IMG/VR virus record: IMGVR_UViG_3300038465_000091
Span: 124,001 to 188,000 of that record
Reading direction: 5' to 3' (one strand)
Length of the DNA stretch: 64,000 nucleotides
A model generated the notes under the pieces. That model was not told the origin of the DNA. It ran no database searches and saw only the letters and a list, made by a program, of their open reading frames with translations. This document shows, one piece after another, positions 1 to 64,000 of this stretch; the stretch's first letter is position 1; the number at the start of each line of letters is the position of its first letter. A program made the translations under genes and the position numbers.

Positions 1-1
1 T

Positions 2-529
2 GCCCCCAACGACGACATTCCAGAAAGCATCGCTCTGGCACAGGTCCGTAGCGATTTGGAAAGCGAGCCTGAGCTTTTCAATCAGGATTGGCTCCAAGGA
101 CACATCGACGAGGTGCGCCTCCGTGACCATCTGTACTCAGACACGGAGGAAATGATCCGTGATTCCCCCGACTCTTATGGGTGGGTGCCCGGAGGCGGCG
201 AAGAACTCGTCCGCTTTAACGCCGAGGGTGAAGAAGAGGATGACGGCGAGTACGATTCGGCTGGTGAGCCCATTGTAGAGGAGACCGAACCCTCCGACGA
301 CTGGCTTGAAGAGAAGACCAATGAACTCCTCCGCTATCCCGTGCAATACCTGACGGACATGTTAGGCGAAGAGGACGGCATCAAACAGGCGATATCGATT
401 GCTGGGATCGACATTAACGCAGCGGCAGAAGAAGCGGTTGCAGCCGATGGCTGGCAGCACTTCCTGTCCCGTTATGACGGAAACTCGTACGATCTCGCTT
501 CTGGCGGGGTTTATTGGCGAGAAAATTAA
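2..529 (+). CDS. Hypothetical acidic phage protein, 5'-truncated by the window edge
   Basis: The frame of ORF 56..529 stays open back to position 2; its stop abuts the next ATG at 530. Confidence 0.7.
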   Translation, partial: APNDDIPESIALAQVRSDLESEPELFNQDWLQGHIDEVRLRDHLYSDTEEMIRDSPDSYGWVPGGGEELVRFNAEGEEEDDGEYDSAGEPIVEETEPSDDWLEEKTNELLRYPVQYLTDMLGEEDGIKQAISIAGIDINAAAEEAVAADGWQHFLSRYDGNSYDLASGGVYWREN

Positions 530-737
530 CATGAGCCAAATCAGTCCCGTCTACCACGTAAATCGTCATGGTGGTGCGGCCTGTGAGCACTGTTTGGGTA
601 TTGTCCGCTGCGCCTCGTGGTGCCTCACCAAGAACACTGAAATTTTCTACGCCTACGACATCCTTGTCCATCCAGAAACCCTGACCGAACAAGATAGAAT
701 TACTCTTCACGCTCTCGGCGTGCTTTGGACTAACTAA
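530..737 (+). CDS. Small hypothetical protein with CxxC motifs
   Basis: ATG at 530 directly after the upstream TAA, within track ORF 399..737; CEHC...C...C pattern. Confidence 0.6.
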
Positions 738-751
738 AATCCTCAAAAAGC

Positions 752-759
752 GGTATTAT
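752..759 (+). promoter_or_regulatory. Putative extended -10 element (GGTATTAT) upstream of the structured RNA at 764-1009
   Basis: The same GGTATTAT/GGTATAAT motif recurs at 3073, 6675, 7650, 10224 and 17847 in intergenic positions. Confidence 0.55.
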
Positions 760-763
760 CTAA

Positions 764-1009
764 TAGCTCCGGTGACCGTGGGCAGCAGCCGTTTCTGATT
801 CCGAAAGTATTCCCACGGGTGTATCTGACTTTGCCATGGGCAAAAGGGTTGCTGGTGCCCTCCGTGGTCGGTTCGCAAACACACCGTAAGCACCGCGATG
901 GGTCGAAAGCGAACTAGGCCCTCCTTGGTTTCAGGAATAGGCTGAGGCGTCGGCGGTGGTCAGGCGGTTGAGCCATGGTGACCGAGACGGAACTCCATGG
1001 CCGGAGCTA
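764..1009 (+). ncRNA. Putative structured non-coding RNA (~245 nt), class unknown
   Basis: Ends pair (TAGCTCCGG 764-772 / CCGGAGCTA 1001-1009). Internal stems: CCGTGGG/CCCACGG, GGTGC/GCACC, CCATGG/CCATGG. It starts just after a -10 box and has no credible ORF. Confidence 0.55.
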
Positions 1010-1024
1010 ATTTTAGGAGAAAGC

Positions 1025-1801
1025 ATGAATCTCAAGTTTTGGGAGTGGTTTAAGAAAAAACAGGAGACCGATCCAACTCTCCTCGATCCTTTCGAAGGCA
1101 GCGTACTCAAAGAGTATCAGGATGCCGTAGGAATACGGCGTATCCCGATGCAGGTCACTGATCGCCACGATCTCACCACGAGTGAAGTCGCCAACCCCGA
1201 CCTCGGTAAAGATGATGCCGAGACTCTCAAGAAGAAACTCAAGTCCGGCATCCACCAGTCTGTTATGACTGGTCCCGATACGCACAGAGTCAGCGGCGTG
1301 CGAGTAATATCGGAAGAGGGCGGCACTGTCGAGGTCATCAAAAAGATCGACAAGTCCAAGCTGTACGAACTTGGCTATGACATTACGGAAGAAAATGAAA
1401 CTTTCGTGAAGAACCTTGGATTAGAGCCTGAACCTTCGCTTTTCCTCGGACTCTCTCAAATACGGAAAAACGTGGAAGGTACGTCAGAGGAAGAGCGACT
1501 TCATTCAGAAGGCGTTGACTTCCATCACTACTCAGGTAAGCCTGCAAATCGTCCTTCGGAAATGCAGCCCAATGAACTAATGGGGGGTTCGGAGCCAGCC
1601 GAATCGTATCCGACTGCCGTGGCTGAACTTGTTGTGCCTGAACTGGAAGAAAGCATCAAGGCCAGAATTGAGGCATTCCACGCTGGAGCCAAGAATCATG
1701 ACCCCTCGTGCCCATGCTACGAGCATTGCATGGAGCATATCGACAAGTTGGGTCAGGAGTACGACTGCTTCCACGTCTGTAACTGCAAAGGGAAACAATG
1801 A
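1025..1801 (+). CDS. Hypothetical protein with C-terminal Cys/His cluster
   Basis: AGGAGA RBS at 1015-1020, ATG at 1025 in frame with track ORF 956..1801. Confidence 0.7.
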   Translation: MNLKFWEWFKKKQETDPTLLDPFEGSVLKEYQDAVGIRRIPMQVTDRHDLTTSEVANPDLGKDDAETLKKKLKSGIHQSVMTGPDTHRVSGVRVISEEGGTVEVIKKIDKSKLYELGYDITEENETFVKNLGLEPEPSLFLGLSQIRKNVEGTSEEERLHSEGVDFHHYSGKPANRPSEMQPNELMGGSEPAESYPTAVAELVVPELEESIKARIEAFHAGAKNHDPSCPCYEHCMEHIDKLGQEYDCFHVCNCKGKQ

Positions 1802-2175
1802 CGATCAAGGGGACCTTGCACTTGTATAGCGAGACGGGAACCGAAGGCGGCTATTGGGCGATTCAGGATGAGCGGTTCATTCAACCGCCGACCGAGGAAT
1901 GGCCGCATGAGCGGTGGTCCTACGACGGTCTACATGCTCTCAACGACGGCGACCACCTGAAAATTTTCCATCCTGACGGCACGCTCCTGTGGGAAGGTGA
2001 AATCAAACTGAAAAAGTATCCCGCCTTTACGGAAGCGGTAGATATCCACGATGAAAGCGCGAACGTAAACCTCGGGCTGTGGATTCACGCCGATCAAATT
2101 GGAATGAGCCGCCACGATTGGGCGTATCCATTCTTGAAGCAGTATCAAGGGGAGTTAACGGAACATGGAAAATGA
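1798..2175 (+). CDS. Hypothetical phage protein
   Basis: ATGA overlap with the upstream gene; 125 aa. Confidence 0.7.
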   Translation: MTIKGTLHLYSETGTEGGYWAIQDERFIQPPTEEWPHERWSYDGLHALNDGDHLKIFHPDGTLLWEGEIKLKKYPAFTEAVDIHDESANVNLGLWIHADQIGMSRHDWAYPFLKQYQGELTEHGK

Positions 2176-2314
2176 CGGCTACGATCCGATGGGTTCTTGT
2201 TTCCTGTTCGACTACGATCCCGTTGCCGCAGGATTGAACGTGGTGCCCTACGTCGAGAAGCCCGCAGAATTTACTGAGAAGGACAAGCAATGGCTCAACG
2301 ACACGCTGAAGTGA
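2165..2314 (+). CDS. Small hypothetical protein (49 aa, MENDGYDP...DTLK)
   Basis: Translated by hand; fills the gap between flanking genes with short overlaps. Confidence 0.45.
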   Translation: MENDGYDPMGSCFLFDYDPVAAGLNVVPYVEKPAEFTEKDKQWLNDTLK

Positions 2315-2568
2315 AAAAACAAAAACTGGTCACTGTAGAGCAATACGTCACTCATCATCTGGGGCGTCCCAGCATGACATACGACCGTCCGAAGACGTAT
2401 GCCCAAGTCCGCAAGATGAGGCGGGAGCTTGCCAAACATAACATAGCGGTTAGCTGCGGGCGACGTTATGTCTACGTCAGTCCGCTGGACTGGGAGGGCC
2501 TCATTCCCCGTAATTTTACTAGCGTTGCCGATCAGATCGTGTTCGATAATGGTGGAGGTTGTCAGTGA
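2311..2568 (+). CDS. Hypothetical basic protein
   Basis: GTG at 2311 overlaps the upstream TGA; within track ORF 2290..2568. Confidence 0.55.
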   Translation: MKKQKLVTVEQYVTHHLGRPSMTYDRPKTYAQVRKMRRELAKHNIAVSCGRRYVYVSPLDWEGLIPRNFTSVADQIVFDNGGGCQ

Positions 2569-2825
2569 TGCACGCATGGCTGGTAATTCGACACAACGAG
2601 TCCGAGTACATCGAGAAGTTCAGACTGTTTTCGGACAGCAAGACCGCGTATGCATTCGCACGTTTCTGGGGATACGAAGACCCGTTTGGAATGGGCGATG
2701 ATGATCGCCCGGGAATGATGAACACTTATCAGGCGGGCGACGTACACATCGGCGTCATCCATTTGGAGACCACGCCACGCCATATTCCTGCGGAGGAACG
2801 GCATGAAAAATTCTGGGCTAAGTAG
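2565..2825 (+). CDS. Hypothetical protein
   Basis: GGAGG RBS at 2554-2558; GTG/ATG at 2565/2568; ends in TAG. Confidence 0.6.
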   Translation: MMHAWLVIRHNESEYIEKFRLFSDSKTAYAFARFWGYEDPFGMGDDDRPGMMNTYQAGDVHIGVIHLETTPRHIPAEERHEKFWAK

Positions 2826-2953
2826 AGCATTGTGGTTGGCGTGGCACCCGCTTGAGCTTCTGCATCTCATCCTCGGCTCGATTATCATTCTCTTGATGAT
2901 TGTGATTTCCTATGTGAGAGAGGCCATCGACGAGGCTAAGAAATGACTTTCTG

Positions 2954-3032
2954 TTGCAGCGGTTTCGAGTACCCCGATACGTGCATTGACTGCGGCAACC
3001 CCGGCGGCAACCAAAGGTCGAAACCGCCGCAA
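2954..3032. repeat. 15-bp inverted repeat (one mismatch) upstream of the Pth-like gene promoter
   Basis: TTGCAGCGGTTTCGA (2954-2968) versus TCGAAACCGCCGCAA (3018-3032). Confidence 0.7.
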
Positions 3033-3052
3033 AATAATTAGAAAAATAGTTG

Positions 3053-3080
3053 TTGCAAATTTCTCAACTACTGGTATTAT
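3053..3080 (+). promoter_or_regulatory. Sigma70-like promoter
   Basis: TTGCAA (3053-3058), 16-nt spacer, TATTAT (3075-3080); AGGAG RBS at 3087-3091. Confidence 0.6.
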
Positions 3081-3099
3081 GTCTTTAGGAGCTACTCAA

Positions 3100-3540
3100 A
3101 TGCGTAAGATCGATGAAGGCAACATCACGGGTCTCTAGGTTTCACAGCAGCAACCAGCGTACTTCTTCCTTTTCGTCCGTCAAGACATCTCCCTAGCACA
3201 GCAATTAGTCCAAAGCAACCACGCCACGTTTGAAATGGCGAAGCGTTTGCCGTCCGATTACGATCAAACCCCAAATCTCATCCTTGTCGGCGTGCCCGAT
3301 AAGTCAGCTTTATTCCGTGTTATCAACAAGTTAAATGACAATGCCATCGGCCATGAAGTGTTCTATGAGCCCGATGACAACCTCGGGTTGACCGCAGTCG
3401 CGACCTACCCGCTCACGCAGGAGCAGCGTCGTGCGCTTTCCAACTATCGGTTGTGGAAGTCCGACGTTGCCCCTGCACCACAAACCATCGTGCCGCAATT
3501 CAAAGAACAATTCAAGGAGGCATCAGCCTGTGAAATCTAA
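3100..3540 (+). CDS. Peptidyl-tRNA hydrolase (Pth2-like) with an in-frame amber (TAG) at codon 13
   Basis: RBS + ATG 3100: MRKIDEGNITGL-TAG(3136-3138)-VSQQQPAYFFLFVRQDISLAQQLVQSNHATFEMAKRL... in frame with track ORF 3235..3540. The FVRQD...Q..HA, LILVGVPD and TAVA segments match the PTH2 fold pattern. Confidence 0.75.
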
Positions 3541-4174
3541 AGAACTAATTCGGCTTTTGCAAGAGGAAGACCCGACTGGCGAAACAGAAGTCAGCGTCGG
3601 CAACCACGATATTTTCGAGCTTCGCACGGAGCCCGCATACTGGGACGGCAAGCTGCAACTTTTGATTCGTGATCCAGCGAAAGCTCCGTATTACGACATA
3701 GTGGGCGGCAAGTATTGCACGGCAGGCAGCAAGATCGTCATCAACGCCATGAGCATCAGCGATGTGCTGTGGCAGGACCCTGACGCCACTGTGGACTACT
3801 CGGAACTTGGGCAGTACGCCGACAAGTACCGCGAGGCCGATGAGAAGACACGGCGGGCATCCCGTGACGTGACGCTCAAGGTAGGGATGGACGCCTTCTA
3901 TCGTTGGGTAAAGTCGAAGGCGGAAGCGATTCGCCCGGGTGACACGGATTGCCGCAGCGGAGCGGATTACTTCTTCGAAAAGCATTTGCATGTGGACGAC
4001 CCATTGAAGGAATTGCCGAAACAGAAGCACGTAGATTCGACTGGCAAGGAATACGAATGTTGGCCGAGCGTTAACGACCGCCGTGAGTCAGGTTGGGATG
4101 ATCGCATCGAGGTCTACTGGCGTGGCGGCTGGGGTATCAAGATGAAAGACGGCTCCGCTGTCGAAGGGGAATAA
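3530..4174 (+). CDS. Hypothetical phage protein
   Basis: AGGAGG RBS at 3515-3520, GTG at 3530, in track ORF 3431..4174. Confidence 0.75.
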   Translation: MKSKELIRLLQEEDPTGETEVSVGNHDIFELRTEPAYWDGKLQLLIRDPAKAPYYDIVGGKYCTAGSKIVINAMSISDVLWQDPDATVDYSELGQYADKYREADEKTRRASRDVTLKVGMDAFYRWVKSKAEAIRPGDTDCRSGADYFFEKHLHVDDPLKELPKQKHVDSTGKEYECWPSVNDRRESGWDDRIEVYWRGGWGIKMKDGSAVEGE

Positions 4175-4180
4175 GTTTGC

Positions 4181-4270
4181 GGGCGATAAAAGGCGTCGAG
4201 ATCGTGCTTGCTGGATTGCTACGGCGAGCGTGATTGAAGTGCTGGGTGCTGAAAGGTGCCACGCCCACCA
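4181..4270 (+). ncRNA. CCA-ended tRNA-like RNA A (90 nt; acceptor-like stem, long hairpin, GAAA-capped stem)
   Basis: GGGCG/CGCCC-A-CCA ends; internal hairpin ATCGTGCTTGCT...GGCGAGCGTGAT; 3' half homologous to RNA B (5158-5207). Confidence 0.55.
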
Positions 4271-4271
4271 T

Positions 4272-4353
4272 ACGCGGGTAGCTCAGGTGGAGTTTCAGAG
4301 CGTCGGGACGCAAGTCTCGAAGGTCGGTGGTTCGAGTCCGCCCCCGCGTACCA
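4272..4353 (+). tRNA. tRNA-like RNA T1 whose anticodon loop is replaced by a GCAA tetraloop
   Basis: Acceptor ACGCGGG/CCCGCGT-A-CCA, D stem GCTC/GAGC, T arm GGTGG-TTCGAGT-CCGCC; anticodon arm TCGGGAC-GCAA-GTCTCGA. Confidence 0.8.
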
Positions 4354-4381
4354 AGTTTGCTCTTGAGAGCACTAGCGTTTG

Positions 4382-4389
4382 AGTATTAG
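4382..4389 (+). promoter_or_regulatory. AGTATTAG motif, candidate phage-specific promoter element
   Basis: Identical octamer at 4382, 5559, 9139 and 26745, each a short distance upstream of an ORF start. Confidence 0.4.
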
Positions 4390-4394
4390 ATTGT

Positions 4395-5033
4395 ATGACA
4401 AGAAATTTACTGATTACTGCACCGCCGTTCAAAGTGGAAGCATCAATGAAACAACTGGGTTCCAACTTACGTACAGCACGAATTCGACGCGAACTGACGA
4501 TAAAGCAGGTCGCTGAAAGTATAGGGACAGGACCACGCGCCGTCATGGATGCCGAAAAAGGAAAATCCACCACGGGATTAGTTGTTTACACCGCACTTCT
4601 TTGGAAGTATCTACTATTGGATAAAATGCACGAATTAGCCGATCCCCTTCGAGATGAAATCGGGCTTATCTGTGCCTCTAAGCGGGAACCAAAGCGTGCA
4701 ACACGTGCACGTGGAGTTGAAGAGGTGGGTGTCCCGAGCGTGTATTTTATAGGCGACACAAAGCGAGGCATTGTTAAAATTGGAAAATCCAATAAGCCCG
4801 TCAACCGTTTTGAAAGTCTTCAAGCGGCCAATGCGGGGCCGTTGCAACTATTGGCTGAGCTACCCTTTGAAACGGATCATGCCGCTTGGACCGCCGAAAG
4901 CGAACTGCACGCCAAATACAAATACCTCAATACCCACGGTGAGTGGTTTCGATTGGATTCGAGCCTGAACGAGGAAATTCTGGGTATTCGAGCGCGGAGT
5001 TTAAGGAGAGCAGATTTTGTAAGGCCCGAGTAG
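4395..5033 (+). CDS. XRE-type HTH fused to a T5orf172/MUG113-like GIY-YIG nuclease domain
   Basis: N-terminal LRTARIRRELTIKQVAESIG HTH; C-terminal VYFIG...VKIGKS..P..R...LQ......LQLL...E..LH......HGEWF. Its TAG stop lies inside T2. Confidence 0.75.
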   Translation: MTRNLLITAPPFKVEASMKQLGSNLRTARIRRELTIKQVAESIGTGPRAVMDAEKGKSTTGLVVYTALLWKYLLLDKMHELADPLRDEIGLICASKREPKRATRARGVEEVGVPSVYFIGDTKRGIVKIGKSNKPVNRFESLQAANAGPLQLLAELPFETDHAAWTAESELHAKYKYLNTHGEWFRLDSSLNEEILGIRARSLRRADFVRPE

Positions 5034-5114
5034 CTCAGTGTTAGAGCGCCTGTGCAACGCCCGCAAGGGCTACGCCACAGGAGGTCGGTGGTTCGATTCC
5101 ATCCTCGGGTACCA
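5024..5114 (+). tRNA. tRNA-like RNA T2 with a 21-nt hairpin-containing insert in place of the anticodon loop
   Basis: Acceptor GCCCGAG/CTCGGGT-A-CCA with normal D and T arms; stem CCTGTG/CACAGG encloses CAAC-GCCC-GCAA-GGGC-TACGC. Confidence 0.8.
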
Positions 5115-5157
5115 AGTTTGTATGGCGTAGAAGACGAATGTCTTTTATAAAATACAC

Positions 5158-5207
5158 GGGCGGTAGAGCAGCGCAAGCTGGGTGCCGCAAGGCATCACCG
5201 CCCACCA
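5158..5207 (+). ncRNA. 50-nt CCA-ended tRNA minihelix-like RNA B
   Basis: Perfect 7-bp GGGCGGT/ACCGCCC + ACCA; GGTGCC-GCAA-GGCATC stem at the T-arm position; small GC-GCAA-GC hairpin. Confidence 0.65.
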
Positions 5208-5212
5208 AGTTT

Positions 5213-5361
5213 GGGGAGTTCGCTAGGCGAAAACTTAGTAGGTGATATCGCCGAACGGTCAGTAACCGATAGGTGTGAGGCCAGCGGCGTAGTCGCCTTT
5301 AGCGAGGCTTGGCTGAAAAGCGACGAGACTGCGAGGGGTTCGAATCCTCTACTCCCCACCA
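5213..5361 (+). ncRNA. 149-nt tRNA-like RNA C with an expanded central domain
   Basis: Acceptor GGGGAGT/ACTCCCC-A-CCA; T arm AGGGG-TTCGAAT-CCTCT; internal stems CGGT/ACCG and GTCGC/GCGAC; no 7-nt anticodon loop found. Confidence 0.7.
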
Positions 5362-5384
5362 ATTTTTGTGGTAGAATACATTAT

Positions 5385-5460
5385 GCGCCCGTAGCTTAGC
5401 GGTTAAAAGCAGTCGTCTCTAAAACGATGATCGTCGGTTCGAATCCGACTGGGCGCACCA
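5385..5460 (+). tRNA. Amber suppressor tRNA (anticodon CTA)
   Basis: Canonical 76-nt cloverleaf: GCGCCCG/TGGGCGC-A-CCA; anticodon arm GTCGT-CT-CTA-AA-ACGAT (CTA at 5419-5421); T arm GTCGG-TTCGAAT-CCGAC. Confidence 0.85.
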
Positions 5461-5463
5461 AAT

Positions 5464-5543
5464 GGGCGAGTAGCTCAGTGAAAGAGCGGCTTCCGTTCTA
5501 GAACGGAAGAGGGTCGGTGGTTTAAGTCCATCCTCGCCCACCA
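5464..5543 (+). tRNA. tRNA-like RNA T3 with an extended palindromic anticodon arm
   Basis: Acceptor GGGCGAG/CTCGCCC-A-CCA; the anticodon arm is the perfect 20-nt palindrome CTTCCGTTCTAGAACGGAAG; T loop TTTAAGT. Confidence 0.75.
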
Positions 5544-5622
5544 ATTTCCCCAAACCTCAGTATTAGGTAAGAGCGACCCTAACGGGCGTGTATCAATTTT
5601 CAAGAAACTGAGGAAACGTTCC

Positions 5623-6201
5623 ATGAAAATCCTAAGCTGTGCCCAAGGCTGTCTTAATGGCCTCGACAGACTTGCTCTCGCCTTTGGCTATCTAGCCGAA
5701 CCACCAACCAACAACTCAATTCAAAGCCAGACTGTTTATGAAGTTCATCGCCTCTCCTGTGATGAGTGTGATTCAATTGAACGTAACGTGGGGGGCAACT
5801 GTGAACGCTGCGAAGAAGGTAAAATCCTTGTTCGTCAAGCAGATAACTCGGCTAAGAAAGATCGAGTCAAATATCCGCACTCCGACGAACCTTCAGTGCG
5901 CGGCGAAGTCTGTCAATACGTACTTTTCAATCCGCAAGATTTCTACTACTATCTGTACAACTATGGCAAAGGCTTCTTAAATCATTTTGATCGGGAGACT
6001 CAACAAAAACTTGTTCGTCGGGGCGTCGTCGGATACTTGTGGGGAGCGACCGTGCTGCTGGATCGTGGTGTTCCTCGGGGGTACATCTGCCTCTCACCGG
6101 ACATCCGCGAGAAAGCCCTAACCTCGAAGCAGTCGATCCTGATTGACGGCGGCTTCATAGAACTGAAAAGCATGAAATATACGCTTGAAGATTATGCCTA
6201 A
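5623..6201 (+). CDS. Cys-rich N-terminus fused to a fragment paralogous to the major capsid protein
   Basis: LFNPQD...FDRETQQKLVRRGVVGYLWGATVLLDRGVPRGYICLSPD aligns by eye with FFNPRD...IDRETQRKLLKTGVMGYLWGATLLQSRKVGYGCIYILAD in 46489..47448. Confidence 0.8.
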   Translation: MKILSCAQGCLNGLDRLALAFGYLAEPPTNNSIQSQTVYEVHRLSCDECDSIERNVGGNCERCEEGKILVRQADNSAKKDRVKYPHSDEPSVRGEVCQYVLFNPQDFYYYLYNYGKGFLNHFDRETQQKLVRRGVVGYLWGATVLLDRGVPRGYICLSPDIREKALTSKQSILIDGGFIELKSMKYTLEDYA

Positions 6202-6363
6202 GAAGCCGACATTCGGACAGCAGATGGAAGCGATGCTCGTGCTGGGCTGCGTGGTCTGGCTCGTCATCGGGATCGCCAGTGACGTTTTGAATTTCATCAT
6301 GCGTCACTGGACGATTTTCTCGCCTCTTTCCATTCTCCTTGATTTGGTGGTATATTAAACGAG

Positions 6364-6621
6364 ATGGCAAAAATCAATAAGAAGACCAAGACCTGCGGTA
6401 GCACCACCTGCGTCGGCTGCCTGCCGCCGAAGAAGTTCGTATTCAAGATTGAGGGGAGCTTTGAGCTTCCAGCTTTCTGGACTGCGGACGCCGCCGAAGT
6501 GATACTGACAAAGGCTCTCGATCAGGGGTTGAACCTCATCGTCGAGGGGCGTTGCAGTAATAGCATCGAATACGCCGCTTACGTTTTCGAGGACAAAGAT
6601 GCCGACTCCAGCTTCCGTTGA
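6364..6621 (+). CDS. Hypothetical protein
   Basis: 85-aa ORF; ATG 7 nt after a TATATT box, possibly leaderless. Confidence 0.6.
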   Translation: MAKINKKTKTCGSTTCVGCLPPKKFVFKIEGSFELPAFWTADAAEVILTKALDQGLNLIVEGRCSNSIEYAAYVFEDKDADSSFR

Positions 6622-6713
6622 GATAATGCAGTACGCATAGTCCAAAATTCCTATCGATTCTGATCCATTTTTGGGTATAATAGTCTTTCAGGCTCTTCTA
6701 TAGGGGATACCTT

Positions 6714-7109
6714 ATGCATGGAACTGGCGATGTCTTAGGCGATCTGCTCAAGATCGCGGCAATGAACAAGGCGCAGATCGAGAAGCTCCTTGAACATTGG
6801 CAGATGGTGCAGCAAAAGAACCCCCCATCATCTGGGGAATGGCAAGACGCCTCAAAGCGAATCCACGAATTGGCCGAAATTCAACGACTCGTCACCGATG
6901 CGCTCAAGAACCCTTTTGGGAAGCCCGACTACAAGTTCGTCAACCTCGAAGAGGTCTCCGCTCTTTTCAAGCGTCAGATCGAGCGGCTGGGTTGCACCGA
7001 TGTCAAAATAGCGGCCACTTTGAATCACGACGCTATTGACATCGAAGCTCGCTTTACACCCCCGCCATCCCCAATTGTTATCAGTTTCACGGTTGAACCG
7101 AAGGAGTAA
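6714..7109 (+). CDS. Hypothetical protein
   Basis: 131-aa ORF downstream of a GGTATAAT box at ~6675. Confidence 0.65.
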   Translation: MHGTGDVLGDLLKIAAMNKAQIEKLLEHWQMVQQKNPPSSGEWQDASKRIHELAEIQRLVTDALKNPFGKPDYKFVNLEEVSALFKRQIERLGCTDVKIAATLNHDAIDIEARFTPPPSPIVISFTVEPKE

Positions 7110-7112
7110 CCC

Positions 7113-7325
7113 TTGGTTGAACACCACCACGAACGTTGCCACAGTTGCCATAAGCCGTTCGATCATGAATTGCTGGATTTCTTGTCCTGCGAATTGAATG
7201 AGTGCTACCGCTGCACTATGATCGACGAAAAAGACGCCTTCCGCCGTCTGCGGGAGTTGCGGCGTCGGATAATCGTCGGCAACCTGATGGATAGCGTGCC
7301 GATGGCGACGAAAGCGATCCAATGA
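7113..7325 (+). CDS. Small Cys/His-rich hypothetical protein
   Basis: AAGGAG RBS, TTG start; CxxC...CxxxxCxxC. Confidence 0.55.
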   Translation: MVEHHHERCHSCHKPFDHELLDFLSCELNECYRCTMIDEKDAFRRLRELRRRIIVGNLMDSVPMATKAIQ

Positions 7326-7615
7326 AACCCGATTGGACTCAAATCACCTTCGGCCCGCGTGCTCGCTGGGAACGCCGCGATGGGGCGATTGTGAGATACG
7401 ATGAGTCATCGCCATATCCCAACCCAGCCGTGTCCTCGGCAAAGATGTTCACGGCATGGGAGCCCGATCCTTCCGAGCGGGCGTTATCGATGGAGCGAGG
7501 CCACTGGCGAGTAGCTCAGGACGGGCACAGATTCAAGTTTTCGTTTCCTCGGCGATGGAAGACGGCAGAAGCAGCGATGCGGGCGGTGAACAAAGAATTC
7601 CCCTTTCAAAAATAA
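7322..7615 (+). CDS. Hypothetical protein
   Basis: ATGA overlap; 97 aa. Confidence 0.65.
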   Translation: MKPDWTQITFGPRARWERRDGAIVRYDESSPYPNPAVSSAKMFTAWEPDPSERALSMERGHWRVAQDGHRFKFSFPRRWKTAEAAMRAVNKEFPFQK

Positions 7616-7649
7616 TTTTCAAATTTCTATCGAAAATCTCGACTTCCAT

Positions 7650-7657
7650 GGTATTAT
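7650..7657 (+). promoter_or_regulatory. Extended -10 promoter of the tRNA operon (probably leaderless transcript)
   Basis: TG-G-TATTAT ends at 7657; the leader ATG is 7 nt downstream at 7665 with no SD sequence. Confidence 0.6.
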
Positions 7658-7664
7658 AGTAGAC

Positions 7665-7754
7665 ATGAAGCAGACACTCCAAACTCGAACTACAACGCAA
7701 CAAATTACAATTACGTGCGTGCGGGTCGGCGTGTCTGGTACTCAGGGTGAGTAA
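7665..7754 (+). CDS. Attenuator leader peptide MKQTLQTRTTTQQITITCVRVGVSGTQGE
   Basis: Translated by hand; codons 3-17 contain 7 Thr, 4 Gln and 2 Ile, matching the downstream tRNA species. Confidence 0.8.
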   Translation: MKQTLQTRTTTQQITITCVRVGVSGTQGE

Positions 7755-7785
7755 CCCCTAGAAAAATCAGAGACTTCCGAGCCGC
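7721..7785 (+). promoter_or_regulatory. Putative antiterminator helix
   Basis: GCGGGTCGG (7721-7729) pairs 8/9 with CCGAGCCGC (7777-7785), and GTGTCTGGT (7731-7739) pairs 8/9 with 7766-7774; this would sequester the 5' strand of the terminator. Confidence 0.7.
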
Positions 7786-7807
7786 CCACGGGCGGCTTTT
7801 GTATTTT
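7780..7807 (+). terminator. Intrinsic terminator (attenuator) immediately before the first tRNA
   Basis: AGCCGCC-CACG-GGCGGCT followed by TTTGTATTTT. Confidence 0.8.
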
Positions 7808-7883
7808 GGCGGGTAGCTCAACTGGCTAGAGCACTGAACTGATAATTCAGAGGTTGGGGGTTCAAGTCCCTCTCCGCCAACCA
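7807..7883 (+). tRNA. trnI: tRNA-Ile(GAT)
   Basis: Cloverleaf; anticodon arm CTGAA-CT-GAT-AA-TTCAG; encoded CCA. Confidence 0.9.
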
Positions 7884-7902
7884 AATTTTAGAGGAGGTAG
7901 TC

Positions 7903-8040
7903 ATGGCTGAGACCTTGGAACAAGAGGATTACTCGACGTGGACTTCGTGCCAGATGTACGGGCACAATTACGTGACTGATGAAGATCAGCCGAACTATCA
8001 CTTCTGTACCGACTGTGACGAAGCTTACTTTGACGAGTGA
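7903..8040 (+). CDS. Small Zn-finger-like protein (45 aa) within the tRNA array
   Basis: GAGGAGG RBS; MAETLEQEDYSTWTSCQMYGHNY...HFCTDCDEAYFDE. Confidence 0.6.
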   Translation: MAETLEQEDYSTWTSCQMYGHNYVTDEDQPNYHFCTDCDEAYFDE

Positions 8041-8050
8041 GTTTCGTTGT

Positions 8051-8124
8051 GGACCCGTCTTCCAATGGCAGGATCGGCGACCGATTATCGCTCAATGGTG
8101 GTTCGAATCCATCTGGGTCTACCA
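8051..8124 (+). tRNA. Atypical tRNA-Ile(GAT) (C33, U37)
   Basis: GGACCCG/TGGGTCT-A-CCA; anticodon arm GGCGA-CC-GAT-TA-TCGCT; T loop TTCGAAT. Confidence 0.65.
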
Positions 8125-8132
8125 AGTTCAAT

Positions 8133-8354
8133 GTGGCATATCGTACCCATACAGGGGCCGATTAGGGGAGTATAAGCCGCCTTATGGGTACAACGGACGA
8201 GCGACCATGCGAGGCGTGCGGAGTCAAGGCGGGTGGGAACCTGCGGATGCATGAGAAGGATTGTGCGTTGATCGCGAGTTATTGTGAAAGGTTTCCCGGG
8301 GGCAAGAACTCGCCGCAGTGGGAACGTAAAGGCCCTCGGATGAATGCGAAACAC
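8133..8354 (+). ncRNA. Putative structured RNA (~220 nt) inside the tRNA array, class unknown
   Basis: Stems GTACCCATA/TATGGGTAC, GCGGGT-GGGA-ACCTGC and GCGAGTT/AACTCGC; flanked by tRNAs; no RBS-led ORF. Confidence 0.45.
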
Positions 8355-8368
8355 TAAAATTTAGAAAT

Positions 8369-8450
8369 GCTAGCGTGGCACAGTGGCGACTGCAATGGTT
8401 CCGTAAACCATCATACAACACCGGGGGTTCGAGTCCCTTCGCTAGCTCCA
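8369..8450 (+). tRNA. trnT: tRNA-Thr(CGT), with C33 and an enlarged variable loop
   Basis: GCTAGCG/CGCTAGC-T-CCA; ATGGT-TC-CGT-AA-ACCAT. Confidence 0.8.
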
Positions 8451-8455
8451 GATTT

Positions 8456-8531
8456 GCAGACGTAACACAATTGGCAGTGTACTTTCTTGGTAAGAAAGAG
8501 GTTGTGGGTTCGACTCCCATCGTCTGCTCCA
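8456..8531 (+). tRNA. trnT: tRNA-Thr(GGT)
   Basis: GCAGACG/CGTCTGC-T-CCA; CTTTC-TT-GGT-AA-GAAAG. Confidence 0.9.
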
Positions 8532-8547
8532 TTTTTAGGAGAACAGC

Positions 8548-8844
8548 ATGTACAACTGTGAGATGTGCAACACGTCGTTCGAGGAAAAGGCGGACTTTCT
8601 CGCCCATCCTCATATCATCCAGAAGAAGCTACCAGTCGGTAGGGTGGAAGTGATGCACAGTTGCGGACACGTGGAAGTAGTCCGCAGTTTCGACGACCCG
8701 ATGTATTCGGAAGAGCGAATCGCAAAGCTCGGGAAGACGAAGGAACAGTTCGTAAAGGAACAGATTGAATGGTACGCGAGCGTGCCCTGTCCCGGCTGCT
8801 ACGTTCCTCGACACGGATATGCGATGAACGGGCCGTGTTGCTAG
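8548..8844 (+). CDS. Zn-finger hypothetical protein
   Basis: AGGAGA RBS; CxxC...H...H, HSCGH and CPGC motifs. Confidence 0.7.
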   Translation: MYNCEMCNTSFEEKADFLAHPHIIQKKLPVGRVEVMHSCGHVEVVRSFDDPMYSEERIAKLGKTKEQFVKEQIEWYASVPCPGCYVPRHGYAMNGPCC

Positions 8845-8886
8845 GCGGGTAAGCGCCTAAGAAAAGTTTAGGCGGAAAGACGCCTA
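8842..8886. repeat. Tandem pair of TAGGCG-N6-CGCCTA hairpins
   Basis: 8842-8859 and 8869-8886. Confidence 0.7.
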
Positions 8887-8895
8887 CAAAAATTT

Positions 8896-8980
8896 GCTAC
8901 TGTGGCTCAGCGGCGACAGCACCGCACCTGTAATGCGGCGGGGAAACCCCACGGGAGTTCGAGTCTCCCCGGTAGCTCCA
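8896..8980 (+). tRNA. trnT: tRNA-Thr(TGT), with C33 and a GGGG-AAA-CCCC variable arm
   Basis: GCTACTG/CGGTAGC-T-CCA; CCGCA-CC-TGT-AA-TGCGG. Confidence 0.8.
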
Positions 8981-9065
8981 AGTTCGATTGATTCGTATGC
9001 CAGAAAGTGACTTATACGTCGCTTTTCAGCTACGGATCGATCTAAAGTGACGTAGAAATCACATT

Positions 9066-9139
9066 TGGGAGATCGTTCAACGGCAGGACGACAGACTTTG
9101 AATCTGTCTATCTAGGTTCGAATCCTAGTCTCCCAGCCA
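9066..9139 (+). tRNA. trnQ: tRNA-Gln(TTG)
   Basis: TGGGAGA/TCTCCCA-G-CCA; ACAGA-CT-TTG-AA-TCTGT. Confidence 0.9.
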
Positions 9140-9151
9140 GTATTAGCCCTT

Positions 9152-9484
9152 ATGGGCTACAAAAACAAAACGGATCAACTAGCAAGCCAACGACGTTGGT
9201 ACAGCAACCATAAAGTTGAAGAGGTCGAACGAGTTCTTCAACGCCGACGTGATTTATACGACTGGCTCCGCAAATTAAAGAGAACTCTTAAGTGCAATCG
9301 GTGTCCCGAGAGTTTTTGGGTATGTTTGGATTTTCATCATACCGATCCAACTGAGAAGGACATGAGTGTGGCGCAGGCTGTTCGCAACGGTTGGAGCAAG
9401 AAACGCATCTTGGCTGAAATTGCCAAATGCGAGGTTCTTTGCAAGAACTGCCACGCGAAAGAGCACGCCAAAATTGGGAAGTAG
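9152..9484 (+). CDS. HNH homing endonuclease between two tRNA-Gln genes
   Basis: CNRC...LDFHH.DP..K......E..KC.VLC.NCH..EH pattern; its TAG stop lies in the following tRNA. Confidence 0.85.
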   Translation: MGYKNKTDQLASQRRWYSNHKVEEVERVLQRRRDLYDWLRKLKRTLKCNRCPESFWVCLDFHHTDPTEKDMSVAQAVRNGWSKKRILAEIAKCEVLCKNCHAKEHAKIGK

Positions 9485-9551
9485 CTCAATTGCGTAGAGC
9501 AACTGCCTTTGAAGCAGAAGGTTGGGGGTTCGAGTCCCTCCTTCCCAGCCA
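9475..9551 (+). tRNA. trnQ: tRNA-Gln(TTG), second divergent copy
   Basis: TGGGAAG/CTTCCCA-G-CCA; CTGC-CT-TTG-AA-GCAG. Confidence 0.85.
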
Positions 9552-9558
9552 AATTCTC

Positions 9559-10002
9559 ATGACTACCCATTTCATGGGTATGGACATCCTTCACAAATTC
9601 ATTCTGGGCGGTGAAATCTACCTCGCCGCCGCTTCAGGACTCGTTGTCGTTAGTGCGTTGTTCCGTAGCTGGCATCACCTTCGCGGCACATCGAACACCA
9701 TGCCAATGAACCCCGCGAACATCGCTATCGCTATGGCGAAGTCCAATAACGAAAGCCGCATCCACCGCTGGCTAGACGCGTTCGATATTTTCTTGAATGT
9801 CAGTTTTATGAACGGGTCCAACGATGAAACGATGTCCGCGCACGCATGGCGAGCATCCGTCGAAGGTCATCTGTGGGGCAAGGCGATGAACTGGTGGTTA
9901 AGTGGCTTCCAGCCGAACCACGGGTATCAAGCCGCTTGCGGCGATCTCCAGCGGGCGCTGAATCGCATGGCTGTTGAGAAGAAGGCGCTCGGCCTTCAGT
10001 AG
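9559..10002 (+). CDS. Hypothetical membrane protein
   Basis: ATG at 9559 in track ORF 9427..10002; one hydrophobic segment. Confidence 0.6.
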   Translation: MTTHFMGMDILHKFILGGEIYLAAASGLVVVSALFRSWHHLRGTSNTMPMNPANIAIAMAKSNNESRIHRWLDAFDIFLNVSFMNGSNDETMSAHAWRASVEGHLWGKAMNWWLSGFQPNHGYQAACGDLQRALNRMAVEKKALGLQ

Positions 10003-10178
10003 TTACGCCGTGCTGGTGCCTGTTCTTTGGTCCTTGCCTGTAAAAATTCCGCAGCTTTAATCAGCAATGCGGGGTCATCCGAGAAGCACCCCATACCCTT
10101 TGTTGTGCCAAACCAGTGCAATTTTGAGCATTTTGTGATAGACTTTTGAATGTGACTGACACTACCATTTTCAGTCAT
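9996..10178 (-). pseudogene. Possible remnant of an endonuclease VII-type gene
   Basis: C-terminal KGMGCFSDDPALLIKAAEFL resembles the G.G.F.D....L..A..YL tail of Endonuclease_7; the CxxC/HDH motifs are absent. Confidence 0.35.
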
Positions 10179-10244
10179 AAATCAAGTTTCAAAATTCCTA
10201 GCCAAAACGCAACCCCTTCGGTATAATGGGGACGAGGAGAATAC

Positions 10245-10607
10245 ATGGGAACAACTTGTCCATTGAATGATCTCGGGTTACATTTTTGTCAATGTAAGGA
10301 TGAGCCAGTTCGGTCGATCAACTCGAAAGAAGAGTTTACCCGCGCACTGACTCGCCTTGTCCTCACGCTAGCCGCTAAACTCGATCTGACGCCAACCGAT
10401 CTATACGGTGTGGTTGTTCGACTTAGTGACATCGATTCCGAGATCGTCACGAAATTCACCGAAGCACATGCGGGGCAGACTTTTGGTACCGCCGTTGAAG
10501 CGGGGCAGCGTAGCATGGAATTTCGCCGCGAATACCTCACCGCCCTTCTGGAAAATGAATCAAATATCTCAAACGAGGAACAGAACAATGAACTCACTAC
10601 TGACTAA
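10245..10607 (+). CDS. Hypothetical protein
   Basis: GGTATAAT box and GAGGAG RBS upstream. Confidence 0.65.
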   Translation: MGTTCPLNDLGLHFCQCKDEPVRSINSKEEFTRALTRLVLTLAAKLDLTPTDLYGVVVRLSDIDSEIVTKFTEAHAGQTFGTAVEAGQRSMEFRREYLTALLENESNISNEEQNNELTTD

Positions 10608-11373
10608 GGTTCGATCTCTTTCCGCTGGCGTGGTTGCCGTAGTTGTTGGTCTCTTCACACCAGCGACCATGCCCGCCCAAACCCCCACACCCACGTTTCA
10701 GGACACTTTTGTCGGCGGAAATTTCGATCCGTCGCTTTGGACCGTGGCCACTGGCCCAGCCGCTGGCGGCGGCGTGTATCTCGCGCAAAACGTGGACTCC
10801 TCCGAGGGACATTTGCGCCTGAAGCTCTCGCAGCGCAGAGAAGGCGCGGTTCTCATCTCCGAGGGCAGTGAAATCATGTCCAAGGGACTCTACGGATACG
10901 GCACCTACACCTACGTGATGCGGATGTCGTCAACCGCCGCCTCGCATAAACTTTCGGGCAAGTCTGTATCGGGTAGTGTGTCGGCTGGGTGGAATTACCT
11001 CCCGGGATCGGAGACCGAGATTGATTTCGAATTTCGTGCGGATAAGCCGAACGGCGTCCAAGTGGGTTGTTTCACGAATCGCGACCCATCGCGACAAGAG
11101 ACCCGCATCCATATCAGTTCGATGAGTAGGAACTCTAACTTAGAGCAAAGCTTCCACACATACACCTTTATATGGACTCCAAAGTCCATCGTTTGGTACG
11201 TAGATGGGAAAAAGTCTTGGCAGACGAACAGCAACGTGCCGACGAAGCCAGCCCAGATTCGCATCAACCACTGGGGCATCGACAATCCGAAGTTCGGCGG
11301 CTCAGCTACCGTGAACGTGGATCGGTACATGTACGTGAAGAGCGTGAGTTTCGCGCCCCTCGCGGGAAAGTAG
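10588..11373 (+). CDS. Secreted glycoside hydrolase family 16
   Basis: Signal-peptide-like N-terminus; catalytic ExDxE motif (EIDFEF); YGYGTY, FHTYTFIWTP and WYVDG segments typical of GH16. Confidence 0.85.
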   Translation: MNSLLTKVRSLSAGVVAVVVGLFTPATMPAQTPTPTFQDTFVGGNFDPSLWTVATGPAAGGGVYLAQNVDSSEGHLRLKLSQRREGAVLISEGSEIMSKGLYGYGTYTYVMRMSSTAASHKLSGKSVSGSVSAGWNYLPGSETEIDFEFRADKPNGVQVGCFTNRDPSRQETRIHISSMSRNSNLEQSFHTYTFIWTPKSIVWYVDGKKSWQTNSNVPTKPAQIRINHWGIDNPKFGGSATVNVDRYMYVKSVSFAPLAGK

Positions 11374-11379
11374 GGGACT

Positions 11380-11460
11380 GTGAACATCTACATCTACGTC
11401 GTTGCCCTTTTAGCGGTCATCATTGGCGTGCTTAAAAAGGCATATCGGAAAGAAAGCTGA
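11380..11460 (+). CDS. 26-aa single-pass membrane peptide coupled to the synthase
   Basis: GTG...MNIYIYVVALLAVIIGVLKKAYRKES; its TGA overlaps the ATG at 11460. Confidence 0.4.
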   Translation: MNIYIYVVALLAVIIGVLKKAYRKES

Positions 11461-12731
11461 TGCCTATGAAACACTATCTAACGCCCGAGTTCCTGATGGT
11501 CATAACGGTGTTGATGCCCGTGATCTACTTGGTCTTCAGGGCGATCTACATGGCTTTCTCCGAGACCATTCACCCGAAGAAGGCGCAGGTCCAGAAAGAC
11601 GTGAACCACACGCCCTCCGTGGCCGTGGTCATTCCGTGCTACAACGAAGGGAAGGGCGTCTACGACTGCATCAAGCATATCTGGGAGAGCGACTACCCGA
11701 AAGACATGCTCAAGATTTACCCGCAGGACGACGGCTCAGTGGACGACAGTTGGGAGTGGATGCTCAAGGCGGCGAAGGATTTTGATCGGGTGTACCCGGA
11801 AAGAAACGGCGGCGACGTACCGAAAAACAAAGGCAAGACGGACACGTACCTCAGGGCGATGGAACGTGCGGAGCCTTCCGAGATTCTCGTGAACGTGGAT
11901 TCCGACACTCTCGTCGGCACGGACACCATCAGAAAGATGTTGCAATGTTTCGCGGACCAACGTATCGGCGTCGTCGGCGCACCAGCGGGCATCATCAACG
12001 CGAACGACAGCATATTGACCGCGTTGCAGGCGTACAACTGGACATTCTACAACCAATTCCTCGTCAACCTTGAGAGCACCTACAGGGCCAATCAGGTGTG
12101 CGGCGGGTGGAGCCTCGCGGTCAGGCGGCACATCCTCGAAGAGATAGCCCCCGAAATTTTGGGTCGGCACTGGTTCGGCTGCTCCACCAAGGACGGGGAA
12201 GATCGTTTCATCACGCATCTGGCGCTTCTCCGAGGCTGGGACAGCTACGTAGTGCAGAACACGTGCAGCAAGACCCACGCAATGGAGAACTGGACGCGGT
12301 ATTGGGGACAGCAAGTACGATGGCGCAGAAGCACTTACCGAAGCTTCTGGTGGGTGCTGCGGAAACTGTGGTACCACACGGGGCGCATGAACCCTGCGGC
12401 TCTGTGGGCTATTCTCTCGCAGGGCTTCATGTTCTTCGCGCTCGTAATAATCATCGTCCACTTCGCCCTTACGATGCCCTTTGCCCTCCTGAGCCCTGTC
12501 AAGGTAGCTATTTTTCTTGGCATTTCTTCTGCCTTGATGATACTATGGGACAGGAAGATGAACTGGCAAAAACTCAGGAATCCGTTCAAAACCATATTGG
12601 TGATCCCGTGGGCCATCACCAGCATGTTCTATCTCGCCATCGTATGCCTGCTCTCGCTGGATCAGGATGCATGGGGAAACAGGATTAAAACAACGCCAAC
12701 ACCACCGACTTCGAAGGAGTTATCACAATGA
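11460..12731 (+). CDS. Processive GT2 polysaccharide synthase (hyaluronan synthase / NodC-like)
   Basis: IPCYNE, DDGS, VDSD, GEDR and QQVRW (QxxRW) motifs; N- and C-terminal TM helices. Confidence 0.85.
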   Translation: MPMKHYLTPEFLMVITVLMPVIYLVFRAIYMAFSETIHPKKAQVQKDVNHTPSVAVVIPCYNEGKGVYDCIKHIWESDYPKDMLKIYPQDDGSVDDSWEWMLKAAKDFDRVYPERNGGDVPKNKGKTDTYLRAMERAEPSEILVNVDSDTLVGTDTIRKMLQCFADQRIGVVGAPAGIINANDSILTALQAYNWTFYNQFLVNLESTYRANQVCGGWSLAVRRHILEEIAPEILGRHWFGCSTKDGEDRFITHLALLRGWDSYVVQNTCSKTHAMENWTRYWGQQVRWRRSTYRSFWWVLRKLWYHTGRMNPAALWAILSQGFMFFALVIIIVHFALTMPFALLSPVKVAIFLGISSALMILWDRKMNWQKLRNPFKTILVIPWAITSMFYLAIVCLLSLDQDAWGNRIKTTPTPPTSKELSQ

Positions 12732-13780
12732 AGTTTTTCGGGTTCGACAGAATCAATTTGATGCGGAAGGGCGTCTTGTCTGTCTACCGCGTCTTCTCAC
12801 TCGTCACGCTGTACAGCATCCTTTTCTGCATTTTGGCCTATGCGGGTGCCTTGCTGTTCTATTCGGCAAGCACGTCGTGGATCGTGCCATTCATGGTCAC
12901 CAAGTCCGACATTTCCGTGCTCGCGATAGGCGGTCAGTTGGCTACGTCCACTCAGGCCGTCAACGCGCTTCAACTGGACTACGACAAGACCGTCAAGACG
13001 CTGATCGAGGCAAAGGCGCAGGAGAAAAGCCTCGGTGCCCTCAACCGTCAGATTGACCGCACCATCACGGCACAGAAAAAGGTGTGGGCTGGTCCTACCG
13101 TCGAACTGAAGGATTACGAAACGCAAAAGAAAACCAACAACGCGGTCCTGACGCAAGACACCCTCACGGGCAAGGACCTGCGCCGTATCATCCAAAAAGA
13201 CTTGGCAGAAGGGATTATCACGAAGGCGGACGCCGAGACGGAATTGCTTCAGTTGGACTCGTTTGACAACGCCGCCACGGACAGCAAGATCGCCACGACC
13301 CTGCTGAACGATAGCGTCCGCCAGCACCAGATGGTTGACATCAGCGGACTCGATGTTCTGGCGCAGAAGGCCCAACTAGAAGTCCTGATAAGCCAAGTAC
13401 GTGTGGTGGTCGAGACTGCCGAAGAGGAATTGAGTCTTGACCGAGCGTCCATCAAGGTCATTGACGAGGTTGTCAAGACCGCGACGGGCAGCCCGTTCTA
13501 CTCGGTGATTGATGCGGCTAAGCCAGTTTCATTGGCAATCGTGCCGTACAACCTTGACACTCCGCGTTTGCCACAGGGGGCTCAGGTGTTCGACTGCTTC
13601 TTTGGCATGGTGATATGCCGTAAAGCGGGCACGATCAAAGCGGTGTACACGAATGAGCAATTGTTCGAGCACCCCATCCTTCACATCAACATGCGCGGGT
13701 ACATCGTGGCAATCGACGTGGATGACGATGCCGCCAAGTCGAAAACCCTCATCGTGGGACGCAAGCCATTCTTATTCTAG
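12728..13780 (+). CDS. Membrane-anchored coiled-coil protein, possibly a membrane-fusion/adaptor export component
   Basis: N-terminal TM helix, long heptad helical region, beta-rich C-terminus; translationally coupled to the GT2 gene. Confidence 0.45.
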   Translation: MKFFGFDRINLMRKGVLSVYRVFSLVTLYSILFCILAYAGALLFYSASTSWIVPFMVTKSDISVLAIGGQLATSTQAVNALQLDYDKTVKTLIEAKAQEKSLGALNRQIDRTITAQKKVWAGPTVELKDYETQKKTNNAVLTQDTLTGKDLRRIIQKDLAEGIITKADAETELLQLDSFDNAATDSKIATTLLNDSVRQHQMVDISGLDVLAQKAQLEVLISQVRVVVETAEEELSLDRASIKVIDEVVKTATGSPFYSVIDAAKPVSLAIVPYNLDTPRLPQGAQVFDCFFGMVICRKAGTIKAVYTNEQLFEHPILHINMRGYIVAIDVDDDAAKSKTLIVGRKPFLF

Positions 13781-13788
13781 GGAGAAAT

Positions 13789-14862
13789 ATGAAAACGCTG
13801 GTTATTATCGCTGCTCTACTCCTCACGGGAGTCTCCCAAGCGCAAATCGCGCTTGACCAGAAGGACCATTGCGATGCTATGATGGAGCAGGCGAGGGGTC
13901 TCGCGGCCCAGCTTCGCATCCCCAGTCTCGTCGTTGGGGGCACCGCACCAGCCGCAGGCACAGCACCCCAGATTTATACGGGCCTGCAAAACAGCCTTGC
14001 CAGCGATAGGAAGGCTGCCGACGCGATCCAACTCGCTATCCGCACGTGTTCGCTGTACAACACCACGGAGGATGCCACGTTGCGGTTGTTTTACGCCGCT
14101 CCCAGCTTGCAGAAAACCGCACTGGATCACCGCGCCATCATCGACAGCATAGCGGAGACCCAGTTGAACACCATAATCGCGGACGCACAGAAAAGGGTCG
14201 AAGCACAAAACTTGCCACGGCCCGCGCTCTACCTGTTGCAATCCTCTCGGGCTAGGCTGGAATTGGACAGGGCATCGTCTGCGGCGACCGCCGTGGCTTT
14301 CTATATTCCCGAGGGAATGAACCCCGCGCCCATCAGCCAGTTGCTCAGCATCAAGCAGCAAGAGGAAATCATCGTACAGAAAGCCACGGAAAAGTATGCC
14401 CGAGCGGCTAATTGGGACGTGCTGTTTGAGGGTGGTATGCATCACCAGCTAACATCCACTAGCACTCCGGGGACGCCCGTCAGCAGTTCGACAGGTGCTT
14501 ATGGCGGAGCGACTCTCACTTGGGGTCTCGGCACCCAAAAGGCCGACAAGCATTTCGACAAGGCTGTGACGGCATACGGCAAGTGGAAAGAGACGCAGGA
14601 AGGCGATGTCATCCGTACCGCCATCGCCCTCAGAAAGACGCTCACGGACAGCATCACCGTGCTCGGGAGCAACCTGAAGATGCTACAAGATCAGGGAGAC
14701 GCAATCGACGCCAATCTCGAACTGGTCAAGGACGCCGACACCAGCGCGTCCCTCGCTTTCAAGATGCAGTTGCAGGCCGACAGATTGCTGCTTAGGGTTG
14801 AAGTCGAGGACACGCAGTTCCGCCTCGATGCCTTGCAGACGTACCTAGCGGACAACTTTTAA
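13789..14862 (+). CDS. Secreted helical protein, possibly outer-membrane efflux (TolC-like)
   Basis: Signal peptide; helical repeats alternating with beta segments (WDVLFEGGMHHQL, YGGATLTWGLG); operon context. Confidence 0.4.
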   Translation: MKTLVIIAALLLTGVSQAQIALDQKDHCDAMMEQARGLAAQLRIPSLVVGGTAPAAGTAPQIYTGLQNSLASDRKAADAIQLAIRTCSLYNTTEDATLRLFYAAPSLQKTALDHRAIIDSIAETQLNTIIADAQKRVEAQNLPRPALYLLQSSRARLELDRASSAATAVAFYIPEGMNPAPISQLLSIKQQEEIIVQKATEKYARAANWDVLFEGGMHHQLTSTSTPGTPVSSSTGAYGGATLTWGLGTQKADKHFDKAVTAYGKWKETQEGDVIRTAIALRKTLTDSITVLGSNLKMLQDQGDAIDANLELVKDADTSASLAFKMQLQADRLLLRVEVEDTQFRLDALQTYLADNF

Positions 14863-14868
14863 GGGGAT

Positions 14869-16243
14869 ATGATGAAGATCGCGATTGTGGGTAGCGGATA
14901 CGTGGGGCTCGTGGCAGGCGCTTGTTTCGCCGAAATCGGGCACGATGTCGTGCTGGTGGACAACGACCCCAAGAAGTTAGCGGTGCTCAGGGCGGGGCAG
15001 TGCCCCATTCACGAAGAACAATTGCCAGAATTGTTGAAGAAACATTTGGGGCGTAAGCTCACGTTTACTGACAACCTTCATCAGGCGGTGAGCGCAAGCA
15101 AGGCTATTTTCATTGCTGTAGGTACGCCAGACGGTGGTGATGGTAAGGCCGACTTGTCCTATGTCGAAGCTGTAGTCCGATCCATCGCGGGGGCGATTAA
15201 CGACTATAAGGTGATCGTGGAAAAATCCACGGTGCCTGTATTGACAAGTGAAGCCATTCGCCAAACCCTCCTGCTTAACGGAGCGGACCCCACCAAATTT
15301 GACGTAGCGTCGAATCCCGAATTTTTGAAAGAGGGTACGGCGGTCGCCGATTTCCTTCGCCCAGATCGGATTGTGATTGGCACCGACAGTGAGCGAGCCA
15401 TCGGTGTCTTACGGGAAATTTATGCCCCCATGGTCGCCAGTGGCTATCGTTTGATCGAAACCAGCACCAAAAGCGCCGAACTCATCAAGCACGCATCCAA
15501 CGCTTTCCTTGCGATGAAAATCAGTTTCGTCAACGCTGTCGCTTCGGTGTGTGAGCAAGTGGGGGCAGACGTGACGGAAGTTGCCGAGGGCGTTGGCGCG
15601 GATAGTCGTATTGGACCGCAATTCCTCAAGCCGGGTATCGGCTACGGGGGTTCTTGTTTTCCCAAGGACTTGATGGCATTCAAAGCTGTCGCGGAACAGA
15701 ACCATTACAAGATCAGGCTGTTGGAAGAAGTCAGCCATATCAACGGCGATCAACAAAAACGGTTCATGAGCAAAATTCGTGAAGCTCTCTGGACGTTGCG
15801 TGGGAAACGGTTGGCGGTTCTGGGGCCTCGCATTCAAGGGAGGCACGGATGACATCCGTGAATCCCCCGCGATCTCGATCATCCAAACGCTCTTGAAGGA
15901 AGGTTGCCACATCGTGGCGTACGACCCCGCCGCCATGGATAATGCTCGCAAGGCGTTTAATGAGTGCTCGACCACGTGTCCTCATAAATGTGATGGGACT
16001 ATCGAGTACGCAACAGACTCATACGCGGCGGCTCGGAACGCAGACGCTTTGTTGATACTGACGGATTGGCCTGAATTTGTGGAATTGAATTTGGACCAAC
16101 TTGAGTTAAAAAACCCTTTGGTGATCGATGGGCGCAACCTGTACGATCCGAAGGTTATGGCGAATCTTGGGTTTACCTACTACAGCGTAGGTCGCCCCAT
16201 AGTGCGCGGCAAGACACCCGAAAAATTGGCAGCAACCGAATAA
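14869..16243 (+). CDS. ugd: UDP-glucose 6-dehydrogenase, split by a one-base frameshift at the G-run 15822-15825
   Basis: GSGYVG Rossmann motif, VEKSTVP, SNPEFLKEG and GYGGSCFPKD in 14869..15852; (L)GLAFKGGTDDIRES and DGRN in 15779..16243. Removing one G joins them. Confidence 0.9.
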
Positions 16244-16353
16244 CGGGTTGTGTCCACCCCACTAACGTGCTATAGTGGTAATACACCACCAGTGGTAACA
16301 TTTTCATTGTAGCAAGTAACTTGACTTCACCAAGAAAAGGAAAAGAGAAAAAT

Positions 16354-17793
16354 ATGAATTTCAAACGTACGTTGTTTTTGGCAGTAATGGCGATGGCTCT
16401 ATCATGTACGGCTTTCGCGTGGAATTGTTCCGATCCTCTGGCATCGCGTGTTGACGTAGGACCAGTCAATCCGGGCGGCTCCGCAGGCGACGGCGACGGC
16501 CAGTGGTTCCTCGGCACAGGTTCCGAAGGCACCAAGGGTGACTACTACGTCTGCGAAGTTCCCAAGAAGTCCACAGGCGGCGGGTCTTCGACCACGAACA
16601 CGAATTCCAACACCAACAATAACTCCAACCAGCAAGGTCAGCAACAAGGTCAGCAACAGGGCCAACAGCAAGGACAGACCGCGAACGGCGGCTCCTCGTC
16701 CAGCACCGCTACGGGCGGCAACGCCACGGGTGGTAATGCGACAGCCACAGGCGGACAGGGCGGAAGCTCTTCGTCCAAGTCTGGCGTAACCAACAGCGGC
16801 AACTCTTCCGCGACAGGTGGTGCGGGTGGGGCTGGCGGTGCAGGTGGTGCAGGCGGTTCAGTGAGTGGTTCAGGTAACTCCACGAACACGAACAACGTGA
16901 ACACGACCGTGGCTCCCGTTATCACTTCGACGAACAAGCTGAGCAACAGCGGCAACTCGTCCAACACGAACAACAACACCGCGAACGGCGGCACGTCGAA
17001 TGCCAACGGCAACGGCTCGAACAACACGACTTCGGCTTCGTCCAACCAGACGCAATCGAACTCTTCGACCAATGCCAATCAGTCGTCAGCTTCTAACCAA
17101 GCGAACGGCAACGGCAGCAACTCGAATAACACCGTCAACAACTCAGTAGTGGAAGCTCCGAAAATTCCGGTTAACACTGCTTACGCTCCGACAACCATCC
17201 CAACGTCACCCTGTCTCAAGTCTTACAGCGGCGGCGGGCAGGGTTCAAGCTTCGGTTTGAGCTTCGGCGGAAGTAAGTCAGACAAGAACTGCCAACTGCT
17301 TGAGCTTGCACGATCCTTTGATTCCATGAACGAGCGTCTGGCAGGCTGCAAGATTAAGGTTGAAGCTGCCAAGAAGATCGCCAAGGATGCCGATGTCACA
17401 GTGGAAGACTGCATGATGCATGAGATGGTCGCCGTTCCAGTTCCTACGGCGCTATTAGCACCTATTGCTGCACCTGCCCCACAGGTGATCGTGGTTCAAG
17501 TGCCAGCGGTCGCGCCCGCTCCCGTCGCTCCAGTCGTCTCGAATGTCATTTCGTCCTTCCAAGGCTTCTACACGCAATTCAACAACGTGGCGAAGGCGCG
17601 GTTCGACGGAACGATTCTCTTGATGAAGAACAACCTCGATGGTCATCTTCGCCTTCGTTTCAACCCCGCAACTGCGGCGGTCGTTGATAGCATTCAAGCG
17701 TACCTGATTGCTAACGGCATTGACCGTGAGCGCATCGAAGCGCGTGATGACGGCCATGAAAAGGGCGTCGAAGTGCTCTTCATCGCTCAGTAG
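16354..17793 (+). CDS. Secreted low-complexity (N/S/G/Q-rich) protein with a Cys-containing domain and a degenerate OmpA-like C-terminus
   Basis: Signal peptide; QQGQ repeats and N/S/G tracts; C-terminal ...IQAYLIANGIDRERIEAR. Confidence 0.65.
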   Translation: MNFKRTLFLAVMAMALSCTAFAWNCSDPLASRVDVGPVNPGGSAGDGDGQWFLGTGSEGTKGDYYVCEVPKKSTGGGSSTTNTNSNTNNNSNQQGQQQGQQQGQQQGQTANGGSSSSTATGGNATGGNATATGGQGGSSSSKSGVTNSGNSSATGGAGGAGGAGGAGGSVSGSGNSTNTNNVNTTVAPVITSTNKLSNSGNSSNTNNNTANGGTSNANGNGSNNTTSASSNQTQSNSSTNANQSSASNQANGNGSNSNNTVNNSVVEAPKIPVNTAYAPTTIPTSPCLKSYSGGGQGSSFGLSFGGSKSDKNCQLLELARSFDSMNERLAGCKIKVEAAKKIAKDADVTVEDCMMHEMVAVPVPTALLAPIAAPAPQVIVVQVPAVAPAPVAPVVSNVISSFQGFYTQFNNVAKARFDGTILLMKNNLDGHLRLRFNPATAAVVDSIQAYLIANGIDRERIEARDDGHEKGVEVLFIAQ

Positions 17794-17810
17794 TCCAGCC
17801 CCTCCCCACG

Positions 17811-17843
17811 ACCCCTCGCCGATCCTTGGCGGGGGGTTTTCTT
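17811..17843 (+). terminator. Intrinsic terminator
   Basis: CCCCTCGCC...GGCGGGGGG followed by TTTTCTTT. Confidence 0.75.
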
Positions 17844-17859
17844 TGTGGTATTATAGGAT

Positions 17860-18132
17860 ATGCAACGACACGACCTGAAAACATGGCCGAAGCAGTTCCG
17901 TGCCATCCTCGCAGGTAGCAAGCGGTATGAACTTCGAGTCAACGACCGCAACTTTCAAGAAGGCGACGAGTTGATGCTGCTGGAATGGGACCCCAAGGCA
18001 GAGAAGTACACGGGGCGGCACATCCTGACGACCGTGACGTACATGACCCGAGGCGGTGAGTTTGGGCTTCCAGAAAATTTGGTGGTAATGTCGCTTGCGA
18101 TTCAGTATTGGAATACGGGGAATGCTGCGTGA
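17860..18132 (+). CDS. ASCH/PUA-like protein (DUF3850 type)
   Basis: HDLKTWP..F.AI..G.K.YELR.NDR.FQ.GD.L.L.EW pattern. Confidence 0.8.
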   Translation: MQRHDLKTWPKQFRAILAGSKRYELRVNDRNFQEGDELMLLEWDPKAEKYTGRHILTTVTYMTRGGEFGLPENLVVMSLAIQYWNTGNAA

Positions 18133-18587
18133 TTCGAAAATGCAAATACGGGCATGAATTGACGCCCGAGAATCTAACTGGAAGAAAGCGGAAACAGTGT
18201 AAACTATGCCGTCGTGCCAGTTGCAAGAAATGGCGTGACGCCCATCTAGACGAACAACACGCTCGAACGTCGGCGTGGAACCGTGCGAATCGTAAAAGGT
18301 GCAACGCCGCCAGTTTGCGTTCCCGACGAAAGAAACGATGCGATTTGACCCCTCAACAGTGGGAACGGACTTTGAGACGCCAGAAGGGTAAATGTGCGAA
18401 TACGGGCTGCCCAAATCCCGCTTCACACGCAGACCATGACCATTTGACGAGGAAATTTCGTGGTGGGCTATGCAATACTTGTAATCTGGCTCTCGGGCAC
18501 CTAAAAGACAGTATTAAACGAATAAGGGGTTTAGCAAACTACCTGCGGAGGCACCTTGCGAAGAACAAAAGCCGGGTTCGTTCTTGA
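18129..18587 (+). CDS. Endonuclease VII-type HNH homing endonuclease
   Basis: CKYGH...CKLC N-terminus; QKGKC...C...DHDH...RGGLCNTCNLALG. Confidence 0.85.
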   Translation: MIRKCKYGHELTPENLTGRKRKQCKLCRRASCKKWRDAHLDEQHARTSAWNRANRKRCNAASLRSRRKKRCDLTPQQWERTLRRQKGKCANTGCPNPASHADHDHLTRKFRGGLCNTCNLALGHLKDSIKRIRGLANYLRRHLAKNKSRVRS

Positions 18588-19122
18588 AAAACTTTTGCAT
18601 GGCATGAAGTACCGTTATATTCTTTGCTGGTCAGGCAATGAAGCCGACATGGAATGGGGCGGGGCTTATGATTGCGCTTGTTGCATCACCTATATAGGCG
18701 AGGACGCTGCCGTAGCGGGCTGTGGCTGCATCTGTCATCAGCGCATTGAAAAGATTGTCCAAAATCCAGACCTACGGATGTTCTTGCTGGCCCTAAGTAG
18801 CTCCGAGGAAATGCCATTCGTCCCCAAGGATTATCCCGACTGGATGACGTACAATCGCAAGCTCAAGCGGGAGCACGATGTCTGGCGCAAAGAAGGTAGT
18901 CCCAACGCTGGCACCTTTGAAGACATCTCCAAGTGCTGCGAAGCCTGTAAGATGGTTGCTGAGATGGAAGTCCGCTTCCAAGAACACCAGAAAGACCCCA
19001 AGAACCAGTGCGGCAAGCCGTGCCACGTCTGTGACGAGGCTAATGCCGCTCACGCAGTCGAGCTAAAGGAGATCAAACTCATCTCCAAGAAGTTTGCCAG
19101 CAAGAAGAAAAAGAGAGACTAA
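18556..19122 (+). CDS. Cys-rich hypothetical protein (true start may be 18604)
   Basis: Multiple CxC/CxxC motifs. Confidence 0.6.
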   Translation: MRRTKAGFVLEKLLHGMKYRYILCWSGNEADMEWGGAYDCACCITYIGEDAAVAGCGCICHQRIEKIVQNPDLRMFLLALSSSEEMPFVPKDYPDWMTYNRKLKREHDVWRKEGSPNAGTFEDISKCCEACKMVAEMEVRFQEHQKDPKNQCGKPCHVCDEANAAHAVELKEIKLISKKFASKKKKRD

Positions 19123-19916
19123 TGAGCAAGCGTAAGAGCAAGCAGGCGGTTAGCCGCCCCATGGTGTTGACGGGTGCCACGAATAAGGGGATGCGGAGCT
19201 ATCAGGAAGACCGACATCTGATGATCTCCGCTGAAGAAGGCTTGATTATGGTCGTCATGGATGGTCATGGCGATGCGGGCTGTGCTCTCCTCTTAGAGAA
19301 GAAATTCTGCGAGGTTTGGGACTCTGTTTTCTCCCCCGAGAAGAGCCCCGACATTCTCTTCAAGGAACTCTTCGATAAGTTCGATATGCTCACTTCATTC
19401 ATGGGCTGCGGGTCCACCATGAGTGTCGCCTTCATCCCGAAAGCTAACACAGGGAAAGAGACTAAAGTTCATGTCGCCATCCTCGGCGACTCCCCGGTGA
19501 TCGTGCAGCAACCAGATGGGACATTCCATGTCAGCCCCGAACATAACGTCCGCACCAACATGGCGGAACGTGCAGCGGCTCAGGCACGCGGCGGCTACTA
19601 CTCCTCGAACGGCTATATTTGCTACGGCCCAGAAGGGCATGGGTTGCAGATGAGTCGAGCTTTCGGCGACCGCGATCTGGGAAAAATCCTTTCCCGCATT
19701 CCCGAGGTCTACACGGTTGAATTGGGTGACTGGGTTCTGGTGGGATCGGACGGACTTCTATCCCCCGGCCACGATGAATCGGGAGTGCAGATGCTTCTTG
19801 ACATCGTGAAGATGATCGAGGAGCAGGATGTCAACGCCGAGGAACTCGTTGATTACGCTGCTAACGTGGTAAAAACAGGGGACAACGTAACGGCGATTTT
19901 GTGGAGGAGATCATGA
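19122..19916 (+). CDS. PP2C-family Ser/Thr protein phosphatase
   Basis: QEDR, MDGHG, GST, GDS, SRAFGD, SDGL and GDNVT motifs in the canonical order. Confidence 0.9.
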   Translation: MSKRKSKQAVSRPMVLTGATNKGMRSYQEDRHLMISAEEGLIMVVMDGHGDAGCALLLEKKFCEVWDSVFSPEKSPDILFKELFDKFDMLTSFMGCGSTMSVAFIPKANTGKETKVHVAILGDSPVIVQQPDGTFHVSPEHNVRTNMAERAAAQARGGYYSSNGYICYGPEGHGLQMSRAFGDRDLGKILSRIPEVYTVELGDWVLVGSDGLLSPGHDESGVQMLLDIVKMIEEQDVNAEELVDYAANVVKTGDNVTAILWRRS

Positions 19917-20137
19917 GTAAGATTGTAAAACGCGAAATGTTCGATGAGGATATGGACAATATAGTTTTGGAGTGTGGTCATGGTCTCATTGCCCACACAA
20001 TCCCGAACCCAATGGTAATTGCCGCAGGATTTCCAGATGCTTCCGTTCCAAAGGATGCTATCGAAATTTCATGTCCCGTCTGTGAATGCAACCCCAGCGA
20101 GCTTTATAACCCTCATCCAGTCCTTAAATGCAGTTAA
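19913..20137 (+). CDS. Small Zn-ribbon hypothetical protein
   Basis: GGAGGAG RBS; LECGH...CPVC. Confidence 0.6.
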   Translation: MSKIVKREMFDEDMDNIVLECGHGLIAHTIPNPMVIAAGFPDASVPKDAIEISCPVCECNPSELYNPHPVLKCS

Positions 20138-22098
20138 ATGAAGAACAGACGCTCGCGGTTGAACACCCGCTCGACGAACCCGCCTGCCTCATCGCAGGCG
20201 CGGGCAGTGGCAAGACCGCTACTATGACCGCCCGAGTCAAATGGCTAATAGCTCATGGCGTCAAGCCCCGCCGTATAGCGGTTATTACGTTCACTAATCG
20301 TGCAGCGGGGGAGCTTGTAGCGCGTATAGGCGTGACCGATCCTCATTCCCCCGATTCTCCGCGTGTTAGCACCATCCACAGCTTGGCCTTATCCGCAATC
20401 CGCAAAAACCCCCTCGGTTTTGGTCTTCAAGAGAGAGTCTCTCCGCTGGATGATTACGATCAGAGTCAGATGATGAAGAAGATCATCGAGCGAGAGAAAA
20501 TTACCGACACAAATCCGTATGCCGTTTTGGAAAAGATTCAGTTTCATCGTGCTCGTGGCGTTGGATTTGTGGTGGACTATACCGAAGAAGTCGCCGAAGA
20601 AGCTGAGCGTATGTACAGTGGGTACCACCTGATGTCGGACACGGATTTGAAGCTTTGGGGATTATACCAAACCGAAAAAACACGAACGAACGTGCTCGAC
20701 TTCGATGACATGATTTTGTTGTGTAATAGGCGGTTTGCAACAGATGAGGATTGGAAACGGCGCATACAAGCGATGTGGGATCATGTGCTTGTCGATGAGG
20801 TTCAAGATATATCGAAGATTCAGTGGCAGTTCATCGAAGGTCTACTCGCACCCGACAACTTTAACCTATTCGTTGTTGGGGATTTGAACCAAAGTATCTA
20901 CTCATTTACCGGGGCGGCACCGTATCTCCTCAAACAATACAGCGAGAACTGGCGAAGTGTAGTTCCTCGCATGTACAAAATCGTCCGCAATCACCGCAGC
21001 GTACCTGAAATCGTTCGATTGGCTAACGTTATTCAATCTAAAATGGGCGAGGGTTCTATTCCGCTAAAAATGGAAAGCTGGCGTGGTGGAAATGGAGAAA
21101 GCGGCAAAATAGAAATCCTCAAAGGGGTCATGGCGTCAGAGATCGCCGCCGATATCGCTGTTGAGATTTTCAAAGACAACGAAAAGTTCCTGCGTGATGA
21201 ACGTACACGTGCCGAAGGTGGGACACCCCGAGAGTCACAAGCGAAACCGATCTCCTATCGAGAAAATTTCATTCTGGTAAGAGCCGCAATCCAGATTCGT
21301 GATATTGAAACTGAGCTAGTAAGGCGCAGAATTCCATACGTCGTGCGAGGAGGTCGGGGCTTACTCCAAACTGAAGAAGTTAGAGATGTACTAGCGTACA
21401 TGCGGTTGGCTACGAACCATAAAGATTTTATGGCTTTCGTTCGAGCCGCTCAGGTGCCTCGACGCGGGTGTGGCGAGGTTGCTTTGGAGAAAATCCGCGC
21501 CATAGCCAATGGTAAATACGACGGTGATCTAATCGCCGCCGCTGAGGGGGATAAAAATGCGAAGATCGCGTCCTTTGGCGGCGTTGTCAGACTCGTCACC
21601 CAATTTAGTGAGAACCCCGTTGCTATGCTTGAACGAACGCTTGCCTTGACCCAGTACACAACTTACATCAGCGACAAGTACAAAAGAGATAGTGGTAAAG
21701 TCAAAACCAAACTTGAGAATCTTGATCGTTTCGGTTCACTCATTGATGGGCTGGTTGCTGACGGCGCGATGACCGCTGAGGACATGATTTTCCAACTCAC
21801 GCTTGATCGTCCGAAAGATGACGATGAGTCGGGAGCCGTCACGATCAGCACAATTCATAGCGCCAAGGGACTAGAGGCCAAAAGAGTCTATGTTAATAAT
21901 GTAACAGAGGGCAGCCTCCCTCACAAATTTTCGTCTGGAAATGAAGAAGAAATTCGCGAAGAGAGGCGTTTGTTTTACGTCGCCTGCACACGAGCACGAG
22001 ATTATCTGATCCTGTGTATTCCTGCCCTGCTTCAGCAGGGTCCCAATGTTACTAACCTTCGGCCATCCCGTTTCTTGATAGAAATCGGCGTTGCCTAG
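20128..22098 (+). CDS. UvrD/PcrA/Rep SF1 DNA helicase
   Basis: AGAGSGKT, ITFTNRAA, DEVQD, VGDLNQSIY, NHRS, TIHSAKGLE and EERRLFYVACTRAR. Confidence 0.95.
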   Translation: MQLNEEQTLAVEHPLDEPACLIAGAGSGKTATMTARVKWLIAHGVKPRRIAVITFTNRAAGELVARIGVTDPHSPDSPRVSTIHSLALSAIRKNPLGFGLQERVSPLDDYDQSQMMKKIIEREKITDTNPYAVLEKIQFHRARGVGFVVDYTEEVAEEAERMYSGYHLMSDTDLKLWGLYQTEKTRTNVLDFDDMILLCNRRFATDEDWKRRIQAMWDHVLVDEVQDISKIQWQFIEGLLAPDNFNLFVVGDLNQSIYSFTGAAPYLLKQYSENWRSVVPRMYKIVRNHRSVPEIVRLANVIQSKMGEGSIPLKMESWRGGNGESGKIEILKGVMASEIAADIAVEIFKDNEKFLRDERTRAEGGTPRESQAKPISYRENFILVRAAIQIRDIETELVRRRIPYVVRGGRGLLQTEEVRDVLAYMRLATNHKDFMAFVRAAQVPRRGCGEVALEKIRAIANGKYDGDLIAAAEGDKNAKIASFGGVVRLVTQFSENPVAMLERTLALTQYTTYISDKYKRDSGKVKTKLENLDRFGSLIDGLVADGAMTAEDMIFQLTLDRPKDDDESGAVTISTIHSAKGLEAKRVYVNNVTEGSLPHKFSSGNEEEIREERRLFYVACTRARDYLILCIPALLQQGPNVTNLRPSRFLIEIGVA

Positions 22099-22163
22099 CT
22101 TTTTGAGTGTACTTTTTAGCCGAAATCAGTGTACACTAGGTAGAATAGCCGCTGGAGGCGAGA

Positions 22164-22427
22164 ATGAGACAGGCTGAGAATAAACAAAAAACCGCCCAGA
22201 TTGAACGACTAAAGCGCAATGCGAAACCAAATGTCAGTCCCGCTGAATTTGCTGGCACCCAGATGGCGAATTTTCTGGAGTTGCTCTCCAAGCAATCCTA
22301 CATACCCGAGTGGTATCGTCGCGATGCCAAGAAACTCTACGAACGGTGGGACTCCATCTGCTCATTCCGCCTGAACAACCCTATCGTGGCGTCGGAACTG
22401 GAAAAGGAACTTTTCCCCAATGGCTAA
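22164..22427 (+). CDS. Hypothetical protein
   Basis: TAGAAT box and GGAGG RBS upstream. Confidence 0.65.
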   Translation: MRQAENKQKTAQIERLKRNAKPNVSPAEFAGTQMANFLELLSKQSYIPEWYRRDAKKLYERWDSICSFRLNNPIVASELEKELFPNG

Positions 22428-22623
22428 GGATTACACGCAAGCCGAGCAGGTCATGGACACCGAACGGTGGACGACCGAGTTTTACATGGACACGCCAGAC
22501 GGTAGAATGAGCGTGAGAATGCCGAATTTTCTATCGAACGTCGAGCAGCAACGCCGCATGAAAGTGATTGAGGGCGCACTCAATGGAAGCGAAAGTACCA
22601 AACCGAAGTCTCTATATGGTTAG
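22420..22623 (+). CDS. Hypothetical protein
   Basis: Overlapping 67-aa ORF. Confidence 0.55.
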   Translation: MAKDYTQAEQVMDTERWTTEFYMDTPDGRMSVRMPNFLSNVEQQRRMKVIEGALNGSESTKPKSLYG

Positions 22624-23044
22624 AGAATTCATCGCCGCCCTACTACTCTCGGTGGTCGCTCAGGCCACACCCACTGTCCAGCATGTTCAGGAACGGGAAC
22701 CCGATTGGGGGTTCGTCCTTCGTGTGGAGGAGTACAAAGCGGTAGCCAACACCAACTACGGCGACACCAACGGTAGAGACCCCTTTCTCCCAGCTTGTGC
22801 CCATACGGTCGATCCGAGACCGGCAAACACACCGAGTCCAACGCTGAGCGATGGTGCTAACGTGGCGGTGAGCTTCATAATAGGTACGGACGGTCGAGTA
22901 TATAGCGTGTTCACGTTAAACGACGCCGACAACAGCCCTAATGCCCAAATCGTGATTAGAACGGTGGAAAGATGGAGATTTCATCCCGGCACATGCAACG
23001 AAGTGCCCGTTGATTCAGAGGGTTTGGTGCTGTTTAAGCGGTAA
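22616..23044 (+). CDS. Secreted protein with a TonB C-terminal-like domain
   Basis: Signal peptide; V.VSFIIGTDGRV......A..V..WRF.PG.C...PV pattern. Confidence 0.7.
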   Translation: MVREFIAALLLSVVAQATPTVQHVQEREPDWGFVLRVEEYKAVANTNYGDTNGRDPFLPACAHTVDPRPANTPSPTLSDGANVAVSFIIGTDGRVYSVFTLNDADNSPNAQIVIRTVERWRFHPGTCNEVPVDSEGLVLFKR

Positions 23045-23045
23045 C

Positions 23046-23336
23046 CTAATTGTCAAAGTAGAAGTCCCACCCAGTCAGAGCGCCTTTTATGTCTTCGTCA
23101 TACTGATCGTCGTAGGGCATCCTGACGTGCCTTTTGGGGTTTTCCAGCAGATCGGCTTTAAGGGCAGCTTCATACTTACGCCAAGCAGTATTGCAAGCGA
23201 TCAAGTATTTGCCGCTCGCTGTCTCAAGGCTTTTCCAGAATTCTTCATCCAGATGTTGCTGCTTCCTACCCTCAGGTTCTACGGGATTGACCACGGCAAG
23301 AGCGGTGGATGGGGTTTGTGCTTTTTTCTTCGCCAT
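23046..23336 (-). CDS. Hypothetical protein
   Basis: 96-aa minus-strand ORF filling the intergenic space. Confidence 0.55.
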   Translation of the reverse strand: MAKKKAQTPSTALAVVNPVEPEGRKQQHLDEEFWKSLETASGKYLIACNTAWRKYEAALKADLLENPKRHVRMPYDDQYDEDIKGALTGWDFYFDN

Positions 23337-23374
23337 GCTACTGTTTAATACCCAAACCGCAGTATTTATAGTAC

Positions 23375-24151
23375 ATGAATAACAATTTTAAGGGCTCTCC
23401 CTTCTGGCAAGAAGTTCGCACTGGTCTCTTTGTGATACGCGATTACGAGTGGCGTAAAGCACTCCTGACACTCCCCGAAATGCTCGATACGGAGTTGGTC
23501 GTCAGGGGACTTCAGACCAATCAGCAGATACTTAGTTCGGGCTTTACTGGACATGCAATTATCCGTGGCCTTCCCGTCGATACCACCCCCAACGCCGATA
23601 TTCTCGCCGCCGCATTGATGCCTGACGGCTACTACAATCAAGAAGCGTTGTTCCTCCAATGGATGTACCACTACTACATTCTCGAAGGCGTGGGCGATGG
23701 CTTCCGCGAGACCCCGCTCGCACAGTGGTCAAAAGGGATGCTCCAAATGATCGAACAAACGCTACATTTCATGGTGTTTGTTTCGGCGGTGATGTGCTTG
23801 CTTGAGGATGGTGTAATCAAGGGAGCCCCGACCAAAGATGGTATGGCCGCTCTTTTGCCGATGGTGCAGTTAAAGATCGAAAAAATCACAGAGACTCTTT
23901 TATCTAAGACCGCCGACTACGGCGAAAGCTTCCGCCGCCACGGGCTACAGGGCACCGTTCCTCGCATCTGGGATAAAATGGCCCGCTACGCCCAACTGAG
24001 TGCTCTAGGCAGAACGGCAAACTACGAACCGAAGGCGGATGCGATCAAGGATTTGCTGGGCTATTGTGTAATTGCATGGAGCCTCGTTTTGGAAGTTTCT
24101 CTTCCCGAAGATTTGCCAGTGGCTCCTACTACTGGTACAATACAAGCATGA
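23375..24151 (+). CDS. Protein with a C-terminal DUF1599-like (nucleotide-modification-associated) domain
   Basis: K..DYG.SF...G..G...RI.DK..R......E...D...DL.GY. Confidence 0.65.
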   Translation: MNNNFKGSPFWQEVRTGLFVIRDYEWRKALLTLPEMLDTELVVRGLQTNQQILSSGFTGHAIIRGLPVDTTPNADILAAALMPDGYYNQEALFLQWMYHYYILEGVGDGFRETPLAQWSKGMLQMIEQTLHFMVFVSAVMCLLEDGVIKGAPTKDGMAALLPMVQLKIEKITETLLSKTADYGESFRRHGLQGTVPRIWDKMARYAQLSALGRTANYEPKADAIKDLLGYCVIAWSLVLEVSLPEDLPVAPTTGTIQA

Positions 24152-24453
24152 GAAAACTCACAAAGAAACGAGACACATTGCTTCGCCAAGCCGCAGCCGC
24201 ACTTCGCAAATCCCTCGATCCCGATCTCAAGATCGTTGCCAAACACCTGAAAGGCGGGCTTGAAGCCGTCAACTATCTTTTCGAGGCGACCGACGCCGCC
24301 CGCAAGAAGGTCCCCACACAATTCGAGATCGAACCCATCACCATTACCAGCACCAACAAGAAAACAACGGGCGACCTTTTGGCCGCAAGGTGGTTGATCG
24401 CTATTGTTTCGGAGCACGCCAGATATGTCATCGAAAATCAAGCTGCCATCTGA
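24148..24453 (+). CDS. Hypothetical protein
   Basis: ATG 6 nt after TACAAT, possibly leaderless. Confidence 0.55.
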   Translation: MRKLTKKRDTLLRQAAAALRKSLDPDLKIVAKHLKGGLEAVNYLFEATDAARKKVPTQFEIEPITITSTNKKTTGDLLAARWLIAIVSEHARYVIENQAAI

Positions 24454-24796
24454 GGAATTTCTCCCACCAGTCACGAAGTACTGCGATACAGTGGGACATC
24501 TCATGTCGGAACTCAGGAGTAGGTTCCCGCTTGATGAACACCACGAGTCGGGCTTGGCTCGGTCGCTCGGTGTTTTCTTGGGGTATTGCTATGGAAAAGT
24601 GGTAGCGGACCTAGAAGCCATCAAACCCTCCCCTGTTTTGACTCGCGAAGAGTGGGATGTAGCCTCGGAGGAAATAAAACGAGTACATCTGCGCTGGCAA
24701 TCGAATTTGAAATACATTAAGCAGAGGAACCGCCACTACGTTGAGATGGTCGGTTATCGGGGACTATCGAATGACAATGCCGAACTGGAGACGTAA
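24425..24796 (+). CDS. Hypothetical protein
   Basis: In track ORF 24404..24796. Confidence 0.55.
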   Translation: MSSKIKLPSEEFLPPVTKYCDTVGHLMSELRSRFPLDEHHESGLARSLGVFLGYCYGKVVADLEAIKPSPVLTREEWDVASEEIKRVHLRWQSNLKYIKQRNRHYVEMVGYRGLSNDNAELET

Positions 24797-25160
24797 GTAC
24801 AGGATGGGGCTGGTGCTCCATGATGGCTACTTCTGCTACGGCTGGAAACACGGTTGGATTCCGTGGGCACCCGAGTGGTTTAAGCACGCCGTCGTTCACG
24901 TGTGGAATTCCATCTACTGCATGAGGCAGGGGCACGATACCACGCTGGTTGATCTGTACAAGGCGCTTCTAGCAGAAGGCGAAGACCCCGAACCGCCCAA
25001 CTGCTCTCGTTGTCTCACCGAACTCCCCGTTGACGGAAAGTACGTTACCCCTGTGAAGGAGCCTTGGTGGAAGAAACCGCCGACGAAGGAAGAGATTGCC
25101 GAGTGGAAAGAACTAGCTGAACAGCCCGATCCCCCAGAAGACTTTCCTGATCCCAGTTAA
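24771..25160 (+). CDS. Hypothetical protein
   Basis: In track ORF 24741..25160. Confidence 0.55.
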   Translation: MTMPNWRRKYRMGLVLHDGYFCYGWKHGWIPWAPEWFKHAVVHVWNSIYCMRQGHDTTLVDLYKALLAEGEDPEPPNCSRCLTELPVDGKYVTPVKEPWWKKPPTKEEIAEWKELAEQPDPPEDFPDPS

Positions 25161-25631
25161 CCTCTAACCAAAAATTTCCGATTAGGTCACGAACGGTCAC
25201 GTCTAGAGCCCGAGCGTCCGCCTCTGTCCGCTGCGTACGAGATTCAGGATCGTAACTTCTGGCCGTGGGTGGATGAAAACATTATAGGTGTCAAAGGAAG
25301 GTTCGATATCTTGAATAACCGCCTTGAGGTTCTGGTAGTACGGGTGGTTTTGGCAATAGAGAAGACACTGAGCAATCGGTGAATCGCTGACAGCTACCTC
25401 GACACCATGTCGTTTAAGTCGCAACACCCGCTCATAGGTCTCTCCGACCATGAGAATCTGGTTGTCGAGAAGTTGTGGCGGGACCGTGTTGGGTACGCCG
25501 CCGTAGATGAGGTCGCGGCTCGGTTCGTATAGCAAATCTGCCCTAACCCCCGCTTTTTCAGCCTATACGCCAGATAGTAGCTAAAAGTGGTTTTACCCGC
25601 CCCGTCCGCCGCACAGGTTGAAAAGTACCAT
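25045..25631 (-). pseudogene. NadR/AAA_28-type P-loop kinase broken by three single-base frameshifts
   Basis: MVLFNLCGG | GAGKTTFSYYLAYRLKKRGL | ADLLYEPSRDLIY...VSDSPI...FDTYNVFIHPRP | SYDPESRTQRTEADARALD, with the pieces in successive frames. Confidence 0.7.
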
Positions 25632-25686
25632 TCGCCGATCCCTCTAATTATTGATACTGGATTCTTAAGCAGGGGCACCCACTTTT

Positions 25687-26715
25687 ATGGTCACTTTTAC
25701 CCAAGGAATGACATTAGGGCCGAGCAATCTCAGCATCTTAGTACGGGATGCAACTGGGGCTCTAGTTGACCCCGTTCTCATCAACTATACCATCTTTCAC
25801 GTTACCGACCAACTCCCGTTGAAAATTACGCAGGCGTATGAATGGGATTTGCACCAACCGCAAAATATGACGGGTGGACCTCCGTTGCCGAACGAAGACG
25901 TGCAGTTGGCTGGACCTCCTCAACAGGTTCCTACTCGTGTGTCGCAGGGGGCTTACTATGTAAACCAATTTATTCCGACCACGTGGAAGGGCGTCTACCG
26001 TTTGGTGTGGAACATTCAGATGTACTCTTCTGAATGTCCAGTGGACACCATAGTTGAGGTATTCGTAGTTCAAAGCATCGACCCGCTTAATCCGAGTTTT
26101 GAAGCACCCTCGGTGATCGTCGCCGTTCCAGACTCCATCGCCAATTCAGGGATGACCACTCCCGCCATGTTCGCCAAGGCTGTAATGTACGTTCGTGAGC
26201 TTCTGTCGGATACGAACCCCGACCGTAACTACCATTTCCGCCCACCGACACCGGGCCGCGTGGTCGCTGGGTATAACACTCGCGTAGGCTACATTTGGTT
26301 GGATGCGTCGATCCTGATGCATCTGGATATGAGTATCAGCATGTTGAATCTCTACAACCCAATGAATCTCTACAACTGGACGCTGGACACCATTCCGAGA
26401 GATTGGGGTCGCATTGCCGCACTCGGAGCAGCCGCGTTTTGCCTTAAGCAGGAAGGCAATCGCTGGGCAGCCGATCAATTCAGCTATTCGTTGAATGGTG
26501 TGAGCTTGGACATCAACAAGGCCGACTTGTATAGTGGCTTGGGCGAAACGTACATGCAGCAATTTAATACCATGGCACCGCTTGTGACGGCAAATCGTCC
26601 GATGAGTGTGGGATTAAGACAACAAAGATGGCTTTTGGGAGCTTTAATCCCTTTCCCGTTTATTTGGCCGCAACTTGTTCAGATGTTTCACATTATTCAT
26701 CATTTGGTGCGATAA
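25687..26715 (+). CDS. Virion structural protein, possibly head-tail adaptor/neck
   Basis: First gene of the structural block; helical C-terminal domain ending ADQFSYSLNGVSLDINK, as in connector proteins; position-based call. Confidence 0.5.
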   Translation: MVTFTQGMTLGPSNLSILVRDATGALVDPVLINYTIFHVTDQLPLKITQAYEWDLHQPQNMTGGPPLPNEDVQLAGPPQQVPTRVSQGAYYVNQFIPTTWKGVYRLVWNIQMYSSECPVDTIVEVFVVQSIDPLNPSFEAPSVIVAVPDSIANSGMTTPAMFAKAVMYVRELLSDTNPDRNYHFRPPTPGRVVAGYNTRVGYIWLDASILMHLDMSISMLNLYNPMNLYNWTLDTIPRDWGRIAALGAAAFCLKQEGNRWAADQFSYSLNGVSLDINKADLYSGLGETYMQQFNTMAPLVTANRPMSVGLRQQRWLLGALIPFPFIWPQLVQMFHIIHHLVR

Positions 26716-26766
26716 CTTAGCGGCTTACATTTTCCGACTTCTTCAGTATTAGATAGAGAGGTCGAA

Positions 26767-27495
26767 ATGTTCATCTACCTAATCGTCAACCACATCACAG
26801 GCAAATATTACGTCGGACAGCACAAGGGTGATGACCTACAGCATTACCTTCAACAGAAATTTTATGAGGCGGAACGCCACTTAAAAGGCCGATCTTACCT
26901 TTATCATTCCATCCGCAAGCATGGGCGAGAGGCTTTCACTATCCACGCCCTCCTATCCGACATTCAAACTCGACCCGAGCTTGACGCCTATGAACGAGAC
27001 TTCATCGCCTTCCTCAGAAGTCAGGACTCAGAATATGGCTACAATATTTGCCGTGGTGGTGAAGGATTTACTGGACCGCACACAGAAGAGACAAAAAGGA
27101 AGAACACTGAAAACTCCTTAGCAACGTGGCAGGACCCAGTAATCCGAGCGCGAAGGGTGAAGAACCAAAAACAAGTGCGTGACGCTCGTGGCGGCTCTTT
27201 TCTTACAGCGGAATCGGTCACGAAAATCAAAGCCGCCCGTGCTGTTCAAGACGAAACTCCACGAATTGCGGGCTGTCAAAAGTACGCAGAGGAACACAAA
27301 GAGGAAATGTCCACACGCCTGTCCCACGAAGCCCACGTGCTGGGCGGCAAGGCTGGATCACGTGAAGCCAAACAACGAGCCGCTAGAATTAGTGTGCAGA
27401 ATGGCAGCTACGCTAAGGCTCAACATCAGCGTTGGCACGTCAACCGTGGGCGAACGAACTCATTCTGCGCGTTTTGCCGCCCGTCAGCCGACTAG
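26767..27495 (+). mobile_element. Free-standing GIY-YIG homing endonuclease
   Basis: MFIYLIVN..TGKYYVGQ, YLY.SIRK.G.E.F, E..FI.......GYNI..GGEG, NUMOD3-like HTEETK. Confidence 0.9.
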
Positions 27496-27622
27496 CGATT
27501 TATTACTTAGGGAAGGAAGGTATGAAACCCATTTGGTTCAAAAAAGAATGGATATGCCCAAAGTGCCGAGTCAAGGCTATATGGATTCACAATCATTGGG
27601 TGTGTGATTGTAAGGGACAAAC

Positions 27623-28960
27623 ATGGTAACTAATCTGTTGGTGATGAATTCGAGCTACGTCGGCAGCCGTGACCTCTGGTGGGTTGAGGACCCAGAAGCA
27701 AAGAAAGGTTACAATGTCTACCGAGCTTTTGACCATCCAAGCAACTGGCATAAAATCAACCCCTATCCATGGGTGGGGCACTTCTATCGAGATCAGTCGG
27801 CTCTCGAAGATGTTCTTTACACCGTAGAAGATAAAGACTGGCTCGAACGCGGTAACGGTCTTGGTCGCTGGGGCTTCCGCATTCCAGACTTCCCGTACTC
27901 CGATGTGGTGCAGGGCCGCCCCGTGCTGGCGAACAGCCCATACGGTGTTAACGGCTCCATCATCGTCACCGTCATTTTAGACGGACAACCTTTCTTACCC
28001 ATCAAGGTCTCGGGGCTCGACAAGAGCATCTGGCTGCAAATGGACAACACTGTGCCTCTGGGCGGTGCCGTGAGTGCCTACCCCATAAAATCAAACGGAA
28101 CGGTGTGGCAAGCCGACTATTCCGGCGTGCAGAAATTCCAAGTCCAGTACAAGAAGCTCCACAACTTTGTCGAGATTTACGAGTCGATGGTCAGAACCTT
28201 CTATACGGTCGTGCCCGTGGGAACGGATGGTGAACTCCACAAGCCGGGAGCGAAAGACACGATGATCGTCAACACGATGGAGGTTGATAAGATCACATGG
28301 GAATATCAGGAGATGATCCGCCGCAACCAGTGGATTTTTGAGGAAGTGGGCGAGCCCGCGTACCTGATGTTCAAGAAGACTCGCGGGAAACTTTGCGGTT
28401 GCTCCGATACGGGGCTGGGCCAAGCTCGCAGTACATGTCCCTCCTGCTTTGGCGTTGGTATCGTGGGCGGCTATTACGGTCCATACGATTTCATTTTTGT
28501 TGACCCCGACACTGCCTTGAGCGTGGAACTTAACGAAGGCGGCAGGAAAGTGACTCGTGGTTCTCAAAGTTACCTCGGTCCTACGCCCATCATTCAGGCT
28601 GGCGACTTGATTATTCGCCGTAACGCCGAGCGTCTAGTGATAGGGCCAGTGGTCTATAAGCAACCTCGCGGTGTCCTTCTTCAGCAGGATTTCACCGCAA
28701 CCTTGATAGATGAGGGGGATACGCGGTACTTGATCCCGATCAATACAGGCTTGCCTACGATCCACAATCCAGTTGTTCGCCCCAATCCAAACGACGGCGA
28801 GTCGGGACCGTTTGTCGGAGGTAAGGGGCCTTCTGGCGGACCAAATCCCACGGGCAGTGGGGAGCCCATTTTCGATCCCCGCACGGTTCCCGGCAAGGAT
28901 TGGGAGAATCGAAACATACCAATCGGTCGTTCCGTTACTTTTGGCAAAATCCAAACGTAA
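27623..28960 (+). CDS. Virion structural protein (neck/head-closure candidate) with a Zn-binding insert
   Basis: C.C......C..CFG.G..GGY motif; structural context. Confidence 0.5.
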   Translation: MVTNLLVMNSSYVGSRDLWWVEDPEAKKGYNVYRAFDHPSNWHKINPYPWVGHFYRDQSALEDVLYTVEDKDWLERGNGLGRWGFRIPDFPYSDVVQGRPVLANSPYGVNGSIIVTVILDGQPFLPIKVSGLDKSIWLQMDNTVPLGGAVSAYPIKSNGTVWQADYSGVQKFQVQYKKLHNFVEIYESMVRTFYTVVPVGTDGELHKPGAKDTMIVNTMEVDKITWEYQEMIRRNQWIFEEVGEPAYLMFKKTRGKLCGCSDTGLGQARSTCPSCFGVGIVGGYYGPYDFIFVDPDTALSVELNEGGRKVTRGSQSYLGPTPIIQAGDLIIRRNAERLVIGPVVYKQPRGVLLQQDFTATLIDEGDTRYLIPINTGLPTIHNPVVRPNPNDGESGPFVGGKGPSGGPNPTGSGEPIFDPRTVPGKDWENRNIPIGRSVTFGKIQT

Positions 28961-28991
28961 ACCAACTTTCGGAGACCTATTTAGAGGACGT

Positions 28992-29861
28992 ATGCGCGTA
29001 GTCCAAGACGATTTATGGCTGTGTAGCGACTGCCTTTTTGCGGCGGTCAACGACGATTATAGCGGATTGGACTATTACTACAGTCCTGAAGACGCTGAAA
29101 AAAGAATGCAGGAAATTCAGGCTGGGTTGCAGGAGTTAGGACCGAATCTCGTCTACAACGCCGATTCCGAGACGGGGGAAGGCGTAGATGAATTTTCTTC
29201 TCGCCGATGCGATTGCTGCGGATCGAATTTGGCTGGGAGTAGGGAAAGATTTGCTATTCTCGGCCCCGACGAAGACTTTGAGGTAGGCGAGCAAGAAGCT
29301 CCCGTACCGACTCACACCGAACCAAAGGCAGGTAACACTATGGATGCACAGACACTAGCAAGCGCGGTCAGCAAGACCGCTCGTATTCTGACTGAAGAAG
29401 ACCTGCCAAACGGGAATCCCGAACTTCAGAAGATGGTCGGCGATCCCGACGACTTCCGCACTTCCACTTTTGCCCAGTTCGCTCCGAATCCGGGCAACCT
29501 CCTCCTACCCAATCCCCTATCGCCAGTTGAAGGCGACGAGGTTTTCTTCGCCTACATGATGCCGGGCGCGATCTTCCAAGCGCACGATGGCAGCCAATGG
29601 TGGATTCTGGGCTACGACTACCGTGGTCAGGTTGAGATCGAGAATCGCTGGTATCCGCGTATTCATGCTCAGGTGAGCGTTTATGACGTTCGTCGTTCCA
29701 TCGACCAGTGGGTCGAGCCTATTCAGCAGACGGTTCCACCGCCTCCTCCGGGCGTCAACTACGACGCACAGCCAGTTGTCATTGTCGATAACGAGGACTT
29801 CGGTGCCGTGGACGATCTGGCTACAGGCCATCCGAATCGTGGCGGCTCGGGCGGTTGGTAA
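28992..29861 (+). CDS. Two-domain protein: Cys-rich accessory-like N-terminus plus a virion-associated C-terminus
   Basis: GAGGA RBS, ATG 28992; CSDC...CDCCGSNLAG.R N-terminus, KTAR linker, Pro-rich C-terminus. Confidence 0.6.
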   Translation: MRVVQDDLWLCSDCLFAAVNDDYSGLDYYYSPEDAEKRMQEIQAGLQELGPNLVYNADSETGEGVDEFSSRRCDCCGSNLAGSRERFAILGPDEDFEVGEQEAPVPTHTEPKAGNTMDAQTLASAVSKTARILTEEDLPNGNPELQKMVGDPDDFRTSTFAQFAPNPGNLLLPNPLSPVEGDEVFFAYMMPGAIFQAHDGSQWWILGYDYRGQVEIENRWYPRIHAQVSVYDVRRSIDQWVEPIQQTVPPPPPGVNYDAQPVVIVDNEDFGAVDDLATGHPNRGGSGGW

Positions 29862-29894
29862 AACGGACTTTCTGTTGCAATAACAGAGGGTCAG

Positions 29895-30617
29895 ATGGTC
29901 GTATATCGCAGAACCAATACGAAAAACGGTAAGGTCTACATTGGAAAGACTACGCGAACCGCAGAAGAGCGGTGGATTGACCTACTCGCCGAAGTAAAGC
30001 GAGGAAGCACCAACCCTGTCCATAATGCTATCCGCAAGTACGGCTCCGAGGTTTTTACGACCGAGATTCTGCACGTCGCGAAAACCTTCGAAGAACTGAA
30101 TGCGATGGAAACCTTCTTCATCATTCTGCACCAATCTCACAAACCTGAAAACGGTTATAACCTAACTTTAGGTGGCGATGGTGCGGCACCGGGGGAATTG
30201 AATCCTATGTGGGGGAAGACGCACACGGATGAAGTGAAGGCTGTGCTGCGAGCACTTCGGTTAGGCACTATCAATAGCCCTGAGTCGAACGAAAAACGTC
30301 GTCAATCCGAATCAGGTGAGAAAAATCCCGCTTATGGGAAAGTCTACATGAACGACAGGGCGGTAGAGGGTCGTAGAAAAGGCGGGTTTTCTCACCTCGG
30401 CAAGAAACGTAGTGCCGCGACTCGGGCAAAAATGAGTCAGTCAGCGAAAGGTAAAAAGTTTAGTACGGAACACTGCTTACATATCAGTCAGGCGAAGTTC
30501 GGTCAGGGCCTCGGTCGAAAGCACACGCCTGAAGCAATTGAGTGTATGCGTGAAATTAAGCGCCAATGGTGGGCGCATCGAAAAGGGGGTATGGACTTAA
30601 GTCCTTTGTTATCATAG
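29895..30617 (+). mobile_element. Free-standing GIY-YIG homing endonuclease with NUMOD3 repeats
   Basis: VVYR.TN.KNGKVYIGKT, AIRKYG, NGYNLTLGGDG, NPMWGKTHTDE. Confidence 0.9.
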
Positions 30618-32392
30618 ATTTAACGGGGGCCAATTTAGTTGCGTATCTGCAACGACTCATCCGTCCAATTGTTGAGAAGAACCCGAGGTTTCGCAATGCT
30701 CTGGGCAACGTGACTTTCCCCGCCAATAGCAATCCAACCACAGCCTTGCGTTGGAAAGACCTCCAAGTAATCGTCAAGAATGTTAGCGGGAGTGGCAATC
30801 GTTTATCCCCAGATTATTATATGTGTACCCAGCGCGGTCGAGCCATCCTTTGTAAGGTAGCCGACAAGGAAGGTCTTTTTGTCGAATGGACAAAAGAGAT
30901 TGACCCCACCCAAACAACTCCCGATGCGGGCGTCTACTACATGAACATTGACTACGTAAGCGAGGAGACACGCGACGTTGGTCTGACGGTTCAAAAGTAC
31001 AAGTGGGTCGAAGGTAAGGGTCAAGCTGGAGGCGCGGTCGGCTCCGTTGTCACATTTCGTCCTAACATCATTGACCCGAGTACGGGTAAACCCGTAGACC
31101 TGAACACGCTGATAGCGACAGACCCATCAGTGGGCACTCCCGTGGTCTTTAACGCCATGAACTCATCGTTTGGCGGTACGATGAGCCTCGTCACCCCGTG
31201 TGCTAAACTTTGGCTCACTTTTTCGAATGGCACCGCACTCGTTCCCAACACCGATTATTGGTATGAGCGGTCAGTCACCGAACTGATTTGCCAATCCACT
31301 GTTGGCGGGGCAGAGGTTCTTGGTATCTCGGGTGCGTATGTGACTGCTACTTTCACCGACCAGAATGGTTACCAGCTTCGCCCAGAAATCGATTATCGTT
31401 TTTATGGCAGTCCCCAGTTTATCCAGCTTTCCACTCAGTCGCCGCCGGGGAGCACCATCACAGTAAACATGTTAGCGAAACTCAATCCGTACACGACATC
31501 GCCGACCAACCCAGAGAACGTCATCAACATCGGGATGTTGCCGAGCCAGAGTTTGGCAACGAATCAAGTATTCATCCACACAACGTCGGGCGACTACACC
31601 AACCCTACCGTGAACTCCGATGGTACGATCACGCTCCCAGTCCTACTTCAGCCCGGGGAGTGGTATCGATACGACATTCGCATCAACGCAGGCCAATTCA
31701 AAGCTATCGCCAAGAAGTGGGAAATCAACAGTTTAGTGATCGTTGACCCCGCCACGATTGAATGGGCGAAGCCCGATCCGAATCAACAAGGCAAATGGGA
31801 GCCCGTATCCGCAGCTTGGGTAGCGTCCGCTGATCCGAGCCAACTGGTGGGGGTCGTTCAGACCTCGGCTGGTAAGCCGCTGCTAGACCAGAGCGGTAAT
31901 CGGAGCTATGTTTTTCCCGGATTGTGGTTGGCATTTGGTGACATAGTTGTCGTCGGCGATCAGGCGGCAATCATAATAAGTCCCTCACTTACAGAGACTT
32001 ACCAAGTATACGGCTCGAAAGAGAACCTGACTTTCACGTTGGAAATCAAGTCCAATGATCTCCAGACCTCCTCCGATCTGACCGAGATGATTAAGCAACA
32101 CCTCCTCATCACAAGTCGCAAGAACGTGGAGGCAGACGGATTGACGATTTTCGAGATGACTCACGATTTTATAGGTGAGTCTCGTGACCCATCGGGCACG
32201 GCGTCGAACTACATTTTCAACGTGACTGTGACAGCTTCCGCAGACTGGAAGCTGTACAAGCCACTAGTGACGCGGCTGGTCAGTTTCGAAATTACCAATA
32301 GACCTGTGACAGGCAACTTCGCGGGAAACCTTCAAGCTACATCAAGAATGGCGGTATACGGCACGACGATGTTTATTCCAGCGTACAGCTAG
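30566..32392 (+). CDS. Virion structural protein, possibly tail terminator/completion; start uncertain
   Basis: 608 aa, beta-rich, upstream of the sheath; C-terminal LTFTLEIKSND...DLTEMIKQHL resembles tail-terminator folds. Confidence 0.45.
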   Translation: MVGASKRGYGLKSFVIIDLTGANLVAYLQRLIRPIVEKNPRFRNALGNVTFPANSNPTTALRWKDLQVIVKNVSGSGNRLSPDYYMCTQRGRAILCKVADKEGLFVEWTKEIDPTQTTPDAGVYYMNIDYVSEETRDVGLTVQKYKWVEGKGQAGGAVGSVVTFRPNIIDPSTGKPVDLNTLIATDPSVGTPVVFNAMNSSFGGTMSLVTPCAKLWLTFSNGTALVPNTDYWYERSVTELICQSTVGGAEVLGISGAYVTATFTDQNGYQLRPEIDYRFYGSPQFIQLSTQSPPGSTITVNMLAKLNPYTTSPTNPENVINIGMLPSQSLATNQVFIHTTSGDYTNPTVNSDGTITLPVLLQPGEWYRYDIRINAGQFKAIAKKWEINSLVIVDPATIEWAKPDPNQQGKWEPVSAAWVASADPSQLVGVVQTSAGKPLLDQSGNRSYVFPGLWLAFGDIVVVGDQAAIIISPSLTETYQVYGSKENLTFTLEIKSNDLQTSSDLTEMIKQHLLITSRKNVEADGLTIFEMTHDFIGESRDPSGTASNYIFNVTVTASADWKLYKPLVTRLVSFEITNRPVTGNFAGNLQATSRMAVYGTTMFIPAYS

Positions 32393-32462
32393 TTGCGGAT
32401 AACGGTGAATGACATTTAGGACTTTAGAAGCCACAATCAGAGACGTTTTCTGGGGGTTTTCA

Positions 32463-32801
32463 ATGACTTATGAATTCAAATGCCATGACTGTAACCTTGT
32501 TCTGGAGCATCTTTGCCCGATAGGGGAGCAGCCGAGCTACAAGAAATGTCCGAAGTGTGGCAAGCGGTGCGAGCAAACAATTTTCGCGCCAGCGGTTCAA
32601 ACTGGCGGAATGAGCAACTCTTCTCTGGATGTCGCAATTGGGCGTGATGCCGAGAAACGGTGGGATCGCATCCACAAGCGACAAGAAGTTCGCGACAAGG
32701 TTCGCAAGGAAAGCGGTAAACCCGCACTGACGAAAGTTGGACAGGACGAGTACAAAGCTCACAATAGGCCACTCGATTTTGTTCCGACAAATGGAAAGTA
32801 A
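32463..32801 (+). CDS. FmdB-family zinc-ribbon protein
   Basis: MTYEFKC.DC....E........CPKCG pattern. Confidence 0.75.
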   Translation: MTYEFKCHDCNLVLEHLCPIGEQPSYKKCPKCGKRCEQTIFAPAVQTGGMSNSSLDVAIGRDAEKRWDRIHKRQEVRDKVRKESGKPALTKVGQDEYKAHNRPLDFVPTNGK

Positions 32802-32879
32802 GGGCTGAAAATCTTAGATTTACGAGAGAAATCGACTTCCAGTTTCCTAGATTGAAGTCAATTTTAAGAGGGAAAACCC

Positions 32880-35800
32880 ATGGCACTGTTCACATCCTAC
32901 GCACCACCGGGCGTCTACACGCAAGTAATTCTGCAAACCAACTCGGCCCCCACGCTGGGGACTGCCCGTATTCCCGTAATCATCGGTGAAGGTCAACAGT
33001 TTTTCAGTAACAACAACGTTGAGTTGTTCCGTGGTTCCTCCTCAGTTCAGGATGACCAGTCGGTCAGTGAAAACATCTCGAACCAAGTCACAGGGTTGAC
33101 TCGCACTTTCAACACGAGCTTCTATCCAGTCACAGACGGTACTGGCAAGGGCGTGATCTCAAACAACCCCACTGACGTTCAAGTCGAATCGATTGACCAG
33201 AGTGGCAACGTTGTTCCCGTAACAGTGATCTCACTGAACGGTGCAACGGGCGTATTCACAACGCAACTCATCATCCCCACGGGCTTCGAGCTTCTCATCA
33301 CCTACTTCTTCAAGCGCGGTGACACGTTCATCGGCATCGGTGGTGTGACTCCGTACAACGTCCCAGAAAACCTTCTGTCACAGATTCCGAGCACGGCATC
33401 CCTGACAGTGGACGACAGCGGCGGCTCACCTCCGGGAACTCAGTCGGTTGTGTTGGGTCTCTCGACTCCCGGTCAGACGGGTAATCTCGTCACCCTCCAG
33501 TTCGTTGCAGGTGCAGCGGTTCCAGATGCTCAGGCGGTTGGCGGTGCAGGCACAGACGCCATCTCGATCAACATCACAGGTCCGAGCGCAACACGTACCC
33601 TCGCTGATCTCGTCAGCCTCGTCAACGCTGGTATTCCAACGCTCGACGGCGGATACCTGACGGTCACAACGACCACGGGCGCACTCAATGCTCCCCTGAC
33701 GGTAAGCTCTGGTGCACAGCCTTTCACGGGCGGCAGCGGCGGCAACAGTAACACGGTATTCAAAGTCGCCCACACCCCAATCGTAGACGGCACCAACGGT
33801 GGTGTGGTCACGACTGACGTGACGAAGGTGATCGTTCAGGTGAACGGCAACCCAGTCACAGTCGCATCGTTGAACGGTGCGGCAGGAACCTTCACGTTGG
33901 CTTCGCCTGTTTCCGCGCCAGTCGCGTTGGGCGGAACTACAACGTCCTTCACGATTCAATACTACTTCAACTCGTGGCAGAATACGTATGACTTGCTTCC
34001 CGGTCAGAACATTGCTTCGATCACTCAGGTCGGTCTCGGCCCTAATCGTGCAGACTTTGTTCAAGGAACGGATTACGTCCTCGGCAGCATCACTGCTCCC
34101 GATGGTTCCACAGTCCAGACCATCAATTGGGGTGCTTCGGTATCCTCAGCAATCGGACAGTCGGCTGCTGGTGAACTCGCCAACTTCACTCCCGCTGAAG
34201 TCACTACCGCACTAAGGGACGACCAAGTTTACCTCCAACCACTGACTGGCGCTGTAAATGGCAAGAACGTGGTCTTCTCGCTCCCAGATGTGCCGACTGA
34301 CGGAAGCGGTCTCTCTATTGCGACCGATAACCCCGCATTGGTTCAGGTCTACGTCGGCTCCGATCCTCTGGAAGCTTTCCTCAACGGCGCTGTACGTGTG
34401 GCTCAACTCTCTGGTGCAAACCAGCTTGTGACCCTGTACAACCCGCCAGCGTCGGGCAGCCTCGTGTACGCCTCGTACTATCGCAGCCAGTTGGCTGACC
34501 ATCAGTACAGCATCACGGTCGTCAACCCGGGCTACGCAGGCAACGGCACATTCATCATCACCGATGAGCTTGGCCGCGTTGCCCCCCTCGTGGAATTCAA
34601 CTTGGCTGCCAGCACCGTTGCTCAGAACGGGCCGTTCCAAGACACGGGTGTTGTTTACCCGAATGACTTCTCCGATGCACAGGCTCAGGCAGGCGCAGCG
34701 GTTGACGAAACAGTCACACTGACCTTCAACAACGACGGCAACACCACTATCGTCCTCGCCATCCAAGCAAGGCTGGCATTGACGTTCGGCGCTGGTACGC
34801 TGACGTTCCATGCGACGACTCCGGGCATCGGCGGCAACCTTGTCCAAATCGTGATTGACGCTACGGATTTGAACGCCGACCCAGTATCGATCAATGGTGA
34901 CATCGTTACCATCTACTCAAGCTGGGCAGGAACGGCATTGTCCCTCGCTCAGATCGCAGCCTTGTTCCCATCTGGCGAAACGATTGATGGTGGGCAGATT
35001 CTCTGCACCGCGTCGGGTACGACTTCAGGCAACGCCGCGACAACGGGTGCCACGAACCTGTCTGGTGGTGCAAACGCAATTACCACCCCCGTCACGCACA
35101 GCTATACGGTCTCTTCGACCAACTCGAAGGGTTCGGGCTCGCTGAACAACATCGGCTACCTTGACCAGACTTACGAGGACCTTGCAACTGGGTTCCGTGT
35201 GACGATTGTCAATCCCACCGACCACGCGGACTACGGTGTGCCGAACATTCCATCGGCTTACAACTTCGAACCCGGCGACAAACTCATCTTCAACGTGTAC
35301 GCCGATGCAACGGGTGCCAACGCAGCCGTCCGCAATGCGGGCACGCCGGGTATCGCTCCCGCACAGGCGAACAACCTGATCGCAATTCAAGGTCTCGACA
35401 CCACGGTCATCTCGAACTTCGGTTCGACCGCTGGCGACTCCGTGATTGTCAGCACATTCAACAAGTCGGGCAACAACCCCAACATCGGCGAGTTCTACTA
35501 TGTGTCGTTCACAACCGCAAAACAGGCGGCTGATTACGCGATCCATCTTTACACCGATCCAAAGGTTGCTTACGCGAACTATGGTCAGCCGAGCACAGTC
35601 AACCGCGTCTCTCTCGCCATCCAGTTGATGGCCGCTAACGGCGTGCAGACCTTCGGCGTCATCCAAGTCCCAGTGGTCCCGGGCACCAATCAGGGAACCT
35701 CGCAAGACTTCATGAACGCAATCCAAACTCTCACCATAGCCCTGCCCGGTTACACTACAAAGGCAAACATCATTTGCCCTCTGAGCACCGATCCTACAGT

Positions 35801-36542
35801 GCACCAGTTCTTGAGCCGTCAGTTGACGACTCAGGCGAACGTTCGTCAGAAGGGCGAGGCTATCGGCTTCGTCGGCTACGATCAGTTCCAGACACCCGCC
35901 ACGATGCGTGCAAACGCTCGTGGTTTGGCAAACAAGCGCATGATTGCAATCGGTGCCCCAGTCGCAGGTATCCTCATCACTGACCCGAACACGGGTGTGG
36001 CGGTGGAATACGCGGTAAGCGGCGAATTCATGGCAGCCGCCATGATGGGCTTGAACGCAAACCCCTCGAACGACGTGGCTCAGTCTCTCACGTTCCAGAA
36101 CTTGGTGGGCTTCAGCCGCTTGCTTGTGACCTACGACGACCCGACAATGGACTCGATGGCTGCGGATGGTCTGACCGACCTGTTGAACAACAACGGCGCT
36201 CTGCTCATCCGCCACTACAAGACCACTGACCCATCGAACCCGCTCACCAGCGAGCCGACAGTTACCACGATTACGGATTACGTTTCGCAGATATTCCGTA
36301 CAGACCTCAACCAATTCATCGGTCGCAAGCTGCTCGACTCGCTTGTTACCGACATTCAGGTGGTCTGCAACGCCCGCCTGTCGTCCTTGGTGAACCAGCA
36401 GATCATCAGCGGTTATCAGAACTTGTCGGTTGTGCAAGACTCGACCGATCCGACACAGGCCGACGTTACCGTCACCTTCAAGCCGATGTTCTGCTTGTTG
36501 TATGTACAGGTCACATTCATCGTCCAGACGCAATTGAGCTAA
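32880..36542 (+). CDS. Tail sheath protein (1220 aa, with inserted domains)
   Basis: Y..PGVYT N-terminus; C-terminal sheath domain (GEAIGFVG...LTFQNLVGF...IVQTQLS). Confidence 0.9.
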   Translation: MALFTSYAPPGVYTQVILQTNSAPTLGTARIPVIIGEGQQFFSNNNVELFRGSSSVQDDQSVSENISNQVTGLTRTFNTSFYPVTDGTGKGVISNNPTDVQVESIDQSGNVVPVTVISLNGATGVFTTQLIIPTGFELLITYFFKRGDTFIGIGGVTPYNVPENLLSQIPSTASLTVDDSGGSPPGTQSVVLGLSTPGQTGNLVTLQFVAGAAVPDAQAVGGAGTDAISINITGPSATRTLADLVSLVNAGIPTLDGGYLTVTTTTGALNAPLTVSSGAQPFTGGSGGNSNTVFKVAHTPIVDGTNGGVVTTDVTKVIVQVNGNPVTVASLNGAAGTFTLASPVSAPVALGGTTTSFTIQYYFNSWQNTYDLLPGQNIASITQVGLGPNRADFVQGTDYVLGSITAPDGSTVQTINWGASVSSAIGQSAAGELANFTPAEVTTALRDDQVYLQPLTGAVNGKNVVFSLPDVPTDGSGLSIATDNPALVQVYVGSDPLEAFLNGAVRVAQLSGANQLVTLYNPPASGSLVYASYYRSQLADHQYSITVVNPGYAGNGTFIITDELGRVAPLVEFNLAASTVAQNGPFQDTGVVYPNDFSDAQAQAGAAVDETVTLTFNNDGNTTIVLAIQARLALTFGAGTLTFHATTPGIGGNLVQIVIDATDLNADPVSINGDIVTIYSSWAGTALSLAQIAALFPSGETIDGGQILCTASGTTSGNAATTGATNLSGGANAITTPVTHSYTVSSTNSKGSGSLNNIGYLDQTYEDLATGFRVTIVNPTDHADYGVPNIPSAYNFEPGDKLIFNVYADATGANAAVRNAGTPGIAPAQANNLIAIQGLDTTVISNFGSTAGDSVIVSTFNKSGNNPNIGEFYYVSFTTAKQAADYAIHLYTDPKVAYANYGQPSTVNRVSLAIQLMAANGVQTFGVIQVPVVPGTNQGTSQDFMNAIQTLTIALPGYTTKANIICPLSTDPTVHQFLSRQLTTQANVRQKGEAIGFVGYDQFQTPATMRANARGLANKRMIAIGAPVAGILITDPNTGVAVEYAVSGEFMAAAMMGLNANPSNDVAQSLTFQNLVGFSRLLVTYDDPTMDSMAADGLTDLLNNNGALLIRHYKTTDPSNPLTSEPTVTTITDYVSQIFRTDLNQFIGRKLLDSLVTDIQVVCNARLSSLVNQQIISGYQNLSVVQDSTDPTQADVTVTFKPMFCLLYVQVTFIVQTQLS

Positions 36543-36558
36543 ACCGAGGGGTTAAGGA

Positions 36559-36993
36559 ATGCTGATAACACCACAGGTAACGCAGGCGAACGGGATCATT
36601 AAGTTGAAGCTTGTTGCCACGTTCGTCGGTGACCTGACTGATGCGAGCGACAAGGCGAATATCGCGGCTTTTGGCGATCCGCAAGTCAACATGGCGGGGT
36701 CGTTTCAAGACCCGCTCAATCCTGCCTTCACGTTTTTGTTTCCCGCCACTGATGTAATAGTGGGAATCACGACGCAGATGAGCACGAAGACGACACGTTT
36801 CATGCTGGCTTTGCCGAATGGACAGAATCCAAACCAGCCCGCCCCGATTCAGGGTGAGTTGGATTGCATCACGACGAACCCGAGTGAGGCGTGCGAGGCG
36901 TATTACACGGTCATGTGCCAGCGCATCACACAATCAATGTTGATCCTCCGACAGAAAATGTTGGTGCCACAGCTTCAAAACCAGACGATTTAA
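36559..36993 (+). CDS. Hypothetical virion-associated protein
   Basis: 144 aa, RBS-led, follows the sheath. Confidence 0.65.
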   Translation: MLITPQVTQANGIIKLKLVATFVGDLTDASDKANIAAFGDPQVNMAGSFQDPLNPAFTFLFPATDVIVGITTQMSTKTTRFMLALPNGQNPNQPAPIQGELDCITTNPSEACEAYYTVMCQRITQSMLILRQKMLVPQLQNQTI

Positions 36994-37001
36994 GAGGAAC
37001 G

Positions 37002-38453
37002 ATGAGCAAGTTGATGGAGCAACGCAAAGCGGCACGAACAAAGAAGTCAACGGTTCTTTTGTCCATCGATACGGCTAAGGATGCAGTCAATATCGGTAAG
37101 TCGCTGTTGAACGCAACCCAAGCTGAGGGTCAAAATGATCCGCAACTGGAACAAGCTGTAAGGCACTTGGAAGGGCTGTTAGCTAGTCAGCCAGATCAAA
37201 TGCAGTCAGAAGGGGCAGTGAACGTCGAAGATTATTTCGACGATACTATTTTGCCTGAAGTAGCACGTCAAGCCAAAAACGAGGTAGATATGATCGCACA
37301 AAAACGCAGGGAAGCACGTCCCGCACAAGGAACTCAGCAACAGCCAGCTTTGGCATCGGATGAGAAATCCGCAGCCACGGGCACCGATGCTTTCGTGACC
37401 GACCGCGACGAATCGGGTAACCCCAAGACCCCCGAAAAGGCCGAAGTTCCCCGTCTCGCAGCCAAGAAGAAAGAAGCACAGCCCGAAGCTGTGCCCCCAG
37501 TCCCTCCCGTCGCAGCCCCAGCCGTTGGTGGGGGTGGTGGTTCGCTCGACGCCCTCTTCGCCAAGCTGCCGTCTGACTTCCTCGCCGATCTGGTGAAGAA
37601 GCTGACCAGCCTCGAAGGTTTTGAACAGGACAAGGACGTACAGGCAGCCGTTGAGAATTTGGCTGGAAAACTCCAGCAACGTCCTGTTGAAGCGGCTCCC
37701 GTTCCCGGTGCTCCTGCCGCTGCTCCGACCGCCTCCGTAAAGAAGGGCGGCGACTTTGGCGGTAAGCAAGCTCCTCCGTTCGGTAAGAAAGACGATGACA
37801 AAAAGGACGACAAGAAAGCATCCGTTGCCCGTCTTGGTTTGAATTTTGTCGCAGCCGAAAAGGTTGCCGTAGCCCCTCCGGGTCGCGAAGATCAGGTGAA
37901 GGCACTCAAGAAAGAAGACGTAGATAACCCCTACGCCGTGGCATGGGCCAGCTACAACAAAGGCGACAAGCAGGGCGCTCTTCGGGCCGCTCATGCGGTG
38001 ATCGCGAAGTTCGCTGCCGCTGGTTTCTTCACGTGGGATCAGGCAACTGGCGACGTAACTGAGTCTGGCGGACGCACTCCAGAAGTTCAAGAAGCACACA
38101 GCAAGATTGATGAAGCTCCCGCCCATCTGGAACGTCCTGATACGACGCTCCCGATCAAATTAGCAGGCGAGATGACGGCTCAAAAAGCTGTAAAGGAGGC
38201 GGAAAGGCTAGGCAACGAGCTTAAAAAGACCTACCTTGACGCCAAATCAATCTGTACGGTGAACGATAGCCGTCCAGTACGTGAGTTTGTAGAGAGTATC
38301 TTCCGTGCGGGCGACATGGCTGATGAGGCGGTTAAGACCCTCAACAAGCAAGTCATGCAGGAAGAATCCGAAGAAGCGGCTGCAAAAGTCCGTGAGAAGA
38401 GCAATAAGAAGTCCGCTCTCAACGATTTAACGTTGGCAGCTTCGGCTGAGTAA
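37002..38453 (+). CDS. Low-complexity modular head/internal protein
   Basis: GAGGA RBS, ATG 37002; A/P/K/E-rich; shares the DAF.TDRDE.G.PK module with 62499..63653. Confidence 0.6.
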   Translation: MSKLMEQRKAARTKKSTVLLSIDTAKDAVNIGKSLLNATQAEGQNDPQLEQAVRHLEGLLASQPDQMQSEGAVNVEDYFDDTILPEVARQAKNEVDMIAQKRREARPAQGTQQQPALASDEKSAATGTDAFVTDRDESGNPKTPEKAEVPRLAAKKKEAQPEAVPPVPPVAAPAVGGGGGSLDALFAKLPSDFLADLVKKLTSLEGFEQDKDVQAAVENLAGKLQQRPVEAAPVPGAPAAAPTASVKKGGDFGGKQAPPFGKKDDDKKDDKKASVARLGLNFVAAEKVAVAPPGREDQVKALKKEDVDNPYAVAWASYNKGDKQGALRAAHAVIAKFAAAGFFTWDQATGDVTESGGRTPEVQEAHSKIDEAPAHLERPDTTLPIKLAGEMTAQKAVKEAERLGNELKKTYLDAKSICTVNDSRPVREFVESIFRAGDMADEAVKTLNKQVMQEESEEAAAKVREKSNKKSALNDLTLAASAE

Positions 38454-38456
38454 AGA

Positions 38457-38677
38457 TTGCGAGCATCCAGAAATCCCCCAAACCGGGCAACCGCAGAGGG
38501 GTCAGTACGGGATGAGCGGCAAATTGAATAGCCGCTTGTAAGCACCGAGGTGAATGCTCGGCTCGCAAAGATTCGGGGAACGAAAAACGCCGGGTCATCG
38601 TGTGGTGAATTTCACTGCCTTAGGTCCGTTAAGGTTACGAGCGATGAATTGGAACGAAGGTAGTAACGTTCCCCGAG
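38457..38677 (+). ncRNA. Putative two-domain structured RNA upstream of the tail tube gene
   Basis: Domain 1 closed by TTGCGAGC/GCTCGCAA (with AGCGGC/GCCGCT and CCGAG/CTCGG); domain 2 closed by the 11-bp TTCGGGGAACG/CGTTCCCCGAG (with TCATCG/CGATGA and CCTTA/TAAGG). Confidence 0.6.
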
Positions 38678-38745
38678 TAGTAATTTCAGTTTTCTGGATT
38701 TCGCAACTGTAGTGTAGAAACCCCTTTTATAGGTGGGAGGCAAAC

Positions 38746-39411
38746 ATGTCCGAAGGTGGATACGTATATCGACAGGGTACATCACCCAACACTGAGACTG
38801 TAATCTCGTCTCGGTTCAAAATCTTTACAGATGCCGTTGATGTCGGCAAGTTCGTAAAGCTGGGCGTAACCTCGTCCTTCACTTACTCAGAATCGAAGAC
38901 TGTCGATGCGGTTCGCGGCCTCGGCTACGGCGATCAGGTTGCGGAACTCGTTCCCGGCGTGACTCAGCCGCTCAGCATTTCGATCACCCGTACTTGTCTG
39001 TATCTGGCGAACCTCATGCAGGTTGTCGGCTACAAGGCAGGCGTGAGCGGTGCAGTCCGCTCTCTCAAGCACCACCGCTGGCCGTTCGACATCAAGCAGG
39101 AGATTGTATTCTCCCAGCTTGCTACCGAAGACCCGAACGTTGGTCAGGCAACTCTGGCTGACATCCCGAATGAAGGTGGTCTGAACAACCTTGGCAACCC
39201 CGGGCTGCTCGCAATCGCGACAGTGTACGAGGGCTGCTGGATGGAGTCTTACAACACGGCGTTCACGGTTGACACCGCCGCCGTCACCGAAGATTGCACC
39301 ATCACTGTCACCGACATTTTCGATGTCGCTGGCTCTGTCTACGGCGAGTTCCTTGACGCAGGTCTCAACACTGGGGATGCCACTGGACGTTCACTCCTCT
39401 ACAGCACCTAA
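38746..39411 (+). CDS. Tail tube protein
   Basis: Size (221 aa), position after the sheath, and the beta-rich ...SRFKIF...GV..SF.YSES...EGCWMESY...TVTDI pattern. Confidence 0.75.
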   Translation: MSEGGYVYRQGTSPNTETVISSRFKIFTDAVDVGKFVKLGVTSSFTYSESKTVDAVRGLGYGDQVAELVPGVTQPLSISITRTCLYLANLMQVVGYKAGVSGAVRSLKHHRWPFDIKQEIVFSQLATEDPNVGQATLADIPNEGGLNNLGNPGLLAIATVYEGCWMESYNTAFTVDTAAVTEDCTITVTDIFDVAGSVYGEFLDAGLNTGDATGRSLLYST

Positions 39412-39423
39412 CGAAACTAGGCT

Positions 39424-39456
39424 GAGGCGGGTACTGGTTATCCGCCTCTTCCTCTT
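39424..39456 (+). terminator. Possible terminator/processing hairpin after the tube gene
   Basis: GAGGCGG/CCGCCTC stem; weak pyrimidine tail. Confidence 0.4.
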
Positions 39457-39467
39457 GAGGACCGTGA

Positions 39468-41159
39468 ATGACGCCTAGAAACCCACTCCTACAAAAAAGA
39501 GCACTCGACGAAACCATGGTCATGTGGAACGACCCTGATTACGCCGAAAATCAACACCACTCCGATCCCAGCTACACCACTCAAAACGGCAAGGATTACG
39601 CGGGACGCGGCACCACTGAGAATGAAGAGGGTGCGCTTAAAGATGGCATCCCCGCAGGTCTCCTGTCGGTTGAACTCGGCAAAGAAGCCGCAGGCAGTAC
39701 GGACCCCGTTGACTTGTTAAGGCGAGCGGCGGATACCCTGCAAGGATATTGCGCCGAGGTCAATGGCGACATGAACGATAGCTTGGCGACGGAGATAGAG
39801 GAGTATCTCGCCCAACAGTCTCAACCCAAGCAAGCCGATACGGGCAACCCTCACGTCACTACGATGCCAAGTGCGCCAGCCCCAGTCGATCCCGATAACG
39901 CAACGTTCTTTAAGGAAAGTGAACCGAGTTCGCCGTTCACTGACGCTGAAGAAAAAATTAACGCCGCAGCCGCAGGTAGTGGTTTCCACTATGTGGGTCG
40001 CGTTACAGACGGGACTACACTGTGGTACAGGGGGAAAGACGAACGTTTGTCGTTTGACCCTAAGACTGGAAACGTCACGCACCTGAGGGACGGGAAAGTT
40101 GTATCGGAATGCCCCATTAACCAACTCGGACGTATTAAGTCTGCCGCCGATAGCTTTCATGCGGCCCTGAAGAAGGGACTTAAGCAGGGCGCAATCCGCC
40201 CATCTCCCCACACTGTGTTTGAAAACAAAGTTGACAATGCCACGGGGAAACAGCCCATCGCACCCACGGAACCTTCCGATGATGAGGTGATGAAAGCTCA
40301 AAAAACCCTCGAAAACGCTGGGGTTGGCGATCAAATTGGTGTCAACGCTTCGAAGACCGTCGAGGTTAAGGAGCTTGGAACCAAGATGAGCGGCTTCACT
40401 GGCGGCGGGCCGTTTAGCTGCATGGATTGCGTGCATCGTACTCCGCACTCTAAGAACGCCAAGGGCGAAGAAGTTGATTCGTGCAAGCATCCCGATGTGA
40501 TGGCCGATCCCGAGCTTGCAGATCGCAAACTCCCTGACGGAACTATCGAAGTTGACGCTGATGATTGCTGCCGTTTTGTAAGGCCGACGAAGAAAGAATC
40601 CGAGAAGGAAGCGGCGGTCACCAAGACCTACGGCACTGGCACACCTCCGGGCGGAACGCCCAATGATCCGAGTATCGACGATGAAGACGCGGACGAAGGG
40701 AAGACCTCTAGCCAAAAGCGAGCGGATGTTGATATTCACGAAACGCCGAAGTTCCTCCCGCCTCGCGATGACATTCGTCGGCACCTCGACAAGGATGTGC
40801 AGGATGAAATCACCGATGAGGTGATGGAAGGCGTGAAAGACGCATCGGAAGAGGGCGAATACTACTTGGATAAAGTTCGTGACATGAAGAACGAGGCCAA
40901 GGAAGCGTTCATGCAGGATGGTTCCATGCAACAAGAGGCTCAGGATGCGGGTATGAGCATGGAAGACCTGTGGAAAGAAATCGGTGGGGAGTTCACCGAG
41001 AACTACTATATTTCGGCCTACTCCAAGCAGGGGTCGATTGCGGTTGAAGAGGGGTTTAAGTGCCCTAACTGCAAGAGCCTGAAGGGGAAACCAGTCGAAG
41101 ATGGTTTGGACGACACGGTAAGCTTGCGAGAGTGTTTAACTTGCGGGAGCTTTTACTAA
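39468..41159 (+). CDS. Modular acidic head/internal protein
   Basis: 563 aa of short domains linked by KRA/KEA/KQA/KSA motifs. Confidence 0.6.
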   Translation: MTPRNPLLQKRALDETMVMWNDPDYAENQHHSDPSYTTQNGKDYAGRGTTENEEGALKDGIPAGLLSVELGKEAAGSTDPVDLLRRAADTLQGYCAEVNGDMNDSLATEIEEYLAQQSQPKQADTGNPHVTTMPSAPAPVDPDNATFFKESEPSSPFTDAEEKINAAAAGSGFHYVGRVTDGTTLWYRGKDERLSFDPKTGNVTHLRDGKVVSECPINQLGRIKSAADSFHAALKKGLKQGAIRPSPHTVFENKVDNATGKQPIAPTEPSDDEVMKAQKTLENAGVGDQIGVNASKTVEVKELGTKMSGFTGGGPFSCMDCVHRTPHSKNAKGEEVDSCKHPDVMADPELADRKLPDGTIEVDADDCCRFVRPTKKESEKEAAVTKTYGTGTPPGGTPNDPSIDDEDADEGKTSSQKRADVDIHETPKFLPPRDDIRRHLDKDVQDEITDEVMEGVKDASEEGEYYLDKVRDMKNEAKEAFMQDGSMQQEAQDAGMSMEDLWKEIGGEFTENYYISAYSKQGSIAVEEGFKCPNCKSLKGKPVEDGLDDTVSLRECLTCGSFY

Positions 41160-41187
41160 CTACAGCCCTCTTTAGATAGGGAACCCT

Positions 41188-42090
41188 ATGCCTTTTACGA
41201 AGATAGCTAACGCTGCGTTACAAGAACCAGTCATCGCACCCGAGGACTGGATCAAGCTGCATGGAAAGCACGTGTTCGGGCAGAAGTCCGCCTCGGGCTC
41301 CGCAGCCGCCGCTACCTTCAGGAAGTCCGCTGACACCTCGAAATACCTCTTGTCCCACTGCACCATTATGGCAAGTGTGATGGTCGAGGCCGACCCTTAC
41401 GATTACCTAATCAAGCCAGAATGCAGTCACCTCGTCAACAACAACGATGACGCATGGACGAACGAAGTTCTGAAGCTCAGCCACAGCAGCTTTGTTGGTG
41501 CTTTCAACTTCGTGGAACATTTCCAGAATTCCAAGTATGCGAAGGGTCACATTCTCGACGCCATTCTTCGCAAGATCAAGTTGAACGGCGATGGCTCTGT
41601 GTGGGTCTATTTCTGCGATATCCTTGTCGCCACGGACCTCGGACACGAGAAGCTGATTGACGACATCCGCAGCGAAAAGGTCAAGTACCTGAGTATGGGC
41701 TGCGTGACCGACCTCGTAATTTGCAGCTATTGCGGTGCTCGCGTCACCGATCAAAATACCTACTGCAACCATCTGTCGTATCAAAAGGGCATGTTCCTGA
41801 CCGACGACGATGGCATTGCACGTCGTGTCGCCGAGCTTTGTGGGCACAAGACAATGGAAAACGGCGGCGTGAAGTTTGTGGAAGCTTCGTGGGTTGCTAC
41901 ACCAGCATTCCCCGGGGCTGCAAAACGTAACACGGTCTCCGAAGAGTGGGAAGGACCCCGCACCAAGTACACCAAATCGTCCACCGCTGGGAAGATGGCA
42001 AAAATTGCCAGTGTGAATGATGAATTCGAAACCCTTAATCTAGGTGATGCGTTAATGAACGCGAATTTGCACGGAAGGTTGACTCGGTAA
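41188..42090 (+). CDS. Prohead protease-like protein
   Basis: NNNDDAW...FVGAFNFVEH...KG.ILDA...LSMGC...C..CG...C.HL...F.EAS.V..PAF..A; lies immediately before the scaffold/capsid genes. Confidence 0.6.
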   Translation: MPFTKIANAALQEPVIAPEDWIKLHGKHVFGQKSASGSAAAATFRKSADTSKYLLSHCTIMASVMVEADPYDYLIKPECSHLVNNNDDAWTNEVLKLSHSSFVGAFNFVEHFQNSKYAKGHILDAILRKIKLNGDGSVWVYFCDILVATDLGHEKLIDDIRSEKVKYLSMGCVTDLVICSYCGARVTDQNTYCNHLSYQKGMFLTDDDGIARRVAELCGHKTMENGGVKFVEASWVATPAFPGAAKRNTVSEEWEGPRTKYTKSSTAGKMAKIASVNDEFETLNLGDALMNANLHGRLTR

Positions 42091-44549
42091 TGGCCGATCA
42101 GAAGACAACGCACTACAATGGCTACACTCTGAGTTACGCCAGTCAGCATGAGTCAGTGATTATTAAGTTGGACGGCAAGAAAGTTAAAACAGCACCAAAC
42201 CTAGAAAAGGCGAAGGCGTGGGTGAATCAAGCGCCGGGAAGCTTTAGTAAGGGCGAGAAAAAGGCTGGTACGCTAATGGCAAAAGAAATAGTTCATTGCA
42301 CAAAGTGCGGCAACATGATCGAGTCGCTCAAGCCTGAAAAATGTGAGCATTGTGGTGGCAAAGCAAAAGTTAAGAAGGGCTCTATGAAATCAAAACTAGC
42401 AGCAGCAAAAGCGGCACTTGACCGCAAGCAGGCCGATTTGGACGCTATTGACGACCAGATCATGGGTCTGGACTCTGGTATCCCAATGGATGCCCCATCT
42501 ACCCCCGAATTTGACCTCCTCACTGCGAAGCGCGAAGAGCTTGAAGAAGAGATTCGCACGATGCGCGAAGGCGTTCAGTTTATCTCCGAGTGGGAAAAAT
42601 TGAAGGGCGGACAGTGGTCGGAAGGTATCAAATCCCAGTTGGACGGCCTCGACTCAGAAATCGCCAATATAGCTGGCAGCGAGGGTGCCGTTGAGTCGGG
42701 TATGGATATGGGAGCCCCGATGGGCGATCCCCTAGCCGCCCCGCCAGTTCCCGAAGCCCCAGTAGCACCAATGGGAGACGTGGCCCCTGAAGCCGCCCCA
42801 GCACCAGAAGTGGCACCCGATGCCGCCGCACCAGAAACACCCGCACCTGCCTTGGAACCTCCGATGGCGAGCGCAAAATCCGCAGTAAATAAGAAAAATA
42901 ACTATCAAACCTCTCAAAAGAGGGGCAATATTGCCTCTCCCCAGATGAAAAAGGAAGGCTCCAACATGGCAAATCCTACAGCTACCAAGCCCTCGAACTT
43001 GAAAGAGAAGCTTGCTGAACTGAAAACGAAGCGCGAGACGATCAAGAGGGAAGCACAGGTTCGCACCGCTGCGGCGTATACAATCGCCAACACGATGCTG
43101 CCGGGTGCCCCCGTCGAAAAGCGTCAGGCATTCGCCTCTTCGCTACTCCAAGGTAACGACACCAAAGCCCTCGTTGCTGCCCTCCGTCAAACCGCGATCA
43201 ACGCCCACTACTCCAAGGTCGCCGAACAATTCAAGGAAGTCCACAAAGTCGAACTCAATGATCTCCTCGAAGACCCGTCCGTTCTGAAGTCCGAGCGTTC
43301 GGCTGTCGAAAAGGAAATCAAGGGTGACGCGAAGTCGGCTACCTCGAAGAAGGCCGATGACCGCAAGGACGCAGGTCCGCAGACCGAGACGTACAACGAC
43401 GGTCGTGGTTGCGGCGGCGGGACTCACTCTGAGCCGAAGGAAATGGAAGCCTCGAAAGCTGGCGACCGTCCCGACGCTGGCGAGAAGCCCGGTCAGACCG
43501 TGAACCTCAGCGACGGCAAATCTGCCGCCGCAAAGAAGTCAACATGCAAGGACGGCGAGAAATGCGCGGGTTGCGAGAACTGCAAGTCCGCCGCCAAGAA
43601 AGCCGCCGAGAAGAAATGCGACAAGTGCAAGGGTGAATGTAAGTGCGCTTCCAAGGTCGTTGCCAAGGCAAAGAAGGCCGACGAGCCGCCGATGGACGCC
43701 CCCGCACCAGATGCAGGCGCACCGCCGATGGAAGACGAAATGGGCGATGCAGGTGCTCCGTTGGATGAAGTTCCTCCGATGGACGGTATGGAAGGTGAAG
43801 CTCCAGTCGATGACGCTGGCGCGATCCTTACCGACGAGAAGAAGATGGTCGTTCAGGAGGAAATCGACACCGTTAAGGATGCCGTTCAAGCTCTTGAGCA
43901 GGAACTTCTTGAAGAGAACGAAGAAGAGATTCCGCTTGCTCTTGAAGAAGGCGAACCCTCCGAAGAAGAGCTTGACCTTTCGTCCGTGTTCGATCAGGGC
44001 GAGATGGAAGACAAAGCCGCTTCGCTTGCCAACGAAGGTGAAGATCACACCGCTGGCGACGACGGCGATGGTAACTTCTTCGCCCCAACATCTGCCGCAG
44101 GCATGGAATCAGTGCTTGACGACAGCGGTATGCAGGTAGCCAGTATCGAGAGCTATTTCGATATGCAGGGCTCCGATGCCGACCCACTGTACAGCTTGAT
44201 CGCATCTGAAACCAAGGAAGCAGCATCCGTCGCTGGTTTTGACGTGCTTGAGTCCTTCACTGGTGAAGTGGCGAACAAGATGAAGCAGGACACCACTGGC
44301 GAAGCCCGCGACAACGAAGGCGACCACGACGAAGACCTCTTCGTCGAAGCAATGAAGGACATCAAGCCTGAGGAACAGGGTGCAAAGCGTACCCCGCAGG
44401 ATGCACGTCCCGAGTTGCAGGCTCCGAAGTCCGCAGCCGCAAAGACCGCAGCCAAGGCTCCCACAGGCAGCATCAAGCGTGTCCGCCCTGTCGTAGCCTC
44501 ACCGAAAGCCGTTGACATCGCTACCGCGTTGTTCGGCTCCGAAGAGTAA
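42090..44549 (+). CDS. Scaffold-like protein
   Basis: Highly acidic/Ala-Pro-rich coiled-coil protein between the protease and capsid genes. Confidence 0.6.
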   Translation: MADQKTTHYNGYTLSYASQHESVIIKLDGKKVKTAPNLEKAKAWVNQAPGSFSKGEKKAGTLMAKEIVHCTKCGNMIESLKPEKCEHCGGKAKVKKGSMKSKLAAAKAALDRKQADLDAIDDQIMGLDSGIPMDAPSTPEFDLLTAKREELEEEIRTMREGVQFISEWEKLKGGQWSEGIKSQLDGLDSEIANIAGSEGAVESGMDMGAPMGDPLAAPPVPEAPVAPMGDVAPEAAPAPEVAPDAAAPETPAPALEPPMASAKSAVNKKNNYQTSQKRGNIASPQMKKEGSNMANPTATKPSNLKEKLAELKTKRETIKREAQVRTAAAYTIANTMLPGAPVEKRQAFASSLLQGNDTKALVAALRQTAINAHYSKVAEQFKEVHKVELNDLLEDPSVLKSERSAVEKEIKGDAKSATSKKADDRKDAGPQTETYNDGRGCGGGTHSEPKEMEASKAGDRPDAGEKPGQTVNLSDGKSAAAKKSTCKDGEKCAGCENCKSAAKKAAEKKCDKCKGECKCASKVVAKAKKADEPPMDAPAPDAGAPPMEDEMGDAGAPLDEVPPMDGMEGEAPVDDAGAILTDEKKMVVQEEIDTVKDAVQALEQELLEENEEEIPLALEEGEPSEEELDLSSVFDQGEMEDKAASLANEGEDHTAGDDGDGNFFAPTSAAGMESVLDDSGMQVASIESYFDMQGSDADPLYSLIASETKEAASVAGFDVLESFTGEVANKMKQDTTGEARDNEGDHDEDLFVEAMKDIKPEEQGAKRTPQDARPELQAPKSAAAKTAAKAPTGSIKRVRPVVASPKAVDIATALFGSEE

Positions 44550-44575
44550 TCACGAGCTAAACCGTAACACCCAAC

Positions 44576-44607
44576 AGGGGTCGCCAAAAGCGGCCCCTTC
44601 ATTTTTT
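44576..44607 (+). terminator. Intrinsic terminator
   Basis: AGGGGTCGC-CAAAA-GCGGCCCCT followed by TCATTTTTT. Confidence 0.7.
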
Positions 44608-44795
44608 GGGGGCGTAGATGGTACCCAGATAGCCGAGCAAAACCCATTTCATTTTCTTCTCGTCGTATTCGTCGGATCGGAGTTCCATCTTCGGACAAAT
44701 CAAACCTATCGTGTGTGCAACCTTCATCTGCCCGCAATTGGCGCACCGTGGTTCAGTCATCTTCCCATTATATCACTACTACCCGAATCTTTTAT

Positions 44796-45320
44796 ATGAC
44801 GCCTCCAGCCAAAATTCTAGCAGTGCAACTCTCTACTCCTGAGCTTAACGTACAGCCTACGGGCGGGGTGGAGCAAATTGGATACAGATGCATTTTGGCC
44901 GTTGGTTCCATTTTAGCTAAGGTCCAAACCACGGTCCTGTTTGGCAGTGATCTGTTTGGCATCGGACGGATGAGCAATTTCTCTGAGGAAACCATATTCC
45001 CACGTTTTGTGAATTCATTCAAGGACAAACCTTGGAAATGGGCGCAGTTGAATGCGATTCCCAACCCCCCTATTCCGTATCCCCAATATCTAGCCGCCCC
45101 GCAGCCTCCAGTAGCGACTGGAATCTGCACGGTGCTGAACGCGGGTTGGGATGCCATGTACGGATACTGGGTTGAATTCAAGGGGAATTACTTCCTGCAT
45201 TTCCCGCTGTTCAAGGACTGGGCGAACATCGTCATTCGCGACGGCCCAGACTATAAGGGGTTCCAACGCTCTGCGTATTCGGGCTCGGGGTCGGGTTCAT
45301 CAGGCAATCGCAATTGCTAA
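44796..45320 (+). CDS. Hypothetical protein
   Basis: ATG 44796 in track ORF 44715..45320. Confidence 0.6.
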   Translation: MTPPAKILAVQLSTPELNVQPTGGVEQIGYRCILAVGSILAKVQTTVLFGSDLFGIGRMSNFSEETIFPRFVNSFKDKPWKWAQLNAIPNPPIPYPQYLAAPQPPVATGICTVLNAGWDAMYGYWVEFKGNYFLHFPLFKDWANIVIRDGPDYKGFQRSAYSGSGSGSSGNRNC

Positions 45321-45766
45321 ATCGGCGGTTCCATGTTGACCACTGCGTTGAGTAGGTCCTGAGATATTACGGTGTCTTTCTTTCGTTTCTTTTTAGGTAC
45401 GAATGGCGTGTAGGGGACCCACAGACTACCAATTTTGACCTGCCATTGCCCATCCACTTGACGACGCTCTTGTCGAGGTTCCGCCCATTTTCGCTTGATC
45501 CAATTGCAGTTGGCGCACAGAAGTTGGTACTTTTTTGTAAACTCGGGGTCTGAAAGCATTTTGTGGTATTTCCATCCCCCCATCCTTCGGGGCAGCGGGT
45601 CACCATCGCTTTGAATTATCTGTAGACAACGAATATCGGTACAACCCCGGCTTTTGTTCTCATTGATCCATTGACAATCGGGGGACTGACACTGCCCGCC
45701 TAAGCGTCGTATCGCCTCTTCTCTATTCCCCGCACAACGGTATTCCATAAAGCCATGATACCACAA
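45317..45766 (-). CDS. HNH-like endonuclease (degenerate)
   Basis: LGG.C..P.C......D.R.L.......YQLLCANCNWIK pattern. Confidence 0.6.
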   Translation of the reverse strand: MWYHGFMEYRCAGNREEAIRRLGGQCQSPDCQWINENKSRGCTDIRCLQIIQSDGDPLPRRMGGWKYHKMLSDPEFTKKYQLLCANCNWIKRKWAEPRQERRQVDGQWQVKIGSLWVPYTPFVPKKKRKKDTVISQDLLNAVVNMEPPI

Positions 45767-45902
45767 AAATCGCTAATGAACGAGTTTTCTTGATACCAAA
45801 CCCTTATTACGAACGCACTTTTCTATAGTCCTTCGCCCCCAAAAGGCCGGATTGGAATTGGGCAATCTGTTTCAAATTTGCTTCACAATTCTGGAGAACT
45901 AA

Positions 45903-46472
45903 ATGAGCGTAAAGCTTCATTATCTGGGTCAGAACGATTCCGTTAACTGCACCCCAGCTTTGTTCCTCACTGGCGATCCGGGAACTGACCAACAGACGTT
46001 AGCTGCTGGCGGGTATGTGGGCGGTGTGATTGTTGCCATCACTGGCGCGAGCACAAACGCAGCGTATCCAGTCCAGTCGGCGAACCAACCTGCTTTCGGC
46101 CTCATCGGTAATATCGTTCCGTGCGACACGGACGCTACGACCTATGGCTCGACGAATGGCGGCGTTCCCTTCGCGACACTACTCAATAACGGCGGCGAAT
46201 TCGCTGGCGCTATTGGTCCTTCCGGTTCCAAGAAAGCCCCCGTTGTCCGTGCCATGTGGCAGGGAATGGTGGGTAACTCGGACGGGAAGTGCTACGACAC
46301 GGCGGCAACATTCGTCCTCGGTGCATACCTGTACTGCGGCGGCTCAGCCCACACGAACGTCGGACAGTACACCGATGCGGCACACAGCAATGCGTCCGCG
46401 ATCAAAGTCGGCATCTGCACCCACGTTCCCACCACGACCGAAGCTTGGCTCGGCGTAGCGTCGTTACTGTAA
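45903..46472 (+). CDS. Capsid decoration/cement protein candidate
   Basis: 189-aa Gly/Ala-rich gene immediately before the major capsid gene. Confidence 0.6.
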   Translation: MSVKLHYLGQNDSVNCTPALFLTGDPGTDQQTLAAGGYVGGVIVAITGASTNAAYPVQSANQPAFGLIGNIVPCDTDATTYGSTNGGVPFATLLNNGGEFAGAIGPSGSKKAPVVRAMWQGMVGNSDGKCYDTAATFVLGAYLYCGGSAHTNVGQYTDAAHSNASAIKVGICTHVPTTTEAWLGVASLL

Positions 46473-46488
46473 AGGAGAATGAACTAAC

Positions 46489-47448
46489 ATGGCAAATCTT
46501 TCTCGTACACAACAGCAGACGGCTATGCTTGGACAGTTGCTCAAGACCGCAGGTGGTCGTCAAAAATTAGCGGCGTCGTTGGGACCGTCCCTCCGTCGTC
46601 GTCGTGACTATATGAGCATTGCTCGTAAGGCTCTTATGGTCGAAACTCTTCCCGATGGCGCACTCCCCATCTACGACAAGGAATTCGATGTTAGCGCGAT
46701 GACTGTGGGCTCGACCCCCGGCTCGTCTTTCGTTGAAGCCTTTGTGGTCGGTGAAGAAGGCGGCGACATTGTGCGTGTGACCAAGCCAAAGCGTGTCACG
46801 GTTCCGACGTTTGAAATCGTGTCCAACCCCATGATCCCGATCACCCAGATCAAGGAACGTCGTTTCGATCTCGTTGCTCGCTCACTCAACCTCGCAAAGG
46901 CTGAAGTAGGCGCGGCAGAAGATGGTTACGTGTTCAATCTGTTTGACGGTGTTGCGGCGGGCGCAGTCGGCCATGCACCAAACGATCCGGTTTACAACCC
47001 CGACATTCCAATCAACGCCCCCATCGACATCAACTCGCTGGCGGATGGATTTGGTCAGGTTGCACGCCACGATCTGTCGGTTGCTTTCATCTTCTTCAAT
47101 CCTCGCGATTACACGGATTTGTTGAAGTGGACGCAGCAAAACATCGACCGTGAAACACAGCGCAAGCTGTTGAAGACGGGCGTCATGGGCTATCTCTGGG
47201 GCGCAACGCTCCTCCAGTCTCGTAAGGTCGGCTACGGCTGCATCTATATTCTGGCGGACGCTGAGTTCCTCGGCGTAATCCCAGAACGTATTCCGTTGAC
47301 CGTGATGAGTGCCGACCGTCCTGATTTGAGGCAAATCGGATTCTCGATATTTGAGAATTTGGGCTTCCTCGTCTTCAATCCTTCAGGCGTTCAGCGGTTG
47401 ACCGTTAACGGTCGCTTCAACGCGGCTGCCAACTTCGGCGAGAACTAA
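46489..47448 (+). CDS. Major capsid protein (HK97-fold candidate)
   Basis: AAGGAG RBS; 319 aa; R..L.VE.LP.GA.P.YD, PTFEI.SNP.I....I..R.FD, GYLWGA; strong terminator follows. Confidence 0.85.
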   Translation: MANLSRTQQQTAMLGQLLKTAGGRQKLAASLGPSLRRRRDYMSIARKALMVETLPDGALPIYDKEFDVSAMTVGSTPGSSFVEAFVVGEEGGDIVRVTKPKRVTVPTFEIVSNPMIPITQIKERRFDLVARSLNLAKAEVGAAEDGYVFNLFDGVAAGAVGHAPNDPVYNPDIPINAPIDINSLADGFGQVARHDLSVAFIFFNPRDYTDLLKWTQQNIDRETQRKLLKTGVMGYLWGATLLQSRKVGYGCIYILADAEFLGVIPERIPLTVMSADRPDLRQIGFSIFENLGFLVFNPSGVQRLTVNGRFNAAANFGEN

Positions 47449-47473
47449 CCTTCTCGTTGTTTTGGTACAACTT

Positions 47474-47507
47474 AGGGGCACGGGAAACCGTGCCCCTTTT
47501 TCTTTTT
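47474..47507 (+). terminator. Intrinsic terminator
   Basis: AGGGGCACGG-GAAA-CCGTGCCCCT followed by TTTTCTTTTT. Confidence 0.9.
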
Positions 47508-47555
47508 CCCCAATATCCTTCTCTCTTTTGGGTATTAAACAGCTAGGGGTAAAGA

Positions 47556-48026
47556 ATGCAAAAAATTTATGTAGCCAAGTCCCCGATCAATTTTGTTCAA
47601 TTTAGCTTCCGAGTTAACGCGGGGGATATTCTCGTTCACGATACCGTCAATCAAAAGCTGACCGTGTTTCGCAATGGACAGATCGTCAAGACCCTGAAGC
47701 AATCTTCGCTAGGCATGAGTGCTCTCCTCAAGGACCATGCCGAGGAGGTGGTCACTAAGCCGACGCCCCAACCGATTGATCCCGCAGAGTGCCAGCGAAT
47801 GCTGAAGCTCTCGTTGCCAAAACTCAAGCCTGACCTACCAAAAACTCCATCAACACCGCAAAAACCGACACAGGAAGAGATTAAACAGAAGCGGAAGAAA
47901 GCCCAACCGACTGAAGTCTCTACCGATGACCCCGTGTTCCGCGAGCGGATGGGTCTCAAAGACGGTGAGGACCTCGAAGACCCGAAGGTGCGTAAGCGTC
48001 TCGGCCTCAAAGATAAGACGTTCTAA
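47556..48026 (+). CDS. Hypothetical protein
   Basis: 156 aa, RBS-led. Confidence 0.65.
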   Translation: MQKIYVAKSPINFVQFSFRVNAGDILVHDTVNQKLTVFRNGQIVKTLKQSSLGMSALLKDHAEEVVTKPTPQPIDPAECQRMLKLSLPKLKPDLPKTPSTPQKPTQEEIKQKRKKAQPTEVSTDDPVFRERMGLKDGEDLEDPKVRKRLGLKDKTF

Positions 48027-48196
48027 ATGCCAAACCGTAATAAGCCTACCAGCCTACAGACTGAGCCCGCATACCCAGACCATGAAACAGTGTGCTTCTG
48101 TATGGGTGCCCCCGATTTAACCTGTCATTCCGCATCAAGTCGTTGCCTCATTGAGGAGCCGCACCTGATCGTGGGATGTGGAGAATTTGACCATGA

Positions 48197-49135
48197 ATGA
48201 AGTTATTCATCTACCTAACCATTAGGTGGGGGCGTCTTGTGATTGTCTACCGCATAACCAACAAAATAAACGGCAAGGTTTATATCGGCAAGACCGTTAA
48301 GCCGCTTACCAGACGTTGGCAACACCACAAAAGAGATGCTCGTGGTGAGAGTCAAGTGTACTTTCATCGCGCTATCCGCAAACACGGTCCGGAATCTTTT
48401 ATAGTTGAGCCTGTCTATGTAGCCAAAACTGAGAAAGAGTTGGCTGCGATGGAGACGTTCTTCATTGTCCTGCATCAGTCTTACAAACCAGAAAATGGCT
48501 ACAACGGAACTCTTGGTGGGGATGGTATCGGACTTCTCACGGACGAAACCCGTCAACGGATGCGTGATGCTAAAACTCCAGAAATTAGGCGTCGTATGAG
48601 TGAGCGGATGATGGGTGTTCCTCTCTCCATAGAGCATTGTAGGCGCATCGGGGATTCGAAACGTGGTGAAAAAAACCCGCATTGGGGCAAACCACGTAGT
48701 GAAGAAACCCGTCGCAGGATTGGGAAGGCTCAATTAGGAAAGAAACTATCCCCCGAGCACCGCGAAAAAATAGGTAAAGCGCACCAAGGAAAGGCACTGT
48801 CAGAAGAACATCGTCTTGCCTTGAGTGAGGCCCATAAAGGGTTGGTGTTCTCCGATGAACACCGCAAAAATCTTAGTCAAGCTCTCTCGGGGGAGCGAAA
48901 CGTTGGGTACGGCACGAAGTGGGTATCCAAAGATTCCGAAACAATCAGGATTCCTTCCCATCTTCTCGATTCTTATGTAGAACAGGGCTGGACGGCGGGA
49001 AGGGCGTCTTTGTTGGGCAAGAAACCACCTAAAGAACGGATTGAGAAGGTGTTGGCGTACTGGACTCCCGAACGTCGAGCACAGCGGTCGGAGGACTATA
49101 CTATGCGACGGGAGAATCAAACACAATGTTCGTAA
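48197..49135 (+). mobile_element. Free-standing GIY-YIG homing endonuclease with NUMOD3 repeats (start probably GTG 48239)
   Basis: IVYRITN.INGKVYIGKT, AIRKHG, NGYN.TLGGDG, repeated H...I..A..G motifs. Confidence 0.9.
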
Positions 49136-50145
49136 CGATTCCCCTGTCAAAACTGCAACAAAAGTTCGGGGTAAAAACAGCCATCAGTCTTCCCGACTTG
49201 GTGCGTCAAACCAACAGTTTTTCTAAACGCTATAGGCCCGGGTGTACCCCGACTCTCCTTGATTCAAACCCCAAAGCCTTGTTTCTTCACTACAACGTGA
49301 AGTGCAACAAAGAAGATTCCGACCCGGCGGGACACGATGTGCGTGTTCAATTTGACACGACAAAGGTGCAGGAATCTAGCCAAGCGAAAGACCTCGACGT
49401 GCAAATTAGCTGCTCCTGCCCTGCGTTTTTGTATTGGGGTGCCCAGTGGAACCTCCACCAGCGAGATGGGCTGCTAGGGACGCCCAGACCGCAGCTACAG
49501 GCACCTACAGAGCGGCTTGACCTGCGGGGCAACTTCGTTATCTGCAAACACGTCCATTCGGTGTTCGAGCGCATCCTGCCGAGCGTGCAGCACAACATCG
49601 TGAAGATATTGCGTGAGCGGACGATGCAAGAGAAGAAGGACGAACTGGACAAGACGCCCGAGCGCCTCCAAGAGAAACAGGAGGAGATGAAGAAAAAGAA
49701 GGAACTGGAGAAGATCAGGAAGGTTAAGGACAAGGAGGTTCAGGACAAGCTGTACGAAGCCCTCCGCGAGCAAGAGGAAGCCCGCCTGATGCATGAAGAG
49801 GACTTGGAGGATCAGGTAGAGCCCGTGGTCGAGCGCGACAAGCCAGCGACCGCGCCTGCCGAGGAAAAGCCGAAGCCTGCTCCAGTGCCCGCACCAGCAC
49901 CAAAGCCTGCCCCGAATGGAGAAGAAGAGGCGATTCAGAACCTTTATCAGAACGAGCAGGAGAGTATTGAAGAGAAGCACCGTAAGGGCGAGCCTCATTT
50001 GCATCAAGGGCTGCCATACGAAGAAACAGAGGCAAAACCCGTGAAGGAAAAGAAGTCACCTGAGTACATGGAAAAACTTCGAAAGGTCTGGAAGTACGTT
50101 AAGGACCGCGCAAAAGAACTGGCTCTAAGCGAAGAGGGAAAGTAA
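49126..50145 (+). CDS. SWIM zinc-finger protein with a charged C-terminal tail
   Basis: CSCPAF.YWG...CKH. Confidence 0.7.
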   Translation: MFVTIPLSKLQQKFGVKTAISLPDLVRQTNSFSKRYRPGCTPTLLDSNPKALFLHYNVKCNKEDSDPAGHDVRVQFDTTKVQESSQAKDLDVQISCSCPAFLYWGAQWNLHQRDGLLGTPRPQLQAPTERLDLRGNFVICKHVHSVFERILPSVQHNIVKILRERTMQEKKDELDKTPERLQEKQEEMKKKKELEKIRKVKDKEVQDKLYEALREQEEARLMHEEDLEDQVEPVVERDKPATAPAEEKPKPAPVPAPAPKPAPNGEEEAIQNLYQNEQESIEEKHRKGEPHLHQGLPYEETEAKPVKEKKSPEYMEKLRKVWKYVKDRAKELALSEEGK

Positions 50146-50285
50146 TGTCTACGCCTTGGACTCGCGGCGATGTGCTCGATCTGCACATCTTCATCCTGCT
50201 GTTGATCTGGTTCACACTGGACCGAAGCAACATCTATTTCACAGATGTGATCGCATTTGCAAAGAGGCTGTTCAAGAGGAAGTAA
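50145..50285 (+). CDS. 46-aa membrane peptide
   Basis: MSTPWTRGDVLDLHIFILLLIWFTLD...KRLFKRK; overlaps both neighbours by one base. Confidence 0.45.
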   Translation: MSTPWTRGDVLDLHIFILLLIWFTLDRSNIYFTDVIAFAKRLFKRK

Positions 50286-51085
50286 TGCAAATCGTAACGG
50301 CATTCACGAATGGGGCGTACCCGAACAGAGTTCAGCTTGTGGTATCGCCGCCGTTTGTCGGCCCGTTTACACAGCCCGGACCTCTTGGTGCGTTCAACCC
50401 CGTTCGTGATCTGAGCATTTACGCGGATGGGGCGCTTCAGACCATCTCATCCTTCAGTTTCGATACGAATAACAGTCGGTACCTGATCTACTTGATTCAA
50501 GCTATCGATCCTCAGAGTTTTGTTCAGGTCGTCCACCACGTGCCTAATCCCCCCTTCATGGACTTGGTAGCTGGCAGTATCCCCGACTCCTTTGTGCTAC
50601 TAGAAGACGGCTCCATACTTCTTCTTGAGGATGGCGGGGTGGTTGAACTGGAATCGTCGGTCAGCGAATTGCCCAACGTGCCCGGATTTGCGCTGGTTGC
50701 TACCTTCATTCCAGCGGGAGACATCGTATCACCTGAAATGGCATTGACCCCCGTCCCGTCAACTGCCATCTTCGCTGGCGGTACAATAACGCCAAACGTC
50801 ATTGACCTGTTGTGGCTGACGGCGGGTGTGGCACAAGTCATTATAACGGGCACTAATGGGCTCGATACGGGGTTCTTGGGACCTTCGGGCGTCTATTTTT
50901 TAGACCTCACGGGCTCTGGCTCTGGGTGGGGTGTAAGTTGGGGGAATTTTTGGGGAGGGGGAACGCAAGGACCGGGTACCATCATTCTGACGATGACGGG
51001 GTACGATGCCGTGGGAAACCCGATTTTGGTGGGCTCGCCGCCAATCCTTTTGACGGTTACCGCAACTATAACCATAACCACGTAG
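50285..51085 (+). CDS. Virion structural protein (tail/baseplate-associated)
   Basis: ATG 50285 in track ORF 50156..51085; beta-rich; SFVLLEDGS.LLLEDG repeat. Confidence 0.55.
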   Translation: MQIVTAFTNGAYPNRVQLVVSPPFVGPFTQPGPLGAFNPVRDLSIYADGALQTISSFSFDTNNSRYLIYLIQAIDPQSFVQVVHHVPNPPFMDLVAGSIPDSFVLLEDGSILLLEDGGVVELESSVSELPNVPGFALVATFIPAGDIVSPEMALTPVPSTAIFAGGTITPNVIDLLWLTAGVAQVIITGTNGLDTGFLGPSGVYFLDLTGSGSGWGVSWGNFWGGGTQGPGTIILTMTGYDAVGNPILVGSPPILLTVTATITITT

Positions 51086-51179
51086 AGGGACTACAAATCC
51101 GTTATATAGGTGCCGATTAGAGCGGTTGGGAGAAAACAGATGGCTAACGAATTTTACACCTACCTGTGGGAGCATCATA

Positions 51180-54100
51180 ATGCCTAATGGAAAAATCAGT
51201 CAGCTTGCCTCAGGCATCCCCGCCCAAGGTGGAGACCTGCTCCTCATAACACGCATTGGCTCGCCCAATCAAAGCCTTTCCGTGTCGGCGGCGAGTGTCG
51301 CGGCTCTGGGCGGTGGATCGTTCACCAATCTTGCGACTGGCACCAACACCGCAGCCACATTTACGATAGGCAACGGAGCATCACTCACGTTTTCGGGTAT
51401 CACATCCCCAGTCATTACGCAATTAGCTACGGCGTCAGCTTACGCCATCCTCGGTGCATCAGCAGTCACGAACTCGGACGGTGCAAGCACCATAATCAGC
51501 GGCGGGAACATCGGCTCCTTCCCGACCAACACAATCACGCCGGGAAGCCCGCCATGGACTCTTTCGGGTGCAGCAGTGATTACGGCAGTTGCTCAAAACC
51601 AGACAGACTTGGCTACAGCAATCGCAACTTACCAAGCGATGGGGCCGGGAACCGCCCTTGGTGTGGCTCTCGACGGCCTAACCCTCACCCCCGGCGTTTA
51701 CAGCGGCGGCACTTTCACCATCAGCGGCGGAACACTAACTCTCAACGGCGCGGGCGTTTACGTTTTCCTCGCCTCAACTACGATTGGCTTGACGAGTGCT
51801 TCAACAATCATTCTGGCAGGTGGTGCAACAGCCGCGAACGTTGTTTTCGTTTGTGGCAGTTCATTCACCGCAGCCGCCAACGCTGGCACCGTGTTCAACG
51901 GCAACATTCTCGCACATACCTCCATTACAGTTGATGGCGGTATTTACAACGGTCGGTTACTTGCCAATATCGGAGCAGTCACCATTTCTACCGCTACCAC
52001 CATCGCTACACCAGTGGGCTCTTCTCTTGGCATAATCAATGCGAATGAAATTTTCGGCGTGGTTGTTAGCGGGATAGCCCCAACCGCAGGACAAGTTCTC
52101 ACAGCAACAAGTGCCACAACAGCGAATTGGCAAACTCCCAGCGGGGGCGGCGGTTCGGGAACAGTGACCTCAGGCACCGTGGGACAAATCGCTATTTATG
52201 CAGCCAGCGGCACTACGGTTAGCGGCTTTTCCAATGGCGTGTTTTACCCCGAGACGTATGGCGCGGTTGGCAACGGTATCCACGATGACACTACAGCCAT
52301 CCAAGCAGCAATCACAGCCGCTTCAGCGAGCGGTGGAACAGTTCAGTTTGGTGTCAAGACCTACCTTATCACTGCTACGCTTGTAATCACCTCCTCTAAT
52401 GTCGGCATGGCGGGATTGACCGCAGGTACTCCCGTTGGGGGAGGCGCTAGTGGAACCATAATCACTTGCAACAGCGCAACTGTCGATATGGTAAATGTCG
52501 GCAACGGCGGCACACAGGTTCACAGCAATCTTCTAAAAGACTTCTGCCTTGCACGATCCGTCACTCCCACCACTGGAAACGGACTCATACTGAACAGCGT
52601 GATCGATGCCAAGCTGGAAAACCTCTGGGTCTTCGACAGCATCTTCTGCTTCTATCACCAGAATGCCCAGCTTTGCACGTACACTAATTGCTTAGCTGAA
52701 TGGACGGCCCTCAGCAACGGCATCACGGGATACGGCTTTAAGATGGTGGGAACAAACACTACGGGGTTCTTCTCTACGCGAATGACGGACTGTATTGCCA
52801 TCAACAAAGCGTCCTCAGGAACTTTCCATGGAATGCACGTAAGCACTTCGGGGGCTGGAGTATCCGATCTTTTCACCGAGGGTTTCGAGACGGCCTCATG
52901 CACGTATGGAGTGTACATCGACGGAGCTTCATCTAACTTCAACGAAGATATTCATTTCTTAAGAACCATCCACGACGCTTCAACTGTGAGTGCTTTTTAT
53001 ATCACAGGTTTGAACGGGCACGACGCTTACGTAGAAATAAACGGCGGGTACACAGCTAATCTTGGGTCGGCACCCGCTATCGACATCGAGAACAGTTCTG
53101 GAGTTGTAGTTAACAATGTCAATTTCATCGGGCTCAACGCCGGTACTGGTCCGTGCGTCCTAATAAATGGTTCTAGCTCAAAAGGTAATATCGTTCAGTC
53201 GAACGTGATGTACTGTAGCTCTACGTCGCAGACCGTGATTAGCCTTACGGGGAGTGCCGCGAATAACAACGTCAGCAGCAACATCATAGTTGGAGCCGTG
53301 CACAGCTTCGCCGTTGGTATCGGTCTGGCTTCGTCGTCATACAACACGGTTGACGGAAACACGTTGTCAGGTACGGGCACAGTAGGAATTTCATTGGACA
53401 CTGGCAGTGGGCACAACGGTGGAGTCAACGTAGTCGATCCCACATCTATCACAACCCCTCTATTGGATCATGGCACGGGGAATTTCGTTACGATCACTGG
53501 AGGCGGCGGTTCGGGAACGGTCACTCACACGGGTTCGTTGACTTCAAATGCCATCATTCTTGGCAATGGCTCTGCGGATATTAAACCGGGGGTAGTTCTT
53601 CCCGGCAGCGTGACGGTCTATTATGACGGTACGGGAAATTTCAGCGTGCCGGGAGGTGGAGGGGGAAGTCCGGGCTCCCTATTTGCTAAAACGTGGTTTA
53701 CAACGGGGCTGGCGGGGCAGAGAGCAATAAATACTGTCTATCAGAACACCACGGGGCAACCCATCATAGTGTTTGGGTGGATGGTGGGAAATAACAACGA
53801 TCTTCAAGCCGTGACCGATGCATCTCCCACCCCGTCTACAGTAGTGTTAGACCAGTATGCCCAGTCGGGATTTGGCACCAATTTCTTTTTCATGGTGTCT
53901 AACAACGATTACTACGAACTCATCTGCGTTGGTGGTACTTCTGTAGCTTGGGTAGAGTTGGAGATTATCACAGGGAGCGTTACATTTTCAGGAGAATTGT
54001 CGGGCAGTCGTTCGCTAAGTACGGTTTACCAAAACACCAGCGGCGGAGCAATGCTGGTGCTGGTCGATCTTTCAAGCGTCGGTGGTGGTACAACCATCCA

Positions 54101-54608
54101 AGGTATAAGTGACGCTGGCGCTTCCCCCACAAACGTTGTTTGGCAGTCCGATGGGGTCTCCACGGGAAGCCAGACGATCTGGATGATGATTCCGAACAAT
54201 CATTACTACGAAGTGACTTGCTCGGGGGCGTCTGTTGGACATTGGAATGAGTATTCTCTGCCATTCAATGCTTCCAAGTCCATTGATTATTCGATTGCTC
54301 CAGTGCTGAGAAGTCTTCAAGCCATCGCGGGTTCCGCCCCATCAACCACAGGCGTTCAGATAGCGAGTGTGGGCAAAGATATGTTTGTATCGGTGTCATC
54401 CCTGCCTTCAACGACGGGAAATTTGATTATAAACTCCAGTTATTGTTCCCCTCCGGGAACTACTCCGTATGATACCACCACTATGTCGAACACCAATTCG
54501 CAACGTAGTGCGGGGGCACTGTTTGTATCACTTGGGGAATTCTATACCGCTCGACAAAACAGTGGTTCGCCCACGTTGGCTCACTGGTGGGAATATACAC
54601 TCGGGTAA
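51180..54608 (+). CDS. Tail fibre/spike: DUF3494 ice-binding-like domain, pectate-lyase-like beta-helix, triple C-terminal repeat
   Basis: AYAILGASAVTN...DLATA...LTLTPGVY...LTL.G.GVYVF...GGATAANVVF.CGSS...F.GNILA.TSIT...GRLLA..GAVT (~51410-52010); YGAVGNG.HDDT.AIQAAI (~52240); NTVYQNT repeats. Confidence 0.8.
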   Translation: MPNGKISQLASGIPAQGGDLLLITRIGSPNQSLSVSAASVAALGGGSFTNLATGTNTAATFTIGNGASLTFSGITSPVITQLATASAYAILGASAVTNSDGASTIISGGNIGSFPTNTITPGSPPWTLSGAAVITAVAQNQTDLATAIATYQAMGPGTALGVALDGLTLTPGVYSGGTFTISGGTLTLNGAGVYVFLASTTIGLTSASTIILAGGATAANVVFVCGSSFTAAANAGTVFNGNILAHTSITVDGGIYNGRLLANIGAVTISTATTIATPVGSSLGIINANEIFGVVVSGIAPTAGQVLTATSATTANWQTPSGGGGSGTVTSGTVGQIAIYAASGTTVSGFSNGVFYPETYGAVGNGIHDDTTAIQAAITAASASGGTVQFGVKTYLITATLVITSSNVGMAGLTAGTPVGGGASGTIITCNSATVDMVNVGNGGTQVHSNLLKDFCLARSVTPTTGNGLILNSVIDAKLENLWVFDSIFCFYHQNAQLCTYTNCLAEWTALSNGITGYGFKMVGTNTTGFFSTRMTDCIAINKASSGTFHGMHVSTSGAGVSDLFTEGFETASCTYGVYIDGASSNFNEDIHFLRTIHDASTVSAFYITGLNGHDAYVEINGGYTANLGSAPAIDIENSSGVVVNNVNFIGLNAGTGPCVLINGSSSKGNIVQSNVMYCSSTSQTVISLTGSAANNNVSSNIIVGAVHSFAVGIGLASSSYNTVDGNTLSGTGTVGISLDTGSGHNGGVNVVDPTSITTPLLDHGTGNFVTITGGGGSGTVTHTGSLTSNAIILGNGSADIKPGVVLPGSVTVYYDGTGNFSVPGGGGGSPGSLFAKTWFTTGLAGQRAINTVYQNTTGQPIIVFGWMVGNNNDLQAVTDASPTPSTVVLDQYAQSGFGTNFFFMVSNNDYYELICVGGTSVAWVELEIITGSVTFSGELSGSRSLSTVYQNTSGGAMLVLVDLSSVGGGTTIQGISDAGASPTNVVWQSDGVSTGSQTIWMMIPNNHYYEVTCSGASVGHWNEYSLPFNASKSIDYSIAPVLRSLQAIAGSAPSTTGVQIASVGKDMFVSVSSLPSTTGNLIINSSYCSPPGTTPYDTTTMSNTNSQRSAGALFVSLGEFYTARQNSGSPTLAHWWEYTLG

Positions 54609-54632
54609 GACCGTTAAGTAGGAGAAAAACAA

Positions 54633-55295
54633 ATGTCCGTTTCGTTTGGTCCTAAAATCCCGCAACTTTTCGTCAGCGCAGCCCTCGGTGATAACTACTA
54701 CACTGCGGGTGAGGCAATGCTTCGTAGTTTTCAAGCATTGATTCAGCCGAATGTCATCGGCGTCGGGCTGAACACACCGCCCGGCTCACCTGCCAACGGG
54801 GACTCCTACGTTGTTGGGACTGCTCCCACGGGTTTGTGGACAGGCCAAGCCAACAGTATCGCCTATTGGACTACGGATGATCCCACCAACATACCGGGCT
54901 ACTGGATGTTCTTTGTCCCTAAATCGGGATGGATTGTAGGGAGCGCAGGTCAAATCTATATCTTTGGCACATCGTGGGGGCTCATCTCCTCAGGAGTAGC
55001 GATCAATAATCAGACAGTCAACTACGTCGCCGCCTTGTCCGACAACAACAACATGACGGACATGAACATGGCTACACCCGGCACGTTCACGGTTCCACCG
55101 AACTCCAGCGTGGCTTTTCCGATTGGCGCGGTTCTGACCGTGGTTCAAGCGGGGATAGGTCAAATCACGTTTGTACAGGGCGCTGGTGTGACCATTAACA
55201 CCCCCGCATCGCTGGCAACCCGTACTCAGTTTTCAACAATTGCTGTGACTCAAACCGCCGCAAATGTTTGGCTGGCTAGTGGAGACCTCGCCTAA
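54633..55295 (+). CDS. DUF2793-like tail-associated protein
   Basis: TPPGSPANGDSYVVG..PTG.W.GQ...IA.W...W.F..P..GW. Confidence 0.75.
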   Translation: MSVSFGPKIPQLFVSAALGDNYYTAGEAMLRSFQALIQPNVIGVGLNTPPGSPANGDSYVVGTAPTGLWTGQANSIAYWTTDDPTNIPGYWMFFVPKSGWIVGSAGQIYIFGTSWGLISSGVAINNQTVNYVAALSDNNNMTDMNMATPGTFTVPPNSSVAFPIGAVLTVVQAGIGQITFVQGAGVTINTPASLATRTQFSTIAVTQTAANVWLASGDLA

Positions 55296-56219
55296 ATGAA
55301 TACGACGTTCAAACTATTTCCACACCGCCACAAATGGTTCTCCAAGTATAATTACATTCCGAGTCCGGGAGGTCGTGTTCTTAACACGGTTTATCAGAAC
55401 ACAAATGTGAAATCCCTCATCGTTATAGGAGCCGTTAGCGGAATCATGACTATCTTAAGTGATAGCTCTCCGACTCCAACCACTACAATTCTTCAAGGAC
55501 ATGGGTTTCTGAATCAATGGTTTCCCTTCACTGTCATCGTTCCTCCGGGTGACTACTATGAGATCGTGGGAACGCCTCCTAATTTGCAACTAGAAGCCGA
55601 GCTAACGGTCAACGGCAGCCCTGTCGTGTTTTCAGGTGATCTCGGTCCAGCAGGCGCAAACACTCGCGCAATGAACACCGTTTATCAAAACACGGCAAGC
55701 AAGGCAAAACTGATCGTGGCGAACATCGGCTCTTCCACTAGCGGTACCATTGGCTTGATCTGTGACGCTTCACCGACTCCAACGACAATAATCGGCGATT
55801 CCGTCATGTCCAACGGCAGCACATATCAGTTTCCGATGGTCATGATGGTGCCTCAAGGATACTATTACCAAGTAACGGGGTCAGCGACAGTTTCGAACTG
55901 GAATGAGTATACGCTTCCTTTTGGAGCAACGCAGTCGATTGATCTTGTCGGGAGCCGATCCTACGACACGCCCTACTCCGCAGGCGTGAAGGATATGTGG
56001 ATCACCGCTTCAGGTAATGTGACGGGTGCGGGTCAAGTCTCTTCTTCTGGCGCTGGTCAACCGGATCCAGTCGGGCAAACCGCATGGTCAACTTGGCTGG
56101 GACTGGATGCCATGTCTTGGGCACTCGTCCAGCCAAATGACGTGTATGTTCAGACAGCAGTTCAGACAGCAGGAGTGGACGGGACGTTAACACACTGGTT
56201 CGAGTACGTTTTGGGTTAA
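55296..56219 (+). CDS. Stand-alone paralog of the tail-fibre C-terminal triple repeat
   Basis: RVLNTVYQNT and RAMNTVYQNT units; ends LTHWFEYVLG versus LAHWWEYTLG in 51180..54608. Confidence 0.75.
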   Translation: MNTTFKLFPHRHKWFSKYNYIPSPGGRVLNTVYQNTNVKSLIVIGAVSGIMTILSDSSPTPTTTILQGHGFLNQWFPFTVIVPPGDYYEIVGTPPNLQLEAELTVNGSPVVFSGDLGPAGANTRAMNTVYQNTASKAKLIVANIGSSTSGTIGLICDASPTPTTIIGDSVMSNGSTYQFPMVMMVPQGYYYQVTGSATVSNWNEYTLPFGATQSIDLVGSRSYDTPYSAGVKDMWITASGNVTGAGQVSSSGAGQPDPVGQTAWSTWLGLDAMSWALVQPNDVYVQTAVQTAGVDGTLTHWFEYVLG

Positions 56220-56306
56220 GAGAGCTTTATTTATCAGTAGTTTACTGGATTATTTGACTTTAGTATTCAAAGATAGGGGACGATTTCCCTCCATGGAGAA
56301 TCAAAA

Positions 56307-56543
56307 ATGTCGAAAAAGATAGCAGCACAAGATGCCACAGCAATGAACAGCCTGTATGCTGGCGAACTCGGTCGCCTCGGCCTCAAGGTCGCACAGAAGG
56401 ACGCAAAGGACTCAGCCGCAGGGCAGTCTCACGACCCTCAGGCTTTCGCCGACCACCAAAATTATATGGATATCCTCGAATCGGTTCTGAAGGAAGACGA
56501 AAAGACGGACGGCGAAGCCGCTAACGACCCGATCACCGACTAA
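56307..56543 (+). CDS. Hypothetical protein
   Basis: GGAG RBS; 78 aa. Confidence 0.65.
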   Translation: MSKKIAAQDATAMNSLYAGELGRLGLKVAQKDAKDSAAGQSHDPQAFADHQNYMDILESVLKEDEKTDGEAANDPITD

Positions 56544-56552
56544 GGAGGAAAG

Positions 56553-59500
56553 ATGAAGCTGGACGCCACACAAGCGGCGGCTGCCAAGCTTTCCCACCTA
56601 ATCGAGCCCGGGCGAACCGTCTATTCCACAGACGGCCACGCCTATAGGGTCTTGTCAAAGATCGCCGCTGGCGGCTCCTTGAGCTTCCGACTTGCGAACC
56701 TTCAGGGACAGCCGGTTCCAATCCCCGCAGACTTCTCCCCGATTGACGGGGCTCGGATGCGTTTCGCGTCCTTCCTGAAGTTCGCATTCAACAAAGACCT
56801 CACTGCGATTGTCAACTCACTGATTGAACAGGCGGGGCTCCCCACTGACCCAGCGATGAACTGGGCTGGGTGGTTTCAAAAGGTCTATGGCGAAATCCTA
56901 GCATCTGTTACCCCCAACTTTGATCTCCAAGACGAGATCATGTACAACACCGTCATTAAGCTCCTGATGATGCGTAAGGACAAGGACGGAAAAACACTTC
57001 TGGAAAACGCTGCCGACAAAATTTCAGGTTTGTCCAGCGGCATTAACAAGATAAAGCGTCAACTTCGTGATCCGAACTTGACTCCAGACGAAAAGAAGAC
57101 GCTAGAGAATCGACTCCACTGGCAGGAAAAAGTTAAGGCTGATCCTGTGGAGAAACAAGTCAGCAGCCTCCTGAAGAAAACTTTCGAGTATTACGCACGA
57201 CATCATGCTCGTGTGGATGCGAAAAATTACGCCTATTCGGTGCATACCCCCAGCCATCGCCTCGAAACGGAAAATATCGAAGACGTTGCTATCGAACAAC
57301 CCACACCATCTGGAGAGGGAACGTATAATATCCTTGATACCGAGGAACACGGCGTGGCTCCGGGCGTCGGACTGGGCGAGTCCGAACGCGACATCATGCA
57401 GTTCATCGATCAATTCCAAGAGTGGGTGAGGGGCAAGGAGACCCCGAAATCCGCTCCTAACTATGCCGAATTGCTCAGGATTTACTGGGATCAGGCACAG
57501 CGAATTGACGATGTTAAGATCAGCGATCTGACTCAAGAGTGGATTCGCCGCACAGGTTTGAGCTTTGACTCCCTGAAGCAGTATCGGGATAAGCTCGGCA
57601 TCCTGATTCGAGATTTCGTCTACGAGAACAAAGTCCAACTGGGCAACTCCTACAAGTTCGTGGACTTGCTAAAGCACATGTTCCCGCCGCCAAAGCAAAA
57701 AGCACGTCCCGCCAAGGCTTCGTCCGACCACCATCACGACCGAACCGAATGCAGAAAGTGCGGCAATGTCCAGACTTGCCGTTGCCCTGCGACCAAGGTC
57801 ACGTCCTATGTGGCTTCCTGCGACAACTGCAAGACGGCGGATGGTTTGGAAGCACGAGTGCTTGATCCGAACTGTCCTGAATACAAAAAATACGCCGATG
57901 ATTTGATCCGTCGCTTCGGTCAGACATCGCAGGTCTCCGAGATGCTGGGACAATTCGAAGATGAGCATTTCCCCACTTGTGTACACTGCCAGCAATACAA
58001 TCAGGATTGGCGGGCAGGTAAGGTATCAGCGGCAAAACCCAAGTGCCCCCATTGTGGCTCTGACGATTACGGCTTGATGCCCACGGACTTCGAGACCGCC
58101 AAGTGCAATGGTTGCGGCAAGAACTGGAATCATGGCATCGTCAAGGGTATCAATGATCCGAAGGAAGCTGCTCGCACGGCGGATGATGAAGGAGGGGGTA
58201 AAACGTGCGAAAATTGTGGGAGTTATTACGGTGGGTATACATGTCTTAATTGTGGGCGAAAAAAGAAGCTGGAAGAAGAGGTAGATCGTACCAGCAAGGA
58301 ACTCAAGAAGTTCCCCAAGGGACCAACAGGCATGACGCCCGACGATGTGAAGGCTACTCCCGAATGGCAGGCGGCTAAACGTAATTACGGTCAAGCCTTC
58401 GCCAAGCTGCGAGAGTTCAATTCCAAAAAGTGTGCTGCCGATGATCCGACTCGTGACACCCTTGACGAGACGCTGAAGTATGACAACCCAGACAAGGACA
58501 CCAAGGGGTTCCACGACCCCGCCGACCTCGGTCAATGCGCCTGTGAGTGGGATGAATGTCCGCTGGGTCACCAAGCGGGTGGGTGCCAGAATCCCGCAGC
58601 CCACATGCTTGAAATCTATGGATACAAAACCCGCTACTGCCAGCCATGCACCGACGCAACTATCGAGTACATCCGATTGGAACAAGGCACTGGCGATCCC
58701 GATGACACGGTTAAGATTCTGTCCTCCGCACATACTGCTGGTGCCCCGTACTGCGACGGTTGTGATCGTCTGAAGGCAAACTGCATCTGCGAAGGCTGCG
58801 AGTGCCCAGAAAATAAAAACGCAGGCAAGTGGGGCGATAAAATCAAGAAGATGGAAGCTCGACGTGGCGAGTTCATCGAGAAAACTCTTAAGAATGCCGT
58901 AGGGCCAACGGAAGAGGATGATCTTGAGATGGCTAGGCGTGGTCCGATTCAATACGAGGAACTACCCGAAATGGAAACCCGAATTCGCCCACGAGAAGAA
59001 CAGTCGAAATTTCCGACTCCTCGACCTACTACACGGCGTAAGGAGGGGATGCTCGGTCATGATTTTGTGGATGCCGATCAGCAAGCGATTCGCCCCGACA
59101 TTACGCCGGGTGACACTGGGCGCTTACCTCATGGACGCACGCAGGGATCAGTTAAAGAATCTGCGGAACTTGCTGGTCGCGGCGGGGATAAAGATGACGT
59201 GCGCGGTGCGGGCGATCTGTGGCGTGAAGAGTTTTACCAAAGCGGCAATGCGCCCCCAAAGATTGCGACATCAGGTAAATGGAAAGTTCTTCTGCGGGAT
59301 TCCAAGGGGAATCAGCGTGAGCAGGAGGTTTCAGGCGTAAATTACGGCTCTGCCGAACGTGCTGTGAGAAAATATATGAAGAATGGTGAAAGGGTTGTGT
59401 CGATGACTATCGCAAGCAAGACGGCTGCCCCCGCTCCTGCGGCACCCGCACAGGCACAAGCACCAGCGCCCGCCCCAGCACCAGCAGCCACTCCCGCCCC

Positions 59501-62456
59501 TCCAGCGCAAGCGCCAAGCGCGAACACGGTAGTTGCCCCACCGCCCGGAACGCCGATTGCTCTTCCCTCGGGACAAGGAGAAGATACACCGGAAAAAAGA
59601 ACAGTTCCGCCAGAAATCCCGAACAGGAAGTACCACATGACAAGTAAAAATTCCGCACTTAAAACCGAACAGAATACGCCAGAGATGGAAGCTCAGGTAG
59701 CTCAACTGGCACAAACGAACCCGCTCACGGAGATTCACGAGAACTGCAACCCGTACTTCGAGCACGGGCAATGGTGGGTTGTCTGCGGGCCGTGCGGAGC
59801 CACTTGGTCGGTCGTTGATGTGGGTCAGTTCATCGGAGATGAGGGCGACATCGACCTTGAAGAGATTGATAACGGTGACGGTTCTTGTGCGGAGAATTTC
59901 CACGAGTCTGCCGATCACAGCAGCCCACGTCAGGGCTTCATCTATCAGGCGGAAATGTGGTGCCCGACTTGTGCGAAGGAGATCGCCGCCGACATTCAGA
60001 AGAACTACCCTAAGCAGGTCCCCGCCGATCCAACGGATGAGTATTCTTATGATTCCGACAGCTACCCGAAGGGACCGTTCTTCGAGGAAGAATCAGACGC
60101 TCCTGAGCACTGCGCGGGCTGCCACATTTTCCTTGAGAACCCTCTGACCACGCATGGTCAGGAGTACATGCAGTCGATGGTTGACGAAGCTCTGGCGAAG
60201 GGACGCGGCGAAGAGCCGCACATCAAGGAATGGATGGACTTTTACGGCTATCATCCTGACACTGAGGGAGCCGAAGACGAACATGAGGCGTCCGCCGCTT
60301 CCGACAGAATCAATGCGATGCCGCAGCGTGGCAAGCCAAAGACTCCCGAAGAGTTGGGGCTGGTTGAGAAATCCGATACGGAACTCCGTCTTGAGGGGAT
60401 TCCTCCGCGTCCTAAGAAAACCGCCGATGGCGCTTCGTTGCTTGAACCAGAAGTTAGCTTCGAAGATAAACCAGACCCCTTGCTCGACAACAGTAATAAT
60501 TTGCAAAACTACAGCTATGCACCGCAGAAAGACACAACAGATAGTAGGGACACGGCCACGCTGGACGACAACATCGAAATTTTGAAACGTTACGGCTATG
60601 CCCTTTTCAGTGGTGGAAAATCGGGTGGGAAACAATTCTGGAAAAGTCCCATTGGAACTGTAGTTATCATGTCCACCAGCGGTGAGTGGATGTTTGGTGC
60701 GGACGGTACCAGAGGAACGACCAGCACGGATTTAGACAGTAAGCTTTTGAAATACCACCACAAAATGGTCCCAAAAGCGGGGGCGTCCAAAACCGCCGAA
60801 ATTGATATGGGTCAGCTTGAGAGCGTGCAGGATCGAAAAGATCGCCTGAGCAAGCCCGACAAGAGTCCGATGTACGGCGTGACACTTCTTCGCGAACTTT
60901 CAGCCCCCGGCATTCCAAAGGGTGAAGTGATCGTGTTCGGTTATTACTACCCAGATGGGCAATGGGGCAAGCAGCAGCTTCAATGGTGGACAACGATGGC
61001 GAAGACCGAGTATGATAGCACCGTCACTCAGGTCAAACGTCGCAGTCGCGGTACGAATCAGGAAAAGTCAACGGCCCTGTACGAGTCGTTGAAAGGACGT
61101 GGTACGGCGGTTGAGCCGGGTACGTCGTCTGACGCTATCATCGAGCAATTCAAGACGCAGAAGGAATCATCCATGGAAAACAAACAGGCTGCAATCGCAC
61201 AACCCACGTCTGGCGAGGACGAAGGCTATTACGTCAAGGTCACCTACACTAAGGGCGGTATTGATCTGAGCCCGACTGAGAATCTTCTAAGGGAAGTCGC
61301 CGAGGAGCAAATGCAGGATGAAAGCGGCAACTCGACTTATGAGTTCGCCCACAACATTGAGCTTGACGACATCTGGGAAATGATGGAGGATTTCTTCACC
61401 AATGGCTGGGAGAAAGTAAATCCCGAGGATATTGGTGCGCTAACTGACGGAGAAATCTTCTCCGATCCCAACGGCAACGTCTACTGGCATGAGCGGTATC
61501 AGATCGAAAGCATGACCGATGAACTGAAGGCAGGCAACACGGTGTTCATGCAGTACGGCGGCAATCTGTTCGATGAGGAAGATGAAGAAACGCCTGCTCC
61601 CGATCCGAACCAGATGAACCTCCCACTCCAGTCTTCCAAGAAGGAAGCCACGGGCGAGATGAGTCAGTCCGAGGCTGATGACCGTGAGGCATGGCCGATG
61701 CACCACGCTATCGCTGACGCTCTGGGCGGCACGGTCAAGGCTTTTGACCAGTATCAAGGTCCGTACGTTCTTGTGGGCTCTGAGGCTCGCGGACAGGGCA
61801 CCTATGCTCCCGCAATCCCGATGAAGGGTACCGTGCGCCTCTGGGTACAGGCGGACGAGGGTAGTGACGGGGCATTCCTGACCGTCTACAACGAAGACAA
61901 CGATAAAGTTAGCGAGCCGTTCCATTGGGAAGACATGGAAGGCGCGGTCAATGCCGCCATGAGCGTAATGGGCGATGAGCCCGAGACAATCGAAGCCTCC
62001 ACCAAGCAGGCGGAACTTGACATCCCCAAACCGGACAGTTGGGGGTGTACTTGTTCAGATAAAGGAGCACGCGGACAACACAAGTCCAATTGTCCTAAGG
62101 CTCCGAAGCAACGTGGCGAGTACCACGGCGCGAGTAAGCAAGCAGCGCCCGGCGACGGTGGACTACAACGCGACGTGCAGAACCAGTACGAGAACCACCC
62201 CCTGATCGAAATGCTGTGGGGTTCCCTGAAACGTGACCCAGCGAACAAAGATCGCGTCCAGACGGCATGGGGCACCAAGACGAAGCAGGGTTTGGTGCTC
62301 AGTGTAGCTCGCGCCATGAAGGAAAGCCCCGTCTCGGGTAAAGAAAGCAGTCAGAAATGCAAATGCGGCAAACCGACAGCTAAAGGCGATCACCGCTGCG
62401 AGGACTGCCGCTCAAAACAGCATTCCGAGGCAGAAAAAGCGACTGGCGTAGAATAA
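56553..62456 (+). CDS. 1967-aa mosaic protein, candidate internal-head polyprotein
   Basis: AGGAGG RBS; many short Zn-ribbon and helical modules separated by K-x-A linkers. Confidence 0.7.
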   Translation: MKLDATQAAAAKLSHLIEPGRTVYSTDGHAYRVLSKIAAGGSLSFRLANLQGQPVPIPADFSPIDGARMRFASFLKFAFNKDLTAIVNSLIEQAGLPTDPAMNWAGWFQKVYGEILASVTPNFDLQDEIMYNTVIKLLMMRKDKDGKTLLENAADKISGLSSGINKIKRQLRDPNLTPDEKKTLENRLHWQEKVKADPVEKQVSSLLKKTFEYYARHHARVDAKNYAYSVHTPSHRLETENIEDVAIEQPTPSGEGTYNILDTEEHGVAPGVGLGESERDIMQFIDQFQEWVRGKETPKSAPNYAELLRIYWDQAQRIDDVKISDLTQEWIRRTGLSFDSLKQYRDKLGILIRDFVYENKVQLGNSYKFVDLLKHMFPPPKQKARPAKASSDHHHDRTECRKCGNVQTCRCPATKVTSYVASCDNCKTADGLEARVLDPNCPEYKKYADDLIRRFGQTSQVSEMLGQFEDEHFPTCVHCQQYNQDWRAGKVSAAKPKCPHCGSDDYGLMPTDFETAKCNGCGKNWNHGIVKGINDPKEAARTADDEGGGKTCENCGSYYGGYTCLNCGRKKKLEEEVDRTSKELKKFPKGPTGMTPDDVKATPEWQAAKRNYGQAFAKLREFNSKKCAADDPTRDTLDETLKYDNPDKDTKGFHDPADLGQCACEWDECPLGHQAGGCQNPAAHMLEIYGYKTRYCQPCTDATIEYIRLEQGTGDPDDTVKILSSAHTAGAPYCDGCDRLKANCICEGCECPENKNAGKWGDKIKKMEARRGEFIEKTLKNAVGPTEEDDLEMARRGPIQYEELPEMETRIRPREEQSKFPTPRPTTRRKEGMLGHDFVDADQQAIRPDITPGDTGRLPHGRTQGSVKESAELAGRGGDKDDVRGAGDLWREEFYQSGNAPPKIATSGKWKVLLRDSKGNQREQEVSGVNYGSAERAVRKYMKNGERVVSMTIASKTAAPAPAAPAQAQAPAPAPAPAATPAPPAQAPSANTVVAPPPGTPIALPSGQGEDTPEKRTVPPEIPNRKYHMTSKNSALKTEQNTPEMEAQVAQLAQTNPLTEIHENCNPYFEHGQWWVVCGPCGATWSVVDVGQFIGDEGDIDLEEIDNGDGSCAENFHESADHSSPRQGFIYQAEMWCPTCAKEIAADIQKNYPKQVPADPTDEYSYDSDSYPKGPFFEEESDAPEHCAGCHIFLENPLTTHGQEYMQSMVDEALAKGRGEEPHIKEWMDFYGYHPDTEGAEDEHEASAASDRINAMPQRGKPKTPEELGLVEKSDTELRLEGIPPRPKKTADGASLLEPEVSFEDKPDPLLDNSNNLQNYSYAPQKDTTDSRDTATLDDNIEILKRYGYALFSGGKSGGKQFWKSPIGTVVIMSTSGEWMFGADGTRGTTSTDLDSKLLKYHHKMVPKAGASKTAEIDMGQLESVQDRKDRLSKPDKSPMYGVTLLRELSAPGIPKGEVIVFGYYYPDGQWGKQQLQWWTTMAKTEYDSTVTQVKRRSRGTNQEKSTALYESLKGRGTAVEPGTSSDAIIEQFKTQKESSMENKQAAIAQPTSGEDEGYYVKVTYTKGGIDLSPTENLLREVAEEQMQDESGNSTYEFAHNIELDDIWEMMEDFFTNGWEKVNPEDIGALTDGEIFSDPNGNVYWHERYQIESMTDELKAGNTVFMQYGGNLFDEEDEETPAPDPNQMNLPLQSSKKEATGEMSQSEADDREAWPMHHAIADALGGTVKAFDQYQGPYVLVGSEARGQGTYAPAIPMKGTVRLWVQADEGSDGAFLTVYNEDNDKVSEPFHWEDMEGAVNAAMSVMGDEPETIEASTKQAELDIPKPDSWGCTCSDKGARGQHKSNCPKAPKQRGEYHGASKQAAPGDGGLQRDVQNQYENHPLIEMLWGSLKRDPANKDRVQTAWGTKTKQGLVLSVARAMKESPVSGKESSQKCKCGKPTAKGDHRCEDCRSKQHSEAEKATGVE

Positions 62457-62498
62457 CCAGTAAAATCCAACTTTTTGACTCATTAACAGGAGTACACC

Positions 62499-63653
62499 AT
62501 GGCAAACAAAGTGAAGAAGGCAAATCGTGAGACCGTCCGTAAGGCTATCGTAGCCCGTCGCGAAGCTCGCAAGCAGGAAAAAGCCGCGAATTATGCAAAA
62601 ATGCGCGAATGCGCGAAGTCTCCAGCGAAGTTCGCCAAGGCCCTTGACGAGCTTGTAGCGAAGACCGCACGTCAAGCCTACAGCATGGACGCCCTCCGCG
62701 AAAATCTCGGATTGGTGAAATTTGCCAAGGAAGTTCCCGCCAAGGTCCGCATCGCCGCCGCTAAGAATTACGGCAAGAAGTTTGTCCGTATCGCCGAAGA
62801 GCAGCCAGACATTCTGGCTGACGCCCTCCAGCAAGCCTACAAGGGCTTGGATGAGCAGGCAGCGGCCATGGAAATCGCCGCCGAAGCTCTGGGTATCGAT
62901 CTGGGTGCCTCGCCTGCTGAGAAGGCATTCACCGACGAAGGCAAGCACGAACTTGAGCTTGGCGAAGACAAGGGCGAAGAGAAAGCGACAGAAGAAGGTC
63001 CTGATTTCGGAGCCGAAGAAGAGACCGAAGCGGAAGAAGGGGCCGATAAATTTGTATCGGATTCTGAAGCGGAGGCCGAACCTTTGCCCGAGGAAGATAA
63101 AGAAGCCAGTGGTTCCGACGCTTTTAGCACCGACCGCGACGAAGGTGGGTCGCCGAAAGCACCACAAAAGACTCAGAGCCCACAGGCTCAGGGCGAAGCG
63201 GCAAAGCAGTCGGCAGCGCAAGGCGCTGGCAAATTCGTAAAGGAAATCCCGCAGGCTCAGGGAAAGACAGCGGTCACCGAAGCAAAGCATTGTCCCGAGT
63301 GTAAATACCCGGGGAGAACGGTTGAACCTGAGACTGGCAAATGCCGTCATTGCAAAAAGAAAGTGATGGAGCCGTTCGACAAGAAGGCCGCAATGGGCAA
63401 GAAAGATTTCATCGCCTTGGCGGATGCAATCAAGAACATGAGCGTTGGACCTGATGAGAAGCGAAATATCGCTGAAGGTCTGTGCGAGACGTTTCGCGCA
63501 TCCAACCCACGTTTCATGAAAGATCGTTTCATGGACTACGTTATGGGCCTCGGCGGTTCGAGTGGCGGTAAGGTGAAGCCGCAAGGAACGCCACGCCCGC
63601 GCAAGGGCGTCATTGATCCGTATGCTAGTGCTGGTGGGCATCCTTTGGAGTAA
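62499..63653 (+). CDS. Ala/Lys/Glu-rich head/internal protein
   Basis: AGGAG RBS; shares a module with 37002..38453. Confidence 0.65.
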   Translation: MANKVKKANRETVRKAIVARREARKQEKAANYAKMRECAKSPAKFAKALDELVAKTARQAYSMDALRENLGLVKFAKEVPAKVRIAAAKNYGKKFVRIAEEQPDILADALQQAYKGLDEQAAAMEIAAEALGIDLGASPAEKAFTDEGKHELELGEDKGEEKATEEGPDFGAEEETEAEEGADKFVSDSEAEAEPLPEEDKEASGSDAFSTDRDEGGSPKAPQKTQSPQAQGEAAKQSAAQGAGKFVKEIPQAQGKTAVTEAKHCPECKYPGRTVEPETGKCRHCKKKVMEPFDKKAAMGKKDFIALADAIKNMSVGPDEKRNIAEGLCETFRASNPRFMKDRFMDYVMGLGGSSGGKVKPQGTPRPRKGVIDPYASAGGHPLE

Positions 63654-63662
63654 TCATGTTTT

Positions 63663-64000
63663 ATGACCTCCAAGAAAAACGCTAAGTCGTCTCCCGCGCC
63701 ATCTGAACCGCTTCCCACCCCGACTAGTCCCGCACCTGTGGCGGTCGAAGAAAAGCTCGGGCTTCCGCACAGAATCATCAAGTTCATTGCCGCCGCATTC
63801 TCCGAAAAGGGGGAGCCTAGCAGCGCCCGCATTCTTAGTGGTTGGTTGAGTGTGTCCAGTATGGCGTTGATTTGGTTTATGGTGCGGCACATTTTCTACA
63901 CCGATAACCCAGAAAAGCTCATAACGTGGGTTGGCGGGATGCCAGCGATTATCTATGCTCTGGCGGCGTTTGCCATTAGCCCGTTTGGTCTGGCGAAGAT
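63663..64000 (+). CDS. Holin-like membrane protein, 3'-truncated
   Basis: MTSKK...AFSEKGEPSSARILSGWLSVSSMALIWF...GMPAIIYALAAFAISPFG; two TM segments; the frame is open to the window end. Confidence 0.5.
   Translation, partial: MTSKKNAKSSPAPSEPLPTPTSPAPVAVEEKLGLPHRIIKFIAAAFSEKGEPSSARILSGWLSVSSMALIWFMVRHIFYTDNPEKLITWVGGMPAIIYALAAFAISPFGLAK

What the first reader, a model, noticed from the sequence alone, without database searches (positions are those of the whole stretch)
10588..16243. Complete phage-encoded polysaccharide synthesis and export module
Seen in sequence: an overlapping, co-oriented GH16 hydrolase, membrane peptide, processive GT2 synthase (QxxRW), TM coiled-coil protein, secreted helical protein and UDP-glucose dehydrogenase. 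Established knowledge: a GT2 synthase plus Ugd is the core of hyaluronan synthesis in streptococci and chloroviruses, and synthase-dependent secretion systems typically include a periplasmic glycan hydrolase and an outer-membrane export protein. Inference: the phage coats the infected cell with a uronic-acid glycan, for receptor masking, aggregation or protection.
Basis: partly seen in the sequence, partly recalled or inferred. Interest (0 to 1): 0.68.

Follow-up and report, generated by a model that had tools for sequence, protein, structure and literature searches.

The report
Phage-encoded polysaccharide synthesis-export module
A jumbo phage from peat soils, probably infecting Acidobacteria, carries a bacterial-type operon predicted to make a sugar polymer and pass it through both cell membranes; the adjacent sugar-precursor gene is broken in this strain, and a sister strain has a very different version of the operon.

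Summary
They are a lichenase-type GH16, a 26-aa membrane peptide, a HAS/NodC-type GT2 synthase with all catalytic motifs, and proteins X and Y.

X and Y have no Pfam match. Y folds as a TolC-like outer-membrane channel and is predicted to trimerise. X most resembles periplasmic adaptors, but weakly.

GT2-X-Y is a conserved operon. All 80 fetched bacterial loci carry it, nearly all Acidobacteriota, and so do at least five further phage contigs.

The architecture is tripartite (synthase, adaptor, TolC-like channel), as proposed for rhizobial mixed-linkage glucan and cyanobacterial cellulose. It is not the classical porin type.

Two corrections:
- The UDP-glucose dehydrogenase gene is split by one extra G. 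The insertion is present in three runs from three studies and in a second IMG/VR record. A sister strain has the gene intact.
- Ugd is not a conserved part of the module, so the uronic-acid or hyaluronan reading is weak for this genome.

New finding: a sister phage about 99.9-100% identical in both flanks has only 40-65% nucleotide identity across GH16-GT2-X and 70-83% across Y. This is an allelic cassette replacement.

The polymer and its function are unknown.

The parts
10199..10227 (+). Promoter-like site upstream of the unit (TAGCCA-17-TATAAT)
   Evidence: Consensus scan, 10 of 12 matches. A pattern match only.
10245..10607 (+). 120-aa ORF of unknown function. It is the conserved left flank, and the left breakpoint of the replaced cassette lies at about 10562 inside its 3' end.
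   Evidence: No Pfam match. 97% aa identity in sister contig L002. The alignment shows identity ending at about 10562.
10562..14700 (.). Replaced (allelic) cassette: GH16, peptide, GT2, X and most of Y
   Evidence: The flanks are about 99.9-100% identical to sister contigs L002 and L087. The interior is 40-65% identical across GH16/GT2/X and 70-83% across Y. The alternative allele co-occurs in run X2.
10588..11373 (+). Secreted GH16 glycoside hydrolase, lichenase type
   Evidence: PF00722, E 1.7e-20. Nearest solved structures are Bacillus/Paenibacillus 1,3-1,4-beta-glucanases, E 1e-13. E144, D146 and E148 are invariant. N-terminal hydrophobic signal.
11380..11460 (+). 26-aa single-pass membrane peptide with a basic tail, found only in phage copies
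   Evidence: Hydropathy 2.29. Similar peptides sit directly before GT2 in phage contigs L002 and L090/L091. One of 80 bacterial loci (L052) gave a hydrophobic ORF there of a different kind, probably the misplaced GT2 N-terminus. The scan also missed the window's own peptide in L001, so it has false negatives.
11460..12731 (+). GT2 polysaccharide synthase, HAS/NodC/chitin-synthase type
   Evidence: Pfam GT2 families. NodC is the best NCBIfam model, far below its cut-off. Cv-HAS 7sp7, E 2e-11. D90/D91, D147-S-D149, G-E-D-R 246-249, Q-Q-x-R-W 284-288 and W-G-x-R 405-408 are invariant in 14 family members. Membrane segments at 6-34 and 312-400.
12728..13780 (+). Protein X: inner-membrane-anchored, long-helical protein resembling periplasmic adaptors
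   Evidence: AF2 pLDDT 80. Membrane helix, then a strand, four long helices and a small beta domain. Best Foldseek matches are EmrA (9.5e-5) and MacA (6.3e-4). Nearest named Atlas clusters are LcnD/HlyD adaptors. No Pfam match.
13789..14862 (+). Protein Y: compact TolC-like outer-membrane channel subunit
   Evidence: AF2 pLDDT 87 with two strand-pair plus long-helix repeats. 38 Foldseek matches at E 1e-11 to 3e-8, all outer-membrane factors (TolC, OprM, CusC, VceC and kin). Predicted homotrimer ipSAE 0.74 against control 0.00. Nearly all homologues end in N-Y or N-F.
14869..15852 (+). UDP-glucose 6-dehydrogenase, NAD-binding and central domains (frame 1; ends in 10 out-of-frame codons)
   Evidence: PF03721 6e-61 and PF00984 3e-36. 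TIGR03026 349 bits against a cut-off of 189.8.
15821..15824 (+). Frameshift site: GGGG here, GGG in the intact sister gene
   Evidence: Confirmed in runs X1, X2 and X4 and in record L100.
15779..16243 (+). UDP-glucose 6-dehydrogenase, UDP-binding domain (frame 2)
   Evidence: PF03720 2.8e-30. 96% identical to the matching part of the intact L087 gene.
16321..17793 (+). Secreted low-complexity (G/S/N/Q-rich) protein. It is the conserved right neighbour in related phages and may belong to the same transcription unit.
   Evidence: No Pfam match. 100% identical in L087 and L100, 74% in L101, 34% in L098, each downstream of Y. Absent from the bacterial loci.
17810..17838 (+). Terminator-like hairpin (13 pairs, T-rich tail) closing the putative unit
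   Evidence: A pattern match only.

Best explanation
The region is a self-contained, phage-carried 'tripartite' synthase-dependent exopolysaccharide system of acidobacterial type.

Proposed mechanism:
- The inner-membrane GT2 polymerises a beta-linked glycan from UDP-sugars and threads it through its own C-terminal membrane bundle.
- Protein X, anchored in the inner membrane, spans the periplasm as an adaptor.
- Protein Y forms a trimeric TolC-like duct through the outer membrane.
- The secreted lichenase-type GH16 trims or releases the chain in the periplasm.
- A phage-specific 26-aa membrane peptide probably assists or activates the synthase.

Expressed during infection, the module would add a new surface polymer to the infected cell.

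Ugd was added to the module in this phage lineage only. In this strain it is most likely inactive, so precursors must come from the host, and uronic acid in the product is doubtful here.

Basis of each step:
- Shown: gene content, folds, catalytic motifs, synteny, the frameshift and the cassette replacement.
- Inferred: that the proteins assemble, that a polymer is exported, its chemistry and its benefit to the phage.
For: 1. GT2 is of the processive HAS/NodC/chitin-synthase type. Its catalytic and C-terminal motifs are all invariant, and it has the membrane-bundle architecture.
2. Y has a TolC fold, a predicted trimer with inter-protomer strand pairing at residues 46-48 and 244-247, a signal peptide and a C-terminal aromatic residue.
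3. X has the topology of an adaptor. Its nearest named relatives are all periplasmic adaptors.
4. GT2-X-Y is colinear in all 78 of the 80 fetched genome loci that extend far enough upstream. 147 species genomes matched the X profile. It also occurs in phage contigs L002/L087, L088/L089, L090/L091, L098, L099 and L101.
5. GH16 sits directly upstream of GT2 in bacterial loci L004/L007 and L026 and in phages L002 and L098. This makes it a module partner rather than a stray gene.
6. There is experimental precedent. TolC is required for mixed-linkage glucan production by BgsA (GT2) and BgsB (HlyD-like). The authors propose a tripartite complex and cite cyanobacterial cellulose systems of the same kind (PMC13438883).
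7. The genes overlap or abut, which is consistent with translational coupling. A promoter-like site and a strong terminator-like hairpin bracket 10245-17793.
Against: - The adaptor assignment of X is weak: Foldseek TM-scores are about 0.2, there is no Pfam hit, hhalign against a genuine adaptor from L005 gave nothing, and VIA-align returned only generic coiled coils.
- Y matches no OEP profile by sequence. It is about 70-100 residues shorter than classical TolC-family chains.
- No contact between GT2, X and Y was tested.
- Expression evidence is thin: two exact contigs over the GH16 region in one metatranscriptome, which may be DNA carry-over.
- Signs of decay exist. Ugd is frameshifted here, and X carries an in-frame TAA in the L090/L091 lineage.
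- The polymer is unknown.
Confidence: 0.65

Rival explanations
1. One reading: the module makes a hyaluronan-like or other uronic-acid glycan, with Ugd supplying UDP-glucuronate, and coats the infected cell.
For: - The best solved relatives of GT2 are hyaluronan synthases.
- Many homologues carry JGI's automatic name 'hyaluronan synthase'.
- Ugd is adjacent and intact in sister contig L087.
- Chloroviruses combine HAS with UDP-glucose dehydrogenase and cover infected cells with hyaluronan fibres (PMC5408694).
Against: - Ugd is frameshifted in this strain in every record and run examined. No second copy exists in the 223 kb held.
- Ugd is next to the operon in 1 of 80 bacterial loci and is absent from the other phage lineages.
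- The partner hydrolase is lichenase-type GH16. That hints at a beta-1,3/1,4 glycan; hyaluronan also alternates these linkages, so it is not excluded.
- The NodC equivalog score is far below its cut-off, and no HAS-specific model was available to test.
Confidence: 0.2
2. The module is decaying cargo: recently captured host genes under relaxed selection, with no role in infection.
For: The Ugd frameshift persists across studies. There is a nonsense codon in X of L090/L091, seen in two runs.
Against: - GH16, GT2, X and Y are intact here with every conserved motif.
- The module sits at the same genomic position in related phages whose backbone genes are only 65-85% identical, L098 and L101.
- Phage copies form their own deep, long-branched group instead of nesting in the main bacterial clade. 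This indicates long residence in phages.
- A phage-specific peptide gene has been added.
Confidence: 0.1
3. GH16 is a phage depolymerase used to cut the host's own exopolysaccharide for entry or release, and only happens to lie next to the synthase operon.
For: Phages commonly carry glycan depolymerases (general knowledge). GH16 is absent from 76 of the 80 fetched bacterial and phage-associated GT2-X-Y loci.
Against: - It has a Sec-type signal and no tail-fibre or virion domain.
- It lies directly upstream of, or overlaps, GT2 in two bacterial genomes and three phage lineages.
- It is replaced together with GT2 in the cassette swap: 39% and 59% aa identity between alleles.
Confidence: 0.1
4. 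X and Y form an efflux or type-I-like secretion pair for another substrate, and the GT2 is a non-processive lipid or protein glycosyltransferase.
For: TolC-like and adaptor-like folds usually serve efflux pumps and type I secretion.
Against: - No ABC, RND or MFS transporter gene accompanies X and Y in the window or in the four annotated loci L004-L006 and L088.
- GT2 is the only inner-membrane partner, and it has the Q-x-x-R-W and W-G-x-R signatures and the C-terminal membrane bundle of the HAS/NodC/chitin-synthase group, most of which are processive synthases.
Confidence: 0.05

Closest known systems
BgsA-BgsB-TolC mixed-linkage beta-glucan system of Sinorhizobium meliloti (PMC13438883)
   Same: An inner-membrane GT2 synthase, a HlyD-like adaptor and a TolC-type outer channel, proposed to form a tripartite complex. 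The product is cut by lichenase, the enzyme class closest to this module's GH16.
   Different: - BgsA is of the cellulose/curdlan-synthase type with a c-di-GMP-binding C-terminus. The GT2 here is of the HAS/NodC type with no such domain.
- TolC there is the general housekeeping channel encoded elsewhere. Here a dedicated, shorter channel gene lies in the operon.
- No hydrolase gene belongs to bgsBA.
- The system is bacterial, not viral.
Cyanobacterial tripartite cellulose secretion system (Maeda et al. 2018, as cited in PMC13438883 and PMC12430437)
   Same: A synthase plus a HlyD-like and a TolC-like component exporting a polysaccharide.
   Different: The synthase is a cellulose synthase. No sequence relation to X or Y was detected here. 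It is not phage-borne.
Class I hyaluronan synthase and chlorovirus polysaccharide genes (PBCV-1 HAS, UDP-GlcDH, GFAT; PMC5408694)
   Same: - It is the closest solved relative of the GT2 (7sp7, E 2e-11).
- A virus makes its host extrude a surface polysaccharide.
- A UDP-glucose dehydrogenase gene is present in the virus.
- One chlorovirus has replaced has with a 5-kb chitin-synthase cassette, which parallels the cassette swap seen here.
   Different: - The chlorovirus genes are scattered and include no export machinery.
- The host is a eukaryotic alga.
- Here the genes form one operon with adaptor, channel and hydrolase, and Ugd is broken.
- The product is unknown.
NodC chitooligosaccharide synthase; streptococcal HasA/HasB; pneumococcal type 3 synthase with Cps3D (PMC2192726)
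   Same: - Protein size of about 400-420 aa.
- One N-terminal helix, a GT-A domain and a C-terminal membrane bundle.
- The G-E-D-R and Q-Q-x-R-W-x-x-S signatures.
- Pairing of the synthase with a Ugd gene in the has and cps3 loci (from established knowledge).
   Different: - The NodC model scores 112.7 bits against an equivalog cut-off of 550.
- Those are Gram-positive or Nod-factor systems without a periplasmic adaptor or outer channel.
- No GH16 partner.
Classical synthase-dependent systems (Bcs, Pga, Alg, Pel)
   Same: A processive inner-membrane synthase, a periplasmic glycan hydrolase or lyase, and an outer-membrane exit.
   Different: Their outer-membrane exit is a TPR-linked 16-18-stranded porin (BcsC, PgaA, AlgK/AlgE). 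Here it is an adaptor plus a TolC-like trimer. No c-di-GMP receptor domain was found.
TolC/OprM outer-membrane factors and EmrA/MacA/HlyD adaptors
   Same: The fold of Y, including its predicted trimer. The overall topology of X.
   Different: No sequence-level match to either family. Y has about 340 mature residues against about 430-470. X appears to have only a membrane helix, a double hairpin and one small beta domain.

Membership tests
GH16 glycoside hydrolases (lichenase-type) | Match to the family profile above its curated cut-off | tested here: met
   PF00722 73.7 bits against a cut-off of 22.
GH16 glycoside hydrolases (lichenase-type) | Catalytic E-x-D-x-E motif on one strand | tested here: met
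   E-I-D-F-E at residues 144-148 aligns with E-I-D-I-E of 1mac. It is invariant in four homologues.
GH16 glycoside hydrolases (lichenase-type) | Beta-1,3-1,4-glucan 4-glucanohydrolase activity | not testable with these tools
   The BglS and ExoK equivalog models score 77 and 67 bits against cut-offs of 300 and 350. Substrate unknown.
Processive GT2 synthases of the HAS/NodC/chitin-synthase group | GT-A domain with D, DxD, (G)EDR and Q-x-x-R-W motifs | tested here: met
   D90/D91, D147-S-D149, G246-E-D-R249 and Q284-Q-V-R-W288 are all invariant in 14 family members.
Processive GT2 synthases of the HAS/NodC/chitin-synthase group | Membrane bundle after the catalytic domain (the channel) and a C-terminal W-G-x-R motif | tested here: met
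   Hydrophobic segments at 312-400. W405-G-N-R408 invariant. Based on hydropathy only; no structure was made.
Processive GT2 synthases of the HAS/NodC/chitin-synthase group | Equivalog-level match to NodC, PgaC or cellulose synthase | tested here: not met
   NodC 112.7 against 550; PgaC 70.7 against 422; BcsA 30 against 992. It is a separate subfamily.
Processive GT2 synthases of the HAS/NodC/chitin-synthase group | Processive polymerisation, and identity of the product | not testable with these tools
   Needs biochemistry.
Hyaluronan (has-type) locus | Synthase functionally coupled to an intact UDP-glucose dehydrogenase | tested here: not met
   Ugd is frameshifted here. It is adjacent in 1 of 80 bacterial loci and absent from phage contigs L088, L090, L098, L099 and L101.
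UDP-glucose 6-dehydrogenase | Three domains (NAD-binding, central, UDP-binding) in one polypeptide | tested here: not met
   All three domains are present but lie on two reading frames. The sister gene in L087 is intact at 457 aa.
Outer-membrane factor (TolC family) | Protomer with two repeats of a strand pair plus long helices | tested here: met
   AF2 secondary structure. 38 Foldseek matches at E 1e-11 to 3e-8, all outer-membrane factors (TolC, OprM, CusC, VceC and kin), with TM 0.36-0.47.
Outer-membrane factor (TolC family) | Homotrimer closing a 12-stranded barrel | tested here: met
   Prediction only. ipSAE 0.74 against 0.00 for the best of 3 controls; runs agree in at least 82% of contacts; partner pLDDT at least 81. 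Calibration: the mark was reached by 20 of 30 solved pairs and 1 of 23 single chains. The job used three copies and my own alignment, so these counts hold only roughly.
Outer-membrane factor (TolC family) | Sequence match to the OEP profile | tested here: not met
   No Pfam or NCBIfam match. The PDB profile search was empty. hhalign against an OEP protein of L005 gave nothing.
Periplasmic adaptor / membrane fusion proteins | Membrane anchor, alpha-helical hairpin and a lipoyl-type beta domain assembled from N- and C-terminal strands | tested here: inconclusive
   The topology fits. Foldseek gives EmrA 9.5e-5 and MacA 6.3e-4, but with TM about 0.2. The nearest named Atlas clusters are HlyD/LcnD adaptors at low scores. 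VIA-align was dominated by generic coiled coils. No profile match. The beta domain was not folded on its own.
Tripartite synthase-adaptor-channel EPS secretion (Bgs/Xcs type) | The three components physically coupled and required for export | not testable with these tools
   Supported only by strict gene order in all 78 of the 80 fetched loci that extend far enough upstream.

The most novel reading that the evidence does not exclude
Jumbo and mega-phages of peat Acidobacteria carry, at a fixed genomic position, a complete trans-envelope exopolysaccharide machine that includes their own TolC-like outer-membrane channel. The machine behaves like a serotype locus. Whole GH16-GT2-adaptor-channel alleles are exchanged between otherwise identical phages, and synthase and hydrolase change together. 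This would mean the surface polymer of the infected cell is under diversifying selection, for example in phage-against-phage exclusion, where rival phages carry matching depolymerases.
Probability: 0.3. Interest if true: 0.85.

Novelty: new variant of a known kind. Interest (0 to 1): 0.7.

Why it matters
Viruses that make their host extrude a polysaccharide are known from chloroviruses. There the genes are scattered, no export apparatus is encoded, and the purpose is still debated. This phage carries the whole route across a Gram-negative envelope in one operon.

- No TolC-like fold was found among the predicted viral structures of BFVD.
- The papers searched describe neither this acidobacterial GT2-X-Y operon nor a phage copy.
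- The operon is widespread in Terriglobia, which dominate acidic peat and tundra soils, and two of its three proteins have no family assignment. Naming X and Y as adaptor and channel gives a testable model for an uncharacterised exopolysaccharide pathway in those soils.
- The cassette replacement between near-identical phages, the phage-only peptide and the strain-specific loss of Ugd are natural experiments on what the polymer does for the phage.

Tried and rejected
- A DNA search of the module against deposited phage genomes found no match.
- Single-protein scans of IMG/VR with GT2 and X found nothing. Profile scans later found four viral contigs.
- Profile searches of X and Y against PDB sequences gave only coiled-coil noise for X and nothing for Y.
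- hhalign of the X and Y profiles against a genuine adaptor and OEP protein of locus L005 gave nothing.
- The VIA-align second look for X was dominated by generic helical bundles and is uninformative.
- Programmed +1 frameshifting or transcript slippage at the Ugd site was considered and set aside. The run is only four G, no stop or rare codon follows it, and the zero frame continues for ten codons. A restart at GTG 15779 or 15800 would replace the first strand of the UDP-binding domain. This is inference, not a test.
- Read-through of the GH16 TAG stop into the in-frame peptide by the phage's CTA-anticodon tRNA was considered. It is not conserved, because in L002 the peptide is in another frame behind a TGA stop.
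- An OmpA-like C-terminus for the 490-aa protein was inconclusive: 14 bits in the L098 homologue and nothing in the window copy.
- One exact 36-mer from the left flank, scanned in JGI metagenome contigs, found only one more copy of the window allele and no third allele.
- No integrase was found in the 223 kb held. The record is about 71% complete, so this is not proof of a lytic lifestyle.
- A tree with characterised HAS, NodC, Cps3S and BgsA sequences was not made. No tool supplied those sequences, and I did not type them from memory.
- The large representative-protein search was left unused, as the operators advised.

Full report
**Context**

The window is positions 124001-188000 of a 223.5-kb IMG/VR virus record, estimated 71% complete.
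- Nearly all long ORFs are on the + strand.
- A 1220-aa protein matches a tail-sheath PHROG and a 656-aa protein matches a DNA-helicase PHROG.
- There is an array of ten tRNA genes at 5024-9551.

This is a jumbo phage. No integrase was found in the part held.

**The observation**

The six genes are at the stated coordinates.

| Gene | Coordinates | Main evidence |
|---|---|---|
| GH16 | 10588-11373 | PF00722, E 1.7e-20 |
| Membrane peptide | 11380-11460 | 26 aa; its stop overlaps the GT2 start |
| GT2 | 11460-12731 | Several GT2 families |
| X | 12728-13780 | No family match |
| Y | 13789-14862 | No family match |
| Ugd, two frames | 14869-15852 and 15779-16243 | Three Ugd domains |

- GH16: its closest solved relatives are Bacillus and Paenibacillus 1,3-1,4-beta-glucanases. 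The E-x-D-x-E catalytic residues are invariant among four homologues. It has an N-terminal signal-like segment.
- GT2: NodC is the best NCBIfam model, at 112.7 bits against a cut-off of 550. Chlorella-virus and Xenopus hyaluronan synthases are the best solved relatives. The D, DxD, G-E-D-R, Q-Q-x-R-W-x-x-S and C-terminal W-G-x-R positions are invariant in 14 family members. One N-terminal and several C-terminal hydrophobic segments flank the catalytic domain.

**Ugd is broken**

- The NAD-binding and central domains are in one frame and the UDP-binding domain is in another.
- The cause is one extra G in a G-run at 15821-15824.
- Sister contig L087 has GGG there, is otherwise identical around the site, and encodes an intact 457-aa enzyme.
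- Contigs from three runs of three studies cross the site without a gap.
- IMG/VR record L100, from another sample, is 99.96% identical over 9 kb with no gap.

The frameshift is therefore real and established in this phage population. Nothing at the site suggests programmed frameshifting; that is my inference. No second Ugd gene exists in the 223 kb held.

**X and Y**

With alignments of homologues, AlphaFold2 gave confident models.

Y (pLDDT 87) shows two repeats of a strand pair followed by long helices.
- Foldseek against the PDB returned 38 matches at E 1e-11 to 3e-8. All are outer-membrane factors: TolC, OprM, CusC, VceC, MtrE and CmeC.
- A three-copy complex prediction scored ipSAE 0.74, against 0.00 for the best of three controls. 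The runs agree in at least 82% of contacts and partner pLDDT is at least 81.
- In calibration the mark was reached by 20 of 30 solved pairs and 1 of 23 single chains. This job used three copies and my own alignment, so these counts hold only roughly.
- Strands 46-48 of one copy pair with 244-247 of the next, as expected for a closed barrel.
- Y has a signal peptide. Nearly all homologues end in N-Y or N-F.

X (pLDDT 80) has a membrane helix, a short strand, four long helices and a small C-terminal beta domain.
- Its best Foldseek matches are the adaptors EmrA and MacA, with low TM-scores.
- The only named look-alikes in the ESM Atlas are HlyD/LcnD-type adaptors.
- Sequence-profile tests found nothing, and VIA-align saw only coiled coils.

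I rate Y as TolC-like with high confidence and X as adaptor-like with moderate confidence.

**Synteny**

An X profile matched 147 species genomes of GTDB. Of the 80 loci fetched, nearly all are labelled Acidobacteriota or Terriglobia: Acidoferrum, Sulfotelmatobacter, Angelobacter, Terracidiphilus and Acidobacteriaceae. A few bins carry other labels.

- All 78 loci that reach far enough upstream have GT2-X-Y in the same order.
- GH16 precedes GT2 in only two bacterial genomes, L004/L007 and L026.
- Ugd is nearby in one locus, L065, on the opposite strand.
- The conserved core is therefore GT2-X-Y. GH16 is an accessory of one subgroup.
- Ugd is an addition of this phage lineage.

The host assignment to Acidobacteriota rests on this distribution and is an inference.

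**Precedent**

TolC is required for mixed-linkage beta-glucan production by the GT2 BgsA and the HlyD-like BgsB in Sinorhizobium meliloti. The authors propose a tripartite complex and cite similar cyanobacterial cellulose systems (PMC13438883). The module here has the same logic, with three differences: a HAS/NodC-type synthase, a dedicated channel gene inside the operon, and a lichenase-type hydrolase.

**The module in phages**

Besides the window, GT2-X-Y occurs on these phage-like contigs:

| Contigs | Size or source |
|---|---|
| L002 + L087 | Sister strain |
| L088/L089 | Logan contigs |
| L090/L091 | Logan contigs |
| L098 | 463-kb IMG/VR record |
| L099 | 111.5-kb IMG/VR record |
| L101 | 155-kb IMG/VR record |

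- L098 and L101 share backbone genes with the window at 65-90% nucleotide identity. They carry the module at the same position, followed by a homologue of the 490-aa low-complexity protein.
- In quick maximum-likelihood trees, all six phage GT2 copies group with the two GH16-bearing bacterial copies (SH-aLRT 100). They stand apart from the 74 other bacterial copies.
- The Y tree gives a similar split (97-99) but pairs the phage copies differently.
- The branches are long, so the topology is provisional. It points to long residence and reshuffling of the module among phages rather than recent capture.

**Cassette replacement**

Contigs L002 and L087, from one JGI sample, compare with the window as follows:

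| Window region | Nucleotide identity |
|---|---|
| 1457-10562 (left flank) | 99.9% |
| GH16, peptide, GT2, X | 40-65% |
| Y | 70-83% |
| about 14700 to 18564 (right flank) | About 100%, apart from a 91-98% stretch inside Ugd |

- At protein level the alleles are 39% identical for GH16, 59% for GT2, 56-65% for X and 81% for Y.
- Both alleles occur in the same peat run: a loose end in X2 matches L002 exactly.
- The window-type Y is physically linked to the frameshifted Ugd (X1 contig 13627-15997). The other allele is linked to the intact Ugd (L087).
- One reading is that Ugd became dispensable after the swap. With one example of each linkage, this is only a hypothesis.

**The peptide**

A short hydrophobic ORF with a basic tail sits immediately before GT2 in the window, in L002 (in a different frame from GH16) and in L090/L091. 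Among 80 bacterial loci, one (L052) gave a hydrophobic ORF there, which looks like the misplaced GT2 N-terminus. The scan also missed the window's own peptide in L001, so it has false negatives. The peptide looks like a real, phage-specific gene. Its role, which I guess is to help or activate the synthase in the absence of host control, is untested.

**What the polymer might be**

- The synthase type makes beta-linked chains in known families: hyaluronan, chitin oligomers and the pneumococcal type 3 polymer.
- The partner hydrolase is closest to enzymes that cut a beta-1,4 bond next to a beta-1,3-substituted residue.
- A glycan with beta-1,3 and/or beta-1,4 linkages is therefore my best guess.
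- Whether it contains glucose, N-acetylglucosamine or glucuronate cannot be decided here.

**Function for the phage**

This is inferred only. Candidates are blocking adsorption of other phages, aggregation of infected cells, and protection of the infected cell in an acidic soil that freezes and thaws. The allele replacement fits best with a trait under diversifying selection. In chloroviruses, which are the nearest viral analogue, the purpose of the surface fibres is also unresolved, and one virus has swapped has for a chitin-synthase cassette (PMC5408694).

**Occurrence and expression**

- Six peat or permafrost runs from five studies hold at least 70% of the module's sampled words.
- One metatranscriptome holds two exact contigs over 10595-10807 and 11225-11485. 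This is a hint of expression, not proof.

**Novelty**

- No TolC-like fold was found in BFVD at E <= 0.001.
- The module has no DNA match among deposited phage genomes.
- The papers searched describe neither the acidobacterial operon nor a phage copy.
- The parts are of known kinds. What is new is the combination, its presence in a virus, and the allelic exchange.

Noticed in passing
window 5385-5543: The tRNA array includes a tRNA with anticodon CTA (an amber suppressor, which ARAGORN calls tRNA-Pyl). Directly after it is a tRNA-like gene with a four-base anticodon, CTAG. TAG ends 10 of 46 long ORFs in the window, so it is still a normal stop. The GH16 gene ends in TAG and the membrane peptide follows in the same frame, so read-through would give GH16 a membrane anchor. 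This arrangement is not conserved in sister allele L002.
   Followed up: partly
G000:C1:203800-212500 (locus L096 3803-12534), outside the window: A second glycan locus in the same phage. It holds GT6, GT31-like, GT11 (fucosyltransferase family) and GT2 genes, two NAD-dependent epimerase/GDP-mannose-dehydratase-like genes, and a GT31/GT6 fusion. It looks like a fucose-containing glycan pathway, and it may be another consumer of nucleotide sugars.
   Followed up: partly
window 16321-17793: A 490-aa secreted protein with long G/S/N/Q-rich low-complexity tracts and a proline-rich linker. It follows Y in all related phages (100% identical in L087 and L100, 74% in L101, 34% in L098) but is absent from the bacterial operons. 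A strong terminator-like hairpin follows it at 17810-17838. An OmpA-like C-terminus was inconclusive.
   Followed up: partly
L090 9343-9345 and L091 (same position in X): In another phage lineage the X gene carries an in-frame TAA where the window has a glutamate codon. It is seen in contigs of two different runs. This may be a second case of decay within a phage copy of the module.
   Followed up: partly
window 15043-15792: Within the otherwise near-identical Ugd gene, identity to L087 falls to 97-99% from about 15043. It reaches a low of 91-92% at 15568-15792. This may be a separate recombination tract.
   Followed up: no
L098 (IMGVR_UViG_3300033405_000001, 463 kb): A 463-kb megaphage record shares the tRNA region, the DUF3850 gene and the helicase with the window at 65-82% nucleotide identity. 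It carries a third allele set at the same place: GH16 37%, GT2 33%, X 33% and Y 37% aa identity. An extra small GT2 gene lies upstream, and there is no Ugd and no peptide.
   Followed up: partly
window 10595-10807 and 11225-11485: Two exact contigs from a peat metatranscriptome (run X16) lie on GH16 and on the GH16-peptide-GT2 junction. None covers the rest of the module.
   Followed up: no
window 7807-9551: The tRNA array holds duplicates: two tRNA-Ile(GAT), three tRNA-Thr (CGT, GGT, TGT) and two tRNA-Gln(TTG). Small ORFs are interleaved between them.
   Followed up: no

What the first reader, a model, noticed from the sequence alone, without database searches (positions are those of the whole stretch)
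51410..52010. Ice-binding-like (DUF3494) domain at the N-terminal end of a tail fibre/spike
Seen in sequence: about 200 aa with the DUF3494 beta-solenoid signature, Thr/Ala/Ser-rich, ahead of a pectate-lyase-like beta-helix. Established knowledge: DUF3494 proteins bind ice and inhibit recrystallisation in cold-adapted microbes, often as adhesin tips. Inference: the virion may adsorb to ice or mineral surfaces or resist freeze-thaw. The domain could instead be repurposed for glycan binding.
Basis: partly seen in the sequence, partly recalled or inferred. Interest (0 to 1): 0.62.

Follow-up and report, generated by a model that had tools for sequence, protein, structure and literature searches.

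The report
Ice-binding-fold domain in phage tailspike
A giant phage from peat and permafrost soils carries a genuine "ice-binding-like" (DUF3494) domain as a side-arm on the stem of a tail spike, so the virus particle may stick to ice or another ordered surface, though nobody has tested this.

Summary
Window 51180-54608 (+) encodes a 1142-aa protein. Residues 90-273 (nt 51447-51998) match Pfam PF11999 at E 5.9e-24, 85 bits against a cut-off of 28.7. An AlphaFold model of aa 75-280 has pLDDT above 90, and all 31 of its significant PDB neighbours (Foldseek E <= 0.001) are solved DUF3494 ice-binding proteins.

The rest of the protein is a tailspike-type beta-helix (aa 353-774) plus a poorly modelled C-terminal part. 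The gene lies in the structural module of a jumbo myophage record (223.5 kb, about 71% complete). That phage is related to the Arctic Acidobacteriota phage Tunturi_5 and is found in peat and permafrost metagenomes.

New points:
- The domain is an insertion between two stem segments that are predicted to trimerise, so three copies should project sideways from the spike.
- The stem with the domain is kept in the closest relative while the distal body is swapped. Conversely, the same body occurs elsewhere without the domain.
- The genome holds six such domains in five large ORFs, at least two with tail-fibre features.
- The flat Thr/Ser "B face" used by proven ice binders is conserved, but equally so in all relatives.

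Ice binding is plausible (about 0.3) but unproven. The supported reading is an accessory adhesion side-domain on the virion.

The parts
51180..54608 (+). Whole gene: 1142-aa mosaic tailspike/tail-fibre protein (stop codon included). The ORF is open from TTG 51126, but ATG 51180 is taken as the start.
   Evidence: ORF list and translation. In the closest relative, the open frame (stop to stop) begins at the equivalent ATG (L015/L016 6001). It lies in the slot after the homologue of the Tunturi_5 gp336 tail protein, where Tunturi_5 has a gene annotated 'tail fiber protein' gp337.
51180..51398 (+). N-terminal stem segment (aa 1-73), predicted to trimerise. It ends with a fibre repeat motif ('motif A', aa 44-73).
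   Evidence: Disordered in the monomer model. In the three-copy model, the confident interface residues are 4-73 and 283-320; score 0.61, best of 3 controls 0.00. Motif A aligns to repeats in the fibre protein P0004.
51399..52028 (+). DUF3494 / IBP-1-fold module (aa 74-283). The Pfam PF11999 match is aa 90-273 = nt 51447-51998. The long alpha-helix is aa 138-153 (nt 51591-51638).
   Evidence: PF11999 at E 5.9e-24. AlphaFold pLDDT is above 90 for aa 75-280. All 31 Foldseek PDB hits at E <= 0.001 are DUF3494 ice-binding proteins: 6EIO TM 0.78, 7BWX TM 0.82, rmsd 2.1 A. No residue of 74-282 is in the confident trimer interface.
51459..51989 (+). Six predicted B-face strands of the solenoid, the face that binds ice in solved family members: aa 94-99, 178-183, 200-205, 227-232, 247-252 and 265-270.
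   Evidence: Mapped through the phmmer alignment to AnpIBP 7BWX and the published ice-binding-site segments (PMC7277481). Of 24 outward positions, 21 are Ala/Gly/Ser/Thr. S227 and T230 correspond to AnpIBP S153 and T156. The register of strand aa 178-183 is uncertain.
52029..52235 (+). Second stem segment / linker (aa 284-352) with 'motif B' (contains GQVLT). It is predicted to trimerise together with aa 4-73.
   Evidence: Interface residues 283-320. In P0004, motif A and motif B are contiguous (its aa 1323-1392), so the DUF3494 module is an insertion between them here. In this genome GQVLT-type motifs occur only in three DUF3494-bearing ORFs.
52236..53501 (+). Right-handed parallel beta-helix (aa 353-774), tailspike/depolymerase type.
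   Evidence: The AlphaFold model has pLDDT mostly 75-95 in this part. Foldseek PDB hits are Klebsiella phage KP32gp38, Sf6, HK620, CBA120 TSP1-3, phi29 gp12 and the AlgE4 epimerase. Homologues carry PF12708/PF13229/PF05048. The cap matches PfbA 3ZPP/4MR0. There is a weak parallel-beta-helix repeat hit.
53502..54605 (+). C-terminal part (aa 775-1142) with an internally repeated beta-rich unit, presumably the distal receptor-binding end. Its fold was not resolved.
   Evidence: pLDDT is below 60. It is conserved at 73% identity in P0002 and 68% in P0003. aa 846-1142 are 34% identical to the separate downstream ORF 55296-56219.
49126..50145 (+). Context: homologue of the Tunturi_5 gp336 'tail protein'. 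It anchors the synteny.
   Evidence: 54% identity by tblastn to Tunturi_5; 93% to the closest relative L016.
54633..55295 (+). Context: DUF2793 tail-fibre-like protein immediately downstream.
   Evidence: PF10983 at E 2.3e-15, plus several PHROG tail fibre / minor tail families.
46489..47448 (+). Context: major head protein, which places the gene in the structural module.
   Evidence: phrog_2522 at E 1.3e-42. 71% aa identity (72.9% nt) to the Tunturi_5 major head protein.

Best explanation
The stretch encodes a genuine DUF3494 (IBP-1 fold) beta-solenoid. It is inserted as a self-contained side-domain between two trimerising stem segments, in the conserved virion-proximal part of a mosaic tailspike. 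The spike belongs to a jumbo myophage, probably of Acidobacteriota, from peat and permafrost soils. In this fold the N- and C-terminal coils stack next to each other, so the domain can be plugged into a fibre shaft and stick out. The trimer model keeps it out of the interface, giving three outward-facing copies per spike. The distal beta-helix (a polysaccharide depolymerase type) and the C-terminal domains carry host specificity and are swapped between relatives; the stem with DUF3494 is retained. I therefore read the domain as an accessory adhesion module that does not set host range. It would hold the virion, weakly and multivalently, on an ordered hydroxyl-rich surface through its conserved flat Thr/Ser B face.

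Shown: domain identity, fold, insertion position, mosaicism, multi-copy presence, conservation of the B face, and habitat.

Inferred: trimeric lateral display (model only), virion location (synteny and homology only), and adhesion as the function.

Not resolved: the ligand. I put ice or ice-like ordered water at about 0.3 overall. Host or biofilm polysaccharide, or mineral or organic soil surfaces, together get about 0.3.
For: - Domain and fold: PF11999 at E 5.9e-24; the model and all 31 significant PDB neighbours are DUF3494 ice binders.
- Tailspike body.
- Structural-module synteny with Tunturi_5.
- Three-copy model: score 0.61, best of 3 controls 0.00. The mark was reached by 21 of 30 proteins solved as pairs of one chain and by 0 of 23 solved as single chains. 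The runs agree in at least 91% of contacts and partner pLDDT is at least 86. Confident interface residues are only 4-73 and 283-320.
- Motifs A and B are contiguous in P0004 but split by the domain here.
- The closest phage keeps aa 1-321 at 80% identity with an unrelated C-terminal body.
- P0002 and P0003 have the same body (73% and 68% identity) without the domain. P0007 has the same domain (65% identity over aa 31-291 by BLASTP; 71% over aa 64-291 by tblastn) on a different body.
- Six domains lie in five large ORFs of the genome. One has five He_PIG Ig-like domains, like bacterial fibrillar adhesins; another has PHROG tail-fibre hits.
- Related viral contigs carry 3-5 copies each.
- B-face outward positions are 81% Ala/Gly/Ser/Thr in 22 viral copies, against 15% at inward positions and 52% elsewhere. 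This argues that the surface is under constraint.
- The relatives inspected have no signal peptide.
Against: - No binding of anything has been measured, and no DUF3494 domain is experimentally known to bind a ligand other than ice.
- Virion incorporation is inferred, not shown by proteomics.
- The trimer model was folded without an alignment and lies outside the calibration of the test (three copies, not two). Residues not named in the interface are uncertain rather than shown to be free.
- Thr/Ser ladders can be conserved for solenoid stability alone, so a conserved B face does not prove a ligand.
- Some paralogues lie outside recognisable structural modules, for example next to a helicase.
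Confidence: 0.6

Rival explanations
1. Purely structural module. The solenoid is a rigid spacer, stabiliser or assembly aid of the fibre stem with no external ligand, and its Thr/Ser ladders are kept only for folding.
For: - It sits in the proximal stem rather than at the tip.
- Beta-solenoids are common building blocks of phage fibres.
- The same body works without it in P0002 and P0003.
- B-face conservation is no higher in viral copies than in other relatives.
Against: - In the trimer model the domain contributes no confident contacts to the stem.
- A spacer would not need a conserved solvent-exposed face with 81% small or hydroxyl residues across copies that differ widely elsewhere.
- The position within the protein varies (N-proximal, central, C-terminal, or duplicated), which fits a functional add-on better than a fixed structural role.
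Confidence: 0.25
2. Homotypic receptor recognition. The phage domain, related to DUF3494 proteins assigned to Acidobacteriia (the presumed host class), binds face-to-face to DUF3494 proteins on the host surface.
For: - The closest named relatives include proteins assigned to Terracidiphilus and Acidobacteriia MAGs. Viral and other copies are interspersed in the tree.
- Ice-binding faces of AnpIBP pack face-to-face in crystals (PMC7277481).
Against: - There is no precedent.
- The five relatives inspected lack signal peptides and may themselves be phage proteins binned into MAGs.
- The domain is retained while the distal specificity parts are swapped.
Confidence: 0.05
3. Auxiliary 'cryoprotection' gene. 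The protein is made to protect the infected host, or the lysate, from ice damage, as proposed for PF11999 genes in Arctic marine viromes.
For: - PF11999 genes on viral contigs have been read this way (PMC11515562).
- Some related phage contigs carry short stand-alone DUF3494 ORFs.
- Fragments identical to the gene occur in peat metatranscriptome libraries.
Against: - Here the domain is fused into a 1142-aa tailspike in the structural module, with a trimerising stem and a depolymerase-type helix.
- There is no signal peptide, so it would not reach extracellular ice before lysis.
Confidence: 0.03

Closest known systems
Single-domain DUF3494 ice-binding proteins of cold-adapted microbes (AnpIBP 7BWX, EfcIBP 6EIO, TisAFP 3VN3/5B5H/7DC5, FfIBP 4NU2, ColAFP 3WP9, LeIBP 3UYU)
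   Same: Same Pfam family and same fold: a triangular right-handed beta-solenoid with a long helix on the A face (TM 0.7-0.8, 23-32% identity). The flat B face is rich in Thr, Ser, Ala and Gly, and it includes the equivalents of AnpIBP S153 and T156.
   Different: Those are secreted ~25-kDa proteins with measured thermal hysteresis or recrystallisation inhibition. This one is an internal insertion in a 1142-aa phage structural protein, has no signal peptide, and has no measured activity.
Multi-domain bacterial ice adhesins / DUF3494 fibrillar adhesins (SfIBP_1 6BG8 with tandem Ig-like domains; IBPv 5UYT with two DUF3494 domains)
   Same: DUF3494 is combined with extender domains and with a second copy. 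Paralogues in this genome show five He_PIG Ig-like domains plus DUF3494 (2070 aa) and two DUF3494 domains (837 aa). The adhesion logic is the same.
   Different: Those are anchored on bacterial cells; here the carrier would be a virion. In the target protein the domain is proximal, not at the distal tip, and is flanked by trimerising fibre motifs rather than Ig domains.
Phage tailspike depolymerases with conserved N-terminal particle-binding parts and exchangeable bodies (P22/Sf6/HK620 tailspikes, CBA120 TSP1-4, Klebsiella phage KP32gp38)
   Same: A beta-helix body, a predicted homotrimer, and a conserved N-terminal part with a swapped distal part between close relatives.
   Different: None of the solved tailspikes that the body model matched is described as carrying a DUF3494 domain. 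No Caudoviricetes protein in BFVD has this fold, and no record among 50,697 deposited phage genomes matched the domain by tblastn.
PF11999 'ice-binding-like' genes reported as viral auxiliary genes in Arctic surface-microlayer viromes (PMC11515562), and DUF3494 proteins of the giant virus Hyperionvirus
   Same: The same Pfam domain encoded by viruses from environmental samples.
   Different: Those were treated as stand-alone host-benefit genes, or are unstudied giant-virus ORFs. No fibre context, multi-copy pattern or insertion architecture was described for them.
Tunturiibacter phage Tunturi_5 (PP885688), jumbo myophage from Arctic tundra soil
   Same: Syntenic structural module: sheath 44% aa identity, protease 63%, major head protein 71%, gp336 homologue 54%.
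   Different: Tunturi_5 has no PF11999 domain anywhere in its 309 kb. Its tail fibre in the same slot is unrelated in sequence.

Membership tests
Pfam PF11999 / DUF3494 (IBP-1 fold) domain family | Match to the family HMM above the curated gathering score | tested here: met
   85.3 bits against a cut-off of 28.7, E 5.9e-24, profile positions 1-206 of 208. Confirmed on the genome record at 88.9 bits.
Pfam PF11999 / DUF3494 (IBP-1 fold) domain family | Triangular right-handed beta-solenoid with a long alpha-helix packed alongside | tested here: met
   The AlphaFold model has pLDDT above 90 for aa 75-280 and a helix at 138-153. The 31 Foldseek PDB hits at E <= 0.001 are all DUF3494 proteins, with target TM up to 0.82.
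Pfam PF11999 / DUF3494 (IBP-1 fold) domain family | [quoted passage not shown] | tested here: met
   Homology mapping onto the AnpIBP ice-binding-site segments gives 21 of 24 outward positions as Ala/Gly/Ser/Thr, with a Thr ladder T97-T268-T250-T230. This is by alignment only; one strand register is uncertain.
Functional ice-binding / antifreeze proteins | Measured adsorption to ice (thermal hysteresis, recrystallisation inhibition, ice shaping, ice-affinity purification) | not testable with these tools
   No sequence signature separates ice binders from other DUF3494 proteins. The literature states that site-directed mutagenesis is needed to locate an ice-binding site (PMC5673226). The family also occurs in ice-free habitats.
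Functional ice-binding / antifreeze proteins | Exposure to the extracellular medium where ice forms | tested here: inconclusive
   There is no signal peptide. Exposure would come from being part of a released virion, which is inferred from synteny, the tailspike fold and the trimer model, not from proteomics.
Functional ice-binding / antifreeze proteins | Origin in a habitat that freezes | tested here: met
   The 5.1-kb stretch is held by runs labelled peat metagenome and permafrost metagenome; 6 runs hold at least half of its words, and the holders span 18 studies. The closest isolate comes from Arctic tundra soil. Soil temperatures of the samples were not available.
Phage tailspike / tail-fibre depolymerases | Right-handed parallel beta-helix body similar to solved tailspikes | tested here: met
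   Model of aa 353-774 and its Foldseek hits to KP32gp38, Sf6, HK620, CBA120 TSPs and phi29 gp12. Homologues carry PF12708/PF13229.
Phage tailspike / tail-fibre depolymerases | Homotrimer formed through the N-terminal part | tested here: met
   Three-copy model: score 0.61, best of 3 controls 0.00. The mark was reached by 21 of 30 proteins solved as pairs of one chain and by 0 of 23 solved as single chains. Runs agree in at least 91% of contacts; partner pLDDT is at least 86. Interface is aa 4-73 and 283-320. This is a model only, outside the two-copy calibration.
Phage tailspike / tail-fibre depolymerases | Gene in the virion structural module, with a conserved N-terminus and exchangeable distal part | tested here: met
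   It lies downstream of the major head protein and the gp336 homologue, and upstream of a DUF2793 fibre-like gene. aa 1-321 are conserved at 80% while the rest is replaced in the closest relative.
Phage tailspike / tail-fibre depolymerases | Glycan-cleaving activity and catalytic residues | not tested
   No catalytic residues were assigned. The closest structural matches include both lyases/hydrolases and an epimerase.
Viral auxiliary metabolic gene for host cryoprotection | Stand-alone, non-structural gene whose product acts for the host | tested here: not met
   The domain is fused inside a structural tailspike protein.

The most novel reading that the evidence does not exclude
The virion itself binds ice. 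Each tail spike, together with four other large ORFs of the same phage (at least two with fibre features), displays DUF3494 domains that adsorb to ice crystal surfaces. In freezing peat, the particles would then be held at ice-water interfaces or in brine veins where hosts concentrate, and/or be shielded locally from recrystallisation damage. This would be the first ice-binding protein that is a structural part of a virus particle.
Probability: 0.3. Interest if true: 0.8.

Novelty: new variant of a known kind. Interest (0 to 1): 0.55.

Why it matters
DUF3494 is the most widespread microbial ice-binding fold, yet what it does outside icy habitats is an open question. So far it is known from secreted proteins and cell-surface adhesins.

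Here it appears as a recurrent, mobile side-domain of phage tail fibres: six copies in one jumbo phage, 3-5 in relatives, and dozens of viral contigs from soil metagenomes. If it binds ice, virus particles in seasonally frozen soils would have a dedicated way to attach to, or survive, ice. That would bear on virus persistence and virus-host encounter in permafrost regions. If it binds something else, these fibres offer a compact, easily expressed system for finding the non-ice ligand of the family.

Either way, the case warns against annotating viral PF11999 genes as host-cryoprotection auxiliary genes without looking at their context.

Tried and rejected
- tblastn of the whole protein and of the domain alone against 50,697 deposited phage genomes gave no match, even at E <= 1. 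The low-complexity filter may have cost sensitivity, so this shows rarity, not absence.
- Synechococcus phage S-SKS1, named in PMC11515562 as holding homologues, has no PF11999 match.
- PHROGs gave nothing for the target. NCBIfam gave only weak beta-helix hints.
- A profile-driven scan of genome contigs with alignment A1 failed because there was no conserved stretch. The single-protein scan returned only 10 distant cellular relatives at 32-41% identity. No donor lineage can therefore be named.
- 'Relatives' cannot be drawn for a virus record.
- I could not obtain ecosystem metadata for the IMG/VR contigs. The key test, enrichment in frozen versus never-frozen soils, was therefore not possible.
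- The C-terminal 370 aa modelled poorly with pLDDT below 60, so no fold is assigned.
- A face-by-face analysis on model coordinates was not possible. The B face was mapped by alignment instead, and one strand register (aa 178-183) remains doubtful.
- Rejected readings: low-complexity artefact (full-length HMM and fold match); assembly chimera (identical gene on two further contigs, and one read-derived contig across the junctions); auxiliary-gene reading (fusion to a structural protein).
- The metatranscriptome fragments show presence in RNA libraries, not proven transcription.
- The large representative-protein search was not used, because word search, family scans and folds left nothing open that it would settle.
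Full report
OBSERVATION. The only long ORF over the finding is window 51126-54608 (+). I take ATG 51180 as the start, because in the closest relative the open frame (stop to stop) begins at the equivalent ATG. The product is 1142 aa. Pfam PF11999 (Ice_binding, DUF3494) matches aa 90-273, nt 51447-51998. The match has E 5.9e-24 and 85.3 bits against a cut-off of 28.7, and covers almost the whole profile. The module aa 75-283 is 16% Thr, 16% Ala, 14% Gly and 10% Ser, with only 5 charged residues.

FOLD. I modelled aa 1-345 with AlphaFold on a 106-sequence alignment. The model has pLDDT above 90 for aa 75-280 and a long helix at aa 138-153; the flanks are disordered in the monomer. All 31 Foldseek hits in the PDB at E <= 0.001 are solved DUF3494 ice-binding proteins: EfcIBP 6EIO, AnpIBP 7BWX (TM 0.82, rmsd 2.1 A, 32% identity), TisAFP, FfIBP, LeIBP, ColAFP, SfIBP_1, IBPv and the Cryosericum IBPs. 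phmmer also finds them by sequence, for example 7BWX at E 9e-9 over the full domain.

REST OF THE PROTEIN.
- aa 353-774 model as a right-handed parallel beta-helix (pLDDT mostly 75-95). Its best structural matches are phage tailspike depolymerases (KP32gp38, Sf6, HK620, CBA120 TSP1-3, phi29 gp12) and the AlgE4 epimerase.
- Close homologues of this part carry PF12708, PF13229 and PF05048.
- aa 775-1142 model poorly. They contain an internal repeat and are 34% identical to the separate ORF 55296-56219.

GENOME CONTEXT. The window is bases 124001-188000 of a 223.5-kb IMG/VR virus record estimated to be 71% complete. The structural module is syntenic with Tunturiibacter phage Tunturi_5, a 309-kb jumbo myophage isolated from Arctic tundra soil on an Acidobacteriota host (PMC11924767). 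Identities are sheath 44%, protease 63%, major head protein 71% and gp336 'tail protein' 54%. The target lies in the slot where Tunturi_5 has an unrelated 'tail fiber protein', gp337. Downstream is a DUF2793 fibre-like gene. An Acidobacteriota host is an inference from this kinship.

INSERTION AND TRIMER MODEL.
- In the fibre protein P0004, two short motifs are contiguous (its aa 1323-1392). In the target, the same motifs lie at aa 44-73 and aa 284-322, and the DUF3494 module sits exactly between them.
- In the IBP-1 fold the first and last coils stack next to each other (coil order given in PMC7277481). The two termini therefore emerge at one end, which is the geometry an insertion domain needs.
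- A three-copy model of aa 1-330 passed the test. The score was 0.61 against 0.00 for the best of 3 controls. The mark was reached by 21 of 30 proteins solved as pairs of one chain and by 0 of 23 solved as single chains. The runs agree in at least 91% of contacts, and partner pLDDT is at least 86.
- The confident interface residues are only 4-73 and 283-320; none lies within 74-282.
- This supports, but does not show, a trimeric stem from which three DUF3494 domains project. The job lies outside the two-copy calibration, and residues not named in the interface are uncertain.

MOSAICISM.
- The closest phage (G001/L016; major head protein 98% identical) has, in the same slot, a 944-aa protein. 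It shares aa 1-321 at 80% identity and nothing after that.
- P0002 and P0003 (about 990 aa) share aa 297-1142 at 73% and 68% identity, but have a different N-terminus without DUF3494.
- P0007 (706 aa, on a 170-kb viral contig) shares the DUF3494 module: 65% identity over aa 31-291 by BLASTP and 71% over aa 64-291 by tblastn. Its body is different.
- So the stem with its side-domain and the distal specificity part are exchanged independently. The side-domain stays with the stem in the closest pair of genomes.

A DOMAIN FAMILY WITHIN THE PHAGE. The genome holds six PF11999 domains in five ORFs:
- the target;
- an 837-aa protein with two copies;
- a 1066-aa protein;
- a 2070-aa protein with five He_PIG Ig-like domains;
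- a 466-aa protein with PHROG tail-fibre hits.
Three related viral records carry 3, 3 and 5 copies, whereas Tunturi_5 has none. Two scans of IMG/VR returned 13 and 25 contigs with close relatives of two of the copies. Another phage contig has two stand-alone DUF3494 ORFs next to the terminase. In a FastTree tree of 157 domains, the target copy falls in a different well-supported clade from the other five copies of its own genome. Viral copies are interspersed with metagenome proteins, including one assigned to a Terracidiphilus MAG. Five inspected relatives have no signal peptide.

PRECEDENT. In BFVD the fold occurs only in three Hyperionvirus (giant virus) proteins. No deposited phage genome matched the domain. 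A full-text search for DUF3494 or PF11999 together with phages found only one virus report, which treats three PF11999 genes as host-cryoprotection auxiliary genes (PMC11515562).

THE PUTATIVE BINDING FACE. I used the phmmer alignment to AnpIBP and that protein's published ice-binding-site segments and mutants (PMC7277481).
- The B-face strands map to aa 94-99, 178-183, 200-205, 227-232, 247-252 and 265-270.
- Of 24 outward positions, 21 are Ala, Gly, Ser or Thr.
- There is a Thr ladder T97-T268-T250-T230.
- S227 and T230 correspond to S153 and T156. In AnpIBP, Tyr substitutions at those two residues cut activity to 17% of wild type.
- Across 22 viral copies the outward positions are 81% small residues, against 15% at inward positions and 52% elsewhere. 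In 135 other relatives the figures are 83%, 20% and 51%.
The face is thus conserved and compatible with ice binding, but it does not distinguish this domain from relatives of unknown function.

HABITAT AND EXPRESSION. The 5.1-kb stretch is held by runs labelled peat metagenome and permafrost metagenome; six runs hold at least half of its words, and the holders span 18 studies. One DNA-run contig covers 50355-53331 without a difference. Short contigs identical to the gene, including the DUF3494 part, occur in three peat metatranscriptome libraries. That is presence in RNA libraries, not proof of transcription.

INTERPRETATION. The architecture supports an accessory side-domain on a trimeric tailspike stem that does not set host range and presents a conserved flat face. 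I read this as an adhesion module (confidence 0.6).

The ligand is open. In favour of ice:
- every solved member of the fold binds ice;
- the face has the right chemistry and lacks the aromatic and charged residues usual in sugar-binding sites;
- the phage lives in soils that freeze;
- the multi-copy display resembles multi-domain ice binders and ice adhesins.

Against ice:
- PF11999 is among the most abundant Pfams across soils in general (bioRxiv 10.1101/2023.11.02.563126);
- the Arctic relative Tunturi_5 lacks it;
- no benefit of ice binding to a virion has been demonstrated.

I put ice as the natural ligand at about 0.3 and a non-ice ordered surface (host or biofilm polysaccharide, mineral or organic matter) at about 0.3. 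A purely structural role gets 0.25. Homotypic binding to host DUF3494 proteins (0.05) and an auxiliary cryoprotection role (0.03) take part of the remainder.

COMPARISON AND NOVELTY. The domain is a member of PF11999 by sequence, fold and face. Membership among functional ice-binding proteins cannot be tested here. The carrier is a member of the tailspike/depolymerase kind by fold, predicted trimer, synteny and modular exchange. The combination looks new: DUF3494 as an insertion in a phage fibre stem, present in many copies per genome and recurring across soil viral contigs. I found no description of it, so I rate it a new variant of a known kind.

PROCEDURE NOTES. Only genetic code 11 was used. 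The domain and the full-length protein were searched separately, as the operators advised. The large representative search was not used.

Noticed in passing
genome record outside the window: G000:C1 53038-56241(-), 97133-103354(+), 198515-199987(-), 200688-203228(-) (loci L008-L011): Four further large ORFs of the same phage carry PF11999 domains, five more copies in all. One has two copies; one combines five He_PIG Ig-like domains with DUF3494, like a bacterial fibrillar adhesin. Three of the copies form a tight cluster in the tree, which suggests recent duplication or conversion within the genome.
   Followed up: partly
window 48197-49135 (+); also L048:9912-10676(-) and L049:11238-11828(-): A GIY-YIG/NUMOD3 homing endonuclease sits two genes upstream of the target. 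It is absent from the closest relative (L016). Homing or HNH endonuclease genes also lie next to two (or three, since one sits between two) of the other DUF3494 genes. This may be linked to the mobility of these fibre modules.
   Followed up: partly
window 55296-56219 (+): A 307-aa ORF is 34% identical to aa 846-1142 of the target. The C-terminal (presumed receptor-binding) unit of the spike therefore also exists as a separate gene two ORFs downstream.
   Followed up: no
window 56553-62456 (+): A 1967-aa ORF has no Pfam hit and only a marginal PHROG hit. Its aa 1-284 are 56% identical to the ORF at the same place in the closest relative. aa 1600-1666 resemble part of the Tunturi_5 'DNA ejection protein' gene region.
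   Followed up: no
window 32880-36542 (+) and 41188-42090 (+): An unusually long tail sheath (1220 aa, 44% identical to Tunturi_5 gp326) and the head maturation protease (63% identical) confirm the jumbo-myophage structural module.
   Followed up: partly
L051 (IMG 3300037230 contig, 44 kb) 1752-2876 and 6001-7002: Another phage contig has two stand-alone DUF3494 ORFs (374 and 333 aa; the latter is 74% identical to the target's domain). They flank an 820-aa ORF just after the large terminase, so the domain is not confined to fibre genes in phages.
   Followed up: no
BFVD entries A0A3G5A745, A0A3G5ACG7, A0A3G5AEI1: The only viral proteins in BFVD with this fold are three DUF3494 proteins of Hyperionvirus, a giant virus known from a metagenome.
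   Followed up: no
window 50156-51085 (+): The 309-aa ORF directly upstream of the target has no family hit. It is only 62% identical to the copy in the closest relative, which also has about 2.2 kb of extra DNA between it and the fibre gene.
   Followed up: no
L053-L077 and L013-L025 (IMG/VR contigs): Close relatives (41-100% identity) of two of the phage DUF3494 modules occur on contigs of 7-186 kb. The two scans returned 13 and 25 loci, with some contigs in both. One contig is a complete 105-kb genome with terminal repeats and three copies. Their ecosystems could not be looked up.
   Followed up: partly
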